Source: a virus
IMG/VR virus record: IMGVR_UViG_3300045988_126355
Direction: 5' to 3' (one strand)
DNA length: 64,000 nucleotides
Part shown: positions 1 through 64,000 of the stretch, one piece after another
Numbering within the stretch: the first letter of the stretch is position 1
How the letters are laid out: each line of letters opens with the position of its first letter
Notes under the pieces: generated by a model
The model's database searches: none
What the model saw: only the letters and a program-made list of their open reading frames with translations
Told to the model about the DNA's origin: nothing
Translations under genes and position numbers: made by a program

Positions 1-50
1 GTTTATGTGATGGGAGAGATATGGGAAAGAGGTTTATGTGATGGGAGAGA
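1..50. repeat. 19-bp perfect direct repeat gtttatgtgatgggagaga at 1-19 and 32-50
   Basis: Read directly; followed by C-rich tracts (cctcccgcccccg, ctcccccgcaccccc). Confidence 0.8.
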
Positions 51-80
51 GGGGGTACCTATCACGAACCTCCCGCCCCC

Positions 81-134
81 GAAACGCGTTTTCTCCCCCG
101 CACCCCCTTCGCTGGAAAACCGGAAACGCGTTTT
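81..134. repeat. Direct repeat gaaacgcgtttt (81-92, 123-134), each with an internal aacgcgtt palindrome
   Basis: Read directly. Confidence 0.7.
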
Positions 135-155
135 ACCTCAAACCCACAAACTCTC

Positions 156-233
156 TGATTATCAATCACTTATTTAAATTATTGATAATCAATGTGTTAT
201 TATAACCTATTGATTATAAGCCACTTAAATAAG
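156..233. promoter_or_regulatory. Nested inverted repeats: tgattatcaat (156-166) / attgataatca (181-191) and cttatttaa (169-177) / ttaaataag (225-233); likely protein-binding site or origin element
   Basis: Perfect 11-bp and 9-bp inverted arms; the tgattatcaat motif recurs at ~2356-2366. Confidence 0.45.
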
Positions 234-467
234 AATATATCCTACATATTAATGTACGCGTGTAATACTGCTCTTGTGTTTTTTTGTAACTTACTGATAA
301 TCAGATAATAGAATCGAAATTAATACAAGTTAACAAAAAAAATATAGCATATATATATGTAATATTGATAAATGTCGTATATTTGCGTCGTGATCGAGAG
401 AGATTACGAGTTAACATAGTGAACCTATATAGTGTACCCGTTGGGCTGGCTATATATGTATCTGTAA

Positions 468-1070
468 TTGCCTGCGTTGTGGGTCATTAATTTGAATATC
501 ATTTGTTTAACAATTAAAATATATTGGGATATGATTACGAAAAAAAATGTAAACAAACTACAGAATGCCGTTATCAAAGAAAATGCTGCAAATTTGGTAG
601 GTGCTGTTAAACTGTACAACGCTCTATTTGCTAATGGAGCTGATCTAAAGGCTATTTGCAAGGCTTTGGAAATACCGGCAGAATACGCCGTAAAGGTTGC
701 AGCCCTCGCCAAGGATAAAAAACGCCTGGTAGCCGTGTGTAGCCAAATGTTACCGAAAGTTGATAATACCTTTGTTAAATTTGCTTTATACTCTAAAGTA
801 TATAAGGATACCAATGCGGACAAAGAAAAAGGAATTGAAGCTAAAACGGCTGATTGGTGCGCTGAGAATGTGGTTTACGGTAGCGAATATAAAGCATTTG
901 GTTTTACTACTGCCGAATCATTGGAGAATAAAAAAAGTACTAAATGGTTGGTAAAAGAAACCAACGAGTACAAATCTACTTATGTGGCTGTTAAGATCAA
1001 ATCTTATTCTATTCGCACTGTGGCAAAGTGTGTAAGTGAATACCTCGCACATGAAAGCAACCAGCAGTAA
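468..1070 (+). CDS. hypothetical protein (200 aa; true start may be the internal Met at ~532)
   Basis: Long ORF, first gene of the plus-strand block. Confidence 0.5.
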   Translation: MPALWVINLNIICLTIKIYWDMITKKNVNKLQNAVIKENAANLVGAVKLYNALFANGADLKAICKALEIPAEYAVKVAALAKDKKRLVAVCSQMLPKVDNTFVKFALYSKVYKDTNADKEKGIEAKTADWCAENVVYGSEYKAFGFTTAESLENKKSTKWLVKETNEYKSTYVAVKIKSYSIRTVAKCVSEYLAHESNQQ

Positions 1071-1567
1071 CAAGGCACGGAGAGCGCCGTTAAGCTCTCC
1101 AAAGGTTTGACGCGTACCGTTAAACGCGTCTGTACGCCGTTGTCAGTGGGTGCACGTCCCGCGTATGCTTTAGACTGAAGCTGACAAAATAGAGAGTTAT
1201 TTTACATATTGGAGATAGATATACCGTTGCCCTTGCCGTTGGCAATTAAAGGGCTGGTATTACTGCATGGACTATCCGAATAGGTATAGTTTATGTTAGG
1301 TATGTGATTACAGTTTGGAAAACATGCCGTTGTACGAGGTTTATCTCCAGATCGAAACGTGTCTTACTTGCTTACACGAAAAATAGAACAAGGCTGTAGA
1401 TTAAATTACAGGGTATAAACATGTAGCCTAACATGTAGGAACATGTTGTATCAAAACGCAAGGACACAATCGCCTTTATTTGTGGCTAAGTTGTGTAGCA
1501 GACGGAAAATATAATAACAACATAGTACGGGCCTGTACGCAAGAACTACGTACTAATTACGGGCTGT

Positions 1568-1631
1568 TGGTTGTAGCATAAAATCTCTATAGGATAGGAA
1601 TGCGCGTCCGGTTCGATTCCGGAGCAACCTC
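1568..1631 (+). ncRNA. tRNA-like element E1: 6-bp acceptor-like stem plus canonical T-arm (tccgg-TTCGATT-ccgga); too short (~64 nt) for a standard tRNA
   Basis: GGTTCGATTCC T-loop consensus at 1610-1620; 5' ggttgt (1569-1574) pairs with gcaacc (1624-1629). Lies at the 3' end of a 580-bp non-coding island, 23 nt before an ATG. Confidence 0.3.
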
Positions 1632-1654
1632 TAAATTATAAATAATATAATAGC

Positions 1655-1825
1655 ATGGAAAAGAAAGCAATGATCAACGCTTTAACTGAAGCGTTCAATA
1701 AATCTAAAAACAGTTGCGTAAAAATAACATTGCGTAACTATATCGAGACGGTGGAAACATTGAGCGAAAGTGAGTACAAAGAGGCGGAAGGTTTCTATAT
1801 TGAAGCACTTAACCGCTGGAGTTAA
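1655..1825 (+). CDS. small hypothetical protein (56 aa, MEKKAMINALTEAF...)
   Basis: ORF below the track threshold; translated by hand. ATG lies 23 nt after E1. Confidence 0.35.
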   Translation: MEKKAMINALTEAFNKSKNSCVKITLRNYIETVETLSESEYKEAEGFYIEALNRWS

Positions 1826-1847
1826 TCATAATTAAAGCATAAAGAAA

Positions 1848-2054
1848 ATGGAAAGGAAATTTAAATCTCATATGGTAGACGTCCGCGGTCTGTCCAGGAA
1901 AGAAGCTAAAGAAAAGCGGAAAAGAGCGTATCGGGAATTTATGTTGTATCGTGATCTCAAAGAAGCGTATCATGCCGATACAGGAAAGGACAAATGCAAG
2001 CGTAAAGTTCATACATCACGAACATACGTGAAAGAAAACATAAACAGTATTTAA
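1848..2054 (+). CDS. small basic hypothetical protein (68 aa)
   Basis: ORF; K/R-rich. Confidence 0.4.
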   Translation: MERKFKSHMVDVRGLSRKEAKEKRKRAYREFMLYRDLKEAYHADTGKDKCKRKVHTSRTYVKENINSI

Positions 2055-2060
2055 ACAGGA

Positions 2061-2093
2061 ATAGGGTTGTTCCGAATATCGGAGTAGCCCTAT
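2061..2093 (+). terminator. hairpin atagggt...(loop)...gccctat followed by ttt
   Basis: 8-bp stem immediately after the stop at 2054. Confidence 0.35.
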
Positions 2094-2155
2094 TTTCGTA
2101 TCCTACTCTTTCTATTTACGGGTAGGTATTCTGAGAGTGAACGGCGGACGTGGAC

Positions 2156-2250
2156 AAAATTGGTCTAAAACGAAACAAAAATAAGGCCATTCGGATATAA
2201 TGCCGGTATTTTGTCTATATCATGTCGTTAAAATTGGTCTAAAACGAAAC
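2156..2250. repeat. 21-bp direct repeat aaaattggtctaaaacgaaac at 2156-2176 and 2230-2250
   Basis: Perfect copies 74 bp apart in a non-coding region. Confidence 0.8.
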
Positions 2251-2253
2251 TTG

Positions 2254-2298
2254 AGGCGGTTTTCTGACCCAAAATAGGGTGTCGGATGCCGCCTTTTT
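2254..2298 (+). terminator. ggcgg...ccgcc stem followed by ttttt
   Basis: GC stem plus T-run; the loop is long (~29 nt) with an inner gaccc/gggtg pairing. Confidence 0.35.
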
Positions 2299-2772
2299 CA
2301 TCTCTATGGATTGAAAATCAGGCTTATTGTATTTTTCTTAAAAATAAGGTATGCTTGATTATCAATTAGTTAGGTTTTATAATACCCGTATTTTTGGACA
2401 TACTTATTGTAATTTTTTTATTTTATGTGGTGGTTTTTATTAGTATCTGACCTGTATTTTTTATCGGTTGGAGTAAGGTCTATGTTAGAGTACGGACCAG
2501 ATCAGTATAATATCGTGATGGTTTTTTGCTTTTCGTTTCTGGCTTTGATTATAGGTCTGAATATCTATCTTGATAGGAGGAGCAGGCGGTAGGGCGTGGG
2601 CTGAAGGCTCTCTATTCTCTCTATGGAATGATATTATCTCCAAATCCCCCATACTCCATGCCAGAGTATAAGCTTGTAGCGCTCTCCGTATGCCTGTAGT
2701 GAGGCCGAGAGCGCAGGTTCTATGCGGGAAGCCGGAGGATTAGCCGGGGTTGGAGAGGGGGAGAGGGAGGGC

Positions 2773-2924
2773 ACTCTCTTCCAACAAAATTCAACTCTCT
2801 TCCAACAAAATTCAATAGATCAGAGCTTTAAAACTCTCTTCCAACAAAATTCAATAGATCAGAGCTTTAAAACGGCATTTTGTAGTTTCTTCCAACAAAA
2901 TTAAGACTTACAGCGTTTTTAAAA
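2773..2924. repeat. Tandem array: 39-bp unit ctctcttccaacaaaattcaatagatcagagctttaaaa repeated twice (2795-2833, 2834-2872) flanked by partial copies
   Basis: Read directly. Preceded by a GA-rich tract ggggttggagagggggagagggaggg at 2745-2771. The 60-aa ORF here is only a read-through of the repeats. Confidence 0.85.
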
Positions 2925-3011
2925 CAGTATTCTGTAGGTAAGAGTTAAGGACTGCATTATGTGAGTATTTTTTTTTCAATCGGAATGTTTAACAATTAAA
3001 ACATAAACAAC

Positions 3012-3272
3012 ATGAACGTATATGACTTTGCGCCTGACTTAGATTTGAGTAAGGAGGTAGAAGGTTCTATTTTTGGGGTGAAAGGAATAGAAGGTAGTGA
3101 TGGTATAGTATATGCTAAGGTAGTTAGCTGTGAAGAAGTTAAGGATTACAGTTGTGATAGGTGTATTTTTTATGATTGTTGTAAAGATACATGTTTGTTA
3201 TCGCGTAGTGATAGTTGTATAGATGGAGATTGGATTTGTAGGTACGAACAGGCTGCCATAGAGGGGGAGTAG
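3012..3272 (+). CDS. small Cys-rich protein, member of a C-D-R-C-I-F paralog family (86 aa)
   Basis: Motif SCDRCIFYDCC; paralogs at 4853 and 26105. Confidence 0.5.
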   Translation: MNVYDFAPDLDLSKEVEGSIFGVKGIEGSDGIVYAKVVSCEEVKDYSCDRCIFYDCCKDTCLLSRSDSCIDGDWICRYEQAAIEGE

Positions 3273-3379
3273 GCGGCGCCTTGGGCTAAGGCCTGCGGTT
3301 GTAGGTGGAACGTAGGTCGGAGCAGAGCCGGAACAGTTTATTGTGGAACTAAAAAAAATAAAAAGGAGGAGATAGCGAT

Positions 3380-3460
3380 ATGAAAAAGGCATTTAAGATA
3401 TTTTCTATTATGTTTGTCATAGAAATAGTGCTGATAGCTATTTTAGATGCTATGGCGTAA
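3380..3460 (+). CDS. putative 26-aa hydrophobic micropeptide MKKAFKIFSIMFVIEIVLIAILDAMA
   Basis: Strong SD aaaaggaggag 8 nt upstream of the ATG; single TM-like span. Confidence 0.3.
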   Translation: MKKAFKIFSIMFVIEIVLIAILDAMA

Positions 3461-3502
3461 GTGAGAAAAATTTCTTCATTAATTTTCTTATGCTTTAGAC
3501 AG

Positions 3503-3532
3503 AATGCTCCCATCTGCGAAGATCGGAGCATT
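3503..3532 (+). terminator. perfect 8-bp hairpin aatgctcc-(14 nt)-ggagcatt followed by tgctttat
   Basis: Read directly; sits 8 nt upstream of tRNA-like element E2. Confidence 0.35.
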
Positions 3533-3539
3533 TGCTTTA

Positions 3540-3584
3540 TGGGATTCATGGTGCGGTAGGCTGGTTCGATTCCGGCGATCTCAC
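3540..3584 (+). ncRNA. tRNA-like mini-element E2: 7-bp acceptor-like stem (tgggatt/gatctca) plus T-arm gctgg-TTCGATT-ccggc; only 45 nt
   Basis: Canonical T-loop; homologous to E3 (shared ...ggttcgattcYggSc.atctcacaMaaca). Ends 23 nt before the ATG at 3608. Confidence 0.35.
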
Positions 3585-3607
3585 ACAACATTAAAATAGG
3601 GAAGAAC

Positions 3608-4012
3608 ATGTTAAAAGAAGAATTTGAAGAACTGATTAAAAGGGAGGTAAACGAAAATCAGTATAAAAACATAGAAACGGCATACGAGGCTTTGCCGGAG
3701 TATATGGATAAGATGTATTTAGCAAATGCTATTTCAAATGATATTGGGAAAGCTATTAATGTCTTATCGTTTTTAGGATCGTATATAAGCGAGTTAATGG
3801 GTTCGATAATAATCGAAAGGCAAAAGGTGGAATCATGTGCCTATGATTTAATAAATAAATCGCATGAGGAGGATGACTTGAAAGCAAGAGAGATTGCCGT
3901 GCGATTAATAGGAGAGAGGGAAACAGTGGCATACACAGTAAAAGAAGGGCTGCCATTGTGGGAACAAGATAAAAAGTTTATAATAGAATTAATGAAGGAG
4001 GAAAGAAAATGA
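3608..4012 (+). CDS. hypothetical protein (134 aa)
   Basis: ORF; stop overlaps the next start (ATGA). Confidence 0.5.
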   Translation: MLKEEFEELIKREVNENQYKNIETAYEALPEYMDKMYLANAISNDIGKAINVLSFLGSYISELMGSIIIERQKVESCAYDLINKSHEEDDLKAREIAVRLIGERETVAYTVKEGLPLWEQDKKFIIELMKEERK

Positions 4013-4350
4013 AAGATGGTATTACATTACATCCAGAACACGGATTGAATCCGTCTATAGAAGTCTGCATGATATGTGGCGAAGAGATGGGGATTGCTTT
4101 ATTAGGGAATAACATCAAAGGGCAGGCGCCGCATCATATATGCACGGGAGAAATATGTGACAATTGCAAAAAGATAATAGATGACGGAGGTTGTTTTATT
4201 ATCGAAGTCGAGGATGGATCAGATCAAAAGAATCCGTATCGTACAGGGAGATATTGCGCGATAAAGAAAGAAGCAGCAAAGAAAATACTTGGACAGGAAC
4301 ATAGTGTTGTGTACATGGAAAAGTCTGCATACAGTCAAATAATACCATAA
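4009..4350 (+). CDS. zinc-finger-like Cys-rich protein (113 aa)
   Basis: CMICGEE...HHICTGEICDNCKK...GGCF cysteine pattern. Confidence 0.5.
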   Translation: MKDGITLHPEHGLNPSIEVCMICGEEMGIALLGNNIKGQAPHHICTGEICDNCKKIIDDGGCFIIEVEDGSDQKNPYRTGRYCAIKKEAAKKILGQEHSVVYMEKSAYSQIIP

Positions 4351-4364
4351 AAATAAAGAAGGAT

Positions 4365-4679
4365 ATGTTTACAAAAGAAGAGCGATTATTCATATGGAAA
4401 AAGGTATATGAGATGATTGATAGGTTAGAGGATGGGGAATACATATGTGTTGCGTTAAGAAATGTAGTGTTTATGTATCTCAAAACACATAAAAATATAT
4501 ATGAGTTTCGTTCAGACGAAATGGTGAGAATATATTTCCCGGAATTGGAGGAGAAGATAAGTATGGCCACAGAACCAGAGGAAACAAGAACGTTTTATGG
4601 GTGGTTTGGTTGTCTTAGTCCAGAAACGAAGGAGGTGAGGCTGAATATTGTGAAAGATATTATAAAAGAATTAGAATAG
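4365..4679 (+). CDS. hypothetical protein (104 aa)
   Basis: ORF. Confidence 0.45.
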   Translation: MFTKEERLFIWKKVYEMIDRLEDGEYICVALRNVVFMYLKTHKNIYEFRSDEMVRIYFPELEEKISMATEPEETRTFYGWFGCLSPETKEVRLNIVKDIIKELE

Positions 4680-4725
4680 TATTTTTGTTAATCTATTTTA
4701 TTCATCAAATTAAGTTTTGGGTTTT

Positions 4726-4755
4726 GGCATGTCGGTTCGTGAGGATAGACATGCC
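4726..4755 (+). terminator. perfect 8-bp hairpin ggcatgtc-(14 nt)-gacatgcc followed by tatttctgtatc
   Basis: Same position relative to E3 as the 3503 hairpin is to E2. Confidence 0.35.
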
Positions 4756-4771
4756 TATTTCTGTATCATAG

Positions 4772-4832
4772 AGGGATGACGCGGCGTGCCGGTGCGTATG
4801 TGCCGGTCCTGGTTCGATTCTGGGCATCTCAC
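4772..4832 (+). ncRNA. tRNA-like element E3: acceptor-like stem gggatg/catctc plus T-arm cctgg-TTCGATT-ctggg; 61 nt
   Basis: Homolog of E2 with a 16-nt GC-rich insertion; compensatory change at the stem base (G-C here vs U-G in E2). Ends 20 nt before the ATG at 4853. Confidence 0.35.
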
Positions 4833-4852
4833 AAACAATAAAACATAATTAT

Positions 4853-5101
4853 ATGGAAGTAATAACATTCGGTCCGAACATGGATTTGTCTTCTAAAGAA
4901 GCAGGGGATGTATTTAGATTAAAATTGTATGGCATAGAGTATGAGGTCAAAGTAGTTAGTGACGACGAAGAGCCTGTTATGTTCTGCAAAGATTGTATAT
5001 TTTTTAACAACACAGGACGGTGTTCACTCTCAGAATCGCAAGACTGGTGCTTAAAAAAGCAAGTTGTTTACTGTAAAATAAGACATGATGGGGGAATTTA
5101 A
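4853..5101 (+). CDS. small Cys-rich protein, C-K-D-C-I-F paralog (82 aa)
   Basis: FCKDCIFFNNTGRC motif; similar N-terminus to 3012 (F.PD/NMDLS.KE.G..F). Confidence 0.5.
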   Translation: MEVITFGPNMDLSSKEAGDVFRLKLYGIEYEVKVVSDDEEPVMFCKDCIFFNNTGRCSLSESQDWCLKKQVVYCKIRHDGGI

Positions 5102-5282
5102 TGCGAAAGACGCCAATTTCTTATGGCGTCAAATGGGTAAGATTGACGGGGTGATAGAAACTCTGAACCGTACCGGAGGAGAAATGCCGACAATTATAGC
5201 CGGAGTGCTAAAAAGAATAAGAGACGATATAGATAAGTTTGTAGATAATAAAACGAAAGATTATGAGAATATACAAGAATGA
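5085..5282 (+). CDS. hypothetical protein (65 aa)
   Basis: ORF. Confidence 0.35.
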   Translation: MMGEFNAKDANFLWRQMGKIDGVIETLNRTGGEMPTIIAGVLKRIRDDIDKFVDNKTKDYENIQE

Positions 5283-5496
5283 TATTATAAAGGCGTCAGC
5301 AATAAGCACCGGAGCCGACAGAGGTGTGTTGCTGTGTTCAATAACAGATTCAGGCTTTACGTCTATAGCGGGCGTAATATCGGCTGTTAAGGATAGGTTA
5401 CCAAACGAAGATCACAAGAAGATGGTTTTTGAAATCTTGAATGATACGAAAAAAGAGTACGGAAGATATAATAATTGCGGAACAAAAGTATTGTAA
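5263..5496 (+). CDS. hypothetical protein (77 aa)
   Basis: ORF. Confidence 0.35.
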   Translation: MRIYKNDIIKASAISTGADRGVLLCSITDSGFTSIAGVISAVKDRLPNEDHKKMVFEILNDTKKEYGRYNNCGTKVL

Positions 5497-5553
5497 TAAA
5501 GATTAAAAAACAATATGTTTATGTAATGTTAGTTTTTTCATTTTTATTGAAAG

Positions 5554-5590
5554 GAGCGCCGGCCTGTGAAGGTATGCGCTCTTTGTATTT
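5554..5590 (+). terminator. gagcgc-(16 nt)-gcgctc hairpin plus tttgtattt
   Basis: Perfect 6-bp GC stem plus T-rich tail after the stop at 5496. Confidence 0.5.
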
Positions 5591-5615
5591 ATATAATGCA
5601 TAAAACAATAATAAG

Positions 5616-5870
5616 ATGACAGATAATAACATAGATGTGAATATCGTACCTATAAAGAATGGTGCGAAACGTGTTGTGGTATCATATTACCATTATTCAC
5701 GCAAGGACAAAAATCACATGAGTTCCCAAACGGATTACGTGTGGGAAACAAAGAATGAAGAAATGTTTAAATACTTTGAGGCCAGGAGGACAAAAGTATT
5801 TTATAGTCAGATTCGTGCCATGTGTAGATTCTATGGCACGAAAAATGTACGTAAATACAAAAAGCTGTGA
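5616..5870 (+). CDS. hypothetical protein (84 aa)
   Basis: ORF. Confidence 0.4.
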   Translation: MTDNNIDVNIVPIKNGAKRVVVSYYHYSRKDKNHMSSQTDYVWETKNEEMFKYFEARRTKVFYSQIRAMCRFYGTKNVRKYKKL

Positions 5871-6676
5871 TATTAAAAACGACAACCAACGAGTTTTGTT
5901 TCATTAACGTAAGTTTCTATGAAACAATAGCGGATCCTCGCTATTTCTTTGAACAAGATTATGAAGAGATGCCGGAATATGAGGAAGAATCGGATTTTGA
6001 TTTTGATTCTTATTGCAATAAGTTTATTCCTTTTGTACAGGAATGGGCGAATGAGGTAAGTGAATACCTTTACGGATATGGCGTAAATAACATAAAGGTA
6101 ACATCGGTCGGACATCCAAAAGAATACAATTATGGTACCGATTGGATGAACGTAGAGGTAGAGTTTTGTGATGAATGGAGGCAAAAGATGTTATTTAACA
6201 TTGGTAAGATTGTCAATGATGATAAATGCAAGAAGTATGCGGAGGCTAATTACCGGTCGGTACCAGGATACATCTTTTTTGGGCCTGAAGATTTAAAGGA
6301 ATTTGAAGAGGAAATAATAGAAAGAAAGTCAGATTCGGGATATGATGTAACAATATTATTAAATATGTATCTAACTTTGGCTTTTGTAAAAGAATTTGGA
6401 TTTAAAGCCGGAGAAGCGTGGAGTAAAATAACAGAATACGCTTACGGATGTTTGTCGTATTCTGATTTTGCAACAACAGAGATGCTTATACCAGAAGGTT
6501 CGGAGCATTTATTCAAAGACATTTACACGGCAAAGGCCGACGAATTATATCATCATGTCCTGGATAAATTCGGATGGGCGTGGCGTGATCCGAAATATAA
6601 ATCAGAAACAGAATTATGCTCAATGTTAAAATGGGCAAAAGAAAAAGGCTTGACCATTGAAGAGTTAAGTATTTAA
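5867..6676 (+). CDS. hypothetical acidic protein (269 aa)
   Basis: Long ORF, ATGA-coupled to the preceding gene. Confidence 0.5.
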   Translation: MILKTTTNEFCFINVSFYETIADPRYFFEQDYEEMPEYEEESDFDFDSYCNKFIPFVQEWANEVSEYLYGYGVNNIKVTSVGHPKEYNYGTDWMNVEVEFCDEWRQKMLFNIGKIVNDDKCKKYAEANYRSVPGYIFFGPEDLKEFEEEIIERKSDSGYDVTILLNMYLTLAFVKEFGFKAGEAWSKITEYAYGCLSYSDFATTEMLIPEGSEHLFKDIYTAKADELYHHVLDKFGWAWRDPKYKSETELCSMLKWAKEKGLTIEELSI

Positions 6677-6703
6677 TTGTTAAACATAAGGCAGTAGTGG
6701 TGC

Positions 6704-6988
6704 GTGAGTATAGGTGCTGCCGTTAAAATATTTTATAAGATGAAAAAAGAAGAGATTCAAACTATTTTATACACAATCAAAGAAGGAGACAGTATTAAAA
6801 TCAAAGTACAAGACAAAAGTGAAGAGATAAGACTGCGGGATCATGTAAGAAGAGTACAGAAATACGGATACAGGTTTTGTTTGTCTCATTTACATGATGA
6901 AATTTTCTATCTGGAGAAGTTGAAAGAAGGGGATAAGGATAAATACTATAGAGTAATAAACAGAGGAAATGGAAAGACCGGAGTATAA
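6704..6988 (+). CDS. hypothetical protein (94 aa)
   Basis: ORF. Confidence 0.4.
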   Translation: MSIGAAVKIFYKMKKEEIQTILYTIKEGDSIKIKVQDKSEEIRLRDHVRRVQKYGYRFCLSHLHDEIFYLEKLKEGDKDKYYRVINRGNGKTGV

Positions 6989-7262
6989 TAAGCTACGCAA
7001 AATGGCTAAGACTACTCCAGGTCTGATAGTGGACGAGGTGCAAAACATGATGCGTGTATCGCTGTATGATAATGGGGAACTTAAGAAGGTGGTAGTAGTA
7101 ATGAAATGCGATTCTTTTTTACAGTCAAAAAGTAACATAGAAAAGATAATGTTATTATCATCTTCTATAGAAGATAGAAAAAACAAAGAAAAAAATAAAA
7201 CAAAATCAGAAAATGAACAGAATAACAAAAATAAGAGAAGAAATAGGAGGAAAACAGGTTGA
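6969..7262 (+). CDS. hypothetical protein with strongly basic C-terminus (97 aa)
   Basis: ORF; tail NKNKRRNRRKTG. Confidence 0.35.
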   Translation: MERPEYNKLRKMAKTTPGLIVDEVQNMMRVSLYDNGELKKVVVVMKCDSFLQSKSNIEKIMLLSSSIEDRKNKEKNKTKSENEQNNKNKRRNRRKTG

Positions 7263-7596
7263 TTTGACCTTTTACGGGCGCTTTTGCAGCCTTATCGAAG
7301 GTGATAGGAAGATAATACTAAGGGCAATAAAAAACGGTCGTAAGAAGGGCGTAATTGGGGCCATTCAGCCTGGGAGACATGATAGAATTTGGACCACATG
7401 GTCTGTCGCTTTTGATGATCTGAAGGTAGGGGATACGGTAGAGTTCAGTACATCTGGAAAATACAATCCCGGATTTCATGCTACGGAAAAGTATGTAGGG
7501 TGTGTAGAATGGATAAAAGGATCGGAATGTGCGATAAAAACCGGTAAGGGAATAGCAGTAGTATTAATTAAACACGTAGAAAGGATAGTAAAATGA
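7213..7596 (+). CDS. hypothetical protein (127 aa), possibly ASCH/PUA-like
   Basis: ORF; weak by-eye resemblance only. Confidence 0.4.
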   Translation: MNRITKIREEIGGKQVDLTFYGRFCSLIEGDRKIILRAIKNGRKKGVIGAIQPGRHDRIWTTWSVAFDDLKVGDTVEFSTSGKYNPGFHATEKYVGCVEWIKGSECAIKTGKGIAVVLIKHVERIVK

Positions 7597-7877
7597 TGGG
7601 GTTGAGAGAATTTGTAGAACTTTTTGACAAGAATGAAGTAAAGAACTTGTTTAAAGCGTTAGATTTATGTATGGAATATGTAAGATTAGATTTACATGTG
7701 TTTAATGTAGGAGCTCATGTAACATGTTCATACAGTAATGATCTTGAATCGCTTTCACAGGCAGAAGGTTGTAATGTGAATATGATAATAGAGGTGCCTC
7801 GCTTATTCGAAGCGTTCATGGAATACGCTTCACCGGAAATGAAGTTGTATTATGAAAAACTAACAGAGACAGTATAA
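7593..7877 (+). CDS. hypothetical protein (94 aa)
   Basis: ORF, ATGA overlap. Confidence 0.4.
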   Translation: MMGLREFVELFDKNEVKNLFKALDLCMEYVRLDLHVFNVGAHVTCSYSNDLESLSQAEGCNVNMIIEVPRLFEAFMEYASPEMKLYYEKLTETV

Positions 7878-7878
7878 T

Positions 7879-8352
7879 ATGAAAGAGGAAGTAGAACGGA
7901 TAAAGAGGTTGGTTGGCATAGATCATAATAGATGGGAGCAGCCTTGTACATGTGATAAATGCAAGAACATGTGTGAGGTTCCTTGTATTGGTACGCCAAA
8001 AGACATAGAAGCCATCATAGATGCCGGATATGCTGACAGGCTAAAAGAGACAATGTGGATGGTGGGGTATCTTGCAGTGAAAGAAAAACCAATAGCGATG
8101 ATCCAGCCAACAGAGAAAGACGGGTGGTGCGTGTTCCGCCGGCCAGACGGTCTCTGCGAGCTGCATGACCGCGGACTAAAGCCGACCGAAGGAGTTCTGG
8201 CCTCTTGTAAGATGATTGAAGAAGACAATGTTCCAACATATGAAACATCTGTACTTAGAGCAGTAGCTCATGAGTGGGTTAAGGTGGAGAACTTCGCAAC
8301 TATAATGAGAGTCGTTTTTAAATACTTGCATGAAAATGAACGTGGAAAATAA
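7879..8352 (+). CDS. putative YkgJ-family zinc/iron-chelating (CxxCxxCC-type) domain protein (157 aa)
   Basis: CTCDKCKNMCEVPC N-terminal cluster and GWCVFRRPDGLCELHDRGLKP...C resembling the UPF0153 G.C.F...dg.C.iY..RP..C pattern. Confidence 0.4.
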   Translation: MKEEVERIKRLVGIDHNRWEQPCTCDKCKNMCEVPCIGTPKDIEAIIDAGYADRLKETMWMVGYLAVKEKPIAMIQPTEKDGWCVFRRPDGLCELHDRGLKPTEGVLASCKMIEEDNVPTYETSVLRAVAHEWVKVENFATIMRVVFKYLHENERGK

Positions 8353-8740
8353 ATTAGACAAAGTGGTTAAGATCCTAAAAGAAAAAGGATTTGTAGTATA
8401 TAGAAAGGGCGGGAAGGAGCCAGGTGTGTTTTACGCCAAAGAAGGTGACAGTCGAATAGGATTCGTTTATCCTAACAACGGATATATATACGACAGGATA
8501 AAAATATGGTCTTTTTCAAGAATGTACAAACCACATAAGAAAACCGGATCTTCGTGCTTAATGTGTGTCAGCGACGAATTTACGATAGAAAATGCGATTA
8601 AGAACATAGAGGATAGACTGTGGGTGAATTACATAAAAGACGGTAACAGAAAACGACCAGAAGAATATAAAAATATAAGAGAATTTGTTGGTAGCTTCAC
8701 TAAATTCTACAGCTCTGTAGAATTAGTTGAAGTAAAATAG
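8330..8740 (+). CDS. hypothetical protein (136 aa)
   Basis: ORF. Confidence 0.45.
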   Translation: MKMNVENKLDKVVKILKEKGFVVYRKGGKEPGVFYAKEGDSRIGFVYPNNGYIYDRIKIWSFSRMYKPHKKTGSSCLMCVSDEFTIENAIKNIEDRLWVNYIKDGNRKRPEEYKNIREFVGSFTKFYSSVELVEVK

Positions 8741-8761
8741 TTTTCCATGTAAGTTAGTTAC

Positions 8762-8798
8762 CGGCACTGGTCTGCGAAGATAGGTGCCGTTTTTTTTA
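8762..8798 (+). terminator. rho-independent terminator cggcac-(16 nt)-gtgccg plus tttttttt
   Basis: Perfect 6-bp GC stem followed by T8, just after the stop at 8740. Confidence 0.6.
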
Positions 8799-8818
8799 TT
8801 CAAGAAAAGAGGACAAAT

Positions 8819-9070
8819 ATGGAGAAAAGAGACAAGAAGATGCCTTACGAGGTAGTCATACAGGAAAGAAAAAGAGTGGATTTGTACGGTAACGTAGTGT
8901 ATTATATCCATTGGTTTGATAAATATGGGTACAATATCACAAACGAATGGAAATTCTGGAGCAAGGGTCCGAAAAAGAAATACGATAGAGTTAATCGTTA
9001 TCTAACGGATAGTTGGTTGAAGGAATACTGTGGGAATAACGATTTAAAGATAAGGAGAATAAAGGAATGA
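8819..9070 (+). CDS. hypothetical protein (83 aa)
   Basis: ORF. Confidence 0.4.
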   Translation: MEKRDKKMPYEVVIQERKRVDLYGNVVYYIHWFDKYGYNITNEWKFWSKGPKKKYDRVNRYLTDSWLKEYCGNNDLKIRRIKE

Positions 9071-9582
9071 AAAAGATAAAAGTAGACAAAGTGATATTAT
9101 ATTACATGGATCGGGTAGACCCTGACGGGAACCTATACCGGTTCTATGTATATAAAGACATGGCATCTGAAATAGAATACTTTTGCACGGAAGAGACAGG
9201 TAATATGACTATACCAATCGGAGAAGGAGAGTATGTCAAGATCGTACCAAAAAAAATAGAGAAAATACCGGTAAGGGGATATAGGAAGCTTACTGGAATA
9301 TGGAATCGTGAAACATGTAACGGGAAGGGATGGTACAGGCTTTTTAATTATTTCAAATACAAGCCGACCCTATGTTATTTTAAAAAAGCGGGACATGATG
9401 AAAATGGGAACACAAGATACGAAATATCATTATTTAATAACATTATAAATGTGACAAGGTATTTCAATCTGTGGAGAATGAAGCCAGGAAAGTATGTTAT
9501 GGTAACAAACGAGTGTGGTGCCTTGGATGTTATAAAAGAAAAATTCGATAACATAAATATAGTGGAATATGGATCTGAATGA
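9067..9582 (+). CDS. hypothetical protein (171 aa)
   Basis: ORF. Confidence 0.45.
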   Translation: MKKIKVDKVILYYMDRVDPDGNLYRFYVYKDMASEIEYFCTEETGNMTIPIGEGEYVKIVPKKIEKIPVRGYRKLTGIWNRETCNGKGWYRLFNYFKYKPTLCYFKKAGHDENGNTRYEISLFNNIINVTRYFNLWRMKPGKYVMVTNECGALDVIKEKFDNINIVEYGSE

Positions 9583-9937
9583 ATTGTACAAAGAAATAGA
9601 AAAAGCAGAGGTTGATCTGAATGCAAAAAGATTAAAGTACATCAAAGAGGCATTAGTGGAGAACGGTGGAAGTATAAAGCTAAAATTCAAAGAATTTAAA
9701 GAGTTTAAAGAAACTAATGATGCGTTTGACTTCGATGATCAGTTTCCGGTGATAATAGAAATTGCTGGGATTCCTATGTATTTAACGGAAGTGTATGTCA
9801 AAAAAAACGATTTTCGTATAGTTCTGCTGGATTATGATGATATGACTTTAGGTGATTATGATAATACAGGGGAAAATGAACAGGTTGCTTATTTTATTAA
9901 CTATTGTTTAAATCAAGACAAAGATGGGAAAGAGTAG
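9569..9937 (+). CDS. hypothetical acidic protein (122 aa)
   Basis: ORF. Confidence 0.4.
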   Translation: MDLNELYKEIEKAEVDLNAKRLKYIKEALVENGGSIKLKFKEFKEFKETNDAFDFDDQFPVIIEIAGIPMYLTEVYVKKNDFRIVLLDYDDMTLGDYDNTGENEQVAYFINYCLNQDKDGKE

Positions 9938-10112
9938 AAAAGATTATGAGAAGTTTCTTAACTCCATATCTCCAGATAGAGACGATGAAACATGGATCAT
10001 TGGAGGAAAGAACAGGTATTGCGGTAGAGAGAATTACGGCACTATGATCAAAAGGTATGATCCTATTGGTTTTAACGTAGGGTACAGGGAGTGGGCAGAA
10101 CAGCCAGGGTAA
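9924..10112 (+). CDS. hypothetical protein (62 aa)
   Basis: ORF. Confidence 0.3.
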   Translation: MGKSRKDYEKFLNSISPDRDDETWIIGGKNRYCGRENYGTMIKRYDPIGFNVGYREWAEQPG

Positions 10113-10160
10113 GGTGGAGCCTGCCCTGCCATGAGGTCGGCCTGGCTGTCTGTGGCCAGG
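10101..10160 (+). other. GC-rich region with two mutually exclusive stems: cagccagg (10101-10108) with cctggctg (10141-10148), or cctggc (10141-10146) with gccagg (10155-10160)
   Basis: Read directly; GC-rich island in an AT-rich genome at the 3' end of a gene. Confidence 0.4.
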
Positions 10161-10243
10161 GTTGTATATTAGTCAGATAGTGAACAATGAAAACGATACA
10201 AATATTATGAATTTAGGCAATCATATACCTAAAATAATAGCTT

Positions 10244-10558
10244 ATGACATTTAAAGAATTTATGAAAGAAGTAGGCTATGACCCAATGACTACCTTTTGG
10301 GAAGATTTCAGCATAGCCGACAAGTATGGTATAGCAGGTGTCAAGGATACCTACAAACGTGCATTCAGTGAATGGAAAGATGATTATAAGTTTTTCACGG
10401 AATTAACGCTTGTATTGAATCATAAAATCTGGCAACATTATGAAAGCAATCGTAAACTGGCTGCACTGTATGACCGGTTGTGGCGAGAAGCTGACGAGTA
10501 TGCCATGAACAACTTTAAGGGAGAAGAACTTGATTATTATTACAGAATAACAGATTAA
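10244..10558 (+). CDS. hypothetical protein (104 aa)
   Basis: ORF. Confidence 0.45.
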   Translation: MTFKEFMKEVGYDPMTTFWEDFSIADKYGIAGVKDTYKRAFSEWKDDYKFFTELTLVLNHKIWQHYESNRKLAALYDRLWREADEYAMNNFKGEELDYYYRITD

Positions 10559-10606
10559 TATTATGACAGCAGCAGAAAAATTAAGAACTATTTAAAATAT
10601 AAAGAC

Positions 10607-10969
10607 ATGGAAGACGATCTTATTACAACAAAAGAAGTAGGTGATTATCGCATTAAAGTGTATTATTGCCGTGATTCAGAATGCCCTATAACTAATTGGG
10701 GTTTGTTTGGGTCATTCTTTTTTGAATACTCTGATATGCATCGATTGCATGATGAATGCAATTGGAAAACTTTCTTCTACGATAACAAGCATAATCTTAG
10801 AGATGTTATTGATGCTATTGTAATGAAGCATATAGAACAGAAAGACATTGTAAAATATTTAAAGAAAGGGGAAGCGAATGGGATCTCATTCACATACAAC
10901 AGAGGTGGCAATGTATGGGAGTTGAAACATAAGACAAGTCTATATAGGTCAAGAGTTTTCACCAAGTGA
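10607..10969 (+). CDS. hypothetical protein (120 aa)
   Basis: ORF. Confidence 0.45.
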   Translation: MEDDLITTKEVGDYRIKVYYCRDSECPITNWGLFGSFFFEYSDMHRLHDECNWKTFFYDNKHNLRDVIDAIVMKHIEQKDIVKYLKKGEANGISFTYNRGGNVWELKHKTSLYRSRVFTK

Positions 10970-10970
10970 T

Positions 10971-11414
10971 TTGACGGACTTTGATTGCAGAGGAGAATTA
11001 ATAGAGGATCTGGATGATGAAGACCTGTTAGATATCATATCCAAATATGGAAAAGATGTGGTAGCTATAGAGTGGTCGACAAGGGGTTATAATCAAGGTG
11101 ATTATATAAAAGGGATAGCATACGTTACAAAAGAAAAATATGATAATGAAGTCTGCAACAAAGAAGGAGACTGGAAAGAAGATTGTGCCAAAATTATAGA
11201 TAATGAAGTAAAGTCCATAGGTATGTGGATGTGGGGAGATGTAAAAGGGTACGTTCTTGAAAAGAAGGTAGCATTTACCAAGAGATACAAAGACGAATCA
11301 AGAGAGGATGAAGATTGTGAAGAATGGGAAGAGGTTGATTCTTGCTGGGGATGTTACGAGGAGACAGATGAATTGATAAAGGAAGTTATGATAGAGAATG
11401 ATTTAGAAGAATAG
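10971..11414 (+). CDS. hypothetical highly acidic protein (147 aa)
   Basis: ORF; D/E-rich. Confidence 0.45.
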   Translation: MTDFDCRGELIEDLDDEDLLDIISKYGKDVVAIEWSTRGYNQGDYIKGIAYVTKEKYDNEVCNKEGDWKEDCAKIIDNEVKSIGMWMWGDVKGYVLEKKVAFTKRYKDESREDEDCEEWEEVDSCWGCYEETDELIKEVMIENDLEE

Positions 11415-11557
11415 GTTATAATGGCTGATAGTGACGGACGCCACAGGAGACAGGTGGGAAAGTGCGAAGAGCTCCGGTTCAGGGGAGACGGGGCCTGCTT
11501 TGCGTGGCGTAAGGCTACAGTAGATGAAATTGTTGAACATTTTAAAAACAGATAATT

Positions 11558-11827
11558 ATGGGATATATATGTACAAGATGTGGTGGAACAAATGTTGCTT
11601 GTGAAGCCATAGTAAATCCGAATACCGGAAAAATAATAGATTATTTTGATGGATCTTTTATGCATGCTATTTGCTCGAATTGTGAAAACGAGGTGATAAT
11701 ATCCAACATTGAAGAAGTCAAACATGAAATTGATTTAAGGTTTCATGAATTTGTAGAAAGAACAGGGAAGGAGCCTGAATACGTAGAATGTCAGATTGTA
11801 CGGAAAGAGACAGGAGACTTGTTTTGA
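11558..11827 (+). CDS. zinc-ribbon protein (89 aa; CTRCGG...CSNCEN)
   Basis: Two CxxC pairs. Confidence 0.4.
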   Translation: MGYICTRCGGTNVACEAIVNPNTGKIIDYFDGSFMHAICSNCENEVIISNIEEVKHEIDLRFHEFVERTGKEPEYVECQIVRKETGDLF

Positions 11828-12429
11828 TATTGTTTGAAGAATAGTGGAGACCCAATTTTGTTCCCATCACTTTTAGTTAGATAAGTTTTAAGTCCAAAAT
11901 CCAATCCGATAGATGCACCATCATGTGTCTTTCTATAAGAGTTTATAAGATTATGATCTGTAATAATTATCAGACTATATCGATGGCATGTTTCTCTAAC
12001 TATTCTAATTTGTTTAACATTACCTTCGTAGACTCTACTGTATGAAAATCTAAATCGTTTCTTCCCTTTGTTAATTGTTAAACAATTACCATTCAGGGTA
12101 AAACCACCTTGTTTGAATACAAAAGAATTGAATTTCTCCGGTGATTTAAACTTAGGAGGTCGTTTAGCCAACTTCTTAAAGAAACGATTATAAGATTCAT
12201 CAAGACGTTCAAGTATTTCTTGTGTTGTTTGAGAATGAAGAAGATTTCTTTTAATTCTTTTGGCAAAATACTTCTTCATTTTACCAACTGAGATATATTT
12301 CCCAAACAGTTTGTGATACCTACGTTGTAGCGCTAAAGCATGATTCCATACGAAACAACATTCTCGAAGCATCTTGTCAAGATACTTCGTTTTCTTGGAA
12401 TGATAGATGTTGTATTTGTATGAAATCAT
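11791..12429 (-). pseudogene. tnpB: truncated IS200/IS605-family TnpB (OrfB) remnant: N-terminal ~212 aa through RuvC-I; RuvC-II/III and zinc finger absent
   Basis: Matches the TnpB N-terminal consensus and the RuvC-I motif (YKYNIY...CCFVWNHALA; GLDFGLKTYLTKSDGNKIGSPLFFKQYQNK), then diverges to a stop. The only antisense gene in the plus-strand block. Confidence 0.65.
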
Positions 12430-12522
12430 TTTTTTATCTGTAATTTTGATTCAAAATTAATCAAACCAATTCATCCACCTTCTAAAGTATGGTGGTTTTG
12501 TTGGTTAAATAATCATAAAACT

Positions 12523-12930
12523 ATGAGCATAAAAGTAATAAGATACAGGTTGCCATCTTATTGGGCTTGTCCGTTAATCAATGATGATTACACTGGATTA
12601 ACGGATGAAGAATGTGAGGAAATTCATAAAATACAAGATATGGAAAGATTGAATTTTGAAACATTGTTTCGTATCGTAAGATGGGATTACAATCGTTGCT
12701 TTAAGGATGAATCACTGGACAAGGATTTGTTCGTAGAAAAATACGGACGGGTAATGGGTGAGCATTATTATAACAAGTTTGTCCATGAATTTGACGGAAA
12801 TATTCTGAAGATGGTTGGTTACTTCAGAGGTTCCGAAAAAGAGGGGCAAGTCTTCTGCGATATGATAACCGAACGTATTGAAAAATACGAAAAGAGAATG
12901 TCATATGATAAAGGTAAGTTAAACAATTAA
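12523..12930 (+). CDS. hypothetical protein (135 aa)
   Basis: ORF. Confidence 0.45.
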   Translation: MSIKVIRYRLPSYWACPLINDDYTGLTDEECEEIHKIQDMERLNFETLFRIVRWDYNRCFKDESLDKDLFVEKYGRVMGEHYYNKFVHEFDGNILKMVGYFRGSEKEGQVFCDMITERIEKYEKRMSYDKGKLNN

Positions 12931-12942
12931 AAAGATATTTAT

Positions 12943-14004
12943 ATGAACAATTCAATGGTCGCTCACTTGTGGGCTCATGAACAAGAAGAATCAGCATCAG
13001 GGGGCAATTTCTTCTTTGAAGGTACAAGTATTTATTCTTATGGGCATCACTTTGAAGTCGGGAGAATAGTAAAAAACAAACAAGGGAAGAAAGCATACCT
13101 GATAAATGAAGATTATTATTCTGTTACCACGAGCAAACATCAATGCTATGTTCGTAATGCGATACCAACTTGGGCAATGGTTTTCAGTGTAGGGGATAAT
13201 ATATCGGATACTGGTAATATGAGGTTTGTTGCCAGCAAACTGGAATCAATTAAGAAGTCTATTGAAAAATACAAAAGAGCTAAAACAGAATTATCTTATA
13301 CAGATATTTGGGGCGCTTTTGGGAATATGATGGATTACATTCAGTTCTTTAACATGGGGACTGCTAAGAGTATCCTTAAAAAGAGTGCTAATGATTGGCT
13401 TGGAACCAATCATGAATTATCCAAGAGCGGAGATAGTATCAAGCGTAAGCACGTACATGAATTAAAACGCATCTTTCAAATTTTATTAGATCATCAAGGA
13501 TTAAAAGTGTTAGGGACCGTAAATGTGATTGTTGATGAAGTTTGCGGGGAAGGTACATGGATTAAGTATTCAGAAAGATCTGAAAGATGGAGAAAGGGTG
13601 AGGAAGAAAGAGAAAGAATAAAATTAGAGAGATTAAGAAAGGAAGAAGAAGCCCGTTACAAGGATTTTGATGAAAAACTGGAAGAGTGGAAGTCAGGAGA
13701 AATCAATTTCTTGAATACACCTTTCTATATTCCTGGTGAAAAACCTAACGCCTGGATTCGTATAAAAGGAAATATTATTGAGACAAGTAAACAGATAAAG
13801 ATTGGAATAGCAGAAGCCAGAAAACTGTGGCGGGCTGTGTCGGCAATGCACCGGGGCGCCGAGTTTCGGCACGGTCTGGTGGAGGACATCACCGGTCACC
13901 AGTGGAGTCTAAATCGGTACGAAAACGATTTGCTAACCGTTGGATGTCATAGGATAGCATATAACGAAATGGAGAGAATAGCAAAACAACTGGGATGGGT
14001 TTAA
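12943..14004 (+). CDS. hypothetical protein with central E/R/K coiled-coil (353 aa)
   Basis: Long ORF. Confidence 0.5.
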   Translation: MNNSMVAHLWAHEQEESASGGNFFFEGTSIYSYGHHFEVGRIVKNKQGKKAYLINEDYYSVTTSKHQCYVRNAIPTWAMVFSVGDNISDTGNMRFVASKLESIKKSIEKYKRAKTELSYTDIWGAFGNMMDYIQFFNMGTAKSILKKSANDWLGTNHELSKSGDSIKRKHVHELKRIFQILLDHQGLKVLGTVNVIVDEVCGEGTWIKYSERSERWRKGEEERERIKLERLRKEEEARYKDFDEKLEEWKSGEINFLNTPFYIPGEKPNAWIRIKGNIIETSKQIKIGIAEARKLWRAVSAMHRGAEFRHGLVEDITGHQWSLNRYENDLLTVGCHRIAYNEMERIAKQLGWV

Positions 14005-14050
14005 GTAACCCATCTTGTTTTATTGATTACATAATTAAAAATAAAAAGAT

Positions 14051-14639
14051 ATGGAAAATCCAATTATTGTTCCGTTTGATTTAAATACGGCGAGAAAAAT
14101 TAAAAGCGGAGAAATAGAAGGTTCAGTATTAATTGGTAATATTAAAATAGAATTTGTATATGAGTCAAAAGACTGTGCAGATCGTTATAATTTACTTTTT
14201 GTAAAAAAAAGATGAATCTGGGATAAGTGCTATATATGCCGATACAGAAGGTCGTACTTTTTTCAACAACGTTCTGGAATTGGAAGTAGAGGCTGGAGCG
14301 TATTTTAAGAAAGGAGATGTATTAATAAGCACGCTTGGGAACCCATTTATATATAATGGTATTATTAATAGAGAAGGAGATATGGGATGCATATATGGTA
14401 TATCGGCATATGGCGAGTATATACCATCTCTTGGTCAATTAAATTTAATGGCCCATTATATGGACGAACTAAACAAAGCATTCACTTATGTTTCGGCATC
14501 TCCCCTCTCCTCGACGTGGTATTGGTCCAGTACTGAGAGCAGCCAGGCCGTCGCGTGGTACGTGGTCTTCTCCAGTGGTCTCACGGGCACCGGCAACAAG
14601 CACATCGGAGACATGGTTCGGACGGTAATTGATTTTTAA
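14051..14639 (+). pseudogene. DUF1566 (Lcl C-terminal domain)-like protein split by a frameshift at an A8 homopolymer (14203-14210)
   Basis: Upstream ORF 14051-14215 (MENPIIVPFDLNTARKIKSGEIEGS...LLFVKKR*) and downstream ORF (TTG 14280, open back to 14205). Removing one A of the A8 tract fuses them. C-terminus has LPSLGQLNLM...YWSSTESSQAVAWYVVFSSG...VRTV, the DUF1566 signature. Confidence 0.45.
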
Positions 14640-14650
14640 AAAGAATTACA

Positions 14651-15448
14651 ATGATAACATCGGTAAAAATAAAAGACAATACAAAAACTCCATTTGAATA
14701 TGTTTCGGATATAGAAGCATTTGAAAATGGCAAGAAATTTATTTTCAAGCCAGGAGTGAATGTAATTATAGGTAAAAACGGTAGCGGAAAATCAACCTTG
14801 CTTAACATCATATCAATGTATGCGTTATGCGAGAAATCCATGTGCTCTGAAATGCCGACCGAGGCACTGGATTTTCCACCTATATTTGATGACGATGATA
14901 AGGTTTTTGATGGGATTGACATATCATCCGATTATGCAGGGAAAGTATTCCGTTTATTGCCATCGGCGGAGATGAATCGAGATAGTATATTGAAAAACAT
15001 CAGCAATTTAGATTTGTATGTGAATAATATTCGAAAATCTTATGGAGAGAAAGTGGTGTTATCATTGGAATCGCTTTTCAATTTAATGTTCAGTCAGAAG
15101 GATTATACGTTTCCAATACAAGATCTTGTAGAATACAAGAAAAAATCAAATGCGTTTTGGATTAAAAGAATTGATAACCTGTTGAAGTATTATAAAAGAA
15201 ACCGCATAGCATTAACAAAAAGCAGTTTTGAATACACGGTTCTCATGGATGAGCCAGACAGGAATCTTGATATTGATAACATAATGCAAATTTATAATGT
15301 ATTGTCATTCCATAAACCACAAACACAAATTATAGCCATAGTACACAATCCGGCATTGATTTACAAGTTAAGCAAATTAGATTGTGTGAATTTCATAGAG
15401 ATGACAGAAGGATATCTTAGTAAAACTTGTATATTTATGTCTAATTAA
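14651..15448 (+). CDS. ABC-type ATPase (AAA_21/RecF-like; Walker A GKNGSGKST, Walker B VLMDEPDRNLD, H-loop IVHNP) (265 aa)
   Basis: Motifs read directly. Confidence 0.65.
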   Translation: MITSVKIKDNTKTPFEYVSDIEAFENGKKFIFKPGVNVIIGKNGSGKSTLLNIISMYALCEKSMCSEMPTEALDFPPIFDDDDKVFDGIDISSDYAGKVFRLLPSAEMNRDSILKNISNLDLYVNNIRKSYGEKVVLSLESLFNLMFSQKDYTFPIQDLVEYKKKSNAFWIKRIDNLLKYYKRNRIALTKSSFEYTVLMDEPDRNLDIDNIMQIYNVLSFHKPQTQIIAIVHNPALIYKLSKLDCVNFIEMTEGYLSKTCIFMSN

Positions 15449-15460
15449 ATATTTTCAACA

Positions 15461-15844
15461 ATGAGCTATTTTGTATTAATGGGGAGAAGAATCCCAAAGC
15501 AAGCCATAACAGGCTTCAGATTCCAAAATGAAACAGACAACATTCGTCCTTTCCTATCAATCAGGATAAGAGGGAAGGAGGAAATTATACCCTTTAAAGA
15601 TAAAAGGGAAATACTGTCCGTGAAAGCGCATTTGTGTTCTGTCTTCTCCAAATTTGTGAAAATAGGTGACTGGTATCTCAAGATGTCGGAAGTTAAGGAG
15701 TATAAGCCGGTGACTGCCGAAGATATGAATCCTTACATCTTATTTAAAACATCTAAGTTCGGAAACATAAAGGTTCGTTTCCAAAAAGATGAAGATATGA
15801 ATGCAGAATTATTGGTATTGGATCAACTTTTTGATGTGGAATAA
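15461..15844 (+). CDS. hypothetical protein (127 aa)
   Basis: ORF. Confidence 0.45.
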   Translation: MSYFVLMGRRIPKQAITGFRFQNETDNIRPFLSIRIRGKEEIIPFKDKREILSVKAHLCSVFSKFVKIGDWYLKMSEVKEYKPVTAEDMNPYILFKTSKFGNIKVRFQKDEDMNAELLVLDQLFDVE

Positions 15845-15873
15845 ATTAGTAATCACCTTTTATAAATCAAGCT

Positions 15874-16125
15874 ATGACTTGGAAAGAATTGAAAGACAAA
15901 ATATCTCTTATGACAGAAGAAGAGCAACAGCAGGAAGTTGCAGTTTGGGGAGAATATCTGAATTTGATGAAAGATTGCTCCTTGGAGAAAACAAATGAGA
16001 ATATGTACTACAACTCTGAATGGGATTATACTCTTGAAGAGAGTGAATTGGAACCGGAAGACAAGAATGACCCTGATATACATAAGGTATATGAAGCAGG
16101 AATGCATTATATTTATTCAAATTGA
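15874..16125 (+). CDS. hypothetical acidic protein (83 aa)
   Basis: ORF. Confidence 0.4.
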   Translation: MTWKELKDKISLMTEEEQQQEVAVWGEYLNLMKDCSLEKTNENMYYNSEWDYTLEESELEPEDKNDPDIHKVYEAGMHYIYSN

Positions 16126-16137
16126 TTTTAAAAAGAT

Positions 16138-16890
16138 TTGATTATGGCAGCATTAACAACACTAAATATAACGGAAAAGAATACCAATAACAGTTTATCT
16201 GTAACTGTTAAAGTGAATGTCACCAAAGAAGGAGTGTTTACCACTACTTTATCAAAAGAAGATGTGGACAAGATTCATTCTTATAAGATCAAATTACCTG
16301 TCAACAGATTAGGCAACGAAGGATATTTCAATAGCACATCACTTTCTGATCTGGAAAATCAAATCAGGAAAGTCCTGGAGAGGTGTTTAAGCTATAAAAT
16401 AGTAGAAGAAGTACCTGTTATTAAGTATCAGTTAGAAACTCTCTGTTTATTTGCCTATGACAAAAACGGAGACATTGTTCCTAACCCCTCTGTGGAATGG
16501 ACAGGGAACTATGAGAATGGAGAATGGAGAGATGGAACTTCTCGTTTAGATGCTTTAAATGCCGAACCTTTCGGTTTTAGTATTTATGCAAAACCATTTC
16601 TAAAAAGAGTAATTGAATATGGTAATGGAGAGAAAAAAGTAGAATACGATAGATTGAATGCAGAAAAAGGAACTTATACACACTGGCTGAATTGTGTAGC
16701 AGGTATGTCATACAATCGATATAAGCCGGTAATGGAAGTGGAATGCAACGAATGCACCTCAAAATTATTCGTTGATATGATCAAATCTATTTGTAAGATA
16801 AGTGAACAAATTAAGAGTTTTATCAATCCAGAACAAATAAAAGCAATTGCGGAGTCAAATGAACCGATTTTGCTTTTATCTAACAACTAA
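16138..16890 (+). CDS. hypothetical protein (250 aa)
   Basis: ORF. Confidence 0.5.
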   Translation: MIMAALTTLNITEKNTNNSLSVTVKVNVTKEGVFTTTLSKEDVDKIHSYKIKLPVNRLGNEGYFNSTSLSDLENQIRKVLERCLSYKIVEEVPVIKYQLETLCLFAYDKNGDIVPNPSVEWTGNYENGEWRDGTSRLDALNAEPFGFSIYAKPFLKRVIEYGNGEKKVEYDRLNAEKGTYTHWLNCVAGMSYNRYKPVMEVECNECTSKLFVDMIKSICKISEQIKSFINPEQIKAIAESNEPILLLSNN

Positions 16891-17043
16891 AAAATCATGA
16901 GGTATATATGTGTTTTTATCTGCTTTCTGTTATGGCTTATTTTTACGTTGTTATTATCACTCACTGTCATGGGATTGGTTATAAGCGTGAGTGATGAATG
17001 GCAGGAAATGGGTGACAAAATAATAAATAAACTTTAAAAAGAT

Positions 17044-17241
17044 ATGAGCAAATACAGAACAGAAGCCGGAATAGAATGCACGGAAGAAGAATGCAAGCTA
17101 ATTGATTCATTTAAGAGGCTTGCCAAAAAATGGAAGAAAGATGGGAAACGATTATGGATATATTCAGCAAGCGGAACATTACATGTAATGATGCATGGAG
17201 ATACAAACTATAATCCCACATTATGTTTTACGCAAGGATAA
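17044..17241 (+). CDS. hypothetical protein (65 aa)
   Basis: ORF. Confidence 0.35.
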   Translation: MSKYRTEAGIECTEEECKLIDSFKRLAKKWKKDGKRLWIYSASGTLHVMMHGDTNYNPTLCFTQG

Positions 17242-17461
17242 TTGCTATGAAGACTTCATGGCAGGTGCAGAATGGAGCATCAGCAGCGCGTGGCATGATG
17301 CAAGCGAAACACCACAACACAGTGGAATGTTGATTGCTATTAAACAAGATGGAACTCCTATTGTCTGTGGGCCAAATAACTCTAATTGGAAAATAGCTGT
17401 TAGAATTTTCCATATCGTAAGATGGGCCTACATCGAAAATTTACTGCCTATTACATGTTGA
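17195..17461 (+). CDS. hypothetical protein (88 aa; start may be internal Met ~17258)
   Basis: ORF. Confidence 0.3.
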   Translation: MEIQTIIPHYVLRKDNCYEDFMAGAEWSISSAWHDASETPQHSGMLIAIKQDGTPIVCGPNNSNWKIAVRIFHIVRWAYIENLLPITC

Positions 17462-17482
17462 ATAATATATTTTCACGAGATC

Positions 17483-17686
17483 ATGACCGACAGAGAACTT
17501 CTTGAAGAAAACAATAAGATGTTAAAGGAAATTCTAAGTTTTGTGAGAAAAGTTGATTCTGTTGAATACAGGGATCATCAAGACTTTATGGAATTTCTTA
17601 GAAATGTGGCAGCCGATATATGGGTGGAATATACGGAGCCTGAACAAAGAGGTAGATTGTTTAATTTAATAAATAAAAAGAAATGA
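17483..17686 (+). CDS. hypothetical protein (67 aa)
   Basis: ORF. Confidence 0.4.
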   Translation: MTDRELLEENNKMLKEILSFVRKVDSVEYRDHQDFMEFLRNVAADIWVEYTEPEQRGRLFNLINKKK

Positions 17687-18348
17687 AAACAGTTTTTGAT
17701 TTAAGCAGAGATGAGATTGTGGCATTGACAGACGAAGAGATAAGTCTGTATATAGACAAAGAGCTTGTTGGTAAGGGTATTCCAATTGAAGCTAAAAACT
17801 GGAATATAAAGAACGAAAAAGAAGTCGTGTATCCAAGAACTGGAGTTCCAGTATTTATGTTAAAAGATATCGGCATCGGTTTTAGAACCGTAGAAGGTGC
17901 AACTGAGGTGGCTAATTTGCTTGTTAAATATAATGCATTTAAAATAGAATCAAGGTTTCTGACAGGATCGTATGAACAGTTTTGGATCATAAAAGAAAGT
18001 GTTTGCCCGGCTATTAAAGGGGAAGCGGGGTATAGCAAAGAAGAGTTTGATAAGGTAAACAAGGAAAGCAAAGATCCAGAATTGGAAAGTATAAATTCCT
18101 TCAATGATACTGTGAAAAAAGCCAATGAAATTAAAGACAGGGTGTTGAAATACGTGTACAACATAAAACAAGAGCGTTCATATAACAATGACCTGGTTGG
18201 TATCTTTGAAAGGTATAAAGATATAGCAGACGGTGATATGGAGGTAGCTATGAATTTTATTAAGGAGGCCTATCCATTCAATGAAGAAACAGAATCGTTT
18301 ATCAGGAAAAAGTTTGACATGCCTATGCCGGACGAATCAAAAGAGTAG
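17683..18348 (+). CDS. hypothetical protein (221 aa)
   Basis: ORF, ATGA-coupled. Confidence 0.5.
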   Translation: MKTVFDLSRDEIVALTDEEISLYIDKELVGKGIPIEAKNWNIKNEKEVVYPRTGVPVFMLKDIGIGFRTVEGATEVANLLVKYNAFKIESRFLTGSYEQFWIIKESVCPAIKGEAGYSKEEFDKVNKESKDPELESINSFNDTVKKANEIKDRVLKYVYNIKQERSYNNDLVGIFERYKDIADGDMEVAMNFIKEAYPFNEETESFIRKKFDMPMPDESKE

Positions 18349-18371
18349 TAATTAAGCTAAATTAAATCATT

Positions 18372-18680
18372 TTGAATCTTTTTTATTATCAAAAGACATA
18401 TCTTTGTCCAAAAAAAACAAACAGAATGGAAGAAAAAGAGATAAAAGAAGCTATGATTGAAGCCCTGACGCACTTAGAGGGGTGTAAGTATTTCGTAGCC
18501 ACGATAGTAAATGAAGAGGAAAGAAGATTTGATATGAGCCTAAGAATGTCACAGCATCAATTGGCGTTAATTATAAAAGGCATCTTATCTAATAATGAGA
18601 TGATGATGATGGATGTTTTGCAGTGGTGTTCTGAAAGATTTAAAAATAGTATAGAGAAAGGAAAGAAATCAACTAATTAA
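18372..18680 (+). CDS. hypothetical protein (102 aa; likely start at Met ~18426)
   Basis: ORF. Confidence 0.4.
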   Translation: MNLFYYQKTYLCPKKTNRMEEKEIKEAMIEALTHLEGCKYFVATIVNEEERRFDMSLRMSQHQLALIIKGILSNNEMMMMDVLQWCSERFKNSIEKGKKSTN

Positions 18681-18691
18681 ATATTAATACA

Positions 18692-19162
18692 ATGAATCGC
18701 TGGTTTGAAATTACGGTAAAAGCCGAGATTGATAATATCGAGAACGGCAAAAAAAAGAAAGTAACTGAAAAGTATTTGGTAGATGCCTTGTCTTATACAG
18801 AGGCAGAATCAAGATCTTTAGAGATTTTCGAGGATTTATTTCAAGTGTTCGACATTATTAAAATAAATCCTATTAAAGTGTCGGAAATCTTCTTCAACGG
18901 AGAAGCCGAGTACTGGTATAAGTGTAAGGTAAATTACATTACACTGGATGAAAAGAAAGGTAAAGAAAAGAAAACTCCATGCTATATGTATGTCCAGGCC
19001 GGCAATCCTAAGGATGCCGAAGCTGTGTTGACTAAAGGTATGCAGGGCACGTTAGGAGACTGGAATTGCGAAGCTATTGCTGAAACGAAGATCATTGACG
19101 TATTCAAATACGATCTTCAGAAGGGAGCTGAAAAATTAGGCGAGAAGAAGAGTGAAGAGTAA
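18692..19162 (+). CDS. hypothetical protein (156 aa)
   Basis: ORF. Confidence 0.45.
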   Translation: MNRWFEITVKAEIDNIENGKKKKVTEKYLVDALSYTEAESRSLEIFEDLFQVFDIIKINPIKVSEIFFNGEAEYWYKCKVNYITLDEKKGKEKKTPCYMYVQAGNPKDAEAVLTKGMQGTLGDWNCEAIAETKIIDVFKYDLQKGAEKLGEKKSEE

Positions 19163-19391
19163 GGCTGATGTAGTTTCCAACATAGCGCTTGTTGTGGCGA
19201 TAATATCATTGCTTTCAGCAGGCGCTTTCCTTCTGATAGTGATTAAGACAGACGAGGTATCTAAATTATTAATGAACGTACCTTATCTACTGGCTTCAGC
19301 GGGATTGTTCTTTTCAATAATATCATTATTATTCGAATGGAAAGCAAGGAAAAGAAGCTATACGTCTGCGAACGATGCGGACGAAAAGTGA
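19152..19391 (+). CDS. small membrane protein with two predicted TM helices (79 aa)
   Basis: Hydrophobic stretches IALVVAIISLLSAGAFLLIVI and LLASAGLFFSIISLLF. Confidence 0.45.
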   Translation: MKSKADVVSNIALVVAIISLLSAGAFLLIVIKTDEVSKLLMNVPYLLASAGLFFSIISLLFEWKARKRSYTSANDADEK

Positions 19392-19861
19392 TGATAAGAA
19401 GTCGCGGCTTATGCCAGGCTTGCAGGAGCAAAGAGTTGACTCCGAAGAAAAAAAACAGAATTACATCCATTAAAAACAGCAGCAAGAAGAAAAAGTTAGA
19501 GAGCCCGGATTTATCCGGGTTTTTTCGTCTTATGCTGGAAGAGCTGAATAGTATTCGGATGTCTATGACTGGTAGGGCTATCCATTTTCCTACAGTATGT
19601 AACGTATGTCACATACTTCCAAAAAGGATATATAAGTCGGTTGCCACTTGCAGAGATAATATAGTTTTCCTTCATGAATCGGAGCATACGGTATTCGACA
19701 TGTATCTTGACCGGATGGAATTTGATAAACTTGAAACAGAATTTCCTTTTGTATGGAAGTATGCGGTAAAGAAGGTATTGGATATGGAAAGCAGGGGAAT
19801 GATTAAAGAAAGAGGTAGGTTGATTATTGAAATAATTGACAGATATGAGAAAGCTTTATAA
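19337..19861 (+). CDS. zinc-ribbon protein with possible HNH-like motif (174 aa)
   Basis: CERCGRK...CQAC; later CNVCHILPK...N...H spacing resembles the HNH C..C..H.IxP core. Confidence 0.35.
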   Translation: MESKEKKLYVCERCGRKVMIRSRGLCQACRSKELTPKKKNRITSIKNSSKKKKLESPDLSGFFRLMLEELNSIRMSMTGRAIHFPTVCNVCHILPKRIYKSVATCRDNIVFLHESEHTVFDMYLDRMEFDKLETEFPFVWKYAVKKVLDMESRGMIKERGRLIIEIIDRYEKAL

Positions 19862-20021
19862 AATAAGAATAGAAGCTGACAATGAAACTATCTTTTATGC
19901 TCACATACAAAGAGAGAGTTATGGCAAGGATATAGCTATCGCAGTGAAAGATAGAGATAAAGATGAAGTGGAAACAGTGTTACATTGTATTAAAGAAGAA
20001 TTGATTAGAGGAAGATCATGA
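19836..20021 (+). CDS. hypothetical protein (61 aa)
   Basis: ORF. Confidence 0.3.
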   Translation: MTDMRKLYKIRIEADNETIFYAHIQRESYGKDIAIAVKDRDKDEVETVLHCIKEELIRGRS

Positions 20022-21334
20022 AAGAGAAGATAAAAATATTGACAGATTTAGGGTTTGTCCCTATGGTGGAAGGAGAAGGAAATACGTTGTTTAGAATGAA
20101 CGATGTTGTGATGTCGGTGTCAGATCCTAACCAAACACCAGAGCAGTTGAAGAAGGAGGTTATGTCTTTAATAAAGAACAGAGACATAGCAGAAAGAGGC
20201 GGACAGGTTCCAGTAGTTGAAAAGCCGGCGCCTGAGACAGAGCAGGCCCAGAAGGAGGAACCGGAAGCTCCGGCAGAGGAAGCAGATCCTAACCCTGGAG
20301 AGGAAGATTCGAATCCGTTTACAGAAAATCAAGAAACGTTAGAGCCGTTTTATATCTGCGATGAGTTGAAGAAGATTGAGACTCCCAAATTCGTAAGATT
20401 GACATTAGACGATAATCGTTTTTATGTAAGGAAGATGGATGATGGAACGGCCAAGATATATGCTTCGGTAACAACTTTAATCAAAGATGGGTATGTAGAT
20501 GATAAGACCGCACTTCAGGAATGGAAGCAAGAGATGAAGATGCTTGGTCGCAATCCGGAAGAGGTGGCACAGTATGAAGCCGACAGGGGAACGATCATGC
20601 ACTATCTGTACGGATTGTACCTAACAGGTAGAGATATAGTCTTAAATCGAAGCTTTATCATCAAAACAGTACAAGAAGGCAAGCTGAAGATATCGAAAAA
20701 GAATCTTGACAAATTCTTTGGTAGCATAGATGATCTTGATGATATGATTGTCAGAGTTATGAAGTTTGCTAAGTTTTGTTCGGAGTATAAGGTTAAGCCG
20801 ATGATGATTGAAAGAATATTGTCATTAGAAGATTATTTGGTAGCTACGCCGATAGATGCGATGGTTAAAATGACATTCAAATACAAAGAAGAAGGTTATT
20901 TTGGAGCCGTGTATCAAAGGGCTACAGGGCAGTTTAAAAAAGGCGATCCGAAGAAGGAGGTAAGAGAAGTGGAGAAGGAAGAAGTGGTTATTCTCGACTT
21001 TAAATCAGGGGGAATATGGGAATCATACGCATTTCAATTAGAAGCTGAAAGAAGAATGGTTAAAGCATGGTATGGGATTGATGCACGTATTATGAACTTT
21101 TCTCCAAAAAGCACGAGCAGCAAAGGATATACGCTGAAAGAATGGACAGAAGACAGTATAGCACTTGAAAAGGCGGATTGCGTGTTCCAACAAGGTATGT
21201 TGAATCACCTTAGAAAAGATAAGAAGTTTAAAGTGAGAAAAGGAGTGCTGAATATCAATAAACCATACAATGAAGAGGATCATACGGTTGTATATGATAT
21301 TACAGAGGAAATGTCTAAAAGATTTATAATATGA
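20018..21334 (+). CDS. putative PD-(D/E)xK exonuclease of the YqaJ/lambda-Exo family (438 aa)
   Basis: KIYASVTTLIK (TAS-like motif); PIDAMV...VILDFKSGG (D...DxK); YAFQLEAERRM (Q-x-Q motif); acidic disordered N-terminal linker. Confidence 0.5.
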   Translation: MKEKIKILTDLGFVPMVEGEGNTLFRMNDVVMSVSDPNQTPEQLKKEVMSLIKNRDIAERGGQVPVVEKPAPETEQAQKEEPEAPAEEADPNPGEEDSNPFTENQETLEPFYICDELKKIETPKFVRLTLDDNRFYVRKMDDGTAKIYASVTTLIKDGYVDDKTALQEWKQEMKMLGRNPEEVAQYEADRGTIMHYLYGLYLTGRDIVLNRSFIIKTVQEGKLKISKKNLDKFFGSIDDLDDMIVRVMKFAKFCSEYKVKPMMIERILSLEDYLVATPIDAMVKMTFKYKEEGYFGAVYQRATGQFKKGDPKKEVREVEKEEVVILDFKSGGIWESYAFQLEAERRMVKAWYGIDARIMNFSPKSTSSKGYTLKEWTEDSIALEKADCVFQQGMLNHLRKDKKFKVRKGVLNINKPYNEEDHTVVYDITEEMSKRFII

Positions 21335-21564
21335 GCGATGTTATTATTCCTGAAGGAGATTTTGTGGAAATTGTAAAACCGATACATATCAACCCTTTTG
21401 GTGATTGTTTTATTAACATCGAAAGGGGTTCAAAATTAAGATTATCGAAAGATTTGAGAATAGGAGATAAATATGCAATATGTGTACTTGCATCTCATAA
21501 GAAATATGGCAAGACCATCGAAATAATAATGCCTATATTGGTCAGAAATACAAGAAGAGTATGA
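21331..21564 (+). CDS. hypothetical protein (77 aa)
   Basis: ORF, ATGA-coupled. Confidence 0.4.
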   Translation: MSDVIIPEGDFVEIVKPIHINPFGDCFINIERGSKLRLSKDLRIGDKYAICVLASHKKYGKTIEIIMPILVRNTRRV

Positions 21565-21911
21565 AAAGAAAAATTAGAAGAACAGGAGAGATAATAGACG
21601 TAATCACTTTCAGTAGCTCAACTACAAGAAGCGACCATGACAGAATACAGTTCTATGGTGATAATGGGAATGTGATAAGTGAGAGTTTAAATTTTTATCT
21701 CGATACCCTTCCTGTAAATGACGAAAACAAAGATGTAGACTGGGAGCAACGTAGATTCGATCTTATCAAGGCTTATTCTATTGAGTTTGTTAAAGCACAA
21801 AATAGAAAAGGTGAAATAGATTGCGGAGTATATGTACCAGATGTGGTGTCATGGTCTATAACTATAGCAGATAGAATCATAGAGGCGATGAGAGGAGTTA
21901 AAAATGCTTGA
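21561..21911 (+). CDS. hypothetical protein (116 aa)
   Basis: ORF, ATGA-coupled. Confidence 0.4.
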   Translation: MKRKIRRTGEIIDVITFSSSTTRSDHDRIQFYGDNGNVISESLNFYLDTLPVNDENKDVDWEQRRFDLIKAYSIEFVKAQNRKGEIDCGVYVPDVVSWSITIADRIIEAMRGVKNA

Positions 21912-22917
21912 TTTTAGAAAATACGAAAACGTACCTCGGTTTCAACTTGACCGCAGGCCGGGCAGGAGCCGACTGAAGCTAACCTGCCCAGCTTGCGGGA
22001 AAAGCCGGTGCCTCACTCCTTATATTGATGTGGCAACAGGTCAGGTTGTTGGCAACGAGTTCGGAAGATGCGATCATGAACGGACTTGCGGTTACGATAA
22101 ACGACCTACTGGTAAGGATGTAGGTGACAAAGATCTTTGGATTTCGGGAAACAAGTGTATAAGAGCTTATCGTCCTCCTGTAAATCCTGACGTTGTAAAT
22201 TACATACCTTTTAGCGAGTTTGAGAGGACTGTGGTTCCAGACGACAGAAACACCGTATTTAGATTTTTATCGTCTCTATGGGGAAAAGAAAGGGTATCTG
22301 ATGTATTCAGGAGGTATCATGTCGGAACAATGGACTTATGGGGATGGAAAGGGTGTTGTATATTCTGGCAGATAGACAAAGATTTTGTATGTAGAACCGG
22401 CAAGATCATGGACTTTTATATAAAGACCGACAGCCAGGGGAATGAGATTGATGTAAAAAGAGTGAAGGAAAAAGACGGTGACAATGAGCGGCCTCATGTT
22501 ATGTTTTATCACTCGTTGCATGCAAGAGATTTCTTGTTTAGACAATGCCTGTTCGGAGAGCATCTTCTAAGCCAGTATCCGGATAAGGTGGTTAATTTGG
22601 TGGAATCAGAAAAGACGGCTATTATATGTGCCGTAAATAAACCGGATGAGTTATTTGTGGCTACCGGTGGGTTGCAGAATCTAAGGCCGGAAGTGATAGA
22701 TGTTTTAAAAGATAGAAAGACTGTAGCCTTTCCGGACAAAGGACAAGCATTTGAGACATGGAGTAAAAAGATAGATGGGATGATGATGAAGTCAAGGATA
22801 AAAGTATCAGACTATCTTCAAAATGTTGAAAATGTAGGAGACGGAGATGATGTGGCAGATTTGATAATTAATAACAAAGTAAAAGAGAAATATTATGAGC
22901 CTGGACGTTTATATTAA
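21904..22917 (+). CDS. putative DnaG-like DNA primase (zinc-binding domain plus TOPRIM-like) (337 aa)
   Basis: CPACGKSRC...GRCDHERTCGY zinc-ribbon; LVESEKTAIICAV...FVATGG...KTVAFPDKGQA resembling TOPRIM E/ATGG/DxD. Confidence 0.5.
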   Translation: MLDFRKYENVPRFQLDRRPGRSRLKLTCPACGKSRCLTPYIDVATGQVVGNEFGRCDHERTCGYDKRPTGKDVGDKDLWISGNKCIRAYRPPVNPDVVNYIPFSEFERTVVPDDRNTVFRFLSSLWGKERVSDVFRRYHVGTMDLWGWKGCCIFWQIDKDFVCRTGKIMDFYIKTDSQGNEIDVKRVKEKDGDNERPHVMFYHSLHARDFLFRQCLFGEHLLSQYPDKVVNLVESEKTAIICAVNKPDELFVATGGLQNLRPEVIDVLKDRKTVAFPDKGQAFETWSKKIDGMMMKSRIKVSDYLQNVENVGDGDDVADLIINNKVKEKYYEPGRLY

Positions 22918-23248
22918 GAGCAAGAAGAAAGAAGAGGATCGTAAATGGGTTGCAAACATCACCCACAACATGAACAAGATGGCACAAAAAATATTCGTAT
23001 CAGAAAACAAAGAAACACTATACGATTATGTTTGGAGACCGGAAGAATTGGGCAGGGAAATAGATACTAAGGAGATGGTGAAGATACTCACAAAAGGTAT
23101 ATATATTATGATCTCCAAGAGAAAGAGTCTTTTGAGATACGAACCAGAAAACGGATGGGGGTCTTATGATTCATTTCTTAAGTTTCTTATCGAATACAAA
23201 GAGGCATGTGAAGATAATCCAGGGTGTGTAATTGAAGCAAGTAGATAA
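22895..23248 (+). CDS. hypothetical protein (117 aa)
   Basis: ORF. Confidence 0.4.
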   Translation: MSLDVYIKSKKKEEDRKWVANITHNMNKMAQKIFVSENKETLYDYVWRPEELGREIDTKEMVKILTKGIYIMISKRKSLLRYEPENGWGSYDSFLKFLIEYKEACEDNPGCVIEASR

Positions 23249-23510
23249 CAACATGGAAAATTATAAAAACACTTTAAACGAGGTAGTGGTGATCGAATCA
23301 TCACCAGAAACGTATTTTGTTTACGCTATTCGTAATGCTATTCGTATCTCTAAATGTGCGTATCCTACAGCCAAGAAAGTAATTTTCAAAAGAGAGGACG
23401 TAGAGGTGGAGATCTCGGAAATGGAAACTGAAAGCAGTTTGTATGAAAAGTTTAAAGAGAAACAAAAGGATAGAGTATGGAACTCAATGTGCGGCAACAA
23501 CGGATTTTAA
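23232..23510 (+). CDS. hypothetical protein (92 aa)
   Basis: ORF. Confidence 0.4.
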   Translation: MKQVDNNMENYKNTLNEVVVIESSPETYFVYAIRNAIRISKCAYPTAKKVIFKREDVEVEISEMETESSLYEKFKEKQKDRVWNSMCGNNGF

Positions 23511-24043
23511 GAGGCGAAATTTGCCCTTATTGCGGAAGAGAAACCGAGTTGGTCAATGCCGATAAAATATATAGCAGAAAAGGCTTAGGGATGGTTATGA
23601 TGTGTAAACCATGCAACGCTTATGTCGGTGTTCATGAATCAGGGCCGAATAAGGGAAAAGCTAAAGGCCGGCTTGCGGGGCCATCACTGAGGTCTCTTAA
23701 GATAAGAGTCCATGCCGAACTTGATAGACTATGGTCTACGCCAGAGGAACGGGAAAGGATGTATAAAGATTTATCTGAATTTCTCGCTATACCGGAAGAG
23801 TACACACATATAGGTATGTTTGGCGAGAAGACGATGGGAAAAGTCTTTCAGTTCTGTCATGTAAACAAAGAACGATCAGGTTCGAGAATAGAATGGCATA
23901 AACCTGGAGATAAGTGCCCTAATAAGAACAATCAAATAGTGTCAGGCAGTAGCGCATGCAGAGGATGCCCTGAGTATCTCCATGATGAGAAAGACGGGTA
24001 TGTCTGGTGTGATCCCGATATGAGCTACGGCAGGTTGAAATAG
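23477..24043 (+). CDS. zinc-ribbon-containing protein (188 aa)
   Basis: CPYCGRE...CKPCNAYVGVH and C-terminal CRGCPEY...C clusters. Confidence 0.45.
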   Translation: MELNVRQQRILRGEICPYCGRETELVNADKIYSRKGLGMVMMCKPCNAYVGVHESGPNKGKAKGRLAGPSLRSLKIRVHAELDRLWSTPEERERMYKDLSEFLAIPEEYTHIGMFGEKTMGKVFQFCHVNKERSGSRIEWHKPGDKCPNKNNQIVSGSSACRGCPEYLHDEKDGYVWCDPDMSYGRLK

Positions 24044-24095
24044 GACGCGAATTACCTATCTTTGTGCTATTATTCATCAAAAAAAATATAAGCAC

Positions 24096-24374
24096 ATGGG
24101 TAGATCGACAGAGTACTACAGGACTCATCCCGAAGCCAGGAAGAAAAAGGCTAAAAAGGACAAGGAGATAAATACCAGACCGGAACAGAAAGCCAAACGC
24201 CGGGAGCTTGGTCGTAAAAACTACGAAACGGACAAGAAGAAAGGCAAAAGCTGGAGGAAAGGCAAAGATTGTTCTCATACCAAAAACGGTCTTAGGTATA
24301 AATCAGTAAAAGCTAATAGGGGATCCAAATCGGATACAAAAGGTGACAAAAATGCACGAGGAGATAGCAAATAG
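24096..24374 (+). CDS. extremely basic K/R-rich small protein (92 aa), possible nucleic-acid-binding
   Basis: ~40% K+R. Confidence 0.4.
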   Translation: MGRSTEYYRTHPEARKKKAKKDKEINTRPEQKAKRRELGRKNYETDKKKGKSWRKGKDCSHTKNGLRYKSVKANRGSKSDTKGDKNARGDSK

Positions 24375-25470
24375 GATAGATATAAGAAGGATATTCAAAA
24401 CCTCCAAACAGGTTATGGAAGAGGCGTATGAGAATATCTTAAAATACAGGCGGGGAGAGCTTATCCCCGCTAAAACCGGATACGATTATATTGATGAGGC
24501 TTTGCTTGGAGGTATTTTCCCTCAGCATGCTATTGCCATAGGGGCTCGGCCATCTGTGGGTAAATCGTATGTGGCCCAAAAGATATTGGAAAATGTGATG
24601 AATCCGATGATCAACCCACAAGCAGAAGATTATTTTCTTGTCAATTGCGAGTTCGAAATGAATCCTCAAGATCTTCTTCTTCGCAGAATGAGTCAGGATA
24701 TGAAAAAACGGGCTCCTGAAATATTAAGAAGGCAAGATTCTAATACAGTAGAAGAGATGAGGATGTTTGAAATCCTTCAAGGTGAAATCAGAAATAATAT
24801 AATATACATCGACGCTCCGTGTACGGTAAAAGAGTTTGAGGCGGCTGTATATCATATAGCTACTAAGCATAAAGACAAACGTCTTATAATATTTAAAGTC
24901 GATCATATTGCTTTGATAAAAAGAATGGGATTGGATCCTAAGTCGGCTATAGATGATTTGGTGGCGGTTATGAACGAGGCTAAATTAGTATATAAAAACA
25001 TATTTTTCCTCATCATATCCCAATTCAACAGAGAGATAGAAGGAAGGATAAAAAGCCCTCAAGAGCAGCCTCCCCGTCTTTCTGACTTTTATCAGTCTGA
25101 TACGCTGGGGCAACTATGTACGTTAATGATAGGTTTGCATAATCCTCGCAGATACGGGCTGGACAAGTATATGATATTTGGGAAAGACTGGTATCAGACT
25201 CTTGACCGGTTTAAAACTGAAAACAAAACATCATTCAGGACAGCCGGACTGGTGTTTCATCATATACTGAAGGTAAGGCAAGTTAGTATGGAAGAGCTTA
25301 CTAATACAATCCACCCAGAGATCCTGCCGGGGCATGGATGGATGTACGGGGAGGGAGGGACGAAGTTCGTGAACCCCAACCAGCCGCCGACGCCGCCTAA
25401 GCTCTATACTGTGGAAGACGTTACAGACAATCAGGAACAAGAGACAAAAGAAGAACAGTCATTGTATTAA
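24343..25470 (+). CDS. DnaB-family replicative helicase (RecA-like C-terminal domain) (375 aa)
   Basis: GYDYIDEALLGGIFPQHAIAIGARPSVGKS (Walker A, DnaB pattern); LIIFKVDHIALI (Walker B-like); FLIISQFNRE (DnaB SQLNR motif). Confidence 0.7.
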   Translation: MTKMHEEIANRIDIRRIFKTSKQVMEEAYENILKYRRGELIPAKTGYDYIDEALLGGIFPQHAIAIGARPSVGKSYVAQKILENVMNPMINPQAEDYFLVNCEFEMNPQDLLLRRMSQDMKKRAPEILRRQDSNTVEEMRMFEILQGEIRNNIIYIDAPCTVKEFEAAVYHIATKHKDKRLIIFKVDHIALIKRMGLDPKSAIDDLVAVMNEAKLVYKNIFFLIISQFNREIEGRIKSPQEQPPRLSDFYQSDTLGQLCTLMIGLHNPRRYGLDKYMIFGKDWYQTLDRFKTENKTSFRTAGLVFHHILKVRQVSMEELTNTIHPEILPGHGWMYGEGGTKFVNPNQPPTPPKLYTVEDVTDNQEQETKEEQSLY

Positions 25471-25486
25471 AAAAAAAATAAGAACC

Positions 25487-26089
25487 ATGAGACTAACAGT
25501 AGAAGAAAACGAATACCTGATAAGTAAGTTCCTTTTGGTTCTTACTGAGTTTGCAGGGGATGAAAGAGAGATGTTTTTAATCAACTCCATACATGATAAG
25601 GCGGTGGCGGATATGAATTATCGTCTTCCGTCTTTAATAAGCAGAGAACGTAAAAGACGAGTTATTGAGCTCCTTAAAGAAGGAACCAGAATAATCAAGG
25701 ACTTTTCTGGCTATGCTGGTGATATGGGTATGATTAACGAATACGATCGTTTAAAGAAAGAAATAGGAACCGTCCAAGACCAGCTTGGTGACGTAGAAGG
25801 TCAACTTCGGGCAGCAGGAGAAGTTATTAAAAAAGAACTTGATATGATTGCTGACCGAATCAAAGAAGATCTTCTTGATCGAGAACTGGCTAAAAGTAAT
25901 GCCGAGGCTGAAAGAAAAGCCAAAGTAGATCCGAGATACGAAGTAGCTTTAGGTGATTACAAGGAGATGCTGGAAGTGATTTTTACAACCAGAAACAAGT
26001 ATTCTACGGTAGATTCTGTACATGACGATCTTCGACAGTCGGTATCTACCGGTAGAAATTCGATTATTAAAGAAGGGTACAACAGTTAA
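25487..26089 (+). CDS. hypothetical coiled-coil protein (200 aa)
   Basis: ORF. Confidence 0.45.
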   Translation: MRLTVEENEYLISKFLLVLTEFAGDEREMFLINSIHDKAVADMNYRLPSLISRERKRRVIELLKEGTRIIKDFSGYAGDMGMINEYDRLKKEIGTVQDQLGDVEGQLRAAGEVIKKELDMIADRIKEDLLDRELAKSNAEAERKAKVDPRYEVALGDYKEMLEVIFTTRNKYSTVDSVHDDLRQSVSTGRNSIIKEGYNS

Positions 26090-26104
26090 AAACAAGGAGG
26101 GAAT

Positions 26105-26302
26105 ATGGAAAAGAAGGAATTTAAAGTAGGAGAAGTGTTTACTGCCGGACTTGTAAGATTAAAATGTGTGGAAGGTGATACATGCGATAGGTGTATATTT
26201 GAAAAATACAATTATTGTTCATGTACAGACATGATTATTGGTCCATGTGAACATATTGATAGACAAGATAACAAGGATGTTATTTTCATTAAAGCTGATT
26301 AG
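26105..26302 (+). CDS. small Cys-rich protein, third C-D-R-C-I-F paralog (65 aa)
   Basis: GDTCDRCIFEKYNYCSC; strong SD aaggaggg upstream. Confidence 0.5.
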   Translation: MEKKEFKVGEVFTAGLVRLKCVEGDTCDRCIFEKYNYCSCTDMIIGPCEHIDRQDNKDVIFIKAD

Positions 26303-26304
26303 GT

Positions 26305-27018
26305 ATGTACATCAATTTCAGACAACTTGCAGCATCAGACATGACTCCTAATGATCTTGCTAATCTTCTTGCCATAAGACAGAAGGATACGGTTATGATC
26401 GAAGCCATGCCGGAAGAAGATGCTGGGAGGTATATAGAGCTTGGCCTGGTTGAGAAATTAAAATCAGGCGTGATGAGATTGACCAACAAAGGAACGTCTT
26501 TTGTGAATTATATAGAGACACCGGAGATGACAGACGAGGTTCTGGAAACGTTGAAGATTATGATAGGAATGTACGAATCATATTCAAAAGACATAGGTGT
26601 CAGCAGAAAAGAAGCGGAATCCAGATTGTGTTGGTTTATGGGTAACACCTCATTCAAGAAAGAGGTCATACTTCAGGTAACGGAATCTTATATAGCAGAG
26701 TCAGGAGATTATACAATGAGCTTATGCAACTTCATATGGAAACCGCCTTCTCAGGCTTTTTCAGTCCATATGAACCTTAAAAATTCAAAGCTCTTTGACT
26801 TAATAGCTGAAAAATTTAAGATCGCTACCGAGCCTTATTTGGAGTCTAAGAAGAATAAGGAAATGGATTGGTTGTTTGCCGTATCTAAATTGCCTACGCC
26901 GCCAGCTAAAGGCAATCCGGATTATTTGTTTACCGGAAGTTCTGAAACAGACAAAGAGCGATTGAAAAACATAAAAACATACTTATTTAACAAAATTAGA
27001 AAGCAATGGAAAAAGTAA
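26305..27018 (+). CDS. hypothetical protein (237 aa)
   Basis: ORF. Confidence 0.5.
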   Translation: MYINFRQLAASDMTPNDLANLLAIRQKDTVMIEAMPEEDAGRYIELGLVEKLKSGVMRLTNKGTSFVNYIETPEMTDEVLETLKIMIGMYESYSKDIGVSRKEAESRLCWFMGNTSFKKEVILQVTESYIAESGDYTMSLCNFIWKPPSQAFSVHMNLKNSKLFDLIAEKFKIATEPYLESKKNKEMDWLFAVSKLPTPPAKGNPDYLFTGSSETDKERLKNIKTYLFNKIRKQWKK

Positions 27019-35716: not shown

Positions 35717-36899
35717 TACCATGAGAGTGTTAAGTTTATTTGACGGAATGTCATGTGGTCAAATAGCGCTAAAAGAAATAGGGATCACACCTGAAGTATA
35801 TTATGCATCAGAAATAGATAAGTTTGCTATTAAACAAACGCAATTAAATTTCCCTAATACGATACAAGTAGGAGATGTAAGGGATTTGAATGTAGAAGAT
35901 CTTGGACACATAGATCTTATTTTAGCCGGCAGCCCATGTACGGATATGTCCTTTTCTGGAAAAAGAAAAGGGTTGTCTACCGTAGAAGGAATAGAAATCA
36001 AATCACTTAATGAGTATCTTGAACTAAAAAAACAAGGATTTGAGTTTACCGGTCAGTCTTACTTATTCTGGGAGTTTATTCGTATTTTGAATGATGTAAG
36101 AAAAACTAATCCTGATGTATTATTTCTTCTTGAGAACGTTAAGATGGGAAAGAAATGGGAGCCGGTATTTGATGATGCTATAGGGTGTAAAGGCAATCAT
36201 ATTAATTCAGCACTTGTTTCCGCTCAAACCAGGAAACGTATTTATTGGACTAATATTCAAGGCGGCATTATCCCTCAACCTAAAGACGAAGGTTTGACTA
36301 TAAGTGATATAGCGGAATATGAAGTAGATGAAAAATATTACTTATCTGAAAAAGTTTTAAACAATTTAGCTTTTCACTTAAAAAGAAATCACGACAAGGG
36401 AAATTATTATGGAGCTAATATTAAAACAAAAGATGAAAAATCCAATACTGTTACCGTAAAGGGTAAATACATGTACGATCTTATTTGTGTAGCAATGAGA
36501 GGTAGGAATCCAGAAAAACCTACATGTAGAGAATCTGGTCTTAAAACAGTTCAGATGATTGAATTTAAAAACGATGGAAAATCCAATTGTCTCACAACAG
36601 TTCAGAAAGATAATCTTATTTTCCAAATACCAAGAGGATTTAACAAAGGTGGATTTCATGAAGATAAGGCTCCAACATTATCTTGTAATTCATATGATAG
36701 AAACAATTTTATCATACAGAGAGCATTACATGGCGATTTCAGAATAAGAAGATTAACCCCTACAGAGTGCTCCAGGTTACAGACTGTACCAGATTGGTAT
36801 AAATGGGAATGCAGCAAAACCCAACAGTACAAGATGTTGGGAAACGGGTGGACTATTAAAGTTATTGAACATATACTTAAAAGAATAAAAGAATCATGA
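35700..36899 (+). CDS. DNA (cytosine-5)-methyltransferase (399 aa; start may be Met ~35721)
   Basis: Motif I LSLFDGMSCG; motif IV GSPCTDMSFSG; motif VI ENV; motif VIII QTRKR; motif X GNGWTIKV. Confidence 0.9.
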   Translation: MKNVYNTMRVLSLFDGMSCGQIALKEIGITPEVYYASEIDKFAIKQTQLNFPNTIQVGDVRDLNVEDLGHIDLILAGSPCTDMSFSGKRKGLSTVEGIEIKSLNEYLELKKQGFEFTGQSYLFWEFIRILNDVRKTNPDVLFLLENVKMGKKWEPVFDDAIGCKGNHINSALVSAQTRKRIYWTNIQGGIIPQPKDEGLTISDIAEYEVDEKYYLSEKVLNNLAFHLKRNHDKGNYYGANIKTKDEKSNTVTVKGKYMYDLICVAMRGRNPEKPTCRESGLKTVQMIEFKNDGKSNCLTTVQKDNLIFQIPRGFNKGGFHEDKAPTLSCNSYDRNNFIIQRALHGDFRIRRLTPTECSRLQTVPDWYKWECSKTQQYKMLGNGWTIKVIEHILKRIKES

Positions 36900-37426
36900 T
36901 TAGAGCAAGATTTTACATTAAAAAATCCGACTGCGATAACGACTACCGTCCAGTCAAATGGCCTATAAAATATCCATATTGGTGTAGTGCAGAATCCAGT
37001 AATTCATTTGTATTGGTGGCGTATGCTGAAGATGAAGACAGCATAAAAGAACTGTGGCCGGAGGCGTATGATATTAATGTCTTAGAGAAAGATACCGAAA
37101 TTAGATTCACATTAAGATTCCCTAAGCCGGAATGGTATGAATTGTACGAAAGGGAATTAGAAGAATGTGATAGATTTATATGGGTTACGGATGCGTGCCT
37201 GAGAGACGGTATAATAAGAAAAGTAAAAGCTAAAATAGAAGAGTATGGTGGTCTTTTGTTAGCTGACATTCCTGATAGGTTCACTCCTTATGAAATAGGA
37301 AGGGATGCTTTTGAGAGCAAAGAAGAAGCTTTAAAACATGCAGAGGAACGGAGAGCGCACCTGATCGAATCTATTAAGAAACAATTGAATGAACTTGAAA
37401 ATCTAAAATTTGAATGCGATGATTAA
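36896..37426 (+). CDS. hypothetical protein (176 aa)
   Basis: ORF, ATGA-coupled. Confidence 0.45.
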   Translation: MIRARFYIKKSDCDNDYRPVKWPIKYPYWCSAESSNSFVLVAYAEDEDSIKELWPEAYDINVLEKDTEIRFTLRFPKPEWYELYERELEECDRFIWVTDACLRDGIIRKVKAKIEEYGGLLLADIPDRFTPYEIGRDAFESKEEALKHAEERRAHLIESIKKQLNELENLKFECDD

Positions 37427-38132
37427 TTACGCAGCAAAAGCCAGAAAAGCTTATTTGATAAATAATTTCGATAAGATTCTTAACAGTCTTAACACGCTTC
37501 ATTCAACGGTTGAAACCATGACGTTGTTCGTAAACGACCAGGCTTATAATTACATTCTTAAGCTAAAGGAGGTAATTAAAACCAGTCCTATGTATAAGCA
37601 CAATATCAAGCGTCTTTTAAATGATATGGACAAAGAGATAAAGAGGTACAATGCTTCTATCTACTACATAAATAAAGAGCGTAGTGAGGTTATAGCTGAT
37701 ATAACACAAGCGATGGAAGATTACCTCATGCCATACATAGACGACCTGGCCGGCGCTATAAGGGCAGCCGTGTGGTCGAGGGGTGTGTCCGAGGAGCGGA
37801 CGGAAGCGGCGGTACTGTCCCTAATCGTATCCTCCTTGGCCACGACATCAGGCAGACTTATTTCAGGTGGATATCAGATCATGAAAGAAATGGGTGGGGG
37901 TCAAGGTGGTAATCCATTTACGTTTATGAGCATTGATAAGATAAGACACTTATCTACATCATTATCTGATGCTATTACTGGTGGAGAGATTACTCTTGAA
38001 GAAAAAGAAGCCAATGATATAACTAAGGCAATGGATGTTTTTATTGAGAAAATGTCTGATTCGGATATTGTTGACAAGGTAATCAGCATACTCGAAGAGG
38101 CAGAATCTAAAAATAAGGAGGAGCGATCGTGA
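37410..38132 (+). CDS. hypothetical protein (240 aa)
   Basis: ORF. Confidence 0.45.
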   Translation: MNAMINYAAKARKAYLINNFDKILNSLNTLHSTVETMTLFVNDQAYNYILKLKEVIKTSPMYKHNIKRLLNDMDKEIKRYNASIYYINKERSEVIADITQAMEDYLMPYIDDLAGAIRAAVWSRGVSEERTEAAVLSLIVSSLATTSGRLISGGYQIMKEMGGGQGGNPFTFMSIDKIRHLSTSLSDAITGGEITLEEKEANDITKAMDVFIEKMSDSDIVDKVISILEEAESKNKEERS

Positions 38133-38320
38133 ATTATTTGGATGGGTATGTAGAAGAAGTTCTTTCTGAGCCGTACTATGACGATTATGGCTCTGGGATT
38201 TTTAGGTGGTGGGTGAAAGTGTCTTACGTTTGTGAAGGAATAGGAGCTGTCACTACCTTAATGTTTGATACGAGAGAAGAAGCGGAGACAGTAAAACCAG
38301 GTTATAAATTTTTATGTTGA
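38129..38320 (+). CDS. hypothetical protein (63 aa)
   Basis: ORF, ATGA-coupled. Confidence 0.35.
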   Translation: MNYLDGYVEEVLSEPYYDDYGSGIFRWWVKVSYVCEGIGAVTTLMFDTREEAETVKPGYKFLC

Positions 38321-38327
38321 AAATAAT

Positions 38328-38645
38328 ATGAGGTATTTTATTTTATTGATGGCACTTGTGTTATCATCATGTTCGCATGATGATAGTCAGGTCAATAACG
38401 GATGGGTTATATATGATCTACGTCCTTTAGAAGATGGATGTATAATGTATTATGGTGAAGACGAAAGAATTTCAATATTTTATAATAATAGGCTTATAAA
38501 ATTCGTTGGATACCAAGGGGAATACAATATCGGAGATTCTATTAAGATCGTGAAATATAATATTATGAGAAAAGTAAAAGGGGATGCAGTAATGCCACCC
38601 TATACAGGGTTTGGGTATAACCCGGTTAAGAAATTTATTAACTAA
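38328..38645 (+). CDS. putative lipoprotein (signal peptide MRYFILLMALVLSSC) (105 aa)
   Basis: Lipobox-like LSSC after a hydrophobic N-terminus; last plus-strand gene before the strand switch. Confidence 0.45.
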   Translation: MRYFILLMALVLSSCSHDDSQVNNGWVIYDLRPLEDGCIMYYGEDERISIFYNNRLIKFVGYQGEYNIGDSIKIVKYNIMRKVKGDAVMPPYTGFGYNPVKKFIN

Positions 38646-39036
38646 TATTACAGGTGTAAACTTGTATATAATTACCATAGCTATTAGCTTTATTAAAAGC
38701 GTAATCTGTATTACTGGTATCATATTCAAGATACGCATTCTGATTTTCACGCCCCCAATAATCCTTTTTAATAGTTCCCATATGAGAACTATCTTGTGCA
38801 AATATATTGTCTATTTCTCCATCCTTACCCCAACGAAATGTGCCAATATATTCGGTGGCTATAACAAAACACACTTTATCTACAAGAGCTATTCCATTGC
38901 ATAGATCATTGGAATATCCTTTATTAGACCAATTTTCTTTTGTATATAATCCTCCATCTACATGTTGGATGTATATGCCTTTATTGATTATAAGCGAGGG
39001 ATTTACCCCCATCCCTATTTGAAATCTTCGTCTCAT
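38638..39036 (-). CDS. hypothetical protein (132 aa from Met 39036; the track ORF extends to 39168)
   Basis: ORF convergent with the plus block; the upstream 44 codons look non-coding. Confidence 0.4.
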   Translation of the reverse strand: MRRRFQIGMGVNPSLIINKGIYIQHVDGGLYTKENWSNKGYSNDLCNGIALVDKVCFVIATEYIGTFRWGKDGEIDNIFAQDSSHMGTIKKDYWGRENQNAYLEYDTSNTDYAFNKANSYGNYIQVYTCNIS

Positions 39037-39250
39037 GATTTTTGTTTGCAAGATAGCAATAATTGACAACATAAAAGAAACCGGTTCCCTATCATCTCTG
39101 ACTGAGAACCGGTAAGAAAACAATTTCAGAAAAAAATTAAACCTACATAATCTTTCAAGTAAGAACAAAAAACGTACAATCTACTCTTTGACGATGCTAA
39201 TATAACATATTGGAATCATACAAAAACAATGCAAGTCCGATATTCTTCGT

Positions 39251-42200
39251 CTACTTGTAGCTAACATCATCGTCCCCTTCCGAATCAGGAGTAGCGCCGA
39301 TGAAGAACATCATTGACTTGTTGTTCGTCTGCTGCCACCAATTATAGGCGCGCGCTACGTCTTCCGGCGTCTTGATATTATACCATTGTTTGATAAACGT
39401 CTGTTTGGCGAGTTGCCTAAATAACTTAGACTCTCCCTTGTATGTACCGGATGTTACTTTATCAAGTGAGTAATTCCTAAGATCAGTAAGATCCTTCAGT
39501 TTTCGCCCCATAACAAACGGATCGTTAATGATATCTACCACGTTAAGCTCCATAATAAACGGCATCTGTGAAGCTATTTCGTTTATGGTTCTGAATCCGA
39601 CATAGGATCCAAATTGAGTAAGCCAACTTTCTTCGTTTTCATCATCATCACGCCATCCGGCAAGAAGCATAGATACGGCCTGCATGATAAGGAACGTGCC
39701 GGCATAGACACTGAGACGTTTGAGATTGGTTTTTTCTACCTCATTCATATTGTCTTTATTTTCATTCCAGGCATCTATGATGTTTTTCATACCAGACTCG
39801 GAAGCCAGGCTAAATGTTTTGGCTATCATATTCTTTAACGTAATTGACAACCCTTCCTCTTCTTGCATTGTCTGGAAATTGAAGCCACGTCTTTTCCACA
39901 GACGTTGAGCCGACAGCACCAACCATCCTCGGTGGGCGGTCATGAACCTGGCTATCCAGTTGCGCGATGCGGCAGTTCGGTTTTCTTCATTCAAAGATCC
40001 GTTGCATATCTGCGACAAGCTACGAACTTGATTTCTGGTTATAGCCATCTGGGTTTCTACTTCCTCAACAGTAACACCCGATCCTGGCTTTACAACCACC
40101 TTCCCATCCACGACGTCTACCATACTCCATAAAGTACGATCTTTTAATGCGTTCCATTCTCTTTTTATGGTACTCTGTTCTTTATTGCGTTCTTTTTCCA
40201 TCTTGAAATCTTGGAACGTGTAGAACCGGCCTTTGTAATAACGAACATTGTCCATAGTAGCAATCATAACCTGCGGATCAAGAGGGTAGTTCAGGATTTC
40301 CATAAAAGCATACATAGGCGAACGCATTAAGGTCCTGGCCGCTCTATTGTATCCGGCACCATACATACGATTTCGGATATTGAATATCCCCATTCTCTCA
40401 CCTATGACATATAATTTGCTTTTCCTATCTATGTCTCCGGTTTCTGCTATACAAGATGGAGCAAGGCGTGAAAATTCAGCCGATGCGTATTTAAGGGAGT
40501 CTTTGCTTATATACTGTCCTACGGCAGATTCCATGATGAGGTTGATATGACCTGTCAGGGCGCCGGTAGCTGCCACAAACGGAGACAGTGCCAAGTTCAT
40601 GACCGACATAAATCTTTCAACAGCCATCATAATTCTTGTAAGGTCTACCGTATATCCTCCGATGTTCACCGTAAGTTTTTTGGTGTTCATCCTAATGCCA
40701 TAATAATGATCGTTGAAGAAGTCCCTGAACATCTGATATGCTTGGGTTGCTTCAGCCTTTTTACCACCTTCAAATTGTTTATTTAGTAACATCTGCTCCA
40801 GTCCTTGAGCGAGCTCTATAGACTTCTGCTTTTCGTTGTATAACGATGACTGCATCATAAGCATCGAATAAGAGTAGCCAAAATCGTGAGATACATCATC
40901 TTGGTTCTCCAATTCATATATGTAGTATTTAGGTATAGACCTAAGCCTGTCTTCTGGATCATACACTTCTCCTTGCCTGGTCTTACCATATAGAGAATCG
41001 TCTACTCTGTCCAGGCACAGATCTGATACAAAATTACGAACCGTATTTTTGAAGTTAATACCCAATCCTTCTATACGTTCTATATCTTGTTTTGATATCT
41101 GTGGAATAGCATACAGGTTCGGGCTCTGCTCTTTGTATAGATCAAGTGATTGTCTTTTTATTTCCTTGAGTTTTTGAATCATATTCCACTGATCTACGTT
41201 TTTAGTAGCAACTTCATTACCGTCAGCATCATACTTGATACCAAAGTCATTGAAATACGATTCGTCACGATACAGGCTTTTCTTAGGCATGCGATGACCA
41301 TACCCATGATCTTTTACATAATCAGGATTACGGCCGCTATTTTCGGCTTCAGATTCAGCCACCCATGCCCTTGCAGGGTCGAAAGAAAGGTACGATATGT
41401 CCATGCCATAATCTTGGGTGGATGTACCGTTTTGTACGTCCTTAACCATCTGCGCCACATCTATCTCACCTCGACCGATTTTGTCGATCATGGCCGCATA
41501 TCCGGTAGGCGCCATGCGTTTATAGTACGAAAAAACCTGGCTCCTGGCAAATTCATTAACAATAGCATTAGCTTCTTCTATGCCCGCTTTTATGTCAGCT
41601 TCTATACCCTCTTCTCTTGTATTATTTAAAAATAAGCTGGTCATCTTAGCATTAACAGCATTCCTGAAATCTCTACCGTCTAATTCTTTGCTTATACCAA
41701 GCTTTTCTGACAGGTAGTTGGTTTCAGATACGGTAAACAGATATCGGTTATCAGCAGCCTTAAACAGCTTATCCCTTAAAGCCTGAATCCTTTTTGCTTT
41801 CTTCGCCGTAGTATGACGTTGTACGAACTTCCATTCCACTTCCTTGGAGTCAGCAAGAGCATTTAAATAAGACTGATTTACTTCGTTTTCAGCCTTACTG
41901 CTTTTAGTAAGGTACTTATCAATATCTTCAAGACCCACCATCTTAGCATAATCTATCAAAATAGCGTAATCGGTTTCAATAGCTTCGGATGCGGCCCTAA
42001 AAGCATCTCTTTCAGATGAGGTAAATGTCGCTTCGTTAATTTCTCCGATATCAGCCACATCGCGATTGTTTCCGATTATTTCCTTGATAATGGCCTTATT
42101 TTTTTCTATATCTTTTACAATCGAGTCCACGTCAGTCGCATCTCTATCACTTGTCGTAGAACTAATGATATCATGCGCCATTTTAAGATACGAAGCCTTG

Positions 42201-45200
42201 TTATTTGATTCGGTACGTGCCGACTGTTCCGATTCTACATCATTCCAAAACCGATCATTAAATGACAGGTGACCTCCCAACATAAGTGCCTTCAACGCAG
42301 CTTCTCCTCCTGACTCGTTCTGAATCGTTCTTAATTTTTGCAAAAACGATTCTGATACGGAATTAGTGGCATTATTTGATTCTTTTCTCCAAACTTCATT
42401 TATGGCTTGTATTTCTTTGGCCATCTTAAGTTGGTCGCCGGTTTTTTCAACACGTCTGGTCCCTACATATATGTATTCCGAAGCTGCTTCCTTACGTTGT
42501 TTACGAAGCAGTCCTTCTTCTTCGTAGTTACTACTCTTATAGTAGGCAACCTCATCAAAATTACCACCGCTATCAATAAAAGGCTGCCTCAATATCCGTT
42601 TTTGCCGGGATAAGGCATTAAGGTATTCTTTGGTTGTTTGAGAAACCGGATGTCCTAATTCTTCTTCAGCCTTTTTGTATATGGATTCCATTCTTGTGGC
42701 GTAACTTTCACTAAATTCCAATTCTGAATTTTCAGCATCCCACTTTTCCATCTGCTCCGTATAGATCTTTTCCTGCTCGATGGTAAAAATATCGGTATTA
42801 ACCCTGTCAGATGAGGGCTTAAATTTAGCGTTTTCAGTAACCGTATTTCCGTCCTTGTCAACTACTTCTCTTTTAAATACGTAATTACGATTATTGTCAA
42901 CCACATCATTGATTTCTTCTTCTGATATTTCTATGTTCATGGCAGCCGCAAACGCACGCATCTGTGCCAGTTTCTTATTACGATCGTATTTAGCCATATC
43001 AAGAGCACTGCGAAGGTAATTAGAAGTTTTGCCATCTACTTTCTGAAGCAGTTTTTCAAATTCAGATTTGTTAAAACCATGCTTTTTAGCATATGCCAGG
43101 AAGTCGGATATGGCGGGCTGAGCATTCACCATCGCATTGTAATTGTCTTTGGCAATCATAGCTCCAAGAGCGTTATTGAACGGACTGGAAGAATGCTCTA
43201 ATATACCGAACCACCTACTTATCCAAGAGACATCATGTTGAACTTTGTCAAAAAATTCTTTTACTCTCTTTACCTTATCTGCCGGCACATGAAGTTCGTT
43301 CATTAACTTATCAAGCAACGTGCTTTCATCAAGGTCTTGTACTGATTTAATATCAGACTGAATACCATTAATGTCGGCAATGACGGTATTGATCCTATTT
43401 GTATAATCCTGCTTTTCACGTTCATCAAATTCGGTACTTCTGTTACGGATATATCCTCGAAGATCGTTCATGATCGGAAGAACCTGATTGTTGATAATAT
43501 CTACGTTCTTTCGATCATTGGTATTGAAGTGAAGCTTACCATCTTTGGTATCACCATGAAGGATGGTGTTCACCACATTGCTTAAGTATCTGACCTGAGC
43601 TTCGGCTGTAGAGATCATGCTATTCATGGCAGCCGCCATCTCATTCTTGTCTATTTCGGTCTCTACCTTATTTATCTTATCTTCTATAGTCTTAAGCTGA
43701 GCAAGGGTCATAGACGTAGTTACAGCCCTATCAGAGCTTATCTGACGCAAGTCTCTTAAGGTTTTTCTCAATGCCCGGATCTTAGACTCAAGAAACTTGT
43801 TCTTGTTCATAGAAGAAAGGGAGTATAATGTAAAGTCATTATCCTTTAACAGAGAGGTGTCAAATCCTTTATCTATGTCAGTAATGGCAAGATCACGAAT
43901 GCTTTTAATAACGTTATTCAAATCTTGTCTTTGGGTTGATAAAGCTGATTTAAGCCAGCTTACGATTCCAGAGAGAAGCTGCCGGACGCGCCCCAGGAAG
44001 GAGGTGGGCTCTACCGGCGCCTGTGCTGTGCCGGTCTGCATCTCCCTGGCGAGGATCTTTCCAAGAATTTCTCTCCTAACGGCATTATCAAGCTCAGATC
44101 CTTCATATACCTTACCGTATGTATTATAATACTGACCTGCATACTGGTTCCACTCTTCCGTACCTTCTACATCTTGCAGAACAGCCTCAACAGCATTCTG
44201 ATCTCTGTATGCCTCTACAAGGAAGTGGGATGTTTCTTCTACTAAATCAGATAAAGTAGCATCTTCACCAACTGCTATTACGTTATTGGCAATATCCGCC
44301 AATGCCTTAGCAGAAGGTTCATGCCCGTATTTGGTTTGGTACTTCTCTATATAATCGGTCATACCTATGACACTAACGCCAAGCGTTTTCAGTATCTCGA
44401 CAATAGAATTTCGTTGATCACGTTCCTGCCTGCTATAATCTGATACGATCTTAGCTTTAGTATCAGCATAAAGATCGTTGTCTTCTAATATGAATGAAAC
44501 TACAAGCGCATCAAAATGATCGTACTTGGCGTCCAATTCATTGTATCTTCCTGACTTAAGATCGTTCTTTATCTGCTCTTTGCTAACCCTTTCCGTTCCT
44601 CCGGTGGCGAGCCTCATAGTTACATTACTATTATCCAACGAGCTTATGGTTATCATACCTTGGTCGTTCATGGAAACATCGGAACCAAAATGATTACGGA
44701 GCTCGGTGTATGATAAGGCTGAATTGAAAAGTCTAATTTGTCCTGTATGACCTTCTCCTGTAAGATAATAGCTTCTTGTTTCCGGATCGAATATCTTAGA
44801 TCCTGACAAAAGACCTTTCTTTATAAGGTAGTTAATTATACCACCTTTTGTTGATAAAGAAGTAGAAGCAGAAGCGGTCATGACCGGTATAAAAGATTTG
44901 GGATTATTAAGAACATACTTTCCAGCCTTGTAAGTAATGTCTGCCACGCCATCCACGGTAGATTCTTGAACGGTGCCTGATAAGAATCCTATTCTAATAT
45001 CATTTCCGCCAGAGCGAAGAGCTTCTCCGTAATCTTCAAATAATTGACTACGATCGTTCATGAAAAACAAACGAGGCTCTCCGGTCTGATACGTTACACC
45101 CACAGGATTAGAATCTGTCTGTGGTAGCTCTTCTGGGCTAAATATCTTAAGACCGTCTTTTATAACCATATAATTAACACCCTTATCCTGTACCATAGAT

Positions 45201-45697
45201 ACGGGAGTGAAGTCCGAAGATATAGCATCTTGTAGATACTGCCCTGCGTCTATTCCCGGTCCTTCCGGTACGGAAATACTTGACGGGACCATAGCATCTA
45301 CCAACATAATATTATCACCCAGATCTTGGCTGTAAAATCCAAAGCCCGATTCTTGGATTTCATAAGGTGCATCTGATTTTGACACAAGAACAGGATTACT
45401 CATCTTAGAAGCCTTATCCAGTACCCTTTCTCTATAGGCTTCTGGGATAAGATCGATGTTGGATTTTACCTTATTATAAGCCTGTTTGTTGATAGGCACT
45501 CTCTTTCTCCAGTCGCCAAAAGCCTTTAAGAACTTGTTGGAAAATACGGTTTTAAAAACAGTAGTAGCCCGTTCCCTGTTCTCCATAAGGGGAATAGATG
45601 CTATTTTATCAAACAACATAGACCTGTCCCCTGATCTGGTAGAGACAGAAACAACTTTCTTTTTATTATCTCTTTTAATAATACACGTTGATACCAT
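39251..45697 (-). CDS. giant virion-associated protein (2148 aa), function unknown
   Basis: Single uninterrupted 6.4-kb ORF; no catalytic motif recognised by eye. Confidence 0.8.
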   Translation of the reverse strand: MVSTCIIKRDNKKKVVSVSTRSGDRSMLFDKIASIPLMENRERATTVFKTVFSNKFLKAFGDWRKRVPINKQAYNKVKSNIDLIPEAYRERVLDKASKMSNPVLVSKSDAPYEIQESGFGFYSQDLGDNIMLVDAMVPSSISVPEGPGIDAGQYLQDAISSDFTPVSMVQDKGVNYMVIKDGLKIFSPEELPQTDSNPVGVTYQTGEPRLFFMNDRSQLFEDYGEALRSGGNDIRIGFLSGTVQESTVDGVADITYKAGKYVLNNPKSFIPVMTASASTSLSTKGGIINYLIKKGLLSGSKIFDPETRSYYLTGEGHTGQIRLFNSALSYTELRNHFGSDVSMNDQGMITISSLDNSNVTMRLATGGTERVSKEQIKNDLKSGRYNELDAKYDHFDALVVSFILEDNDLYADTKAKIVSDYSRQERDQRNSIVEILKTLGVSVIGMTDYIEKYQTKYGHEPSAKALADIANNVIAVGEDATLSDLVEETSHFLVEAYRDQNAVEAVLQDVEGTEEWNQYAGQYYNTYGKVYEGSELDNAVRREILGKILAREMQTGTAQAPVEPTSFLGRVRQLLSGIVSWLKSALSTQRQDLNNVIKSIRDLAITDIDKGFDTSLLKDNDFTLYSLSSMNKNKFLESKIRALRKTLRDLRQISSDRAVTTSMTLAQLKTIEDKINKVETEIDKNEMAAAMNSMISTAEAQVRYLSNVVNTILHGDTKDGKLHFNTNDRKNVDIINNQVLPIMNDLRGYIRNRSTEFDEREKQDYTNRINTVIADINGIQSDIKSVQDLDESTLLDKLMNELHVPADKVKRVKEFFDKVQHDVSWISRWFGILEHSSSPFNNALGAMIAKDNYNAMVNAQPAISDFLAYAKKHGFNKSEFEKLLQKVDGKTSNYLRSALDMAKYDRNKKLAQMRAFAAAMNIEISEEEINDVVDNNRNYVFKREVVDKDGNTVTENAKFKPSSDRVNTDIFTIEQEKIYTEQMEKWDAENSELEFSESYATRMESIYKKAEEELGHPVSQTTKEYLNALSRQKRILRQPFIDSGGNFDEVAYYKSSNYEEEGLLRKQRKEAASEYIYVGTRRVEKTGDQLKMAKEIQAINEVWRKESNNATNSVSESFLQKLRTIQNESGGEAALKALMLGGHLSFNDRFWNDVESEQSARTESNNKASYLKMAHDIISSTTSDRDATDVDSIVKDIEKNKAIIKEIIGNNRDVADIGEINEATFTSSERDAFRAASEAIETDYAILIDYAKMVGLEDIDKYLTKSSKAENEVNQSYLNALADSKEVEWKFVQRHTTAKKAKRIQALRDKLFKAADNRYLFTVSETNYLSEKLGISKELDGRDFRNAVNAKMTSLFLNNTREEGIEADIKAGIEEANAIVNEFARSQVFSYYKRMAPTGYAAMIDKIGRGEIDVAQMVKDVQNGTSTQDYGMDISYLSFDPARAWVAESEAENSGRNPDYVKDHGYGHRMPKKSLYRDESYFNDFGIKYDADGNEVATKNVDQWNMIQKLKEIKRQSLDLYKEQSPNLYAIPQISKQDIERIEGLGINFKNTVRNFVSDLCLDRVDDSLYGKTRQGEVYDPEDRLRSIPKYYIYELENQDDVSHDFGYSYSMLMMQSSLYNEKQKSIELAQGLEQMLLNKQFEGGKKAEATQAYQMFRDFFNDHYYGIRMNTKKLTVNIGGYTVDLTRIMMAVERFMSVMNLALSPFVAATGALTGHINLIMESAVGQYISKDSLKYASAEFSRLAPSCIAETGDIDRKSKLYVIGERMGIFNIRNRMYGAGYNRAARTLMRSPMYAFMEILNYPLDPQVMIATMDNVRYYKGRFYTFQDFKMEKERNKEQSTIKREWNALKDRTLWSMVDVVDGKVVVKPGSGVTVEEVETQMAITRNQVRSLSQICNGSLNEENRTAASRNWIARFMTAHRGWLVLSAQRLWKRRGFNFQTMQEEEGLSITLKNMIAKTFSLASESGMKNIIDAWNENKDNMNEVEKTNLKRLSVYAGTFLIMQAVSMLLAGWRDDDENEESWLTQFGSYVGFRTINEIASQMPFIMELNVVDIINDPFVMGRKLKDLTDLRNYSLDKVTSGTYKGESKLFRQLAKQTFIKQWYNIKTPEDVARAYNWWQQTNNKSMMFFIGATPDSEGDDDVSYK

Positions 45698-45721
45698 GAT
45701 AAAACATTTTTGTTATGAGAC

Positions 45722-45729
45722 AAAGGTAG
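45722..45729 (-). promoter_or_regulatory. Possible Bacteroides-type -7 element TAccTTTG upstream of the giant gene
   Basis: Reverse complement of caaaggta; 25-32 nt upstream of the ATG. No convincing -33 TTTG partner seen. Confidence 0.2.
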
Positions 45730-45749
45730 TTAAAAATCAAGCATATCAT

Positions 45750-45787
45750 AAAAAATAAAGCCATCTAACTTCTCAGTCTGATGGCTT
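45750..45787 (-). terminator. rho-independent terminator (minus strand): gatggctt...aagccatc 8-bp stem followed by T-run
   Basis: Perfect stem; on the minus strand followed by tattttttt; downstream of the gene ending at 45840. Confidence 0.5.
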
Positions 45788-45839
45788 AAAAATGATATGA
45801 AAAAAAATTATAATCTGACGAAAAATCGTCAAGTTCAGC

Positions 45840-46232
45840 TTATATGTAATGCATGTACCCATCTCGGTGAATAAACCTTCCCGATTCAAAGCGCTCAATA
45901 TCTTCAGGGCAAATAGAGCCTGAATCTTCTCTCCTGGCTTCAAACCAAAGCCCTGGCTTGCGAAGTCGGCAAGTTATGATATAATTGAAGCAATTGTGCG
46001 TAAAATGGAAAACAGATCCTACAGGGAAATACCTATCAGCTTGAAATACGATTCTTTTTCGTTTAGTATCAAACGTGATATCCCCTACTATCTTAGCCAC
46101 GTAATAGCTTCTGCCATTTAACGTTTCATCTGTTTGTGGTATCCAATAATAACCTCTTGCCATGCCACAAATATATAAAAAAAGTCGGACAAGATACATG
46201 TCCGACTTTATATTACTTTGATTCGTTTTCAA
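45840..46232 (-). CDS. hypothetical protein (130 aa; start possibly internal MARGYYW)
   Basis: ORF. Confidence 0.45.
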   Translation of the reverse strand: MKTNQSNIKSDMYLVRLFLYICGMARGYYWIPQTDETLNGRSYYVAKIVGDITFDTKRKRIVFQADRYFPVGSVFHFTHNCFNYIITCRLRKPGLWFEARREDSGSICPEDIERFESGRFIHRDGYMHYI

Positions 46233-46372
46233 ACCGCTTTATAAGAGAAGCAATATCATCACCACAAACAAACATCATTCGACGTTCTTCTTTTGGTTTA
46301 TGAGACACTGGGATGGTTTTGTTTATCTTAATCTGATTCGCCAGACCTCTGCCTAAACGAATATCAACTTTT

Positions 46373-46690
46373 TTACCTTTCATGAATTATTTGTTTAAAA
46401 AGACCAATTCCATCTATTATAATATGACCACTTTGCATACGACCATTATTAGGATTGTGTAGAAAATTGAAACCACTTTCTTTTTCCTGTCTTTCAAAAG
46501 AACTGATATCCTTTCCTCTACGGGCTCTTTCAAAAGCTTTCTTGAACAACTTGCCTCTAAAGGTCTTGACGAGGATCTTGGTAGCGTTATTGCCGGCTTT
46601 TACCATTGCTTTCCTTGCCTGGTCCTCCGAGACAAAACTGCTTCGGAAAATATACGATGCTGCTGTTTGTATGTCCTGCTTGGTAATCAT
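46373..46690 (-). CDS. hypothetical protein (105 aa)
   Basis: ORF. Confidence 0.45.
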   Translation of the reverse strand: MITKQDIQTAASYIFRSSFVSEDQARKAMVKAGNNATKILVKTFRGKLFKKAFERARRGKDISSFERQEKESGFNFLHNPNNGRMQSGHIIIDGIGLFKQIIHER

Positions 46691-47037
46691 ATGATAAACA
46701 TTTCTTTCAGAATACTGATCTTTATTCCGTATATCAATTTCATCTCATCTCTATCATATACGTCAAAAAAGGATTCACTGGGGTCCTTTGGATTTACGTT
46801 CAATTGAATTATGCAATTACCAGTATAAACCTTAAGCCTATAATTATCGAAGTATATATCCTGCATGGTTTCAAATGTCTCAATTAAATTTTCAACAAGT
46901 GCTCTGTTAAATGAAAAAGATTCTTTACCATCACCTTTAAATGTGATATGATCTAAATTCCTGTTGTCAAATTCATACTTTAATTGATTGCCGTCCATCA
47001 TATCATAAAATATTGACTTTCTGATTATAAATCCCAT
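46687..47037 (-). CDS. hypothetical protein (116 aa)
   Basis: ORF, ATGA-coupled. Confidence 0.45.
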   Translation of the reverse strand: MGFIIRKSIFYDMMDGNQLKYEFDNRNLDHITFKGDGKESFSFNRALVENLIETFETMQDIYFDNYRLKVYTGNCIIQLNVNPKDPSESFFDVYDRDEMKLIYGIKISILKEMFII

Positions 47038-47054
47038 ATTGTTTTATTTTTTAG

Positions 47055-47360
47055 TTAATACAAATCTTCTGAATACAATTGTTCTCTAATAGCACTCCTA
47101 TCTACTACCATTTCCTGATTATTGTTTCTAACAAGTTCAGATGCTTCTTCTCTTGTTAAAAACCGATTCTTGCTCGTCAAAAATCCTTGAACACTGCGGT
47201 TTTTATGAGCAATACCATAAGCTGCAAACTGAGAAATGATAGAACAATGTCTCAATCCACAAAATACGGTTCCGGATGGTATGTTTACTGGACCGTGAGG
47301 CTTGTTCTTGTGATCTTGAACCCATATAGCTGCGCATACAACAATTTCCTTATCACACAT
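47055..47360 (-). CDS. hypothetical protein (101 aa)
   Basis: ORF. Confidence 0.45.
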   Translation of the reverse strand: MCDKEIVVCAAIWVQDHKNKPHGPVNIPSGTVFCGLRHCSIISQFAAYGIAHKNRSVQGFLTSKNRFLTREEASELVRNNNQEMVVDRSAIREQLYSEDLY

Positions 47361-47363
47361 AAT

Positions 47364-47639
47364 TTACATATTTAAAATACCGTTTTTACCAATATGCTTC
47401 TTCTCTTCTTCAGTAGGCCATTCTTTCTTGAACTTACCATGCCACGTTCCAGGAACTACCACCACTTCGTCTCCCTTACTATATTCAATAGCGGCACATT
47501 CAGAACAAAGAGGCTTGCCTTCATATCCCTTTAGCGACTTATCGTAAATACGATTCTTACAAGGTCTTATAAGAGCCCAATAACAGGATGTGGCTGTATT
47601 ATCTATACAGCCACATTTTGAACAAACAAACAAACTCAT
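47364..47639 (-). CDS. Cys-rich zinc-ribbon-like protein (91 aa)
   Basis: CSKCGC...C...C...CSEC. Confidence 0.45.
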   Translation of the reverse strand: MSLFVCSKCGCIDNTATSCYWALIRPCKNRIYDKSLKGYEGKPLCSECAAIEYSKGDEVVVVPGTWHGKFKKEWPTEEEKKHIGKNGILNM

Positions 47640-48499
47640 CCCGCAATCTCCCAGTCATTAGACATAATATCATGTTCGGTTGGATTCCAATTTGATGCTA
47701 CTTTTTGACCTGTATCTATCATCAATATATTTACGTCAAACATACAGATATACTTTTTACCCCAATCGATTCTTTTTATCTTACGACCTAATTTAAGCCG
47801 TTCTAAAGCCTGTTCGAATGTCATGCCATGACGAGGCAGTTTGAGATACTTTTCAAGTCTGTCGGAGGCTTCATTTGGTGTATGGCCATCGTATTCGAAA
47901 GCGGTTTCTCTTTCAGGAACATCAAACAAATCCCAGTATTTGCTTTCATAGTGATTAGATACCTGACCGGTAGGTAGGATCGCCATCACAATAAACCAAT
48001 CATCAGAACCGAAGCATTTTTCTCCGTCGCTGTGTCTCCTTGATTTGCAAACTTCAACCTGTCCGCTTCTGGCTAATAGATTAAAGAAGGCAGCGTTATA
48101 CAACATGCGATACCGATACAATTCATTGAAAGTGTGGTATCCGTCAGAGACTTCTCCCACGTCTACAGGCTTCTTGTTTTGAATACTACCCAAAATATTC
48201 TCTATATAGAGCTGTATTTTATACATACCCATTTCGGTGTGGCCGTATTTGTTCAAGATATTATTGACATCGTATTGTATATTAAAATCTTTTTCAAATT
48301 CTACTTCAGGATGATTAGGATAGTAGTAATCTACTGATGCTTCTAACACAGACTTGATATGCTCTACTATCCTCGTGGCATCATCATGTTTTAAGAAATT
48401 CTTGAATCCCTCAACGAATTTAATATCTTCTTCGATTGTTGATTCGAACTCTTCTTTTGTCATTACTCTAATCACATCTTTAAAATCTTTTAATTCCAT
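47636..48499 (-). CDS. two-domain protein; C-terminal ~70 aa is a DUF2829 (Tad2-like) domain (287 aa)
   Basis: C-terminus MTFEQALERLKLGRKIKRIDWGKKYICMF fits the DUF2829 pattern [MS]F.EAL..LK.G.KV.R.GW...M.I. N-terminal part (SDGYHTFNELYRYRMLYNAAFF) unassigned. Confidence 0.5.
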   Translation of the reverse strand: MELKDFKDVIRVMTKEEFESTIEEDIKFVEGFKNFLKHDDATRIVEHIKSVLEASVDYYYPNHPEVEFEKDFNIQYDVNNILNKYGHTEMGMYKIQLYIENILGSIQNKKPVDVGEVSDGYHTFNELYRYRMLYNAAFFNLLARSGQVEVCKSRRHSDGEKCFGSDDWFIVMAILPTGQVSNHYESKYWDLFDVPERETAFEYDGHTPNEASDRLEKYLKLPRHGMTFEQALERLKLGRKIKRIDWGKKYICMFDVNILMIDTGQKVASNWNPTEHDIMSNDWEIAG

Positions 48500-48522
48500 G
48501 ATTTGTTTTAAATTAATTGTTA

Positions 48523-49158
48523 CTATACTTTCTTTATCCTACAATACAAACCCCACAAAAACTCAGCGGAGAAACTATCCCATACATTATTCTTCTGCCA
48601 AAGTTCTACTTTGTTAACAAACCAAGACCATGTGGGACCCTCATATGAAGAATCAGATGATGATCCCAATCCGATTTTCTCCATTTCATTCGCCACATCA
48701 GAATAAGGATCTAAATCGACTCCCCTAATCATGTTAATAACATCATCCTTGTCTAACGTAAATTGAAACCGCTCCTTGTTAGTAGGCGGATCTTGATTCA
48801 ATTTACCAGTCGCAAGCCATTCTCCATCATGATACAATTCGGCAAGTTTCTTTACATTATTTTTAAGAAAAGAATACTCTTGTATGACTTCCATAAAATC
48901 AGCTTCGTTAGCTTTACCCTCTATGAAGATAACGGTTTTGCTTCCAGGTCTATGATCGTCTAAGCTTGCCGGGATTCCCAATATCGTCCATCCTTTAAAC
49001 TCAGCTATCTTAAAACGCATGACATCAAACACCTTATAAAAATCATCACAATCTACAGATTCTATTACCTTAACATCCTCTTCCGTAAATTTACCTCGTA
49101 TTGGAATAACATGATGACCAGGGCAGCCATCGGTTCCGAAATATGCGATTCTAACCAT
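48523..49158 (-). CDS. hypothetical protein (211 aa)
   Basis: ORF. Confidence 0.5.
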   Translation of the reverse strand: MVRIAYFGTDGCPGHHVIPIRGKFTEEDVKVIESVDCDDFYKVFDVMRFKIAEFKGWTILGIPASLDDHRPGSKTVIFIEGKANEADFMEVIQEYSFLKNNVKKLAELYHDGEWLATGKLNQDPPTNKERFQFTLDKDDVINMIRGVDLDPYSDVANEMEKIGLGSSSDSSYEGPTWSWFVNKVELWQKNNVWDSFSAEFLWGLYCRIKKV

Positions 49159-49159
49159 A

Positions 49160-49390
49160 TTATATATAATATTTTAGTTGTTCTGAAATCCTATATTTAC
49201 TTATATCATCGCACAAGTTACACCCTCCCGCACATCCACAAACCGAACAATACGAATCTCTTTCTGCCTTCGATTTAGATTGGAAATCTCTTGCAGCTTT
49301 AATCCAGGTAGGAGAAATAATATTACCGGAAAATATAGGTACATTTAAGATTAATATTTTCATTATTTTGGCAAAATATTCATATAACAC
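49160..49390 (-). CDS. small protein with Cys cluster CSVCGCAGGCNLC (76 aa)
   Basis: ORF. Confidence 0.4.
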   Translation of the reverse strand: MLYEYFAKIMKILILNVPIFSGNIISPTWIKAARDFQSKSKAERDSYCSVCGCAGGCNLCDDISKYRISEQLKYYI

Positions 49391-49578
49391 GGCACATCTA
49401 CTACGTCTCTTCTACGGATGCGCTTATCAAAATAGGAAACCATATAAGTATTTTTACCTTCGTGATCAGGTCTGGGATCGAAACATTCAAAAACGAATCT
49501 TGTTACACCTTCCAAATGACCAAGCATGAAAACAAATTCGCCACCGTATCTTTTATTAGCTAATTCTTCTACGGTCAT
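49363..49578 (-). CDS. hypothetical protein (71 aa) with strong SD (aggagggg)
   Basis: Minus-strand taggaggggacaggtt immediately before the ATG. Confidence 0.45.
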   Translation of the reverse strand: MTVEELANKRYGGEFVFMLGHLEGVTRFVFECFDPRPDHEGKNTYMVSYFDKRIRRRDVVDVPCYMNILPK

Positions 49579-49629
49579 AACCTGTCCCCTCCTAATCCTG
49601 AATTGATGCTAACATACTTAACACGGACA

Positions 49630-49803
49630 TCATTTCCACGTCCAAGCTGTCCCCCAGCCGGGCGATGGCGTTCCCTTGGCCGGAGCAGGGACAGCCCTAA
49701 GCCGAGACCAGTCCTGCTTTTGTCTCATGGCGTCAGCCTCTTTGTAATACCGGTTACACAGTTCTTGATCTTCGTAACCAACGTAATCTTCCTTATTTTC
49801 CAT
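49630..49803 (-). CDS. small hypothetical protein (57 aa, MENKEDYVGYEDQELCNRYYKEAD...) in a GC-rich island
   Basis: Translated by hand; antisense to an implausible plus ORF in the track. Confidence 0.3.
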   Translation of the reverse strand: MENKEDYVGYEDQELCNRYYKEADAMRQKQDWSRLRAVPAPAKGTPSPGWGTAWTWK

Positions 49804-49875
49804 ATAGAATAGTTTTTCAACAAATGTACGACATTCATGAATTAATTAGATTTAAAATAAAACAATATAAATTAA

Positions 49876-49908
49876 AATAAAAACCCGATACGTTAAAATC
49901 GCATCGGG
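49876..49908 (-). terminator. rho-independent terminator (minus strand): cccgatgcg-(7 nt)-cgtatcggg followed by ttttt
   Basis: 8/9-bp GC-rich stem plus T-run on the minus strand, downstream of the small ORF 49931-50107. Confidence 0.5.
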
Positions 49909-49930
49909 CCTGGTATTGAAAAAAATAGGT

Positions 49931-50107
49931 TCAGATCTTGGGTAAAGACTCGAGCCAATTTTTAACATCTTTATATTTAGGGTCTTTGTCTATTCTATCT
50001 TTCAGTTCATGCAATGCTGAGTCCATAACCGTATTCGGTACGCCAATCAACTCTCCTATTAAATACAATGGGGTTTTATTCGATTTAGATTCGTGTGCTA
50101 TATTCAT
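49931..50107 (-). CDS. small hypothetical protein (58 aa, MNIAHESKSNKTPLYLIGELIGVPNTVMDSALHELKDRIDKDPKYKDVKNWLESLPKI)
   Basis: Translated by hand; below the track threshold; followed by the terminator. Confidence 0.35.
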   Translation of the reverse strand: MNIAHESKSNKTPLYLIGELIGVPNTVMDSALHELKDRIDKDPKYKDVKNWLESLPKI

Positions 50108-50192
50108 GTCAAAAAAAAGTTATGTGAAACAAACCGGCCACGGGTATTCTATTGCCCGCCGACCGGTATAATATTTTTATTCCTTTTTTTCC

Positions 50193-50218
50193 AAACGGGA
50201 AAAACGGGAATGCGGGAA
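50193..50218. repeat. 9-bp tandem repeat aaacgggaa x2 plus degenerate tgcgggaa
   Basis: Read directly, in an intergenic region. Confidence 0.6.
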
Positions 50219-50270
50219 TCATATTTTTTACTATGGCTCCCGCACCACCGGAAGGACCTGGATCTGGATC

Positions 50271-50564
50271 TCAGGTCAGATCCTTCCAGTTTATTTTTTC
50301 GCCGAGGTAATCTTGCACGGCAAGCCATCTTATAAAGGCTACTCCTTCGGGAGCATCCGGATCATCCAAATACATTAACGTAGCTTTCACCAACTCGTTC
50401 TCACATTTGAAGACCTTCGGAAAACCATCCGAATAGTACATTGCAAAGACATATTGGACATCGCCCCATGTCGCTTTATCCGGCTTCTTCGCTCCGCACT
50501 TTTCAAAAATATCTTTTATTTCCGGCTGCTTCCAGATCCTCTTGGATCCATCGACGTTGACCAT
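50271..50564 (-). CDS. hypothetical protein (97 aa)
   Basis: ORF. Confidence 0.45.
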   Translation of the reverse strand: MVNVDGSKRIWKQPEIKDIFEKCGAKKPDKATWGDVQYVFAMYYSDGFPKVFKCENELVKATLMYLDDPDAPEGVAFIRWLAVQDYLGEKINWKDLT

Positions 50565-50657
50565 CTTCTTTACCGCCTCATCAGCGAGAGCATTAGAAAA
50601 ATGGTAGCCGTAAGTATCTACATATTTCTGATAAGCTGGATCCTCTGCGTCTGCTCC

Positions 50658-51026
50658 TCAATAAGAACGACCTCTGCCACGTCCGCGACCTCTACGCATC
50701 TGAGGTCCGTCACCGTAGTATCTGTCGTCTCCATAGTAATCGGTCGGGTAGGATTCGTAACCCATCCTCCGGTATTCCCGGTCCTCCATTTCATGACGAC
50801 GTTCGCGCTCTTCGAGCCTTCTTTCCCTTTCTTCCAGCTCGTTTTCGCGCTCTTCCATTTCTTTCATCTTCTCATGCATACCGTAATGGTCGTAAATACC
50901 ACCACCATACCCCATGTACGTCCCATCAGAACGCCGGCTTCTGCCTCTGCCTCCACCTCGTCTGTCTTCTATCTCGTCATATCCAGGATATTCTCTGTGT
51001 CCTGAATTTAAATCATATACTATCAT
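50658..51026 (-). CDS. RGG/RG-repeat and RE-repeat low-complexity protein (122 aa), possible nucleic-acid-binding
   Basis: RRGGGRGRSRR...ERRLEERERRHEMEDREYRR...RRGRGRGRGRSY. Confidence 0.5.
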   Translation of the reverse strand: MIVYDLNSGHREYPGYDEIEDRRGGGRGRSRRSDGTYMGYGGGIYDHYGMHEKMKEMEERENELEERERRLEERERRHEMEDREYRRMGYESYPTDYYGDDRYYGDGPQMRRGRGRGRGRSY

Positions 51027-51033
51027 ATTATAC

Positions 51034-51528
51034 TTATTTCAAACGTTCTACAATTAACTTCTTTAAATCTTCGAATGAATCAGTAAGGTCATTCACCTTA
51101 TTTTCTATACCAGCTATTTTACGATCCTGCTCTCTCGTTTGCTTGAATGCCGGATTGATATCTTCTAATATAGATTCACAAGCCTCTATCTTGGCACGAT
51201 GGGCATCTACGCTGTCTATTATTTCCTGACTGGTGCTTTTTATGGCATTCAGCTCGTTCATAATCGGATCTATGCTGGTAGATAATGTTATGCCCATAGC
51301 CTTAGCCACATTCTGGGATTCCGGGACCGTATAGGTCTTGGTTTCGCCAGTGAGCTCTACCGTCAGATCCACCACGCGGGTCTGCATCGCCTGATACTGA
51401 CCTGGCTGAGGAGGAAGATACCTGGGTTCGGATACGGCTACTACCTTTCCCAATTCGTATTTAGGTACTGTATTAGTATCAAGGGTATGTACCTGAAACC
51501 CTTTCTTCAAATCTGAAAACATGATCAA
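51034..51528 (-). CDS. hypothetical protein (164 aa)
   Basis: ORF. Confidence 0.5.
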   Translation of the reverse strand: MIMFSDLKKGFQVHTLDTNTVPKYELGKVVAVSEPRYLPPQPGQYQAMQTRVVDLTVELTGETKTYTVPESQNVAKAMGITLSTSIDPIMNELNAIKSTSQEIIDSVDAHRAKIEACESILEDINPAFKQTREQDRKIAGIENKVNDLTDSFEDLKKLIVERLK

Positions 51529-51578
51529 AATATTAGTTAGGTGAAAATAGGGTGATGATCTCCATCACCCTACTGAAA

Positions 51579-51992
51579 TCATTTACCTGCTTTAACTTCA
51601 GACGCCTGGGCTGCCGCTACTGGAACACAGCAATCCATTAATCTTAACACGCCACGAACTTTATTGAAGTACAGAAGGCGTTCTGTGCCATTTACCATAG
51701 CGGCACCCGTGACAGCTACGTTAATAGGGTTCACGACATTCACTCCCGTAACCGGGCAACAGGTGTCGGCTCCTACTGTTGAAACTGTGCTGTTTGCCGG
51801 GACCGCAATCTGTACCGGTAGAGCACTTCCGGCTGTGGGGACTACTTGCCTTATCTTAAGAAGGATAAGACCCTCACACGGAAGGGCGATCCAAGCCCGT
51901 GGGTTAATACCGAAGACTGTATTTGTCGTACTGACAATAACATTCTTCGTAACCATCTCATACAACGATCCTATTTTAGAAACACAAGCCAT
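51579..51992 (-). CDS. hypothetical protein with vicinal Cys pairs (DTCCPV, MDCCVPV) (137 aa)
   Basis: ORF; strand chosen for consistency with the block (a competing plus ORF exists). Confidence 0.4.
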   Translation of the reverse strand: MACVSKIGSLYEMVTKNVIVSTTNTVFGINPRAWIALPCEGLILLKIRQVVPTAGSALPVQIAVPANSTVSTVGADTCCPVTGVNVVNPINVAVTGAAMVNGTERLLYFNKVRGVLRLMDCCVPVAAAQASEVKAGK

Positions 51993-52015
51993 ATTAGCCT
52001 CCTTTCTTAATAAAA

Positions 52016-53023
52016 TCAGACAGCAGCGTTGTTATTGCAACATCCGTTGTTACATCCGCATCCGTTATTACAGCAACCTCCTCCGAATACCTGTCCCCAA
52101 GTATAAGCCTGGTAAGGAGAACAAGAGGGGTAGGCCGGGACGGCCGTCGGGCGTAATTGACCAACGATATTCTGGGTTTGTTGCTGAGATAATGCCGAAG
52201 CTGTCAAAGCCGCTTTTTCTTCACGAAGTTGAGCAATAGTGTTCTGCATCTCCCTCATTTCCAACTGACAGAATTTGTCGTTGATCATAACGGTTTGGGC
52301 GTCAAGTTTCGCAGACAAGATATTGAATTGGCTTGTAGCTTGCTCACGATTGTTAGCCAGACCTTGGTTGAGACCGTTCTGCAAGATATTGGTTTGTTCC
52401 AACGTGCGAAGCTGGTTATCAAAACCTTGCTGAGTAATCATTCCCTGAGTCTGGCAAGTGCTTTGATTGATCAACGAACTCAGATTGCAGCAGCAAGAGC
52501 TGATTTGATTTCCTATTTCACAACCTTGTTGTTGAACTGCGTTGATAACAGCCTGAGAAGTCATACCTACCTGACCAGCTACTTTATCAATAGCACCCTG
52601 TACGTTGCAGATAGCGTTCTGAAGTTGAGTAGTAGAACAGTTCAAAGCAGAAGCAATCTGATCTATGGCGCTACGATTACCTTGAATTGCCTGCATCAAA
52701 AGTTCACGACCGTAATCGTTATTCAACTGAGCCGGCAAACCATTGGCACAACAATCACCGCCATTTCCAAAACCGTTACCGAAGCCGCGTCCACCCCACA
52801 GCCAGAACAAAACAATTATCCAGAGCCACCAACCGTTAGCCCCACCGAAACCGTCCTGGTTGTTACGACCGTTCATCAAAGCCGCCACCAGATTCGGATC
52901 CATTTTATTACCACCTATCAAATTAGCAAACATGCCGGGAATCATTGAAAGAAGACCGTTAGTGGCTGCACCACCACCGTTAGCCCCGGCTCCATCTAAA
53001 AGGACGATTTTATCACCACCCAT
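52016..53023 (-). CDS. Gly-rich membrane-anchored Q/N/C-rich protein with C-terminal GGGCCNNGCGCNNGCCNNN tail (335 aa from Met 53023)
   Basis: Gly-rich N-terminus; TM segment WWLWIIVLFWLWGG; Q/N-rich coiled-coil; repeated CC/CCC; terminal Cys-Asn-Gly repeat. Confidence 0.5.
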   Translation of the reverse strand: MGGDKIVLLDGAGANGGGAATNGLLSMIPGMFANLIGGNKMDPNLVAALMNGRNNQDGFGGANGWWLWIIVLFWLWGGRGFGNGFGNGGDCCANGLPAQLNNDYGRELLMQAIQGNRSAIDQIASALNCSTTQLQNAICNVQGAIDKVAGQVGMTSQAVINAVQQQGCEIGNQISSCCCNLSSLINQSTCQTQGMITQQGFDNQLRTLEQTNILQNGLNQGLANNREQATSQFNILSAKLDAQTVMINDKFCQLEMREMQNTIAQLREEKAALTASALSQQQTQNIVGQLRPTAVPAYPSCSPYQAYTWGQVFGGGCCNNGCGCNNGCCNNNAAV

Positions 53024-53782
53024 AATTTTATAGTATTTAATTGTTAAACATACGTGCATGAAGCACGTAACAAAGATCATGATTGCAGGGTGGAACAAGG
53101 CTGAGTTTGTTTCCGATAAAATGGAAGGATTTTCAGTAAAAACGGAAATATAATATACAACGAGTAGTTTTCCCCATTTATGGGTAAAAATTGATAATCA
53201 GCAACTTTCGCTTTTCCTTTTTTGGGTAAAGCGCTGTAAATCAAAACAGGATCCGCATCACTGCGAATCCTGCCTCAACTAATCTAAACTAAAATACCAT
53301 GAAAAACTTTTCCCCACTAAAACTAAAGAACGAACAAATGTATGAAAATACATGCTTTTCACAAAGAATCCGTATCCTGTTCTTTGGTATGGTTAAGTAC
53401 ATGGGATATAGTTCTGATACTTAATCCGGTTTGATTTTGTATCAGATTATAAATATAGGATTTTGAAACTACAGTTCTTAATTAACCTAAATCATTCATA
53501 ATGTTTTTATACATAAGATGAATGCTGTTGTTACGTTTGATGGTACTGATTCTCATTTCCTACTGTTATTAGTTACGTTCGGTTCTTACTTTTTCCTTAT
53601 TTCCATAATCCCTTCCTGAAACTAATATTGCAAACTTAACAAAAATAATTCATAAACAATGAAAATCTAACTTTTCTTGTATGTTATTGATATACGTGCA
53701 TATATAAGAAAAGTGAGACTTTCACAAGCCTCACTTCCCAAATTATAACTATGAAAAAACTATATATATATATATACAAAAA

Positions 53783-56062
53783 TTACCTGCATTCCAATTT
53801 GTTAAGATCATCCAATTCAGACTTGTTTACGGTCATGTCTTGCGTCAAGCCAGATCTGTTTTGGTATGGAGCGTAATCAGTTTCTACCGTCTTAGCCTTC
53901 TGAGTAGAATCGTATTTCACCTCCGATTCGGTTCCTGTCAGATTTTGGTAGATAGAGCCGGAACTACTCTCGCTTACTTTAGACCATATCTTATTACCTA
54001 CTCTTATAAAATTATCATAAATACCTTCTGCTGTTATAACACCATCTTGCTCTACGATATTAGAACCCGATTTTTCTTTTAACAAATACGGGTGCCTGGT
54101 GTAAAAATAGTGTTCAAAATCATTCCCAGCATACGAAGGGTCATACCTCTCCAAATAAAACAATTCTGATAAAGAAGGGTCGGTACTGGTCATGCTATAA
54201 TCAAACAACATCAACCTGTCTTTTCCAGATAAAGATAATTCTATTGATTTCAAAATATCAGGATCATCAGAAATAAGACCCAAAGATGGACCAGGTTTGA
54301 AGTCAAGATACTTATAGGCATTATCATATAATTTTGTTTTATGGAGTTTGTTGTCAAGGTAAGATTGGTATAAATCGAATAAGGATAATGGGTTTTCGCT
54401 ATCTTGTTTTTTGTTCATGTATCGACTATACTCCCGATCCACATCCACGTAAGGAACGTCAAGTACCGCAGGGTGCCCAAACGCCATCCTGGTCATTATC
54501 ATGTCCTCTGTGTTCTGAGAATCCATGAACGATCTGACGTATTTTTTAATGGAAGCCATGAGCGTATTATCATCTACGTTCCGTACTTTCTCTTTATCCA
54601 AAACGCCGTTCTTAAAACAAGATTCAGGATATATTTTAGTAGAAAAATGAGTTAGGTTGTGCTTGGCTAATACTGTTGATATTTGATACATCTCGTTAAG
54701 ATCATCTTTGCTAATCCTTTGATATAGATTATCTCCTACCTTAAGCAATGAATGTTTCTCAAATGCCTCTACTGGGTCTATATCGGATTCAGAATAAACG
54801 ATATTCAAATTATCCATATACTCCGGCAATAATCCAAAATAATAGTCTGTACTATCACCAAGAACATCATCTATAGAAGATGCCAGCGTTGGAGCATAAT
54901 TTACATCATTATGCCTGGCCACATAAATATCAAGATCCAGCATCAAATTATCTATCTTATTCAAAGATTCTTCTGTGCCATCATAAGTTTCCGATGTCCC
55001 TATTATATCTATGCCAAACCACGTACAAGCCTCTTCTATATCCCATATCATGCTTCTTAAATCGGATTCGGTGTCGGCATTAGCCCTATGTAAATAAGCT
55101 GATATACGAGCTCTTAGGAACTCTATTTTGCCGGAATTGTAATAAGAAAGATCTTGTAGCTTAGACAAAGATCTTCTCTTGCCTTCCACCACATCATCCC
55201 CTTCTATGTTTATTACCGGAATCTTATTCGTAGATGAGAACTCATCAAACATAGATTCGGCAAATTCTTTATCAGAAACGAATTTCTCAACCAGTTCAGG
55301 ATATGAATTTCTCAACGATTCAAAAGCAGATGAAAATTCAGAAAAGTTTTTTATGCCGGCTACTGTTTTACGCATAGCATAATAAAGCTCAGAAGGATTA
55401 TATGGTACTTTTTTACCAAATTGGTTAAACACTCCCTCCTTGTAAACAATAGGACCATACTGATAGTCAATAGACATAAAATAATTATCTTTTTCCCTAT
55501 CATGTTCGTTAATAGAAGAATCTATTAACTTTCTCATGGAAGTCGAAACCTCGTTTAAAACAGAAGGATCGGATAAAATACGACTTATTTCTGTTTCATC
55601 ATACAAACCGGATCTCCTTAATTTCTGCTCATTCAGTATCAAACTGCCATCTACATAAAAATCGAAGAGAATAGCATTAGACAATGAAGACGCATTGAAA
55701 AAATAATGAGTAGACAAAAGGAAATCCCTTACATCCTTAACATCCTGAGCCGTTAAAGGATCAGCAAAATAAGTCTGACGCTTCATATACGACAGCACAT
55801 CTTCTAAAAGAGGTTCGCCATTGGGATCGGTGTTAAACATCTCCCCTGGAGCCGGGTTATTCCAATGACCGTAATACGACAAAAAACCAGGAGTGTAAGC
55901 CTTAGCCCATACCTGAAGAGCCCGCTCGCTGTTTCCTAATACTTTTAAAGCACTTTCGTAAAGAACGGAAGGCTCCCCGTTAGGAGCCTTAACCCGTTTT
56001 ATTTCATTTTCCTTTTTTTCTATCTGACATTTGACACCCATAGTGATAAATATTTTAGACAA
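53783..56062 (-). CDS. large virion-associated protein (759 aa), function unknown
   Basis: Long ORF in the late block. Confidence 0.7.
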   Translation of the reverse strand: MSKIFITMGVKCQIEKKENEIKRVKAPNGEPSVLYESALKVLGNSERALQVWAKAYTPGFLSYYGHWNNPAPGEMFNTDPNGEPLLEDVLSYMKRQTYFADPLTAQDVKDVRDFLLSTHYFFNASSLSNAILFDFYVDGSLILNEQKLRRSGLYDETEISRILSDPSVLNEVSTSMRKLIDSSINEHDREKDNYFMSIDYQYGPIVYKEGVFNQFGKKVPYNPSELYYAMRKTVAGIKNFSEFSSAFESLRNSYPELVEKFVSDKEFAESMFDEFSSTNKIPVINIEGDDVVEGKRRSLSKLQDLSYYNSGKIEFLRARISAYLHRANADTESDLRSMIWDIEEACTWFGIDIIGTSETYDGTEESLNKIDNLMLDLDIYVARHNDVNYAPTLASSIDDVLGDSTDYYFGLLPEYMDNLNIVYSESDIDPVEAFEKHSLLKVGDNLYQRISKDDLNEMYQISTVLAKHNLTHFSTKIYPESCFKNGVLDKEKVRNVDDNTLMASIKKYVRSFMDSQNTEDMIMTRMAFGHPAVLDVPYVDVDREYSRYMNKKQDSENPLSLFDLYQSYLDNKLHKTKLYDNAYKYLDFKPGPSLGLISDDPDILKSIELSLSGKDRLMLFDYSMTSTDPSLSELFYLERYDPSYAGNDFEHYFYTRHPYLLKEKSGSNIVEQDGVITAEGIYDNFIRVGNKIWSKVSESSSGSIYQNLTGTESEVKYDSTQKAKTVETDYAPYQNRSGLTQDMTVNKSELDDLNKLECR

Positions 56063-56082
56063 AGATAGTATAAAAATAGAAA

Positions 56083-56670
56083 TTATGAAACTTCTATTTC
56101 ATAATGCGAAGCCTCTGTCTCAACTATCAATCTTCCCTCTCCTTCGAACTCAACGCTATCATTTCCTGGACCAGTAACAAAAGGGAAATCAGATACGGAC
56201 GTTACATAATCTCCAGAACCACCGGAGAAAGACTGACTTTTACTTTGTTTGTAATTGATAGTCAATTGTGTTTTACCTATCTGAAGAGTTCCAGATAAAT
56301 TTTTAGTATAAGTAGTGGTAATTGTAATATCCCCATTTTTATAACAATACATTATAAAGGTGGTAACCGGACTCTTTTTTATATTACTATCCGGACCTGC
56401 ATGATAAGATTCATTTCCTCCAAATATGCTATAAATGTGACAATAAGGACCGACTCTTTTACTTGAAGTTTTAGCCTTATCCTCGACTCCTTTCAAAGAT
56501 ATAGTAACCTTACTCTTGTATTCAATATCCTTCCAATTACAGACTCCTTCACTTACGTTTCCAACAAACCTGTCATCAACATAAACCTCTATATTCCCCT
56601 GCTGATTGGTCTTCAACTGATACTGAACAAGACTTGAAACATCTTCGTATCTCCTTCTCATACTCAACAC
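56083..56670 (-). CDS. hypothetical protein (195 aa)
   Basis: ORF; start overlaps the end of the upstream giant gene. Confidence 0.5.
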   Translation of the reverse strand: MLSMRRRYEDVSSLVQYQLKTNQQGNIEVYVDDRFVGNVSEGVCNWKDIEYKSKVTISLKGVEDKAKTSSKRVGPYCHIYSIFGGNESYHAGPDSNIKKSPVTTFIMYCYKNGDITITTTYTKNLSGTLQIGKTQLTINYKQSKSQSFSGGSGDYVTSVSDFPFVTGPGNDSVEFEGEGRLIVETEASHYEIEVS

Positions 56671-59600
56671 TCCTTATTTAACTCATTTATCGAATCCGAA
56701 TTATCAGAACCTTCTACGAGATTCTTATTCCTGTCTATCTCTTCCTGGCTCATATTACTCATCATATTTTGTATTTTTCTACCAGATTGAGATAAAGAGC
56801 GGATGAATGCACTGGAACTTATCTTAACTCCAAAATTCGGTTTTGCCCTAAACGCTTCACTGGTACTGATATTATACAAATCATACACACCTGAGTTCAT
56901 ATAGAATTTATATATCCAGTTTCCACCAGCTTTTTTGTACCCTATCTTCTCCGGTATAGGTTCTACTTTAGCCGGAACAGATGTATATGCTTCGTCACCG
57001 CCGTACAGGAAATAAGGGGTTGTCACCCTTGATATGTGAGTAAGCGACTCTTCGGATATACGAGGTTCGTCTTTCGCAGCCTTAGATCCTTTCCTTAGAT
57101 TGGATATTCTAATAAAAGGATCGTATGTCAAAAAGGTTAAGCCGTATTCTACTTTATAACCTGATACGCCGTTAAGGTCCCTTATAGCCTTAGTCGTATG
57201 CGAGTGATTGATGGTGTCTATACCATACCTTGATTCCATATCGGTCATAATACTATTAACCTCATCTCCCTCTACATAAACCTCTTCTCCTTCCGGGATA
57301 GAGGTTATGCCGGCAGCCCTTCTAAGTAGCCATAAAGTAACTTCAGCAATGTCAGAGAACTTATCTCCGTTCTTCCTATAGTTATCTACTCTTCCTTCTT
57401 CAGATCCAGGTAATTCGACATTTCTTTCAACTTCGACATTTGTTCTGGATTGTCCTTTGCCTTCTCCATCTCCCTTTTTATCGCCATCTTCCTCAGTGCG
57501 TACTGCACCGCCTTCTGCACTTCCTTCTTTTCCATCATTTAAAATATTATCTGATTCTGACTCTATAGACTCCACGACAGCATCATACTCTGGTATGCCG
57601 CTAAGGAAATCTGCTACGTTATTCAAAAACTCTATTTTTTCCTCGTTTGTCATATCAAGGCTTTCCACGGGCTCCCATATGGCAGGCAAGTTGTTTGATT
57701 TTATTGCAGTAGAAACATCTTCTACAGTTTTATTATCCACCGTAGGCAAAACTTTAGAAACCAAACTATTGATATCAGATTCCATTTTTTCTACTTCCTC
57801 TTTTGTGCCATATTCTTTTAGGGTATCCATGCCATTGACTCTAAGAGAATAATTCAAAGCCTTGCTTGGAACAAAATTAATATATTTCAAAAAGTTTTTC
57901 AACTCTGATATAATTTGTTCGTCAGATCTTGGCCCAACATAATCAACCACCACCTGATCTGTTTGAGAACGAAGCCAAGAAACATATTCTTCTAAAGTCT
58001 TACCACCTTTACTGGAAGGAGTGGATATTTTATCACCTACTGTTCCTTTAGGTTCTAATCCCATTTCTTCCTTAAGGCTTTTAGGATTACCTCTCTCACG
58101 AAGAAACCTCAAATCACCTCCTACAATCTTCCTTGCTATAAAATCAAAAATATTAGCATAAGACGGCAATCCTTCTTTTTCTATATGAGATTCTATTTCG
58201 TTTAACATAAGAGAGAAGTTTTTCCTGGAGGTACGCTTCTTGCCAGGTAAAGACTGCGCAGCTTGTGCCGCAGGAGCCGGCTGAGCTAATGGCGCCGTCT
58301 GAGTCTCCCGGGCAGCCCCTTCCTCTGGCATTTCCTCTTCATAAACATCCACGTATTCTTTAGAAGTAACGGTCTTACCCTCATCAGAGAAAGGAAGATC
58401 ATCCTCTATAAGTGATTTAGGTCTGGAAGATGATTCACCAAACTGAATCCTGATCTTAGGAGCGACAAACATCTCACCTTCGAAATCTATTCCAGATTCT
58501 ACTTCAGACGTCACAATGTCTTTCACATTCCTGCTTTCATCTTCTACCCATTTAACAACATCAGGAACCGTAGATAATTTTTCTATAGCCTCACGAGCTT
58601 TTCTAAGCCCTGAAATAGGATTCAAATACGATACTTGATACGAAGCCGGATCAAGGCCTAACTTGGTTAGATACGCATTAAGATCTTGACCCATCTGTAG
58701 CAATTCAGAATCACCGGATTCAAGCAGCATATCTATAAAAGACATCCATTTCCGCCCTTCCTCTGATTCCACAGAACGCAGGCTAACTGGGAAAAGATAA
58801 TTAAGACCGTTTTTACCCTTGATAACAACTACCGGAACTCTTACATTTTTGTAATTATTTCCCTTGTCATTTAATATAGAATAAGCAAATGGGAAGCCTG
58901 TGTATTTAGATCCGTTCTTAAGCACGACTTTGCCATTTAATACATATCCTACATCAGATACTTTTTCAGCACCTTTTTCGGTAATAGGGAGATTTTCTAC
59001 CTGGCCATATCCTTGACCGTTTACCTTCATGTTAAACACCGGTCTTCCGGGAAGAGTCTGGGCAACAACATGCGTGCCGACGCTGATGGTAGCCGACCGG
59101 CCAGCATCTTTCTTCCACTTGTTAAATGCCGTTCTTCTTATTTTACTTATACCGTCTATGCCTCCCGTATCAGCTTTTACAACAGAAACGAATCTGTTCC
59201 CACTCATGACCTTGATAACCATATTGGACACCAGTTTATTCTCAGCAGATTCTATTCTTTTTTTATCGCCGGACTGAACAGCATCATTGTATTCGGCAAA
59301 AAGAGACTGATTATAGGTATCATTTACATCTATTTCGAGATTAACCTTATCTCCTTTTTTCAAAGAAGATAATGCTTCCTGATCTATTTTATCTACCTCA
59401 TTCTCTCCGAATCCAACACCCGTTCTGTATGGAACCAACTCATCTGAATCAAGACGCTTATAAACCAAAGAATATGAATTACCCACATCCTGAATAGACA
59501 CATCTGTGTAAAGATTAAGAACACGAGCCGATTCTTTGTCTATAGACCATCTCGCATGATAAGGCAGTTCAATTATAGTAGCCGTTTCACCACCTATGTT

Positions 59601-62600
59601 AAGAGAATACCTTTTAGTGCCATTAGCGTTCGTTTCAGAGCTTATTTGAATAGGAACCAATGATTTTATGGAAGATATAAATTTATCGGCTCTAAGACCG
59701 GCAATTTCATACCTTTCATTGCCGTCATTGGATATTCTTCTAACCATCAACGTCTCTGGATTCTGGGCACTATCTATATTGGCTCCCGGCGTATTATCGG
59801 ATTCGTCTAATTCATTTACAAGAGAATCTATATTAACATCATCTTCCCCAAAATTACTCAACGTAGATTCAGAGATACGACCTTTGTCAATAATCCTGTT
59901 TTGTTCGATATAAGGAAGGAGATCCGTGATGTTTCCAACCTGACCAAGATCTTCTATGGTAAATACCGAATCAGCAAGCTTATCTTCGTCAACTTTCTCC
60001 CCTTTGTCCCGTCTGTTCATTATATCCACATACGAAGAAATAGCATCATCAAGTTCCTGCCTTTGATCTGGTTCTAAATTGGATTTAGCCATATCAATAA
60101 TAGCTTTATTATCCTCATACACAGATCTCGGACTTGTAAGCCTATCAGCCTTCTCAGATAATGATTTTATGAGATTAACAGGACTGTCACCCAAAGACGA
60201 TACATAATCATCAAAATCTTGTTTGTATTTATCATACACATCTTTTTCTCTCGCAGTAAGAAGATCGGCATTACCTGTATATAGTTTATCAATTATAGAC
60301 TGCCTTACGGCCGGAACCATAATAGGATTATCCATAGCAGCCTCATAATCTTCATCCGATACAGACTCCGTAAGCGGTGACTCTTTTATATCATCTTCTG
60401 CTTCCTTCATCCTATCTTCCCTTACTTTATCAAGAGCATGCATAAAAGCCTTGATAGTCCAAGCTTCGTCTTCCGAAATCTTACCTTCTGACACAGCTTG
60501 ATCTACTACCTCATCAGTGTCATATTCACCAACTTTATTAGGCTCTGCAAAATCAGGAACCTTGTCATCCTCCTTATAAGGAGTAGACCATAAAGAAGAC
60601 AACGCTTTTAAAAATCCTCTGTTTTCCTCGGCTAAGAATCTTTTATCAAGCATCTTAGACAAGAAGTTATTCATATTCCTATAGTCTATCAAACTCCTAC
60701 GGTATTCATTTACCAAGGATCTCATGGCTTTATCTTTAGCTGTAAACTCCTTTTCTTGTCTTGATTTTACATTGAAATAATCATCAAAAGCCACGAGCGT
60801 ATCATAAGCCTCTATTACATCTTGTGAGCTTATAGGAGAAAGAGGTGATGATAAAACAGATTCGGTTTTACTTACCAACTCTTCTATCGAAAACTCTTTT
60901 CCTATTAACGTTGATAACTCAGACAACGAATTATTGTAATTGGTTCTAAGATCTTCCAATTCTTTGGTTTTTCGTTGTATAGATTCAGCTTGTGGGTCTT
61001 TTCCATCTACGTTACGAGGACGGGTGGCAAGATCTTCTATTTCGGATTCAAGTTCTTCTATTCTTGATCGTATGCCACGGATAGCCATCGCCCGCTCCCT
61101 TGCTCTGTCCGACAGCCGGGAGAACGTACTTAGCGCATCTGCCACGCGAGGCTGTCCTGAAAGCGTTTCTATGACAGAAGCTATGTCTTTCATCCTTGAT
61201 TCTGATTGAAGACCAAGGAAGGCATTACGAGCCACGTATTTCCTAAATTCAATCTTAGAGTCATCACCTATAAGATCTTCAGCAAAACTCTGAGCAGATC
61301 TGAAATCAGAAAGACGATTATTATAATTATCAATAATAGAGTCCTTGTATTTCTTTGCCTCTTCTAAAGACATCCCATTAGCTTCAGCTATTTCTGAAAT
61401 AGGCATCATATCAACCATCTGCCTGAAATTCTCAGCCGAATCCTCTAAGGTTCCCATTTGGTTGTCAATAGACATCTTTTCAAACATAGCATCATCAAGC
61501 TCCTTGCCGGTCATAGACTGAGCATCGGAACGAACTTGCGGACCTAAACTCATTGACTTCTTCAACGTATTCAAAGCCGCCGTATTAAGATTAGAAGATG
61601 CTTTGTTGTATTCATCCACCTGCCTCTCTAGTAATATCTGACTATTACTATACTCTTTTACCCCAAAGAAGCCTTCTCTCATGCCGAACAAAGAACCGAT
61701 AATAGCACCTATTCCTATTTCAGTCCATCCTTCTTTAGACGTATATTGTTTTTTAAATCCTTCAGAAATAGCATCAAGAACATCAACGGCTCCGTTCATG
61801 GCGACATTATCATATCTTGACTTAACATATTCTTCAGCCGTATTCTGGACAGCACCTTGAGACCCTTCTTCCCACAGACCCTCAGATACCGGTCTTTTCA
61901 TGATATTGAAAACATTGCCTGCTATCTTCTGTCCTATATTGGGATTGGTTATTTTAATAGCCATCTCTCCCGGCTTCGCAACTTCCGTCCCTAATCCAAA
62001 TAAATGCTTGTTGAGCTTCTTTTCCAACCCAGGTATAGCCTTGCCTCCTAACCCTATATACTTACCAAAAAGAAGCCAGTTGGATAATCCTACGATACCC
62101 ATATTGGCGGCAAATATAGCACTACCTACATCAGCATTAGAATTACGAAAAACAGCCATTTCCTCTGCATTGGGATCACGACCATAAATCTTACGATAAT
62201 AATCCTTGAAATCAGACTCGGATTGCTTCATAAAAGAATTTGCTTCGACCGATGACTCGAATCCAGCACTGGTAGCCAACAACGTCATGGTCTTAGCCGC
62301 CTCCCCTACATTTCTTCCGGTAGCAACTCCTTTTCTCACATAGTCGTTAAACACGCTTTTAAGGCTTCCTATGCCCCTATTAGCAGCTTGCCTTGCTGCT
62401 AACTTAGCTCCGATTCTTCCACCTAATTTAGCACCTATATTGCCCAATGATCCAACTCCAAGTCCTCCGGTCATGTACGCTGATATCATGGCTCCTACGG
62501 TAAAAGACATACCGTTACCAAGGACATCATTCCATAAGAAATTACCGGTATCCTTAAAAAGCTTCTGACCGAAATTATAATCTTCTACCTCTTTCTTGTA

Positions 62601-63239
62601 ATAATGAGGAAGAAGCATGTCTATTTGCTGGTCAAGATCACCTACAAACTTATCCATGTTAGTATTTAACGCAGCTTTGTAACTTCCCTCAGATGCCATA
62701 TTGATAAGTTTGTCAGGCAATGACACAACTCCTTGTGCACCGTACAATGCAGACTTTAAAGCGAATTTGCCTACACCATTCCAAAACTTACTCCATCCGC
62801 TCTGTCTCCTGGCATAATAATCCTCATTATTTATACCCGGAATATAGTTGGGATATTTTGTACGCCATACCCCATCATTACCCATCTGATGACTTTCACG
62901 GATACTTACCTTCGGTCCATAGGGATTAAGGGGCGGCGCGGCAGGTGTAGCCCCCCTGTAGCTGTTACGAGCCAGTGCCTCCGAGTAGCTGTTGCTTATC
63001 TCTTTGGCTATATACGGTTCTTCGTATTCGGCAGCAGCTATCCTTGATGCGTAATCCGGGAATTTAGGTTGGGCATACACACCTTCACCAGGCATATAAT
63101 TAGGAACCAGAGGTGTTGTCGTCTCTGGTAATGTAGCCGGAGTGTAATTCTCTTCTTCGGCTAATTTCCTTTGCCTTGCCACATCTTCGTAAGTGGTTTT
63201 AGCAGCAGGATTATATCTATCTATATTATTGTCAGCCAT
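56664..63239 (-). CDS. giant virion-associated protein (2191 aa) with Gly-rich hydrophobic N-terminal region
   Basis: 6.6-kb uninterrupted ORF; region GAMISAYMTGGLGVGSLGNIGAKLGGRIGAKLAARQAANRG resembles tape-measure/ejection-protein glycine zippers. Confidence 0.8.
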   Translation of the reverse strand: MADNNIDRYNPAAKTTYEDVARQRKLAEEENYTPATLPETTTPLVPNYMPGEGVYAQPKFPDYASRIAAAEYEEPYIAKEISNSYSEALARNSYRGATPAAPPLNPYGPKVSIRESHQMGNDGVWRTKYPNYIPGINNEDYYARRQSGWSKFWNGVGKFALKSALYGAQGVVSLPDKLINMASEGSYKAALNTNMDKFVGDLDQQIDMLLPHYYKKEVEDYNFGQKLFKDTGNFLWNDVLGNGMSFTVGAMISAYMTGGLGVGSLGNIGAKLGGRIGAKLAARQAANRGIGSLKSVFNDYVRKGVATGRNVGEAAKTMTLLATSAGFESSVEANSFMKQSESDFKDYYRKIYGRDPNAEEMAVFRNSNADVGSAIFAANMGIVGLSNWLLFGKYIGLGGKAIPGLEKKLNKHLFGLGTEVAKPGEMAIKITNPNIGQKIAGNVFNIMKRPVSEGLWEEGSQGAVQNTAEEYVKSRYDNVAMNGAVDVLDAISEGFKKQYTSKEGWTEIGIGAIIGSLFGMREGFFGVKEYSNSQILLERQVDEYNKASSNLNTAALNTLKKSMSLGPQVRSDAQSMTGKELDDAMFEKMSIDNQMGTLEDSAENFRQMVDMMPISEIAEANGMSLEEAKKYKDSIIDNYNNRLSDFRSAQSFAEDLIGDDSKIEFRKYVARNAFLGLQSESRMKDIASVIETLSGQPRVADALSTFSRLSDRARERAMAIRGIRSRIEELESEIEDLATRPRNVDGKDPQAESIQRKTKELEDLRTNYNNSLSELSTLIGKEFSIEELVSKTESVLSSPLSPISSQDVIEAYDTLVAFDDYFNVKSRQEKEFTAKDKAMRSLVNEYRRSLIDYRNMNNFLSKMLDKRFLAEENRGFLKALSSLWSTPYKEDDKVPDFAEPNKVGEYDTDEVVDQAVSEGKISEDEAWTIKAFMHALDKVREDRMKEAEDDIKESPLTESVSDEDYEAAMDNPIMVPAVRQSIIDKLYTGNADLLTAREKDVYDKYKQDFDDYVSSLGDSPVNLIKSLSEKADRLTSPRSVYEDNKAIIDMAKSNLEPDQRQELDDAISSYVDIMNRRDKGEKVDEDKLADSVFTIEDLGQVGNITDLLPYIEQNRIIDKGRISESTLSNFGEDDVNIDSLVNELDESDNTPGANIDSAQNPETLMVRRISNDGNERYEIAGLRADKFISSIKSLVPIQISSETNANGTKRYSLNIGGETATIIELPYHARWSIDKESARVLNLYTDVSIQDVGNSYSLVYKRLDSDELVPYRTGVGFGENEVDKIDQEALSSLKKGDKVNLEIDVNDTYNQSLFAEYNDAVQSGDKKRIESAENKLVSNMVIKVMSGNRFVSVVKADTGGIDGISKIRRTAFNKWKKDAGRSATISVGTHVVAQTLPGRPVFNMKVNGQGYGQVENLPITEKGAEKVSDVGYVLNGKVVLKNGSKYTGFPFAYSILNDKGNNYKNVRVPVVVIKGKNGLNYLFPVSLRSVESEEGRKWMSFIDMLLESGDSELLQMGQDLNAYLTKLGLDPASYQVSYLNPISGLRKAREAIEKLSTVPDVVKWVEDESRNVKDIVTSEVESGIDFEGEMFVAPKIRIQFGESSSRPKSLIEDDLPFSDEGKTVTSKEYVDVYEEEMPEEGAARETQTAPLAQPAPAAQAAQSLPGKKRTSRKNFSLMLNEIESHIEKEGLPSYANIFDFIARKIVGGDLRFLRERGNPKSLKEEMGLEPKGTVGDKISTPSSKGGKTLEEYVSWLRSQTDQVVVDYVGPRSDEQIISELKNFLKYINFVPSKALNYSLRVNGMDTLKEYGTKEEVEKMESDINSLVSKVLPTVDNKTVEDVSTAIKSNNLPAIWEPVESLDMTNEEKIEFLNNVADFLSGIPEYDAVVESIESESDNILNDGKEGSAEGGAVRTEEDGDKKGDGEGKGQSRTNVEVERNVELPGSEEGRVDNYRKNGDKFSDIAEVTLWLLRRAAGITSIPEGEEVYVEGDEVNSIMTDMESRYGIDTINHSHTTKAIRDLNGVSGYKVEYGLTFLTYDPFIRISNLRKGSKAAKDEPRISEESLTHISRVTTPYFLYGGDEAYTSVPAKVEPIPEKIGYKKAGGNWIYKFYMNSGVYDLYNISTSEAFRAKPNFGVKISSSAFIRSLSQSGRKIQNMMSNMSQEEIDRNKNLVEGSDNSDSINELNKEC

Positions 63240-64000
63240 AAATTTTCTGCAAAAAATCGTTCAACTTACTAAACTTGTCATTCATGTTGGGCGTGATATT
63301 TATTCCTCTCATATACGGATCCCTCATCTGATCAAGACGTTCTTGAACAGCCTCCTTCACGTATTTTACAAAGAAGTACTGAGGACACTTCTGGTGAATG
63401 CTATTCCAGTAATCCGCATACTCATCATTACCTGGATCCAAAGGAACAAAATCCGAGAACAACAATGCAGGATTTTTAGAATTTTTAGTCCTTTTGTCAT
63501 AGAAATTGACCGCCACCTCTCTCGAACCCCTGTCATCCATTCCTTCCAACTGAACTGATATGTTATCAGACATGTCAATAAAATTATCAACAAGGGTTTT
63601 AACAACATTCATTTCTTCTGGCTTAAGGTAAGAACCATGAACCTTTACTATATCATAAAGATCATTCTTAACATCAGCCTTAGAAGCCAAACGGGGAAGA
63701 CCATTACGTATAAGATACTTATCATAAGAATAACCTTCCTTCTTTCCGGTATCTACAAAATCACAGGTTCCAAAACTTGATTTGTAGCCATCCACCGGAT
63801 AATTACGTTCCTCGACCGAAGGATCTATACCCGCCTTAAGAAGCTCATCATTCGTAATCTCAACTCTTTCTGTAACATAAGAATTTTTACCGGAACCTAC
63901 TTGAGCAGTCAAGAATCTTCTAACAGTACCATTATCTATCTCGGCATCCATATTAATGGTATTAATAGCAGTAGGATCCAGATTATTTACCTTTCCTGCC
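63232..64000 (-). CDS. hypothetical protein, partial (N-terminus beyond window edge)
   Basis: Frame stays open from Met 63951 to position 64000; 8-nt overlap with the start of the 2191-aa gene. Confidence 0.55.
   Translation of the reverse strand, partial: AGKVNNLDPTAINTINMDAEIDNGTVRRFLTAQVGSGKNSYVTERVEITNDELLKAGIDPSVEERNYPVDGYKSSFGTCDFVDTGKKEGYSYDKYLIRNGLPRLASKADVKNDLYDIVKVHGSYLKPEEMNVVKTLVDNFIDMSDNISVQLEGMDDRGSREVAVNFYDKRTKNSKNPALLFSDFVPLDPGNDEYADYWNSIHQKCPQYFFVKYVKEAVQERLDQMRDPYMRGINITPNMNDKFSKLNDFLQKIYG

What the first reader, a model, noticed from the sequence alone, without database searches (positions are those of the whole stretch)
47636..48499. DUF2829 (Tad2-like) domain fused to an unknown N-terminal domain
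The last ~70 aa (MTFEQALERLKLGRKIKRIDWGKKYICMF...) fit the DUF2829 signature. That fold is used by Tad2 anti-Thoeris proteins to sequester cyclic-nucleotide immune signals such as gcADPR. Here it is the C-terminus of a 287-aa protein with an unassigned N-terminal domain (SDGYHTFNELYRYRMLYNAAFF). A fused signal-sponge or signal-degrading enzyme would be a new anti-defence architecture. Its place in the late block near virion genes could also mean it is packaged.
Basis: partly seen in the sequence, partly recalled or inferred. Interest (0 to 1): 0.6.

Follow-up and report, generated by a model that had tools for sequence, protein, structure and literature searches.

The report
WDGH domain fused to mini-Tad2
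A very common human-gut phage encodes a three-part accessory protein: a stripped-down copy of the Tad2 immune-signal sponge joined to a widespread phage domain (WDGH) of unknown function, so it is a reasonable but untested counter-defence candidate and not a new architecture.

Summary
The ORF is real: 47636-48499, minus strand, 287 aa. The identical protein occurs in 492 blocks of the metagenome collection, on contigs of about 150 kb.

It has three modules:
- aa 1-110: a helical region modelled with low confidence.
- aa 115-217: Pfam WDGH (PF25311, E=6e-36).
- aa 226-285: Tad2-like (PF11195, E=7e-11). Foldseek matches Tad2 crystal structures.

The architecture is not new. 98 of the 120 closest protein clusters have both domains, and GenBank phage csAssE-Sib carries it.

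The Tad2 module is a minimal core:
- The beta2-beta5 insertion is deleted. That insertion forms the dimer interface and the cyclic-dinucleotide pocket.
- The diphosphate-binding Asn-Gly is Gly-Lys.
- Both Trp and the Asp of the gcADPR pocket remain.

Relatives fuse WDGH to canonical Tad2 and to Sequestin+Tad2. The same kind of fusion evidence led to Sequestin. I conclude it is a candidate module against nucleotide immune signalling, unproven. I found no evidence for packaging into virions.

The parts
47636..48499 (-). Whole ORF, 287 aa, with three modules: N-terminal helical region, WDGH, mini-Tad2.
   Evidence: The identical protein is in 492 blocks of the metagenome collection.
48170..48499 (-). 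N-terminal region, about aa 1-110. It is predicted helical with low confidence and matches no family. It is exchangeable among relatives (7-98% identity).
   Evidence: AF2 pLDDT is 31-69 over this region. No Pfam, PHROG, NCBIfam or PADLOC hit. Per-domain identity.
48175..48304 (-). A 130-bp indel (about 41-43 aa, EFEKDFNIQYDVNN...NKKPVD) inside the N-terminal region. It is absent from csAssE-Sib and from many relatives.
   Evidence: blastn of the window against csAssE-Sib; alignment A1.
47849..48157 (-). WDGH domain (PF25311), aa 115-217, with an alpha-beta-beta-beta-alpha-alpha topology. Residues invariant across phage lineages: S118 D119 H122 T123 L127 Y128 R131 S153 H156 G178 H183 D204 G205 R214. 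H206 is nearly invariant.
47645..47824 (-). Minimal Tad2-like domain (PF11195), aa 226-285: alpha1 plus a five-stranded sheet plus a short helix. It has no beta2-beta5 insertion. Equivalents of the gcADPR-contact residues are W246 G247 I261 T263 Q265 S269 W271 T274 H276 D277.
   Evidence: Residue roles come from the papers read.
47364..47639 (-). Downstream 91-aa Cys-rich ORF (CxxC...CxxC; phrog_11861, unknown function). Its ATG overlaps the target's TGA as ATGA, which suggests translational coupling in the same operon.
   Evidence: Sequence at 47636-47639 reads tcat on the + strand; ORF list; PHROG hit.

Best explanation
The gene encodes a modular, dispensable accessory protein of a highly prevalent human-gut phage of about 150 kb. 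Its nearest record is csAssE-Sib, and its genome layout resembles crAss-like phages. I think it most likely acts against nucleotide-based host immunity of the Thoeris/TIR or CBASS type.

Shown:
- Three separable modules are strung together.
- The conserved, autonomous core is the WDGH domain, a small alpha/beta domain of about 100 aa. It carries a constellation of invariant polar residues: three Asp/His dyads (D119..H122, H156-x-D158, D204-x-H206), plus H183, R131, R214, S118, S153 and Y128.
- The C-terminal module is the bare core of the Tad2 fold. It keeps the two Trp and the Asp that sandwich gcADPR in solved Tad2 proteins. It lacks the insertion that forms the dimer interface and the cyclic-dinucleotide pocket, and it lacks the diphosphate-binding Asn-Gly.

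Inferred:
- WDGH is the working part. It is either a small-molecule (nucleotide-derived) binding site or, more likely given the His/Asp/Arg invariants, a small hydrolase site.
- The mini-Tad2 is a fast-evolving, swappable auxiliary module. It either still binds an ADP-ribose-derived signal with altered specificity or serves mainly for oligomerisation.
- The fusion follows the 'beads on a string' pattern already seen for Acb4-Tad2 and Sequestin-Tad2 proteins. In that pattern, independent anti-signalling modules are joined in one polypeptide.
For: - Domain assignments. Tad2 fold.
- WDGH is the conserved core. It is 70-100% identical (mean 87%) across relatives in which the Tad2 module is 17-100% (mean 44%) and the N-terminus 7-98%. 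For example, P0014 has 97% WDGH identity but 41% Tad2 identity, which points to module replacement.
- WDGH is autonomous. Listeria phage P100 gp128 is a 115-aa stand-alone WDGH protein. All 120 best relatives of gp128 contain WDGH only and are 100-200 aa long.
- The family is large. It comprises 4078 clusters at 50% identity and occurs in 198 cultured-phage records from Listeria, Bacillus, Salmonella, Streptococcus, Lactococcus and Klebsiella phages.
- 14 residues are invariant across phages of Gram-positive, Gram-negative, actinobacterial and gut hosts, at only 29-44% overall identity.
- Fusion evidence. Relatives fuse WDGH to canonical long Tad2 domains (WNGKG...WVPSxSD; E=2e-16 to SptTad2, which binds cGG). 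Seven clusters are WDGH+Sequestin(PF21825)+Tad2. Sequestin was itself discovered as a 3'cADPR sponge from its fusion to Tad2 and Acb4 (PMC12265669).
- Modules occur in every combination within this phage lineage: N+WDGH+Tad2, N+WDGH, N+Tad2, and Tad2 alone.
- The gene sits in a block of small unknown genes whose content varies between genomes. The position is comparable to that of crAss001 gp48, the founding member of the Sequestin family, which lies between the giant genes gp47 and gp49/50.
Against: - There is no functional data for any WDGH protein. Searches for 'WDGH' and 'PF25311' returned no relevant papers.
- Only 3 of the 147 top-scoring WDGH family representatives carry Tad2 and only 1 carries Sequestin. 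The fusion evidence therefore rests on one gut-phage clade.
- The mini-Tad2 lacks Asn26/Asn22-Gly23, and 4 of the 10 SPO1 contact positions are changed non-conservatively. In the short forms the residues after the first Trp vary freely (GK, GG, KN, ND, KD, RN), which suggests the canonical pocket is no longer under constraint.
- The dimer interface element is deleted, so the tetramer that creates the pockets may not form.
- The oligomeric state and the spatial clustering of the WDGH invariant residues could not be computed here.
- In P22-like phages and in phiAsp2, WDGH genes lie inside late morphogenesis operons. That is not the usual place for early-acting sponges.
Confidence: 0.4

Rival explanations
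1. The protein is not a signalling antagonist. WDGH would be a nucleic-acid- or host-factor-directed domain with a regulatory, host-takeover or nucleic-acid-processing role. The mini-Tad2 would be a degenerate scaffold kept only as an oligomerisation or adaptor domain.
For: - WDGH is occasionally fused to DNA-binding domains: Bro-N (P0007, E=2e-26) and sigma-70 region 4 (E=9e-7).
- WDGH genes lie in late operons of P22-like phages, between the coat gene and gp4, and of phiAsp2, just upstream of the major tail protein gene.
- The canonical gcADPR residues of the mini-Tad2 are not maintained.
Against: - Invariant His, Asp and Ser dyads are not a dsRBD feature.
- Each DNA-binding fusion is seen once or twice. 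Fusions to bona fide sponge modules (canonical Tad2, Sequestin) are recurrent in this clade.
- The mini-Tad2 keeps W246, W271 and D277 and folds confidently.
Confidence: 0.3
2. The mini-Tad2 alone is a functional gcADPR/ADPR-type sponge, and WDGH is an unrelated passenger module. In that case the anti-Thoeris activity lies entirely in aa 226-287.
For: - All core secondary-structure elements that surround the gcADPR pocket are present (beta1-beta2 loop, beta3-beta4, helix alpha3; one search compared).
- W25, W73, D79, I63 and T65 are conserved, and S76 is replaced by Thr.
- Lys248 and Lys249 follow the Trp and could replace Asn in contacting phosphate. This is an inference.
- The mini-Tad2 occurs as its own 62-66 aa ORF in some genomes of this lineage (P0390, P0391).
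- Li et al. report that the gcADPR site is conserved in about 99% of Tad2 homologues, while the insertion is highly variable.
Against: - Asn26 (Asn22 in HgmTad2) is Gly here, T78 is His, D67 is Gln and H71 is Ser.
- The insertion that forms the dimeric unit of the tetramer is reduced to 2 residues.
- Short-form domains vary at the Asn-Gly position.
- Close relatives with 77-member clusters have dropped the domain altogether (P0061, P0064).
Confidence: 0.25
3. The protein is a virion-packaged or ejected protein.
For: - The gene lies on the same strand as, and between, two giant ORFs (2191 aa and 2148 aa). The 2148-aa ORF matches phrog_37651 'virion structural protein'.
- From general knowledge rather than a test here, crAss-like phages package giant cargo proteins.
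Against: - None of the three modules matches a structural family.
- WDGH genes sit in early or accessory gene blocks in Listeria, Bacillus, Klebsiella, Lactococcus and Streptococcus phages.
- The gene is truncated or deleted in close relatives.
- I found no virion proteomics for this phage group.
Confidence: 0.08

Closest known systems
Tad2 sponges: SPO1 Gp34.65 (PDB 8SME/8SMF/8SMG), HgmTad2 = AcrIIA7 (8KBI-8KBM), SptTad2 (8WJD), ModTad2 (9EIB)
   Same: - Same Pfam family, PF11195.
- Same core fold: alpha1 plus an antiparallel sheet plus a short C-terminal helix.
- The two pocket Trp, the Asp, and the Ile and Thr are conserved.
   Different: - It is about 60 aa, against 89-104 aa.
- The beta2-beta5 insertion is absent. 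That is residues 36-59 in SPO1 and 32-72 in HgmTad2, and it forms the dimer interface and the CDN pocket.
- The Asn-Gly diphosphate clamp is Gly-Lys.
- T78 is replaced by His, D67 by Gln and H71 by Ser.
- It is fused to two other modules instead of standing alone.
- Oligomeric state and ligand binding are untested.
Multi-module anti-signalling fusions: Acb4-Tad2 (Pasteurella phage Pm86), Sequestin(PF21825)-Tad2, Sequestin-Acb4 (Tal et al. 2025, PMC12265669)
   Same: A Tad2-family module is joined in one polypeptide to another small phage module. Relatives of this protein are WDGH+Sequestin+Tad2.
   Different: The partner here, WDGH, has no demonstrated activity. This protein has no Sequestin module. 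Its Tad2 module is the minimal form.
WDGH domain family (PF25311), for example Listeria phage P100 gp128, Salmonella phage BTP1_006, Klebsiella phage LASTA gp61 and Lactococcus phage 1706 orf65
   Same: Full-length match to the family profile at 123 bits. All 14 family-invariant residues are present.
   Different: - Most members are stand-alone proteins of 100-200 aa or have unassigned flanks.
- This one carries an N-terminal helical region and a Tad2-like tail.
- The name-giving Trp is Tyr203 here.
- No member has a known function or a solved structure.
Bacteroides phage crAss001 gp48, the founding member of PF21825 (Sequestin)
   Same: It is a small accessory gene from a sponge family lying between giant genes, gp47 and gp49/50. 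The target is similarly placed between ORFs of 2191 aa and 2148 aa.
   Different: The protein family is different. crAss001 gp48 is a 63-aa single-domain protein. Homology between the flanking giants was not tested.

Membership tests
Tad2 / DUF2829 (PF11195) | Profile match above the Pfam gathering score | tested here: met
   42.9 bits against a cut-off of 25, E=7.1e-11, profile positions 1-72 of 73.
Tad2 / DUF2829 (PF11195) | Core fold: N-terminal helix, five-stranded antiparallel sheet, short helix before the last strand | tested here: met
   AF2 pLDDT is 85-94 with H228-236, E241-243, E249-254, E257-262, E267-270, H275-279 and E283-285. Foldseek to 8wje, 8smf and 8v3e gives E of about 1e-4 and TM(target) 0.66-0.75.
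Tad2 sponge (functional sense) | gcADPR-pocket residues (SPO1 W25 N26 I63 T65 D67 H71 W73 S76 T78 D79; HgmTad2 W21 N22 G23 S90 T92 D93) | tested here: inconclusive
   The window residues are W246 G247 I261 T263 Q265 S269 W271 T274 H276 D277. Five are identical, one is conservative and four are changed. The phosphate-binding Asn and Asn-Gly are among the changed ones. Short-form relatives vary at this position.
Tad2 sponge (functional sense) | beta2-beta5 insertion with helix alpha2, which forms the V/X-shaped dimer and, in long forms, the CDN pocket | tested here: not met
   The insertion is reduced to 2 residues (D255-V256). The Trp-to-Trp spacer is 24 aa, against 47 aa in SPO1 and 59 aa in canonical fused forms. 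Its role is described in the papers read.
Tad2 sponge (functional sense) | Homotetramer with pockets at protomer interfaces | not testable with these tools
   Only single-chain prediction was available.
Tad2 sponge (functional sense) | Sequesters gcADPR or His-ADPR and inhibits Thoeris | not testable with these tools
   This needs biochemistry and phage infection assays.
WDGH domain (PF25311) | Profile match above the Pfam gathering score | tested here: met
   123.1 bits against a cut-off of 27, E=5.8e-36, profile positions 1-96 of 97.
WDGH domain (PF25311) | Family-invariant residues (SDGxHT..ELY..R, S..H.DG, G....H, [WY]DGH, R) | tested here: met
   All 14 invariant positions are present. 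The motif is YDGH (Y203) rather than WDGH.
Sequestin (PF21825) | Profile match | tested here: not met
   This protein has no PF21825 hit. The domain is present only in relatives P0109, P0114-P0118 and P0120.
Known solved anti-signalling folds represented in the PDB library searched | Structural similarity of the WDGH domain to any solved chain | tested here: not met
Known defence-system proteins (PADLOC) and NCBIfam | Profile match | tested here: not met
   0 families in each library.

The most novel reading that the evidence does not exclude
WDGH (PF25311) is a large, previously unrecognised family of phage proteins that neutralise nucleotide immune signals. It would most plausibly be a small His/Asp-based hydrolase, or otherwise a new sponge, with a fold unlike any solved protein. 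The WDGH-Tad2 and WDGH-Sequestin-Tad2 proteins of gut phages would then be multi-pronged inhibitors of TIR/Thoeris- or CBASS-type immunity in Bacteroidales. This is the same fusion-based inference that uncovered Sequestin.
Probability: 0.3. Interest if true: 0.75.

Novelty: new variant of a known kind. Interest (0 to 1): 0.5.

Why it matters
- **Reach.** If WDGH acts on immune signals, it would add a family of more than 4000 clusters (at 50% identity) to the known counter-defence repertoire. That family includes genes in well-studied Listeria (P100/A511-like), Bacillus, Lactococcus and P22-like Salmonella phages. It would also have a new fold and possibly a new chemistry.
- **Gut ecology.** It would help explain how one of the most prevalent human-gut phages copes with TIR and CBASS signalling in Bacteroidales.
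- **Tad2 biology.** The mini-Tad2 is a natural experiment. It shows what remains of the Tad2 fold when the dimerisation and CDN-binding insertion is removed, which bears on which parts of Tad2 are needed for gcADPR sequestration.
- **If not.** If WDGH proves unrelated to immunity, the locus is simply a mosaic accessory gene carrying a decaying sponge domain.

Tried and rejected
- **Literature.** Searches for 'WDGH', 'PF25311', 'STMMW_03821' (the BTP1 WDGH gene), 'csAssE' and 'crAss001 gp48' gave nothing relevant. No supplementary tables of Tal et al. 2025 are held.
- **Fold searches.** The afdb50 library was unavailable. BFVD returned only other WDGH phage proteins with no functional names.
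- **Zinc site.** I rejected the idea that Cys151 and Cys162 form a zinc site. These Cys are not conserved outside the gut-phage clade.
- **NADAR link.** The link suggested by Bacillus phage Nate, where WDGH gp134 overlaps the NADAR gene gp135, is absent in Tsamsa and TsarBomba.
- **N-terminus.** I first thought csAssE-Sib had a different N-terminus. blastn showed instead a 130-bp indel inside a homologous N-terminus.
- **Lockin and Acb5.** I did not pursue identity of WDGH with these families. Neither description in Tal et al. points to WDGH, and no sequences were available for a direct comparison.
- **Neighbours.** Pfam and PHROG scans of the neighbouring genes gave only unknown-function families.
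- **Promoters.** I did not run the sigma-70 promoter scan, because the likely Bacteroidales host uses a different promoter type.
Full report
**1. The observation**

The ORF listing finds a 287-aa ATG-initiated ORF at 47636..48499 on the minus strand (sequence). Pfam splits it into two domains. PF25311 'WDGH domain' covers aa 115-217 (E=5.8e-36, 123 bits, cut-off 27). PF11195 'Tad2-like' (the former DUF2829) covers aa 226-285 (E=7.1e-11, 42.9 bits, cut-off 25).

The true N-terminus (aa 1-110) is a third region with no family match in Pfam, PHROGs, NCBIfam or PADLOC. The PHROG matches to the other two modules are all 'unknown function' apart from one weak 'transcriptional regulator' family (phrog_643, E=1.4e-4) over aa 254-286.

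The gene is real and abundant. The identical protein is indexed in 492 blocks of the metagenome collection, mostly on contigs of 50-200 kb. A homology search returned 1558 clusters.

**2. The phage and the neighbourhood**

The only close record among 50,697 phage genomes is csAssE-Sib (human gut, 151 kb). It is collinear with the window at 95-97% identity, and its homologue WOZ57315 is annotated 'DUF2829'. Relative to csAssE-Sib the window has two differences. One is a 130-bp indel inside the gene's N-terminal region (48175-48304). The other is an 808-bp insertion just upstream (48532-49339) that carries a 211-aa ORF.

The + strand half of the window holds replication genes: helicases, a DnaB-like helicase, exonucleases and a methyltransferase. 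The minus-strand half begins with giant ORFs.

The target sits in a run of about 15 small genes of unknown function. That run lies between a 2191-aa ORF and a 2148-aa ORF, and the latter matches phrog_37651 'virion structural protein'. The target's TGA overlaps the ATG of a 91-aa Cys-rich ORF as ATGA, so the genes are tightly packed in one operon. Gene content of this block varies between otherwise near-identical contigs.

In Bacteroides phage crAss001, gp48 lies between the giant genes gp47 and gp49/50. gp48 is the founding member of PF21825, the family now called Sequestin. So there is precedent for a small gene of a sponge family in this kind of position. Whether crAss001 gp48 itself has been tested was not checked.

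**3. The Tad2-like module**

An AlphaFold2 model of the whole protein is confident for aa 130-287 (pLDDT 84-97) and poor for the N-terminus. Foldseek against the PDB returns only Tad2 structures: SPO1 Tad2 8wje/8smf/8smg/8sme, ModTad2 8v3e/9eib and HgmTad2/AcrIIA7 8kbi. E is about 1e-4 and TM(target) is about 0.7. Family membership at the fold level is therefore established.

Function as a sponge is less clear. In SPO1 Tad2, gcADPR is held by W25, N26, I63, T65, D67, H71, W73, S76, T78 and D79 (bioRxiv 10.1101/2023.05.01.538930). In HgmTad2 the diphosphate is bound by N22 and G23. The mutants W21A/N22A and S90A/T92A/D93A markedly reduce binding (PMC10680739).

Using the HMMER alignment to 8sme, the window residues are W246, G247, I261, T263, Q265, S269, W271, T274, H276 and D277. 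Both Trp, the Asp, the Ile and the Thr are kept, and Ser becomes Thr. The phosphate-binding Asn is Gly, and three further positions differ.

More striking is the insertion between beta2 and beta5. It spans residues 36-59 in SPO1 and 32-72 in HgmTad2, and here it is reduced to two residues. That insertion carries helix alpha2, which builds the V/X-shaped dimer. In long forms it also builds the whole cyclic-dinucleotide pocket.

Among WDGH-fused Tad2 modules I found discrete length classes:
- Trp-to-Trp spacer of 59 aa, always with the canonical WNGKG...WVPSxSD. P0112 matches SptTad2, which binds cGG, at E=2e-16.
- Spacers of 24-39 aa, in which the two residues after the Trp vary freely (GK, GG, KN, ND, KD, RN).

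The window protein belongs to the shortest class. This is the pattern expected if the canonical pocket is no longer under the same constraint. It does not exclude a changed specificity.

**4. The WDGH module**

A separate model of aa 108-222 is very confident (pLDDT 94, pTM 0.83). Its topology is a long helix, a three-stranded antiparallel sheet, a short helix, a long loop and a C-terminal helix.

- A profile built from divergent members finds nothing in PDB sequences.
- BFVD returns only other phage WDGH proteins, from Lactococcus P092 and P1046, Klebsiella LASTA, Vibrio J2 and Streptomyces BRock.

The family is large. It has 4078 clusters at 50% identity with E<=1e-3. It occurs in 198 cultured-phage records, including Listeria 54, Bacillus 45, Salmonella 34, Streptococcus 13, Lactococcus 13 and Klebsiella 8.

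The common form stands alone. P100 gp128 is 115 aa, and all 120 best relatives of gp128 contain WDGH only. Among the 147 top-scoring representatives, only 3 carry Tad2 and only 1 carries Sequestin. Most flanking regions are unassigned.

Genomic positions vary. The gene lies in early or accessory blocks in Listeria, Bacillus, Klebsiella, Lactococcus and Streptococcus phages. In P22-like phages it lies between the coat gene and gp4 (BTP1_006). In phiAsp2 it lies just upstream of the major tail protein gene. This is the behaviour of a moron or accessory gene.

Fourteen residues are invariant across members from phages of Gram-positive, Gram-negative, actinobacterial and gut hosts, at 29-44% overall identity. 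They are S118, D119, H122, T123, L127, Y128, R131, S153, H156, G178, H183, D204, G205 and R214. H206, D158 and E126 are nearly invariant.

The pattern is three Asp/His dyads, a fourth His, two Arg, and Ser and Tyr. These lie in loops and at strand ends that the secondary-structure map places on one edge of the sheet. To me this looks more like a catalytic or metal and phosphate-binding site than a purely structural core. That is an inference: I could not obtain model coordinates to confirm that the residues cluster. The two Cys of the gut clade are not conserved, so I rejected a Cys-based zinc site.

**5. Modularity**

Per-domain identity to the window protein shows WDGH at 70-100% (mean 87%) in the same relatives where the Tad2 module is 17-100% (mean 44%) and the N-terminus 7-98%. 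P0014, for example, is 97% identical in WDGH and 41% in Tad2, which indicates module replacement rather than gradual divergence.

Within this phage lineage every combination exists:
- N+WDGH ending just after 'GMTF' (P0061 and P0064, 77 member sequences each).
- N+Tad2 without WDGH (P0388).
- Tad2 alone, 62-66 aa (P0390; P0391 on 10 contigs).
- An upstream ORF fused to Tad2 (P0389, P0392).
- The N-terminus fused to the T4_Y16D-family gene that lies two genes downstream (P0076, P0106).

The modules are therefore separable and individually dispensable, as expected for accessory functions.

**6. The link to immune signalling**

Tal et al. 2025 (PMC12265669) observed that sponge modules are often fused, as in Acb4-Tad2. 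They then searched for unknown families fused to Tad2 or Acb4 and found PF21825, and they showed that members of it are 3'cADPR sponges ('Sequestin').

In the present family, 98 of the 120 nearest clusters are WDGH+Tad2. Seven are WDGH+Sequestin+Tad2, and two more add a Bro-N domain. By the same reasoning WDGH is a candidate immune-signal-manipulating module.

There are caveats:
- The association is confined to one gut-phage clade.
- Nothing has been tested experimentally.
- 'WDGH' and 'PF25311' appear in no paper I could search.
- Lockin (a curved, mostly beta hexamer) and Acb5 do not look like WDGH from their descriptions, but no sequence comparison was possible.

**7. Verdict**

The C-terminal module is a true Tad2-family domain joined to a domain of unknown function. 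However, the architecture is already common in databases, the Tad2 module is a stripped-down and possibly non-canonical version, and nothing supports packaging into virions.

My best explanation (confidence about 0.4) is a modular counter-defence protein. WDGH would be the conserved working part and the mini-Tad2 a fast-evolving auxiliary ligand-binding or oligomerisation module.

The rivals are:
- A role unrelated to immunity, with WDGH directed at nucleic acids or host factors (0.3).
- A self-sufficient mini-sponge with WDGH as a passenger (0.25).
- A packaged protein (0.08).

I rate it a new variant of a known kind, namely a multi-module Tad2 fusion, with moderate interest. The valuable lead is the WDGH family, not the fusion as such.

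Noticed in passing
window 47055-47360 (-): This 101-aa ORF is assigned to PF26092 'T4_Y16D' by precomputed Pfam hits. The local Pfam copy lacks the model, so one search found nothing. Deletion variants in related phages fuse the target's N-terminus directly to this gene (P0076, P0106). Its function is unknown. T4 Y16Q, a different T4 ORF of the same name series, is a Sequestin sponge.
   Followed up: partly
window 48532-49339 (-), ORF 48523-49158: An 808-bp insertion relative to csAssE-Sib carries a 211-aa ORF (MVRIAYFGTDGCPGHH...) with no Pfam or PHROG match. In one relative (P0002, 439 aa) it is read through into the WDGH-Tad2 gene.
   Followed up: partly
window 39251-45697 (-) and 56664-63239 (-): Two giant ORFs (2148 aa and 2191 aa) flank the block of small genes. 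The first matches phrog_37651 'virion structural protein' and the second matches phrog_32390 (unknown). The layout, with the giants convergent on a + strand replication module, resembles crAss001 gp47-gp50, but homology to the crAss RNA-polymerase giants was not tested.
   Followed up: partly
window 47364-47639 (-): A 91-aa Cys-rich ORF (CSKCGC...CSEC, zinc-ribbon-like; phrog_11861, unknown function) appears translationally coupled to the target through an ATGA overlap.
   Followed up: no
window 50658-51026 (-): A 122-aa low-complexity ORF is rich in Arg, Glu and Gly (EERERRLEERERR...RGRGRGRGRSY). It has no family match.
   Followed up: no
window 50271-50564 (-): A 97-aa ORF matches Pfam DUF7841 (E=3.8e-9).
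   Followed up: no
L003 3321-3881 (Salmonella phage BTP1, BTP1_006); L015 2432-2821 (phiAsp2 Pas24): WDGH genes are inserted inside late morphogenesis operons. In P22-like phages the gene lies between the coat gene and gp4 (34 Salmonella records match WDGH). In an actinophage it lies just upstream of the major tail protein gene. These look like unexplained late-operon morons.
   Followed up: partly
L019 10994-12166: An IS605 OrfB/TnpB (Cas12f1-like) gene lies about 4 kb downstream of a WDGH+Sequestin+Tad2 gene in a 40-kb gut-phage contig. It is absent from the otherwise identical contig L020.
   Followed up: no
L002 2848-4048 (Bacillus phage Nate gp134/gp135): The WDGH gene overlaps a NADAR-family gene, which belongs to an ADP-ribose-related family. 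The adjacency is not conserved in Tsamsa or TsarBomba.
   Followed up: yes

Follow-up and report, generated by a model that had tools for sequence, protein, structure and literature searches.

A variable Cys-rich protein pair within an accessory gene module of crAss-like and other Bacteroidales phages

The stretch of DNA analysed here (the window; 64,000 nucleotides of IMG/VR virus record IMGVR_UViG_3300045988_126355) represents an epsilon-type crAss-like phage and is ~99% identical to csAssE-Sib. An earlier note, made from the sequence alone, had drawn attention to two adjacent genes for Cys-rich proteins of 335 and 137 aa, and both ORFs were found (p335 and p137, assigned to clusters C0 and C2; Table 1). 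They form a bicistronic pair between two terminator-like hairpins. The Bacteroides-type promoter pattern has 6 matches in the window (2.9 expected), and the match upstream of p335 is a candidate only. p335 is 99.7% identical to a csAssE-Sib protein annotated as being of spike/fibre type.

The earlier note had placed both genes on the minus strand while pointing to competing ORFs on the plus strand, and its assignment is borne out by the substitution pattern. In a comparison with eight relatives, 467, 255 and 1304 differences fell at minus-frame codon positions 1, 2 and 3, respectively; in the plus-strand ORF at 52229-52948 the corresponding figures were 876, 114 and 260, i.e. mostly its position 1. 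Because the differences concentrate at minus-frame third positions, which are first positions of the plus-strand ORF, the plus-strand ORFs are antisense shadows, and plus-strand coding was ruled out by these wobble-biased substitutions. Sequence comparison thus indicates that purifying selection acts on the minus frame of p335. Relatives of p335 begin M-G-x-x-GDKIVLLDG, so the 335-aa start is correct; alternative starts giving 354 or 360 aa were rejected, being contradicted by the start of the relatives. The description of the proteins as 'late' also agrees with our data: the genes share the orientation of the giant structural genes, and the Suoliviridae copies of C0 and of C3 (the cluster of p164) contain in-frame TAG (Gln) codons, as do the holin and other late genes, which argues for late expression of the whole module. 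p335 and p137 are therefore genuine late genes.

Table 1. Features of the p335/p137 locus (positions are those of the window)
Feature	Position	Strand	Basis or remark
p335 ('C0'), Cys-rich helical protein with anchor-like hydrophobic segment	52016..53023	-	ORF (ATG 53023 to stop 52016, 335 aa); phrog_16490; wobble bias
Hydrophobic core WWLWIIVLFWLW of p335, codons 65-76, candidate membrane anchor	52796..52831	-	Sequence; AF2 helix 64-77
CCC motif of p335, codons 177-179	52487..52495	-	Alignment of 42 diverse members
Predicted single long helix of p335, codons 171-290, ~18 nm if straight	52154..52513	-	AF2
Cys-Asn-Gly tail CCNNGCGCNNGCCNNNAAV of p335, codons 317-335	52019..52075	-	Sequence
p137 ('C2'), small Val/Thr/Ala-rich partner	51579..51992	-	ORF (137 aa); two CC pairs conserved in this lineage
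p164 ('C3'), small N-terminal domain (inferred to be beta-rich) and C-terminal helical region	51034..51522	-	phrog_28898, E 3.5e-19
p122, Arg/Gly/Glu/Tyr-rich low-complexity protein	50658..51026	-	Occupies the place of the acidic/RG-rich 'C8' proteins of prophage-borne modules
DUF7841 protein, short form ('C1')	50271..50564	-	PF25223, E 3.8e-9, 37.2 bits (cutoff 25.2)
Terminator-like hairpin	51546..51574	-	Directly 3' of p137 stop; 12-bp stem then UAUUUU; fold -17.8 kcal/mol, z = -3.7
Terminator-like hairpin	53708..53739	-	After upstream 759-aa gene; 14-bp stem; consensus scan
Candidate Bacteroides-type promoter match, TTTG-N19-TAnnTTTG	53335..53365	-	~310 nt upstream of p335

The elements from which the earlier note had started are all present in p335: a Gly-rich N-terminus, a Trp-rich segment, a CC pair (residues 91-92), the CCC cluster and the Cys-Asn-Gly tail. 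The protein contains 36 Gln, 39 Asn and 17 Cys, and its Cys content (5.1%) is well above that of 61 ORFs of the window (1.34%; binomial P = 4e-6). The hydrophobic core consists of 12 residues only, with Gly-rich runs on either side, and is preceded by a conserved segment of ~60 aa, so that it does not lie at the extreme N-terminus. There is no lipobox in p335, and the suggestion that its Cys clusters might be lipidation sites is left unsupported. AlphaFold modelling (AF2), which had been proposed as a check, predicts one helix at residues 64-77 and a second, long one at 171-290 when run with a 42-sequence alignment (pLDDT 55, confident for the long helix alone; pLDDT 34 with 14 sequences); mean pLDDT over 10-residue blocks of the long helix is 67-91 for residues 201-290, but only about 40-52 for residues 171-200. 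The model is all-helical. The 'coiled coil' described earlier is only partly borne out: heptad periodicity over residues 171-290 was not above that of shuffled sequences, and the only amphipathic stretch is at residues 103-165 (28/2000).

p335 is a full-length member of phrog_16490 (E 2.5e-43; residues 37-328 of 335 matched to profile positions 6-284 of 286), and its family comprises 3285 database matches and, at 50% identity, 1253 clusters. Neither profile searches nor PDB or structure searches revealed homology to a protein that has been characterised: no true match for p335, p137 or p122 came from Pfam, NCBIfam or PADLOC (coiled-coil-type noise only for the PADLOC defence models, E >= 3e-4), and a Foldseek search of the low-confidence p335 model against the PDB returned nothing below E 1. 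Nothing on the family was found in the literature on csAssE-Sib, DUF7841 and Bacteroides spanins. The N-terminal half evolves slowly and includes a DPNL..A.MNN helix, the W/F-rich core, the NNDxGRELLMQAIQGN helices and the CCC motif; median identity within the family is 46% for residues 37-181 and 26-29% for residues 182-335. The Gly-flanked hydrophobic core is found family-wide (median 11 aa, range 11-13), with a strongly favourable Wimley-White energy (median -11.7 kcal/mol for 19-mers) and a weak bias of flanking K/R (18 versus 9 of 44). The membrane association put forward in the earlier note is plausible for a segment kept throughout the family, although the core is short. Among 42 diverse members aligned, C179 is invariant and C177 and C178 are each present in at least 90%; the CCC motif occurs in 48 of the 52 representatives that are 270 aa or longer, and also in the divergent members from PD691P6 and vir335. 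The latter, a true member of the family, belongs to a virus labelled as infecting wall-less Methanomassiliicoccales, with which its GC content (58.8%) matches, and its gene is the first in an operon that encodes large uncharacterised proteins and lies beside a tail gene.

The number of Cys residues varies from 5 to 18 in the family without even/odd preference, which gives no indication that all Cys are paired within the molecule. The weight previously placed on the CCNNGCGC tail of p335 does not extend to the family as a whole, since about half of its members end in a Gly/aromatic ...FWG sequence in place of a Cys-rich one. Near-identical relatives differ in the tail by gain or loss of units and by Y/C polymorphism, and no DNA tandem repeat was detected beneath it by TRF; the exact Cys-Asn-Gly tail is lineage-specific. 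In-frame deletions in the shaft were also seen in relatives.

Cysteines of p137 are at positions 3, 39, 78-79 and 121-122, a number that is unremarkable on its own (binomial P = 0.011). The two vicinal CC pairs noticed earlier are indeed there and are invariant or nearly so in 16 relatives, down to 58% identity; most p137 homologues, however, carry 0-3 Cys. phrog_31654 was matched by 15 of 25 C2 members, and a p137 profile found nothing among PDB sequences. Neither p137 nor any of its 44 homologues has a signal peptide, and p137 has no lipobox. C2 was identified in 45 of the 56 loci compared, always immediately after C0, and the two genes are coupled in type: C0 proteins with a ...CGC tail are paired with a long Cys-containing C2 (13/13), those with a ...FWG tail with a short Cys-free C2 (25/25), so that the tail type predicts the type of C2, in 38/38 loci, and its Cys content (Mann-Whitney p = 1.4e-6). 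Between cr52_1 and cr109_1, the part of C0 from residue 161 to the end is 47% and C2 is 36% identical, in contrast to 88-97% for the flanking genes. Both p137 and the C-terminal half of p335 are thus fast-evolving, and they are swapped together as a single unit. The idea that p335 and p137 belong together is thus upheld by their bicistronic arrangement, the correspondence of their types and their joint replacement. Cassette swaps of this kind are commoner in recognition devices than in lysis proteins.

The pair does not stand alone. A recurrent order, C0-C2-C3-(IDP)-DUF7841-(HExxH protein), was observed in 43-45 of 56 loci; C3, the third conserved gene, is present in 43 and C1 (DUF7841) in 45 of them, and in P0255 the C0 domain is fused to a segment resembling p122. 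In Pfam and the PDB, p164 had weak coiled-coil-type matches only; those to syntaxin-1A (E 2.4e-4) and to F0 fusion proteins (E 0.06) were treated as compositional. No signal peptide or TM segment was detected in the partner proteins of the module. In the window the module lies between giant structural/cargo-type genes (ORFs of 2191 and 2148 aa); more widely, it was seen in members of three crAss families and in temperate prophages of Bacteroidales. Prophage copies come after the lysis cassette and after an HTH gene, and are often next to an integrase. crAss001, the only crassvirus for which a virion atlas exists, has no such module (best E 0.05 for the family profile against its ORFs), whereas in its relative cr116_1 the module is inserted between the equivalents of gp30 and gp31. 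The core gene order is kept in these two phages, and the module is considered accessory. p335, p137, p164, p122 and the DUF7841 protein thus constitute a conserved accessory module, horizontally mobile among Bacteroidales phages. All isolate genomes carrying it on long scaffolds belong to Bacteroidales (Alistipes, Paraprevotella, Bacteroides and Parabacteroides); prophages with the module include those of Alistipes putredinis DSM 17216, Parabacteroides segnis BX2 and Bacteroides sp. ET71. Hosts among Firmicutes, Bifidobacterium or Vibrio, suggested by the names of MAGs and contigs, were rejected on this ground and because the holin and endolysin genes of the loci in question fall into the same clusters as those of Bacteroidales prophages; the sole non-Bacteroidales isolate record (Vibrio olivae) is a 2.3-kb contig that looks like contamination.

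Genes for holin, endolysin or spanin-like proteins (verified with Pfam) were found within 8 genes of C0, on either side, in 32 of 56 loci. Lysis genes are also near C0 in cr116_1 (Steigviridae), in cr1_1, cr52_1 and cr109_1 (Suoliviridae), and in BF503P4 and PD691P6. The lineage of the window has its M15 endolysin - multi-TM - DUF6808 cassette ~56 kb from the module. Adjacency to lysis genes is weak evidence of a lysis role, because the head-fibre gene gp29 of crAss001 also sits between holin and endolysin (PMC10172136).

Members of the p335 family in crAss-like genomes bear database labels such as 'spike protein/glycoprotein' or 'outer capsid protein/viral fiber'. The spike or fusion glycoprotein label was rejected, since the best profile-to-PDB matches, to HR1 peptides of coronavirus S2, are non-significant (E 0.025-0.04 over ~37 residues). 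p335 does share Gln/Asn/Ala-rich, heptad-like helices, a Trp-rich helix and Cys clusters with this class I fusion protein, but in p335 the anchor is N-terminal to the helices. Palmitoylation of such Cys-rich tails is not known from bacteria. We regard the likeness as convergent or compositional.

An accessory virion fibre or adhesin, in which an N-terminal anchor would be followed by a shaft and a variable tip with p137 as tip adhesin or chaperone, would account for several properties of the pair. As in lambda Stf/Tfa and T4 gp37/gp38, a conserved N-terminal part is followed by a variable C-terminal part that co-varies and is co-swapped with a small downstream gene; in-frame shaft deletions, Gly/aromatic-rich tails and the accessory, late nature of the module would also fit. 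However, the N-terminus does not track virion type, the same half being present in three crAss families and in prophages with unrelated virions, which is unlike a virion-docking domain. The labels themselves go back to the HR1 matches, whose best E is 0.025. Furthermore, the very hydrophobic Trp-rich core is kept family-wide, the all-helical model offers no beta-rich receptor-binding domain, no family of fibres or of chaperones proved homologous, and in prophages the lysis cassette and the HTH gene separate C0 from the tail genes. We therefore hold this explanation to be very unlikely.

The earlier note had also listed a spanin among candidate roles, and a genuine spanin, either an i-spanin or a new unimolecular type whose sticky tail would reach the outer membrane and whose helix would collapse to fuse the membranes, deserves to be weighed. 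The resemblance to lambda Rz, P2 LysB and T1 gp11 lies in an anchor-like helix, long helices (in the AF2 model long enough for the periplasm), Cys residues that might cross-link subunits and a frequent location near genes for holin and endolysin; intermolecular disulfides are employed by spanins (PMC6139136), and the faint resemblance of the p335 helices to fusion-protein heptad repeats would point in the same direction. However, no ORF with a signal peptide and lipobox is embedded in or adjacent to p335, the partner proteins being of cytoplasmic type, and the anchor comes after the conserved N-terminal region and not at the extreme N-terminus. The 5-18 Cys of the family compare with a maximum of 6 among the 526 i-spanins of Kongari et al. 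and with none in u-spanins (PMC6139136). Nor does p335 have the N-terminal lipoprotein signal and C-terminal TMD of a u-spanin; that architecture is seen in cluster C6 (lipobox LTAC and C-terminal TMD) of prophages that also carry the module. Indeed, separate spanin-like genes (C6, DUF6808 or LysB/FtsL-like) always co-occur with it: the module abuts the lysis cassette in other lineages, invariably beside such a gene, and lies outside it in that of the window. A member of the family in a putative virus of wall-less archaea is a further difficulty. A canonical spanin was rejected on account of the missing lipoprotein partner, the 17 Cys and the separate lysis set in the same lineage, the very points on which the proposal of the earlier note fails, and the broader version appears most improbable.

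Alternatively, p335 could be an ejection or cargo protein carried in the virion, whose hydrophobic helix would enter the host envelope and help to form a conduit for DNA or protein, with p137 and p164 co-packaged or acting as chaperones. Like crAss001 gp45, T7 gp14 and phiX174 H, p335 is helical and has a single predicted membrane helix, and in the window it is encoded among giant genes of cargo/structural type. phiX174 H combines an N-terminal TM helix with a coiled-coil tube lined by Gln and Asn. Late expression, partners that lack signal peptides as virion proteins do, and the position of the vir335 gene at the head of an operon beside a tail gene are consistent with ejection. Epsilon-group crassviruses, to which the window belongs, have no detectable homologue of gp45, a cargo protein with a predicted TM helix (Bayfield et al., PMC10172136). 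On the other hand, the family profile detected no homologue of gp45/gp46 among crAss001 ORFs (best E 0.05), and the N-terminal half is common to phages with unrelated virions, crAss-like podoviruses as well as temperate prophages. The absence of the module from crAss001 despite its presence in cr116_1, the prophage copies located after the lysis cassette and HTH gene next to an integrase, and a fast-evolving C-terminus with a co-swapped partner, which is unexpected for a channel former, lead us to consider ejection rather unlikely.

Superinfection exclusion or receptor masking, by analogy with T5 Llp and T4 Imm/Sp, would have a membrane stalk with a variable cap block a variable surface or transport component of the host, whereby other phages would be shut out or progeny prevented from sticking to debris. 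Such a role would agree with an accessory, mobile module that brings an HTH regulator and promoter/terminator signals of its own and is often next to an integrase, with the anchor-like segment of p335, and with a C-terminal half and partner exchanged as a cassette, as expected of a specificity determinant. But the in-frame TAG codons of the Suoliviridae gene, shared with other late genes, rule out early action, an export signal is absent from p137, neither the known exclusion proteins nor the PADLOC models show similarity, and conservation of several genes (C3 and DUF7841 among them) would be left unexplained. This role seems to us distinctly unlikely.

The N-terminal part of C0 is common to phages between which no similarity could be detected in the neighbouring virion genes, and therefore a host-side rather than a virion-side contact is suggested. 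The reading that we favour, tentatively and as one possibility, is that p335 and p137 make up a host-membrane-anchored, thiol-cross-linked stalk and cap working with lysis or egress. Late in infection, the hydrophobic helix of p335 would insert into the cytoplasmic membrane of the host, and the protein would oligomerise along its helix of ~120 residues to form a stalk. The CCC layer, the Cys-rich tail and the CC pairs of p137 would be locked by thiol chemistry, through either intersubunit disulfides or shared metal sites, and in ...FWG lineages aromatic/Gly packing would take the place of this locking; the Cys clusters could face the periplasm or the cytoplasm. The swappable cap, formed by the tail and p137, would touch a variable partner. 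The module may thereby aid the holin-endolysin-DUF6808 cassette as an accessory device for egress or lysis control, without itself being the spanin.

Several observations bear on this stalk and cap. Partner proteins without a signal peptide or TM segment fit a periplasmic stalk poorly, unless they work on the cytoplasmic side or once the holin has been triggered. A hydrophobic core of 11-13 aa is short for a membrane anchor, which counts against the model, as does, for a function at lysis, the distance of ~56 kb between lysis cassette and module in the lineage of the window. The family member in the virus labelled as infecting wall-less Methanomassiliicoccales counts against a lysis reading. 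In its widest form, the model would describe a hitherto unrecognised type of phage envelope device, a membrane-anchored oligomeric stalk with an invariant tri-Cys layer and a swappable thiol- or metal-linked cap, serving egress or entry outside the canonical holin-endolysin-spanin scheme and common to Bacteroidales phages and at least one virus of methanogenic gut archaea; so broad a generalisation is improbable at present.

p335 and p137 are the variable core of a widespread module of Bacteroidales phages, to which neither the name of spike glycoprotein nor that of standard spanin applies. The gut virome is dominated by crAss-like and other Bacteroidales phages, for which host entry and exit are largely unexplained. 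The analysis removes a misleading 'spike glycoprotein' annotation, defines the module together with the coupling of its partners, and brings to light a 'specificity' cassette of two proteins that is swapped rapidly and has a nearly invariant CCC motif as its basis. If the Cys clusters do bind metal or form disulfide ladders in the envelope of an anaerobe, this would be biochemically unusual. The analysis also points to phages in culture that lend themselves to asking whether the module is a new device for egress, exclusion or ejection: among cultured carriers, at least C3_41T2LP, a Bacteroides phage grown on B. uniformis MB20-41, has the full-length version, and BF503P4 and PD691P6 have divergent ones.

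Both ORFs of the earlier note, encoding a 335-aa and a 137-aa protein (p335 and p137), agree exactly with those found on the minus strand of the window. The former runs from an ATG at 53023 to a stop at 52016-52018, and this start is taken as the real one because relatives open with M-G-x-x-GDKIVLLDG. Relative to eight relatives, positions 1, 2 and 3 of minus-frame codons take 467, 255 and 1304 differences, and in the plus-strand ORF 52229-52948 differences concentrate on its first codon position. This third-position bias argues against plus-strand coding, the plus ORFs being shadows, so that the test by which the strand assignment could have failed does not refute it. p335 contains 17 Cys, 36 Gln, 39 Asn and 44 Gly. 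The cysteine-richness claimed for both proteins holds for p335 (5.1% versus 1.34% over 61 window ORFs, P = 4e-6) but not, by count, for p137 (P = 0.011, same comparison), although the two CC pairs of p137 show no or almost no change across 16 relatives with identities as low as 58%.

Features of the p335-p137 region and of the recurring module (C0, C2 and C3 denote p335, p137, p164 and their homologues)
Feature	Position	Details
Terminator-like hairpin	after upstream 759-aa gene	brackets p335+p137 on one side
Candidate Bacteroides-type promoter	within 680-nt spacer upstream of p335	pattern match
p335 (C0)	52016-53023 (-)
p335 hydrophobic run	residues 65-76	WWLWIIVLFWLW
p335 CC	residues 91-92	sequence
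p335 CCC	residues 177-179	sequence
p335 tail	C-terminal end, 52019-52075 (-)	CCNNGCGCNNGCCNNNAAV
p137 (C2)	51579-51992 (-); after C0	45/56 loci
p137 Cys	residues 3, 39, 78-79, 121-122	sequence
12-bp hairpin	right after p137	-17.8 kcal/mol, z = -3.7; terminator-like, closes p335+p137 pair
p164 (C3)	51034-51522 (-); after C2	43/56 loci
Acidic/RG-rich low-complexity protein	after C3; p122 at 50658-51026 (-)	p122-like
DUF7841 protein	50271-50564 (-)	E 3.8e-9; 45/56 loci
HTH gene	first in module order	DnaA_C-like or HTH_17
HExxH protein	after DUF7841	~140 aa
Integrase	last, often present	reverse strand
DUF2829 protein	47636-48499 (-)	accessory; csAssE-Sib annotation
Flotillin-family protein, 566 aa	27773-29473 (+)	accessory, beside TM protein; csAssE-Sib annotation

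The window belongs to a crAss-like phage and differs very little from csAssE-Sib (OR575929.1, 151 kb; 99.7% identity for p335, 98.5% for p137), and giant structural genes flank p335 in it. Comparison of 53100-53783 with 10244-11943 of locus L001 reveals a csAssE-Sib insert missing from the window, located between the 759-aa gene and p335 and consisting of a small LacI-type HTH ORF and an antirepressor (Bro-N/KilAC) gene; prophage copies, too, typically have an HTH gene immediately before C0.

A scan of 185,579 species genomes for C0 yielded 54 loci. Isolate carriers are all Bacteroidales (Alistipes putredinis DSM 17216, where the locus lies inside a 1.2-Mb scaffold, Paraprevotella xylaniphila, Bacteroides sp. 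ET71, Parabacteroides segnis, P. leei and P. hominis), with the exception of Vibrio olivae, a 2.3-kb contig taken for contamination; the remaining taxon names are those of MAG bins. ORF clustering over these loci and phage records gave a recurring order of HTH gene, C0, C2, C3, acidic/RG-rich protein, DUF7841 and HExxH protein, often with an integrase.

The coupling of C0 to C2 within this module is the most informative result. The congeneric phages cr52_1 and cr109_1 are 91% identical in DUF7841, 92% in C0 residues 1-160, 97% in C3 and 88% in the next structural gene, but only 47% in C0 from residue 161 to the end and 36% in C2; C2 and the C-terminal half of C0 have been swapped as a single cassette. 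Over all loci, a C0 tail ending in CGC is paired with a long, Cys-containing C2 type (13/13) and one ending in FWG with a short C2 that mostly lacks Cys (25/25); the C2 cysteine counts differ between tail types (p = 1.4e-6). The idea that the two adjacent genes belong together is thereby strengthened, and because of the cassette exchange and the pairing of types p335 and p137 are very probably physical partners joined via cysteines, the same contact appearing to be met in other lineages by aromatic/Gly packing.

p335 matches the function-unknown family phrog_16490 at E 2.5e-43 and none of the Pfam, NCBIfam and PADLOC models; the phrog_16490 family comprises 3285 database relatives (1253 clusters at 50% identity). 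Among 42 diverse members C179 is the sole invariant internal residue, with C177, C178 and a few residues in DPNL..A.MNN, Gly runs, NNDxGRELLMQAIQGN and QVINAIQ nearly so; CCC is present in 48/52 long representatives. A W/F-rich core with Gly flanks occurs throughout (median 11 aa; Wimley-White 19-mer median -11.7 kcal/mol). AF2 (42 sequences) predicts helices at 64-77, 103-165 and 171-290, with 10-residue block means of pLDDT of 67-91 over 201-290, lower values before and a poor model otherwise (mean 55). The coiled coil of the earlier note is inferential, since heptad periodicity does not reach significance globally. C0 is far better conserved in its N-terminal part than in the rest (median identity 46% versus 26-29%). 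The tail is not conserved, about half being Cys-rich (...GCGC) and half Gly/aromatic (...GFWG), and cysteine number ranges from 5 to 18 across the family with no even/odd preference. Among near-identical relatives the CCNNGCGC tail varies by loss or gain of units; in loci L007-L086 whole-unit changes (GCGCNN lost, GCCNN gained) and a Tyr/Cys polymorphism were seen, and TRF detected no tandem DNA repeat under the tail.

The module is late and accessory in character. C0, C2 and C3 profiles find no match in crAss001, whose relative cr116_1 has the module as an insertion between the gp30 and gp31 equivalents; the core virion, as the crAss001 cryo-EM atlas (PMC10172136) defines it, therefore does not include the module. 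In cr52_1 and cr109_1, in-frame TAG codons at Gln positions (two in C0, seven to nine in C3) represent the late-gene recoding known in these phages; the holin and LysB-like gene of Suoliviridae copies carry them too. TAG is absent from C2 and DUF7841 of the Suoliviridae copies L144 (8776-10757) and L145 (6967-10826), i.e. recoding is gene by gene within one cassette.

In 32/56 loci, lysis genes are found no more than eight genes from C0, on either side. In prophages, a Phage_holin_4_1 holin and an Amidase_2, Amidase_3 or M15 endolysin are found upstream of the module, followed by a protein with lipobox and C-terminal TMD (u-spanin architecture) or a DUF6808 protein. Suoliviridae cr1_1, cr52_1 and cr109_1 have the order holin, LysB/FtsL-like, DUF7841, C0, C2, C3, and in Steigviridae cr116_1 the module comes directly after the holin and L,D-carboxypeptidase. 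Two cultured phages carry divergent versions, again adjoining genes for holin and endolysin. In PD691P6 the protein is 226 aa long and contains ADCCCETK, and C3 and DUF7841 are present too. The 159-aa protein of Bacteroides phage BF503P4 (L141, 4936-5415), with a single TM helix and the cluster DCCGCGEGRGRRGCGCGG, is encoded with a weak C2-like ORF on one side and a DUF7841-holin-M15 block on the other; it may be a miniature p335 analogue. The problem of module function is now well framed, with culturable systems available for testing.

We tentatively propose that p335 would be a late, oligomeric stalk anchored in the host membrane. Disulfides or metal would lock the CCC layer, and likewise the tail with p137, and the swappable cap would contact a variable partner; working beside the lysis cassette, the module would act as an accessory egress or lysis-control device. 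What the analysis shows is the module itself, that it is late and accessory, its association with lysis cassettes and the coupling of the partners; insertion into the membrane, oligomerisation, thiol chemistry and a functional tie to lysis are inferred. The proposal is opposed by the lack of export signals in any partner protein, by the distance in the window itself (~56 kb from p335 to the recognisable M15 endolysin/multi-TM/DUF6808 cassette of its lineage) and by the genuine family protein, with two CCC motifs (SCCCN, KCCCD), that is encoded by vir335 (BK063680.1, Caudoviricetes sp.; L004, 7857-8780), a virus with no C2 or C3 homologues, labelled as infecting wall-less Methanomassiliicoccales, a label matched by its 58.8% GC (versus 38% for the window). 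An ejection or cargo protein, favoured by the lack of the TM-bearing cargo gp45 in epsilon crassviruses and by the position of the module among cargo-type genes in the window, seems unlikely, and exclusion or receptor masking more so.

Lysis-gene adjacency is weak evidence for the proposed role, because the crAss001 head-fibre gene sits inside its lysis cassette. An accessory fibre is improbable: a domain that docks a fibre would be expected to follow virion type, and the same N-terminal half occurs in phages with dissimilar neighbouring structural genes. Record labels of 'spike protein/glycoprotein' or 'outer capsid protein/viral fiber' are unsupported, since against all PDB sequences the family profile resembles only ~37 residues of coronavirus S2 HR1 peptides (E 0.025-0.04) and Foldseek returned no structural match for p335. 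Least probable of the named readings is a true spanin, a role suggested in the earlier note; p335 fails as a canonical spanin on several defining features: no lipoprotein partner was found for it, its anchor-like segment is not N-terminal, its 17 cysteines compare with at most six among 526 i-spanins, u-spanins having none (PMC6139136), and separate spanin-like genes always co-occur with the module, including in the window's lineage. Lipidation fails as well, no such site being present; the original observation is confirmed and its interpretation partly supported. The remaining probability falls to something else.

Bacteroidales phage lysis cassettes terminate in a lipobox (LTAC) and C-terminal TMD protein or in a DUF6808 protein that is anchored N-terminally and whose Gly/Tyr-rich C-terminal strand has an aromatic residue last (L119, 5568-7093; L100 and others; csAssE-Sib L006, 138-1637); both are candidate, apparently uncharacterised, outer-membrane-disruption factors. 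Within the module, the 122-aa p122 is Arg/Gly/Glu/Tyr-rich (core EERERRLEERERR, end RGRGRGRGRSY); acidic/RG-rich counterparts fill its slot in prophage copies, and in the database protein P0255 a p122-like segment is fused to a p335-family domain, replacing the hydrophobic anchor. HNH/GIY-YIG homing-endonuclease genes occur repeatedly in or beside the module (loci L096, L097, L118, L003 and L144); in three loci one lies on the opposite strand and separates C0 from C2.
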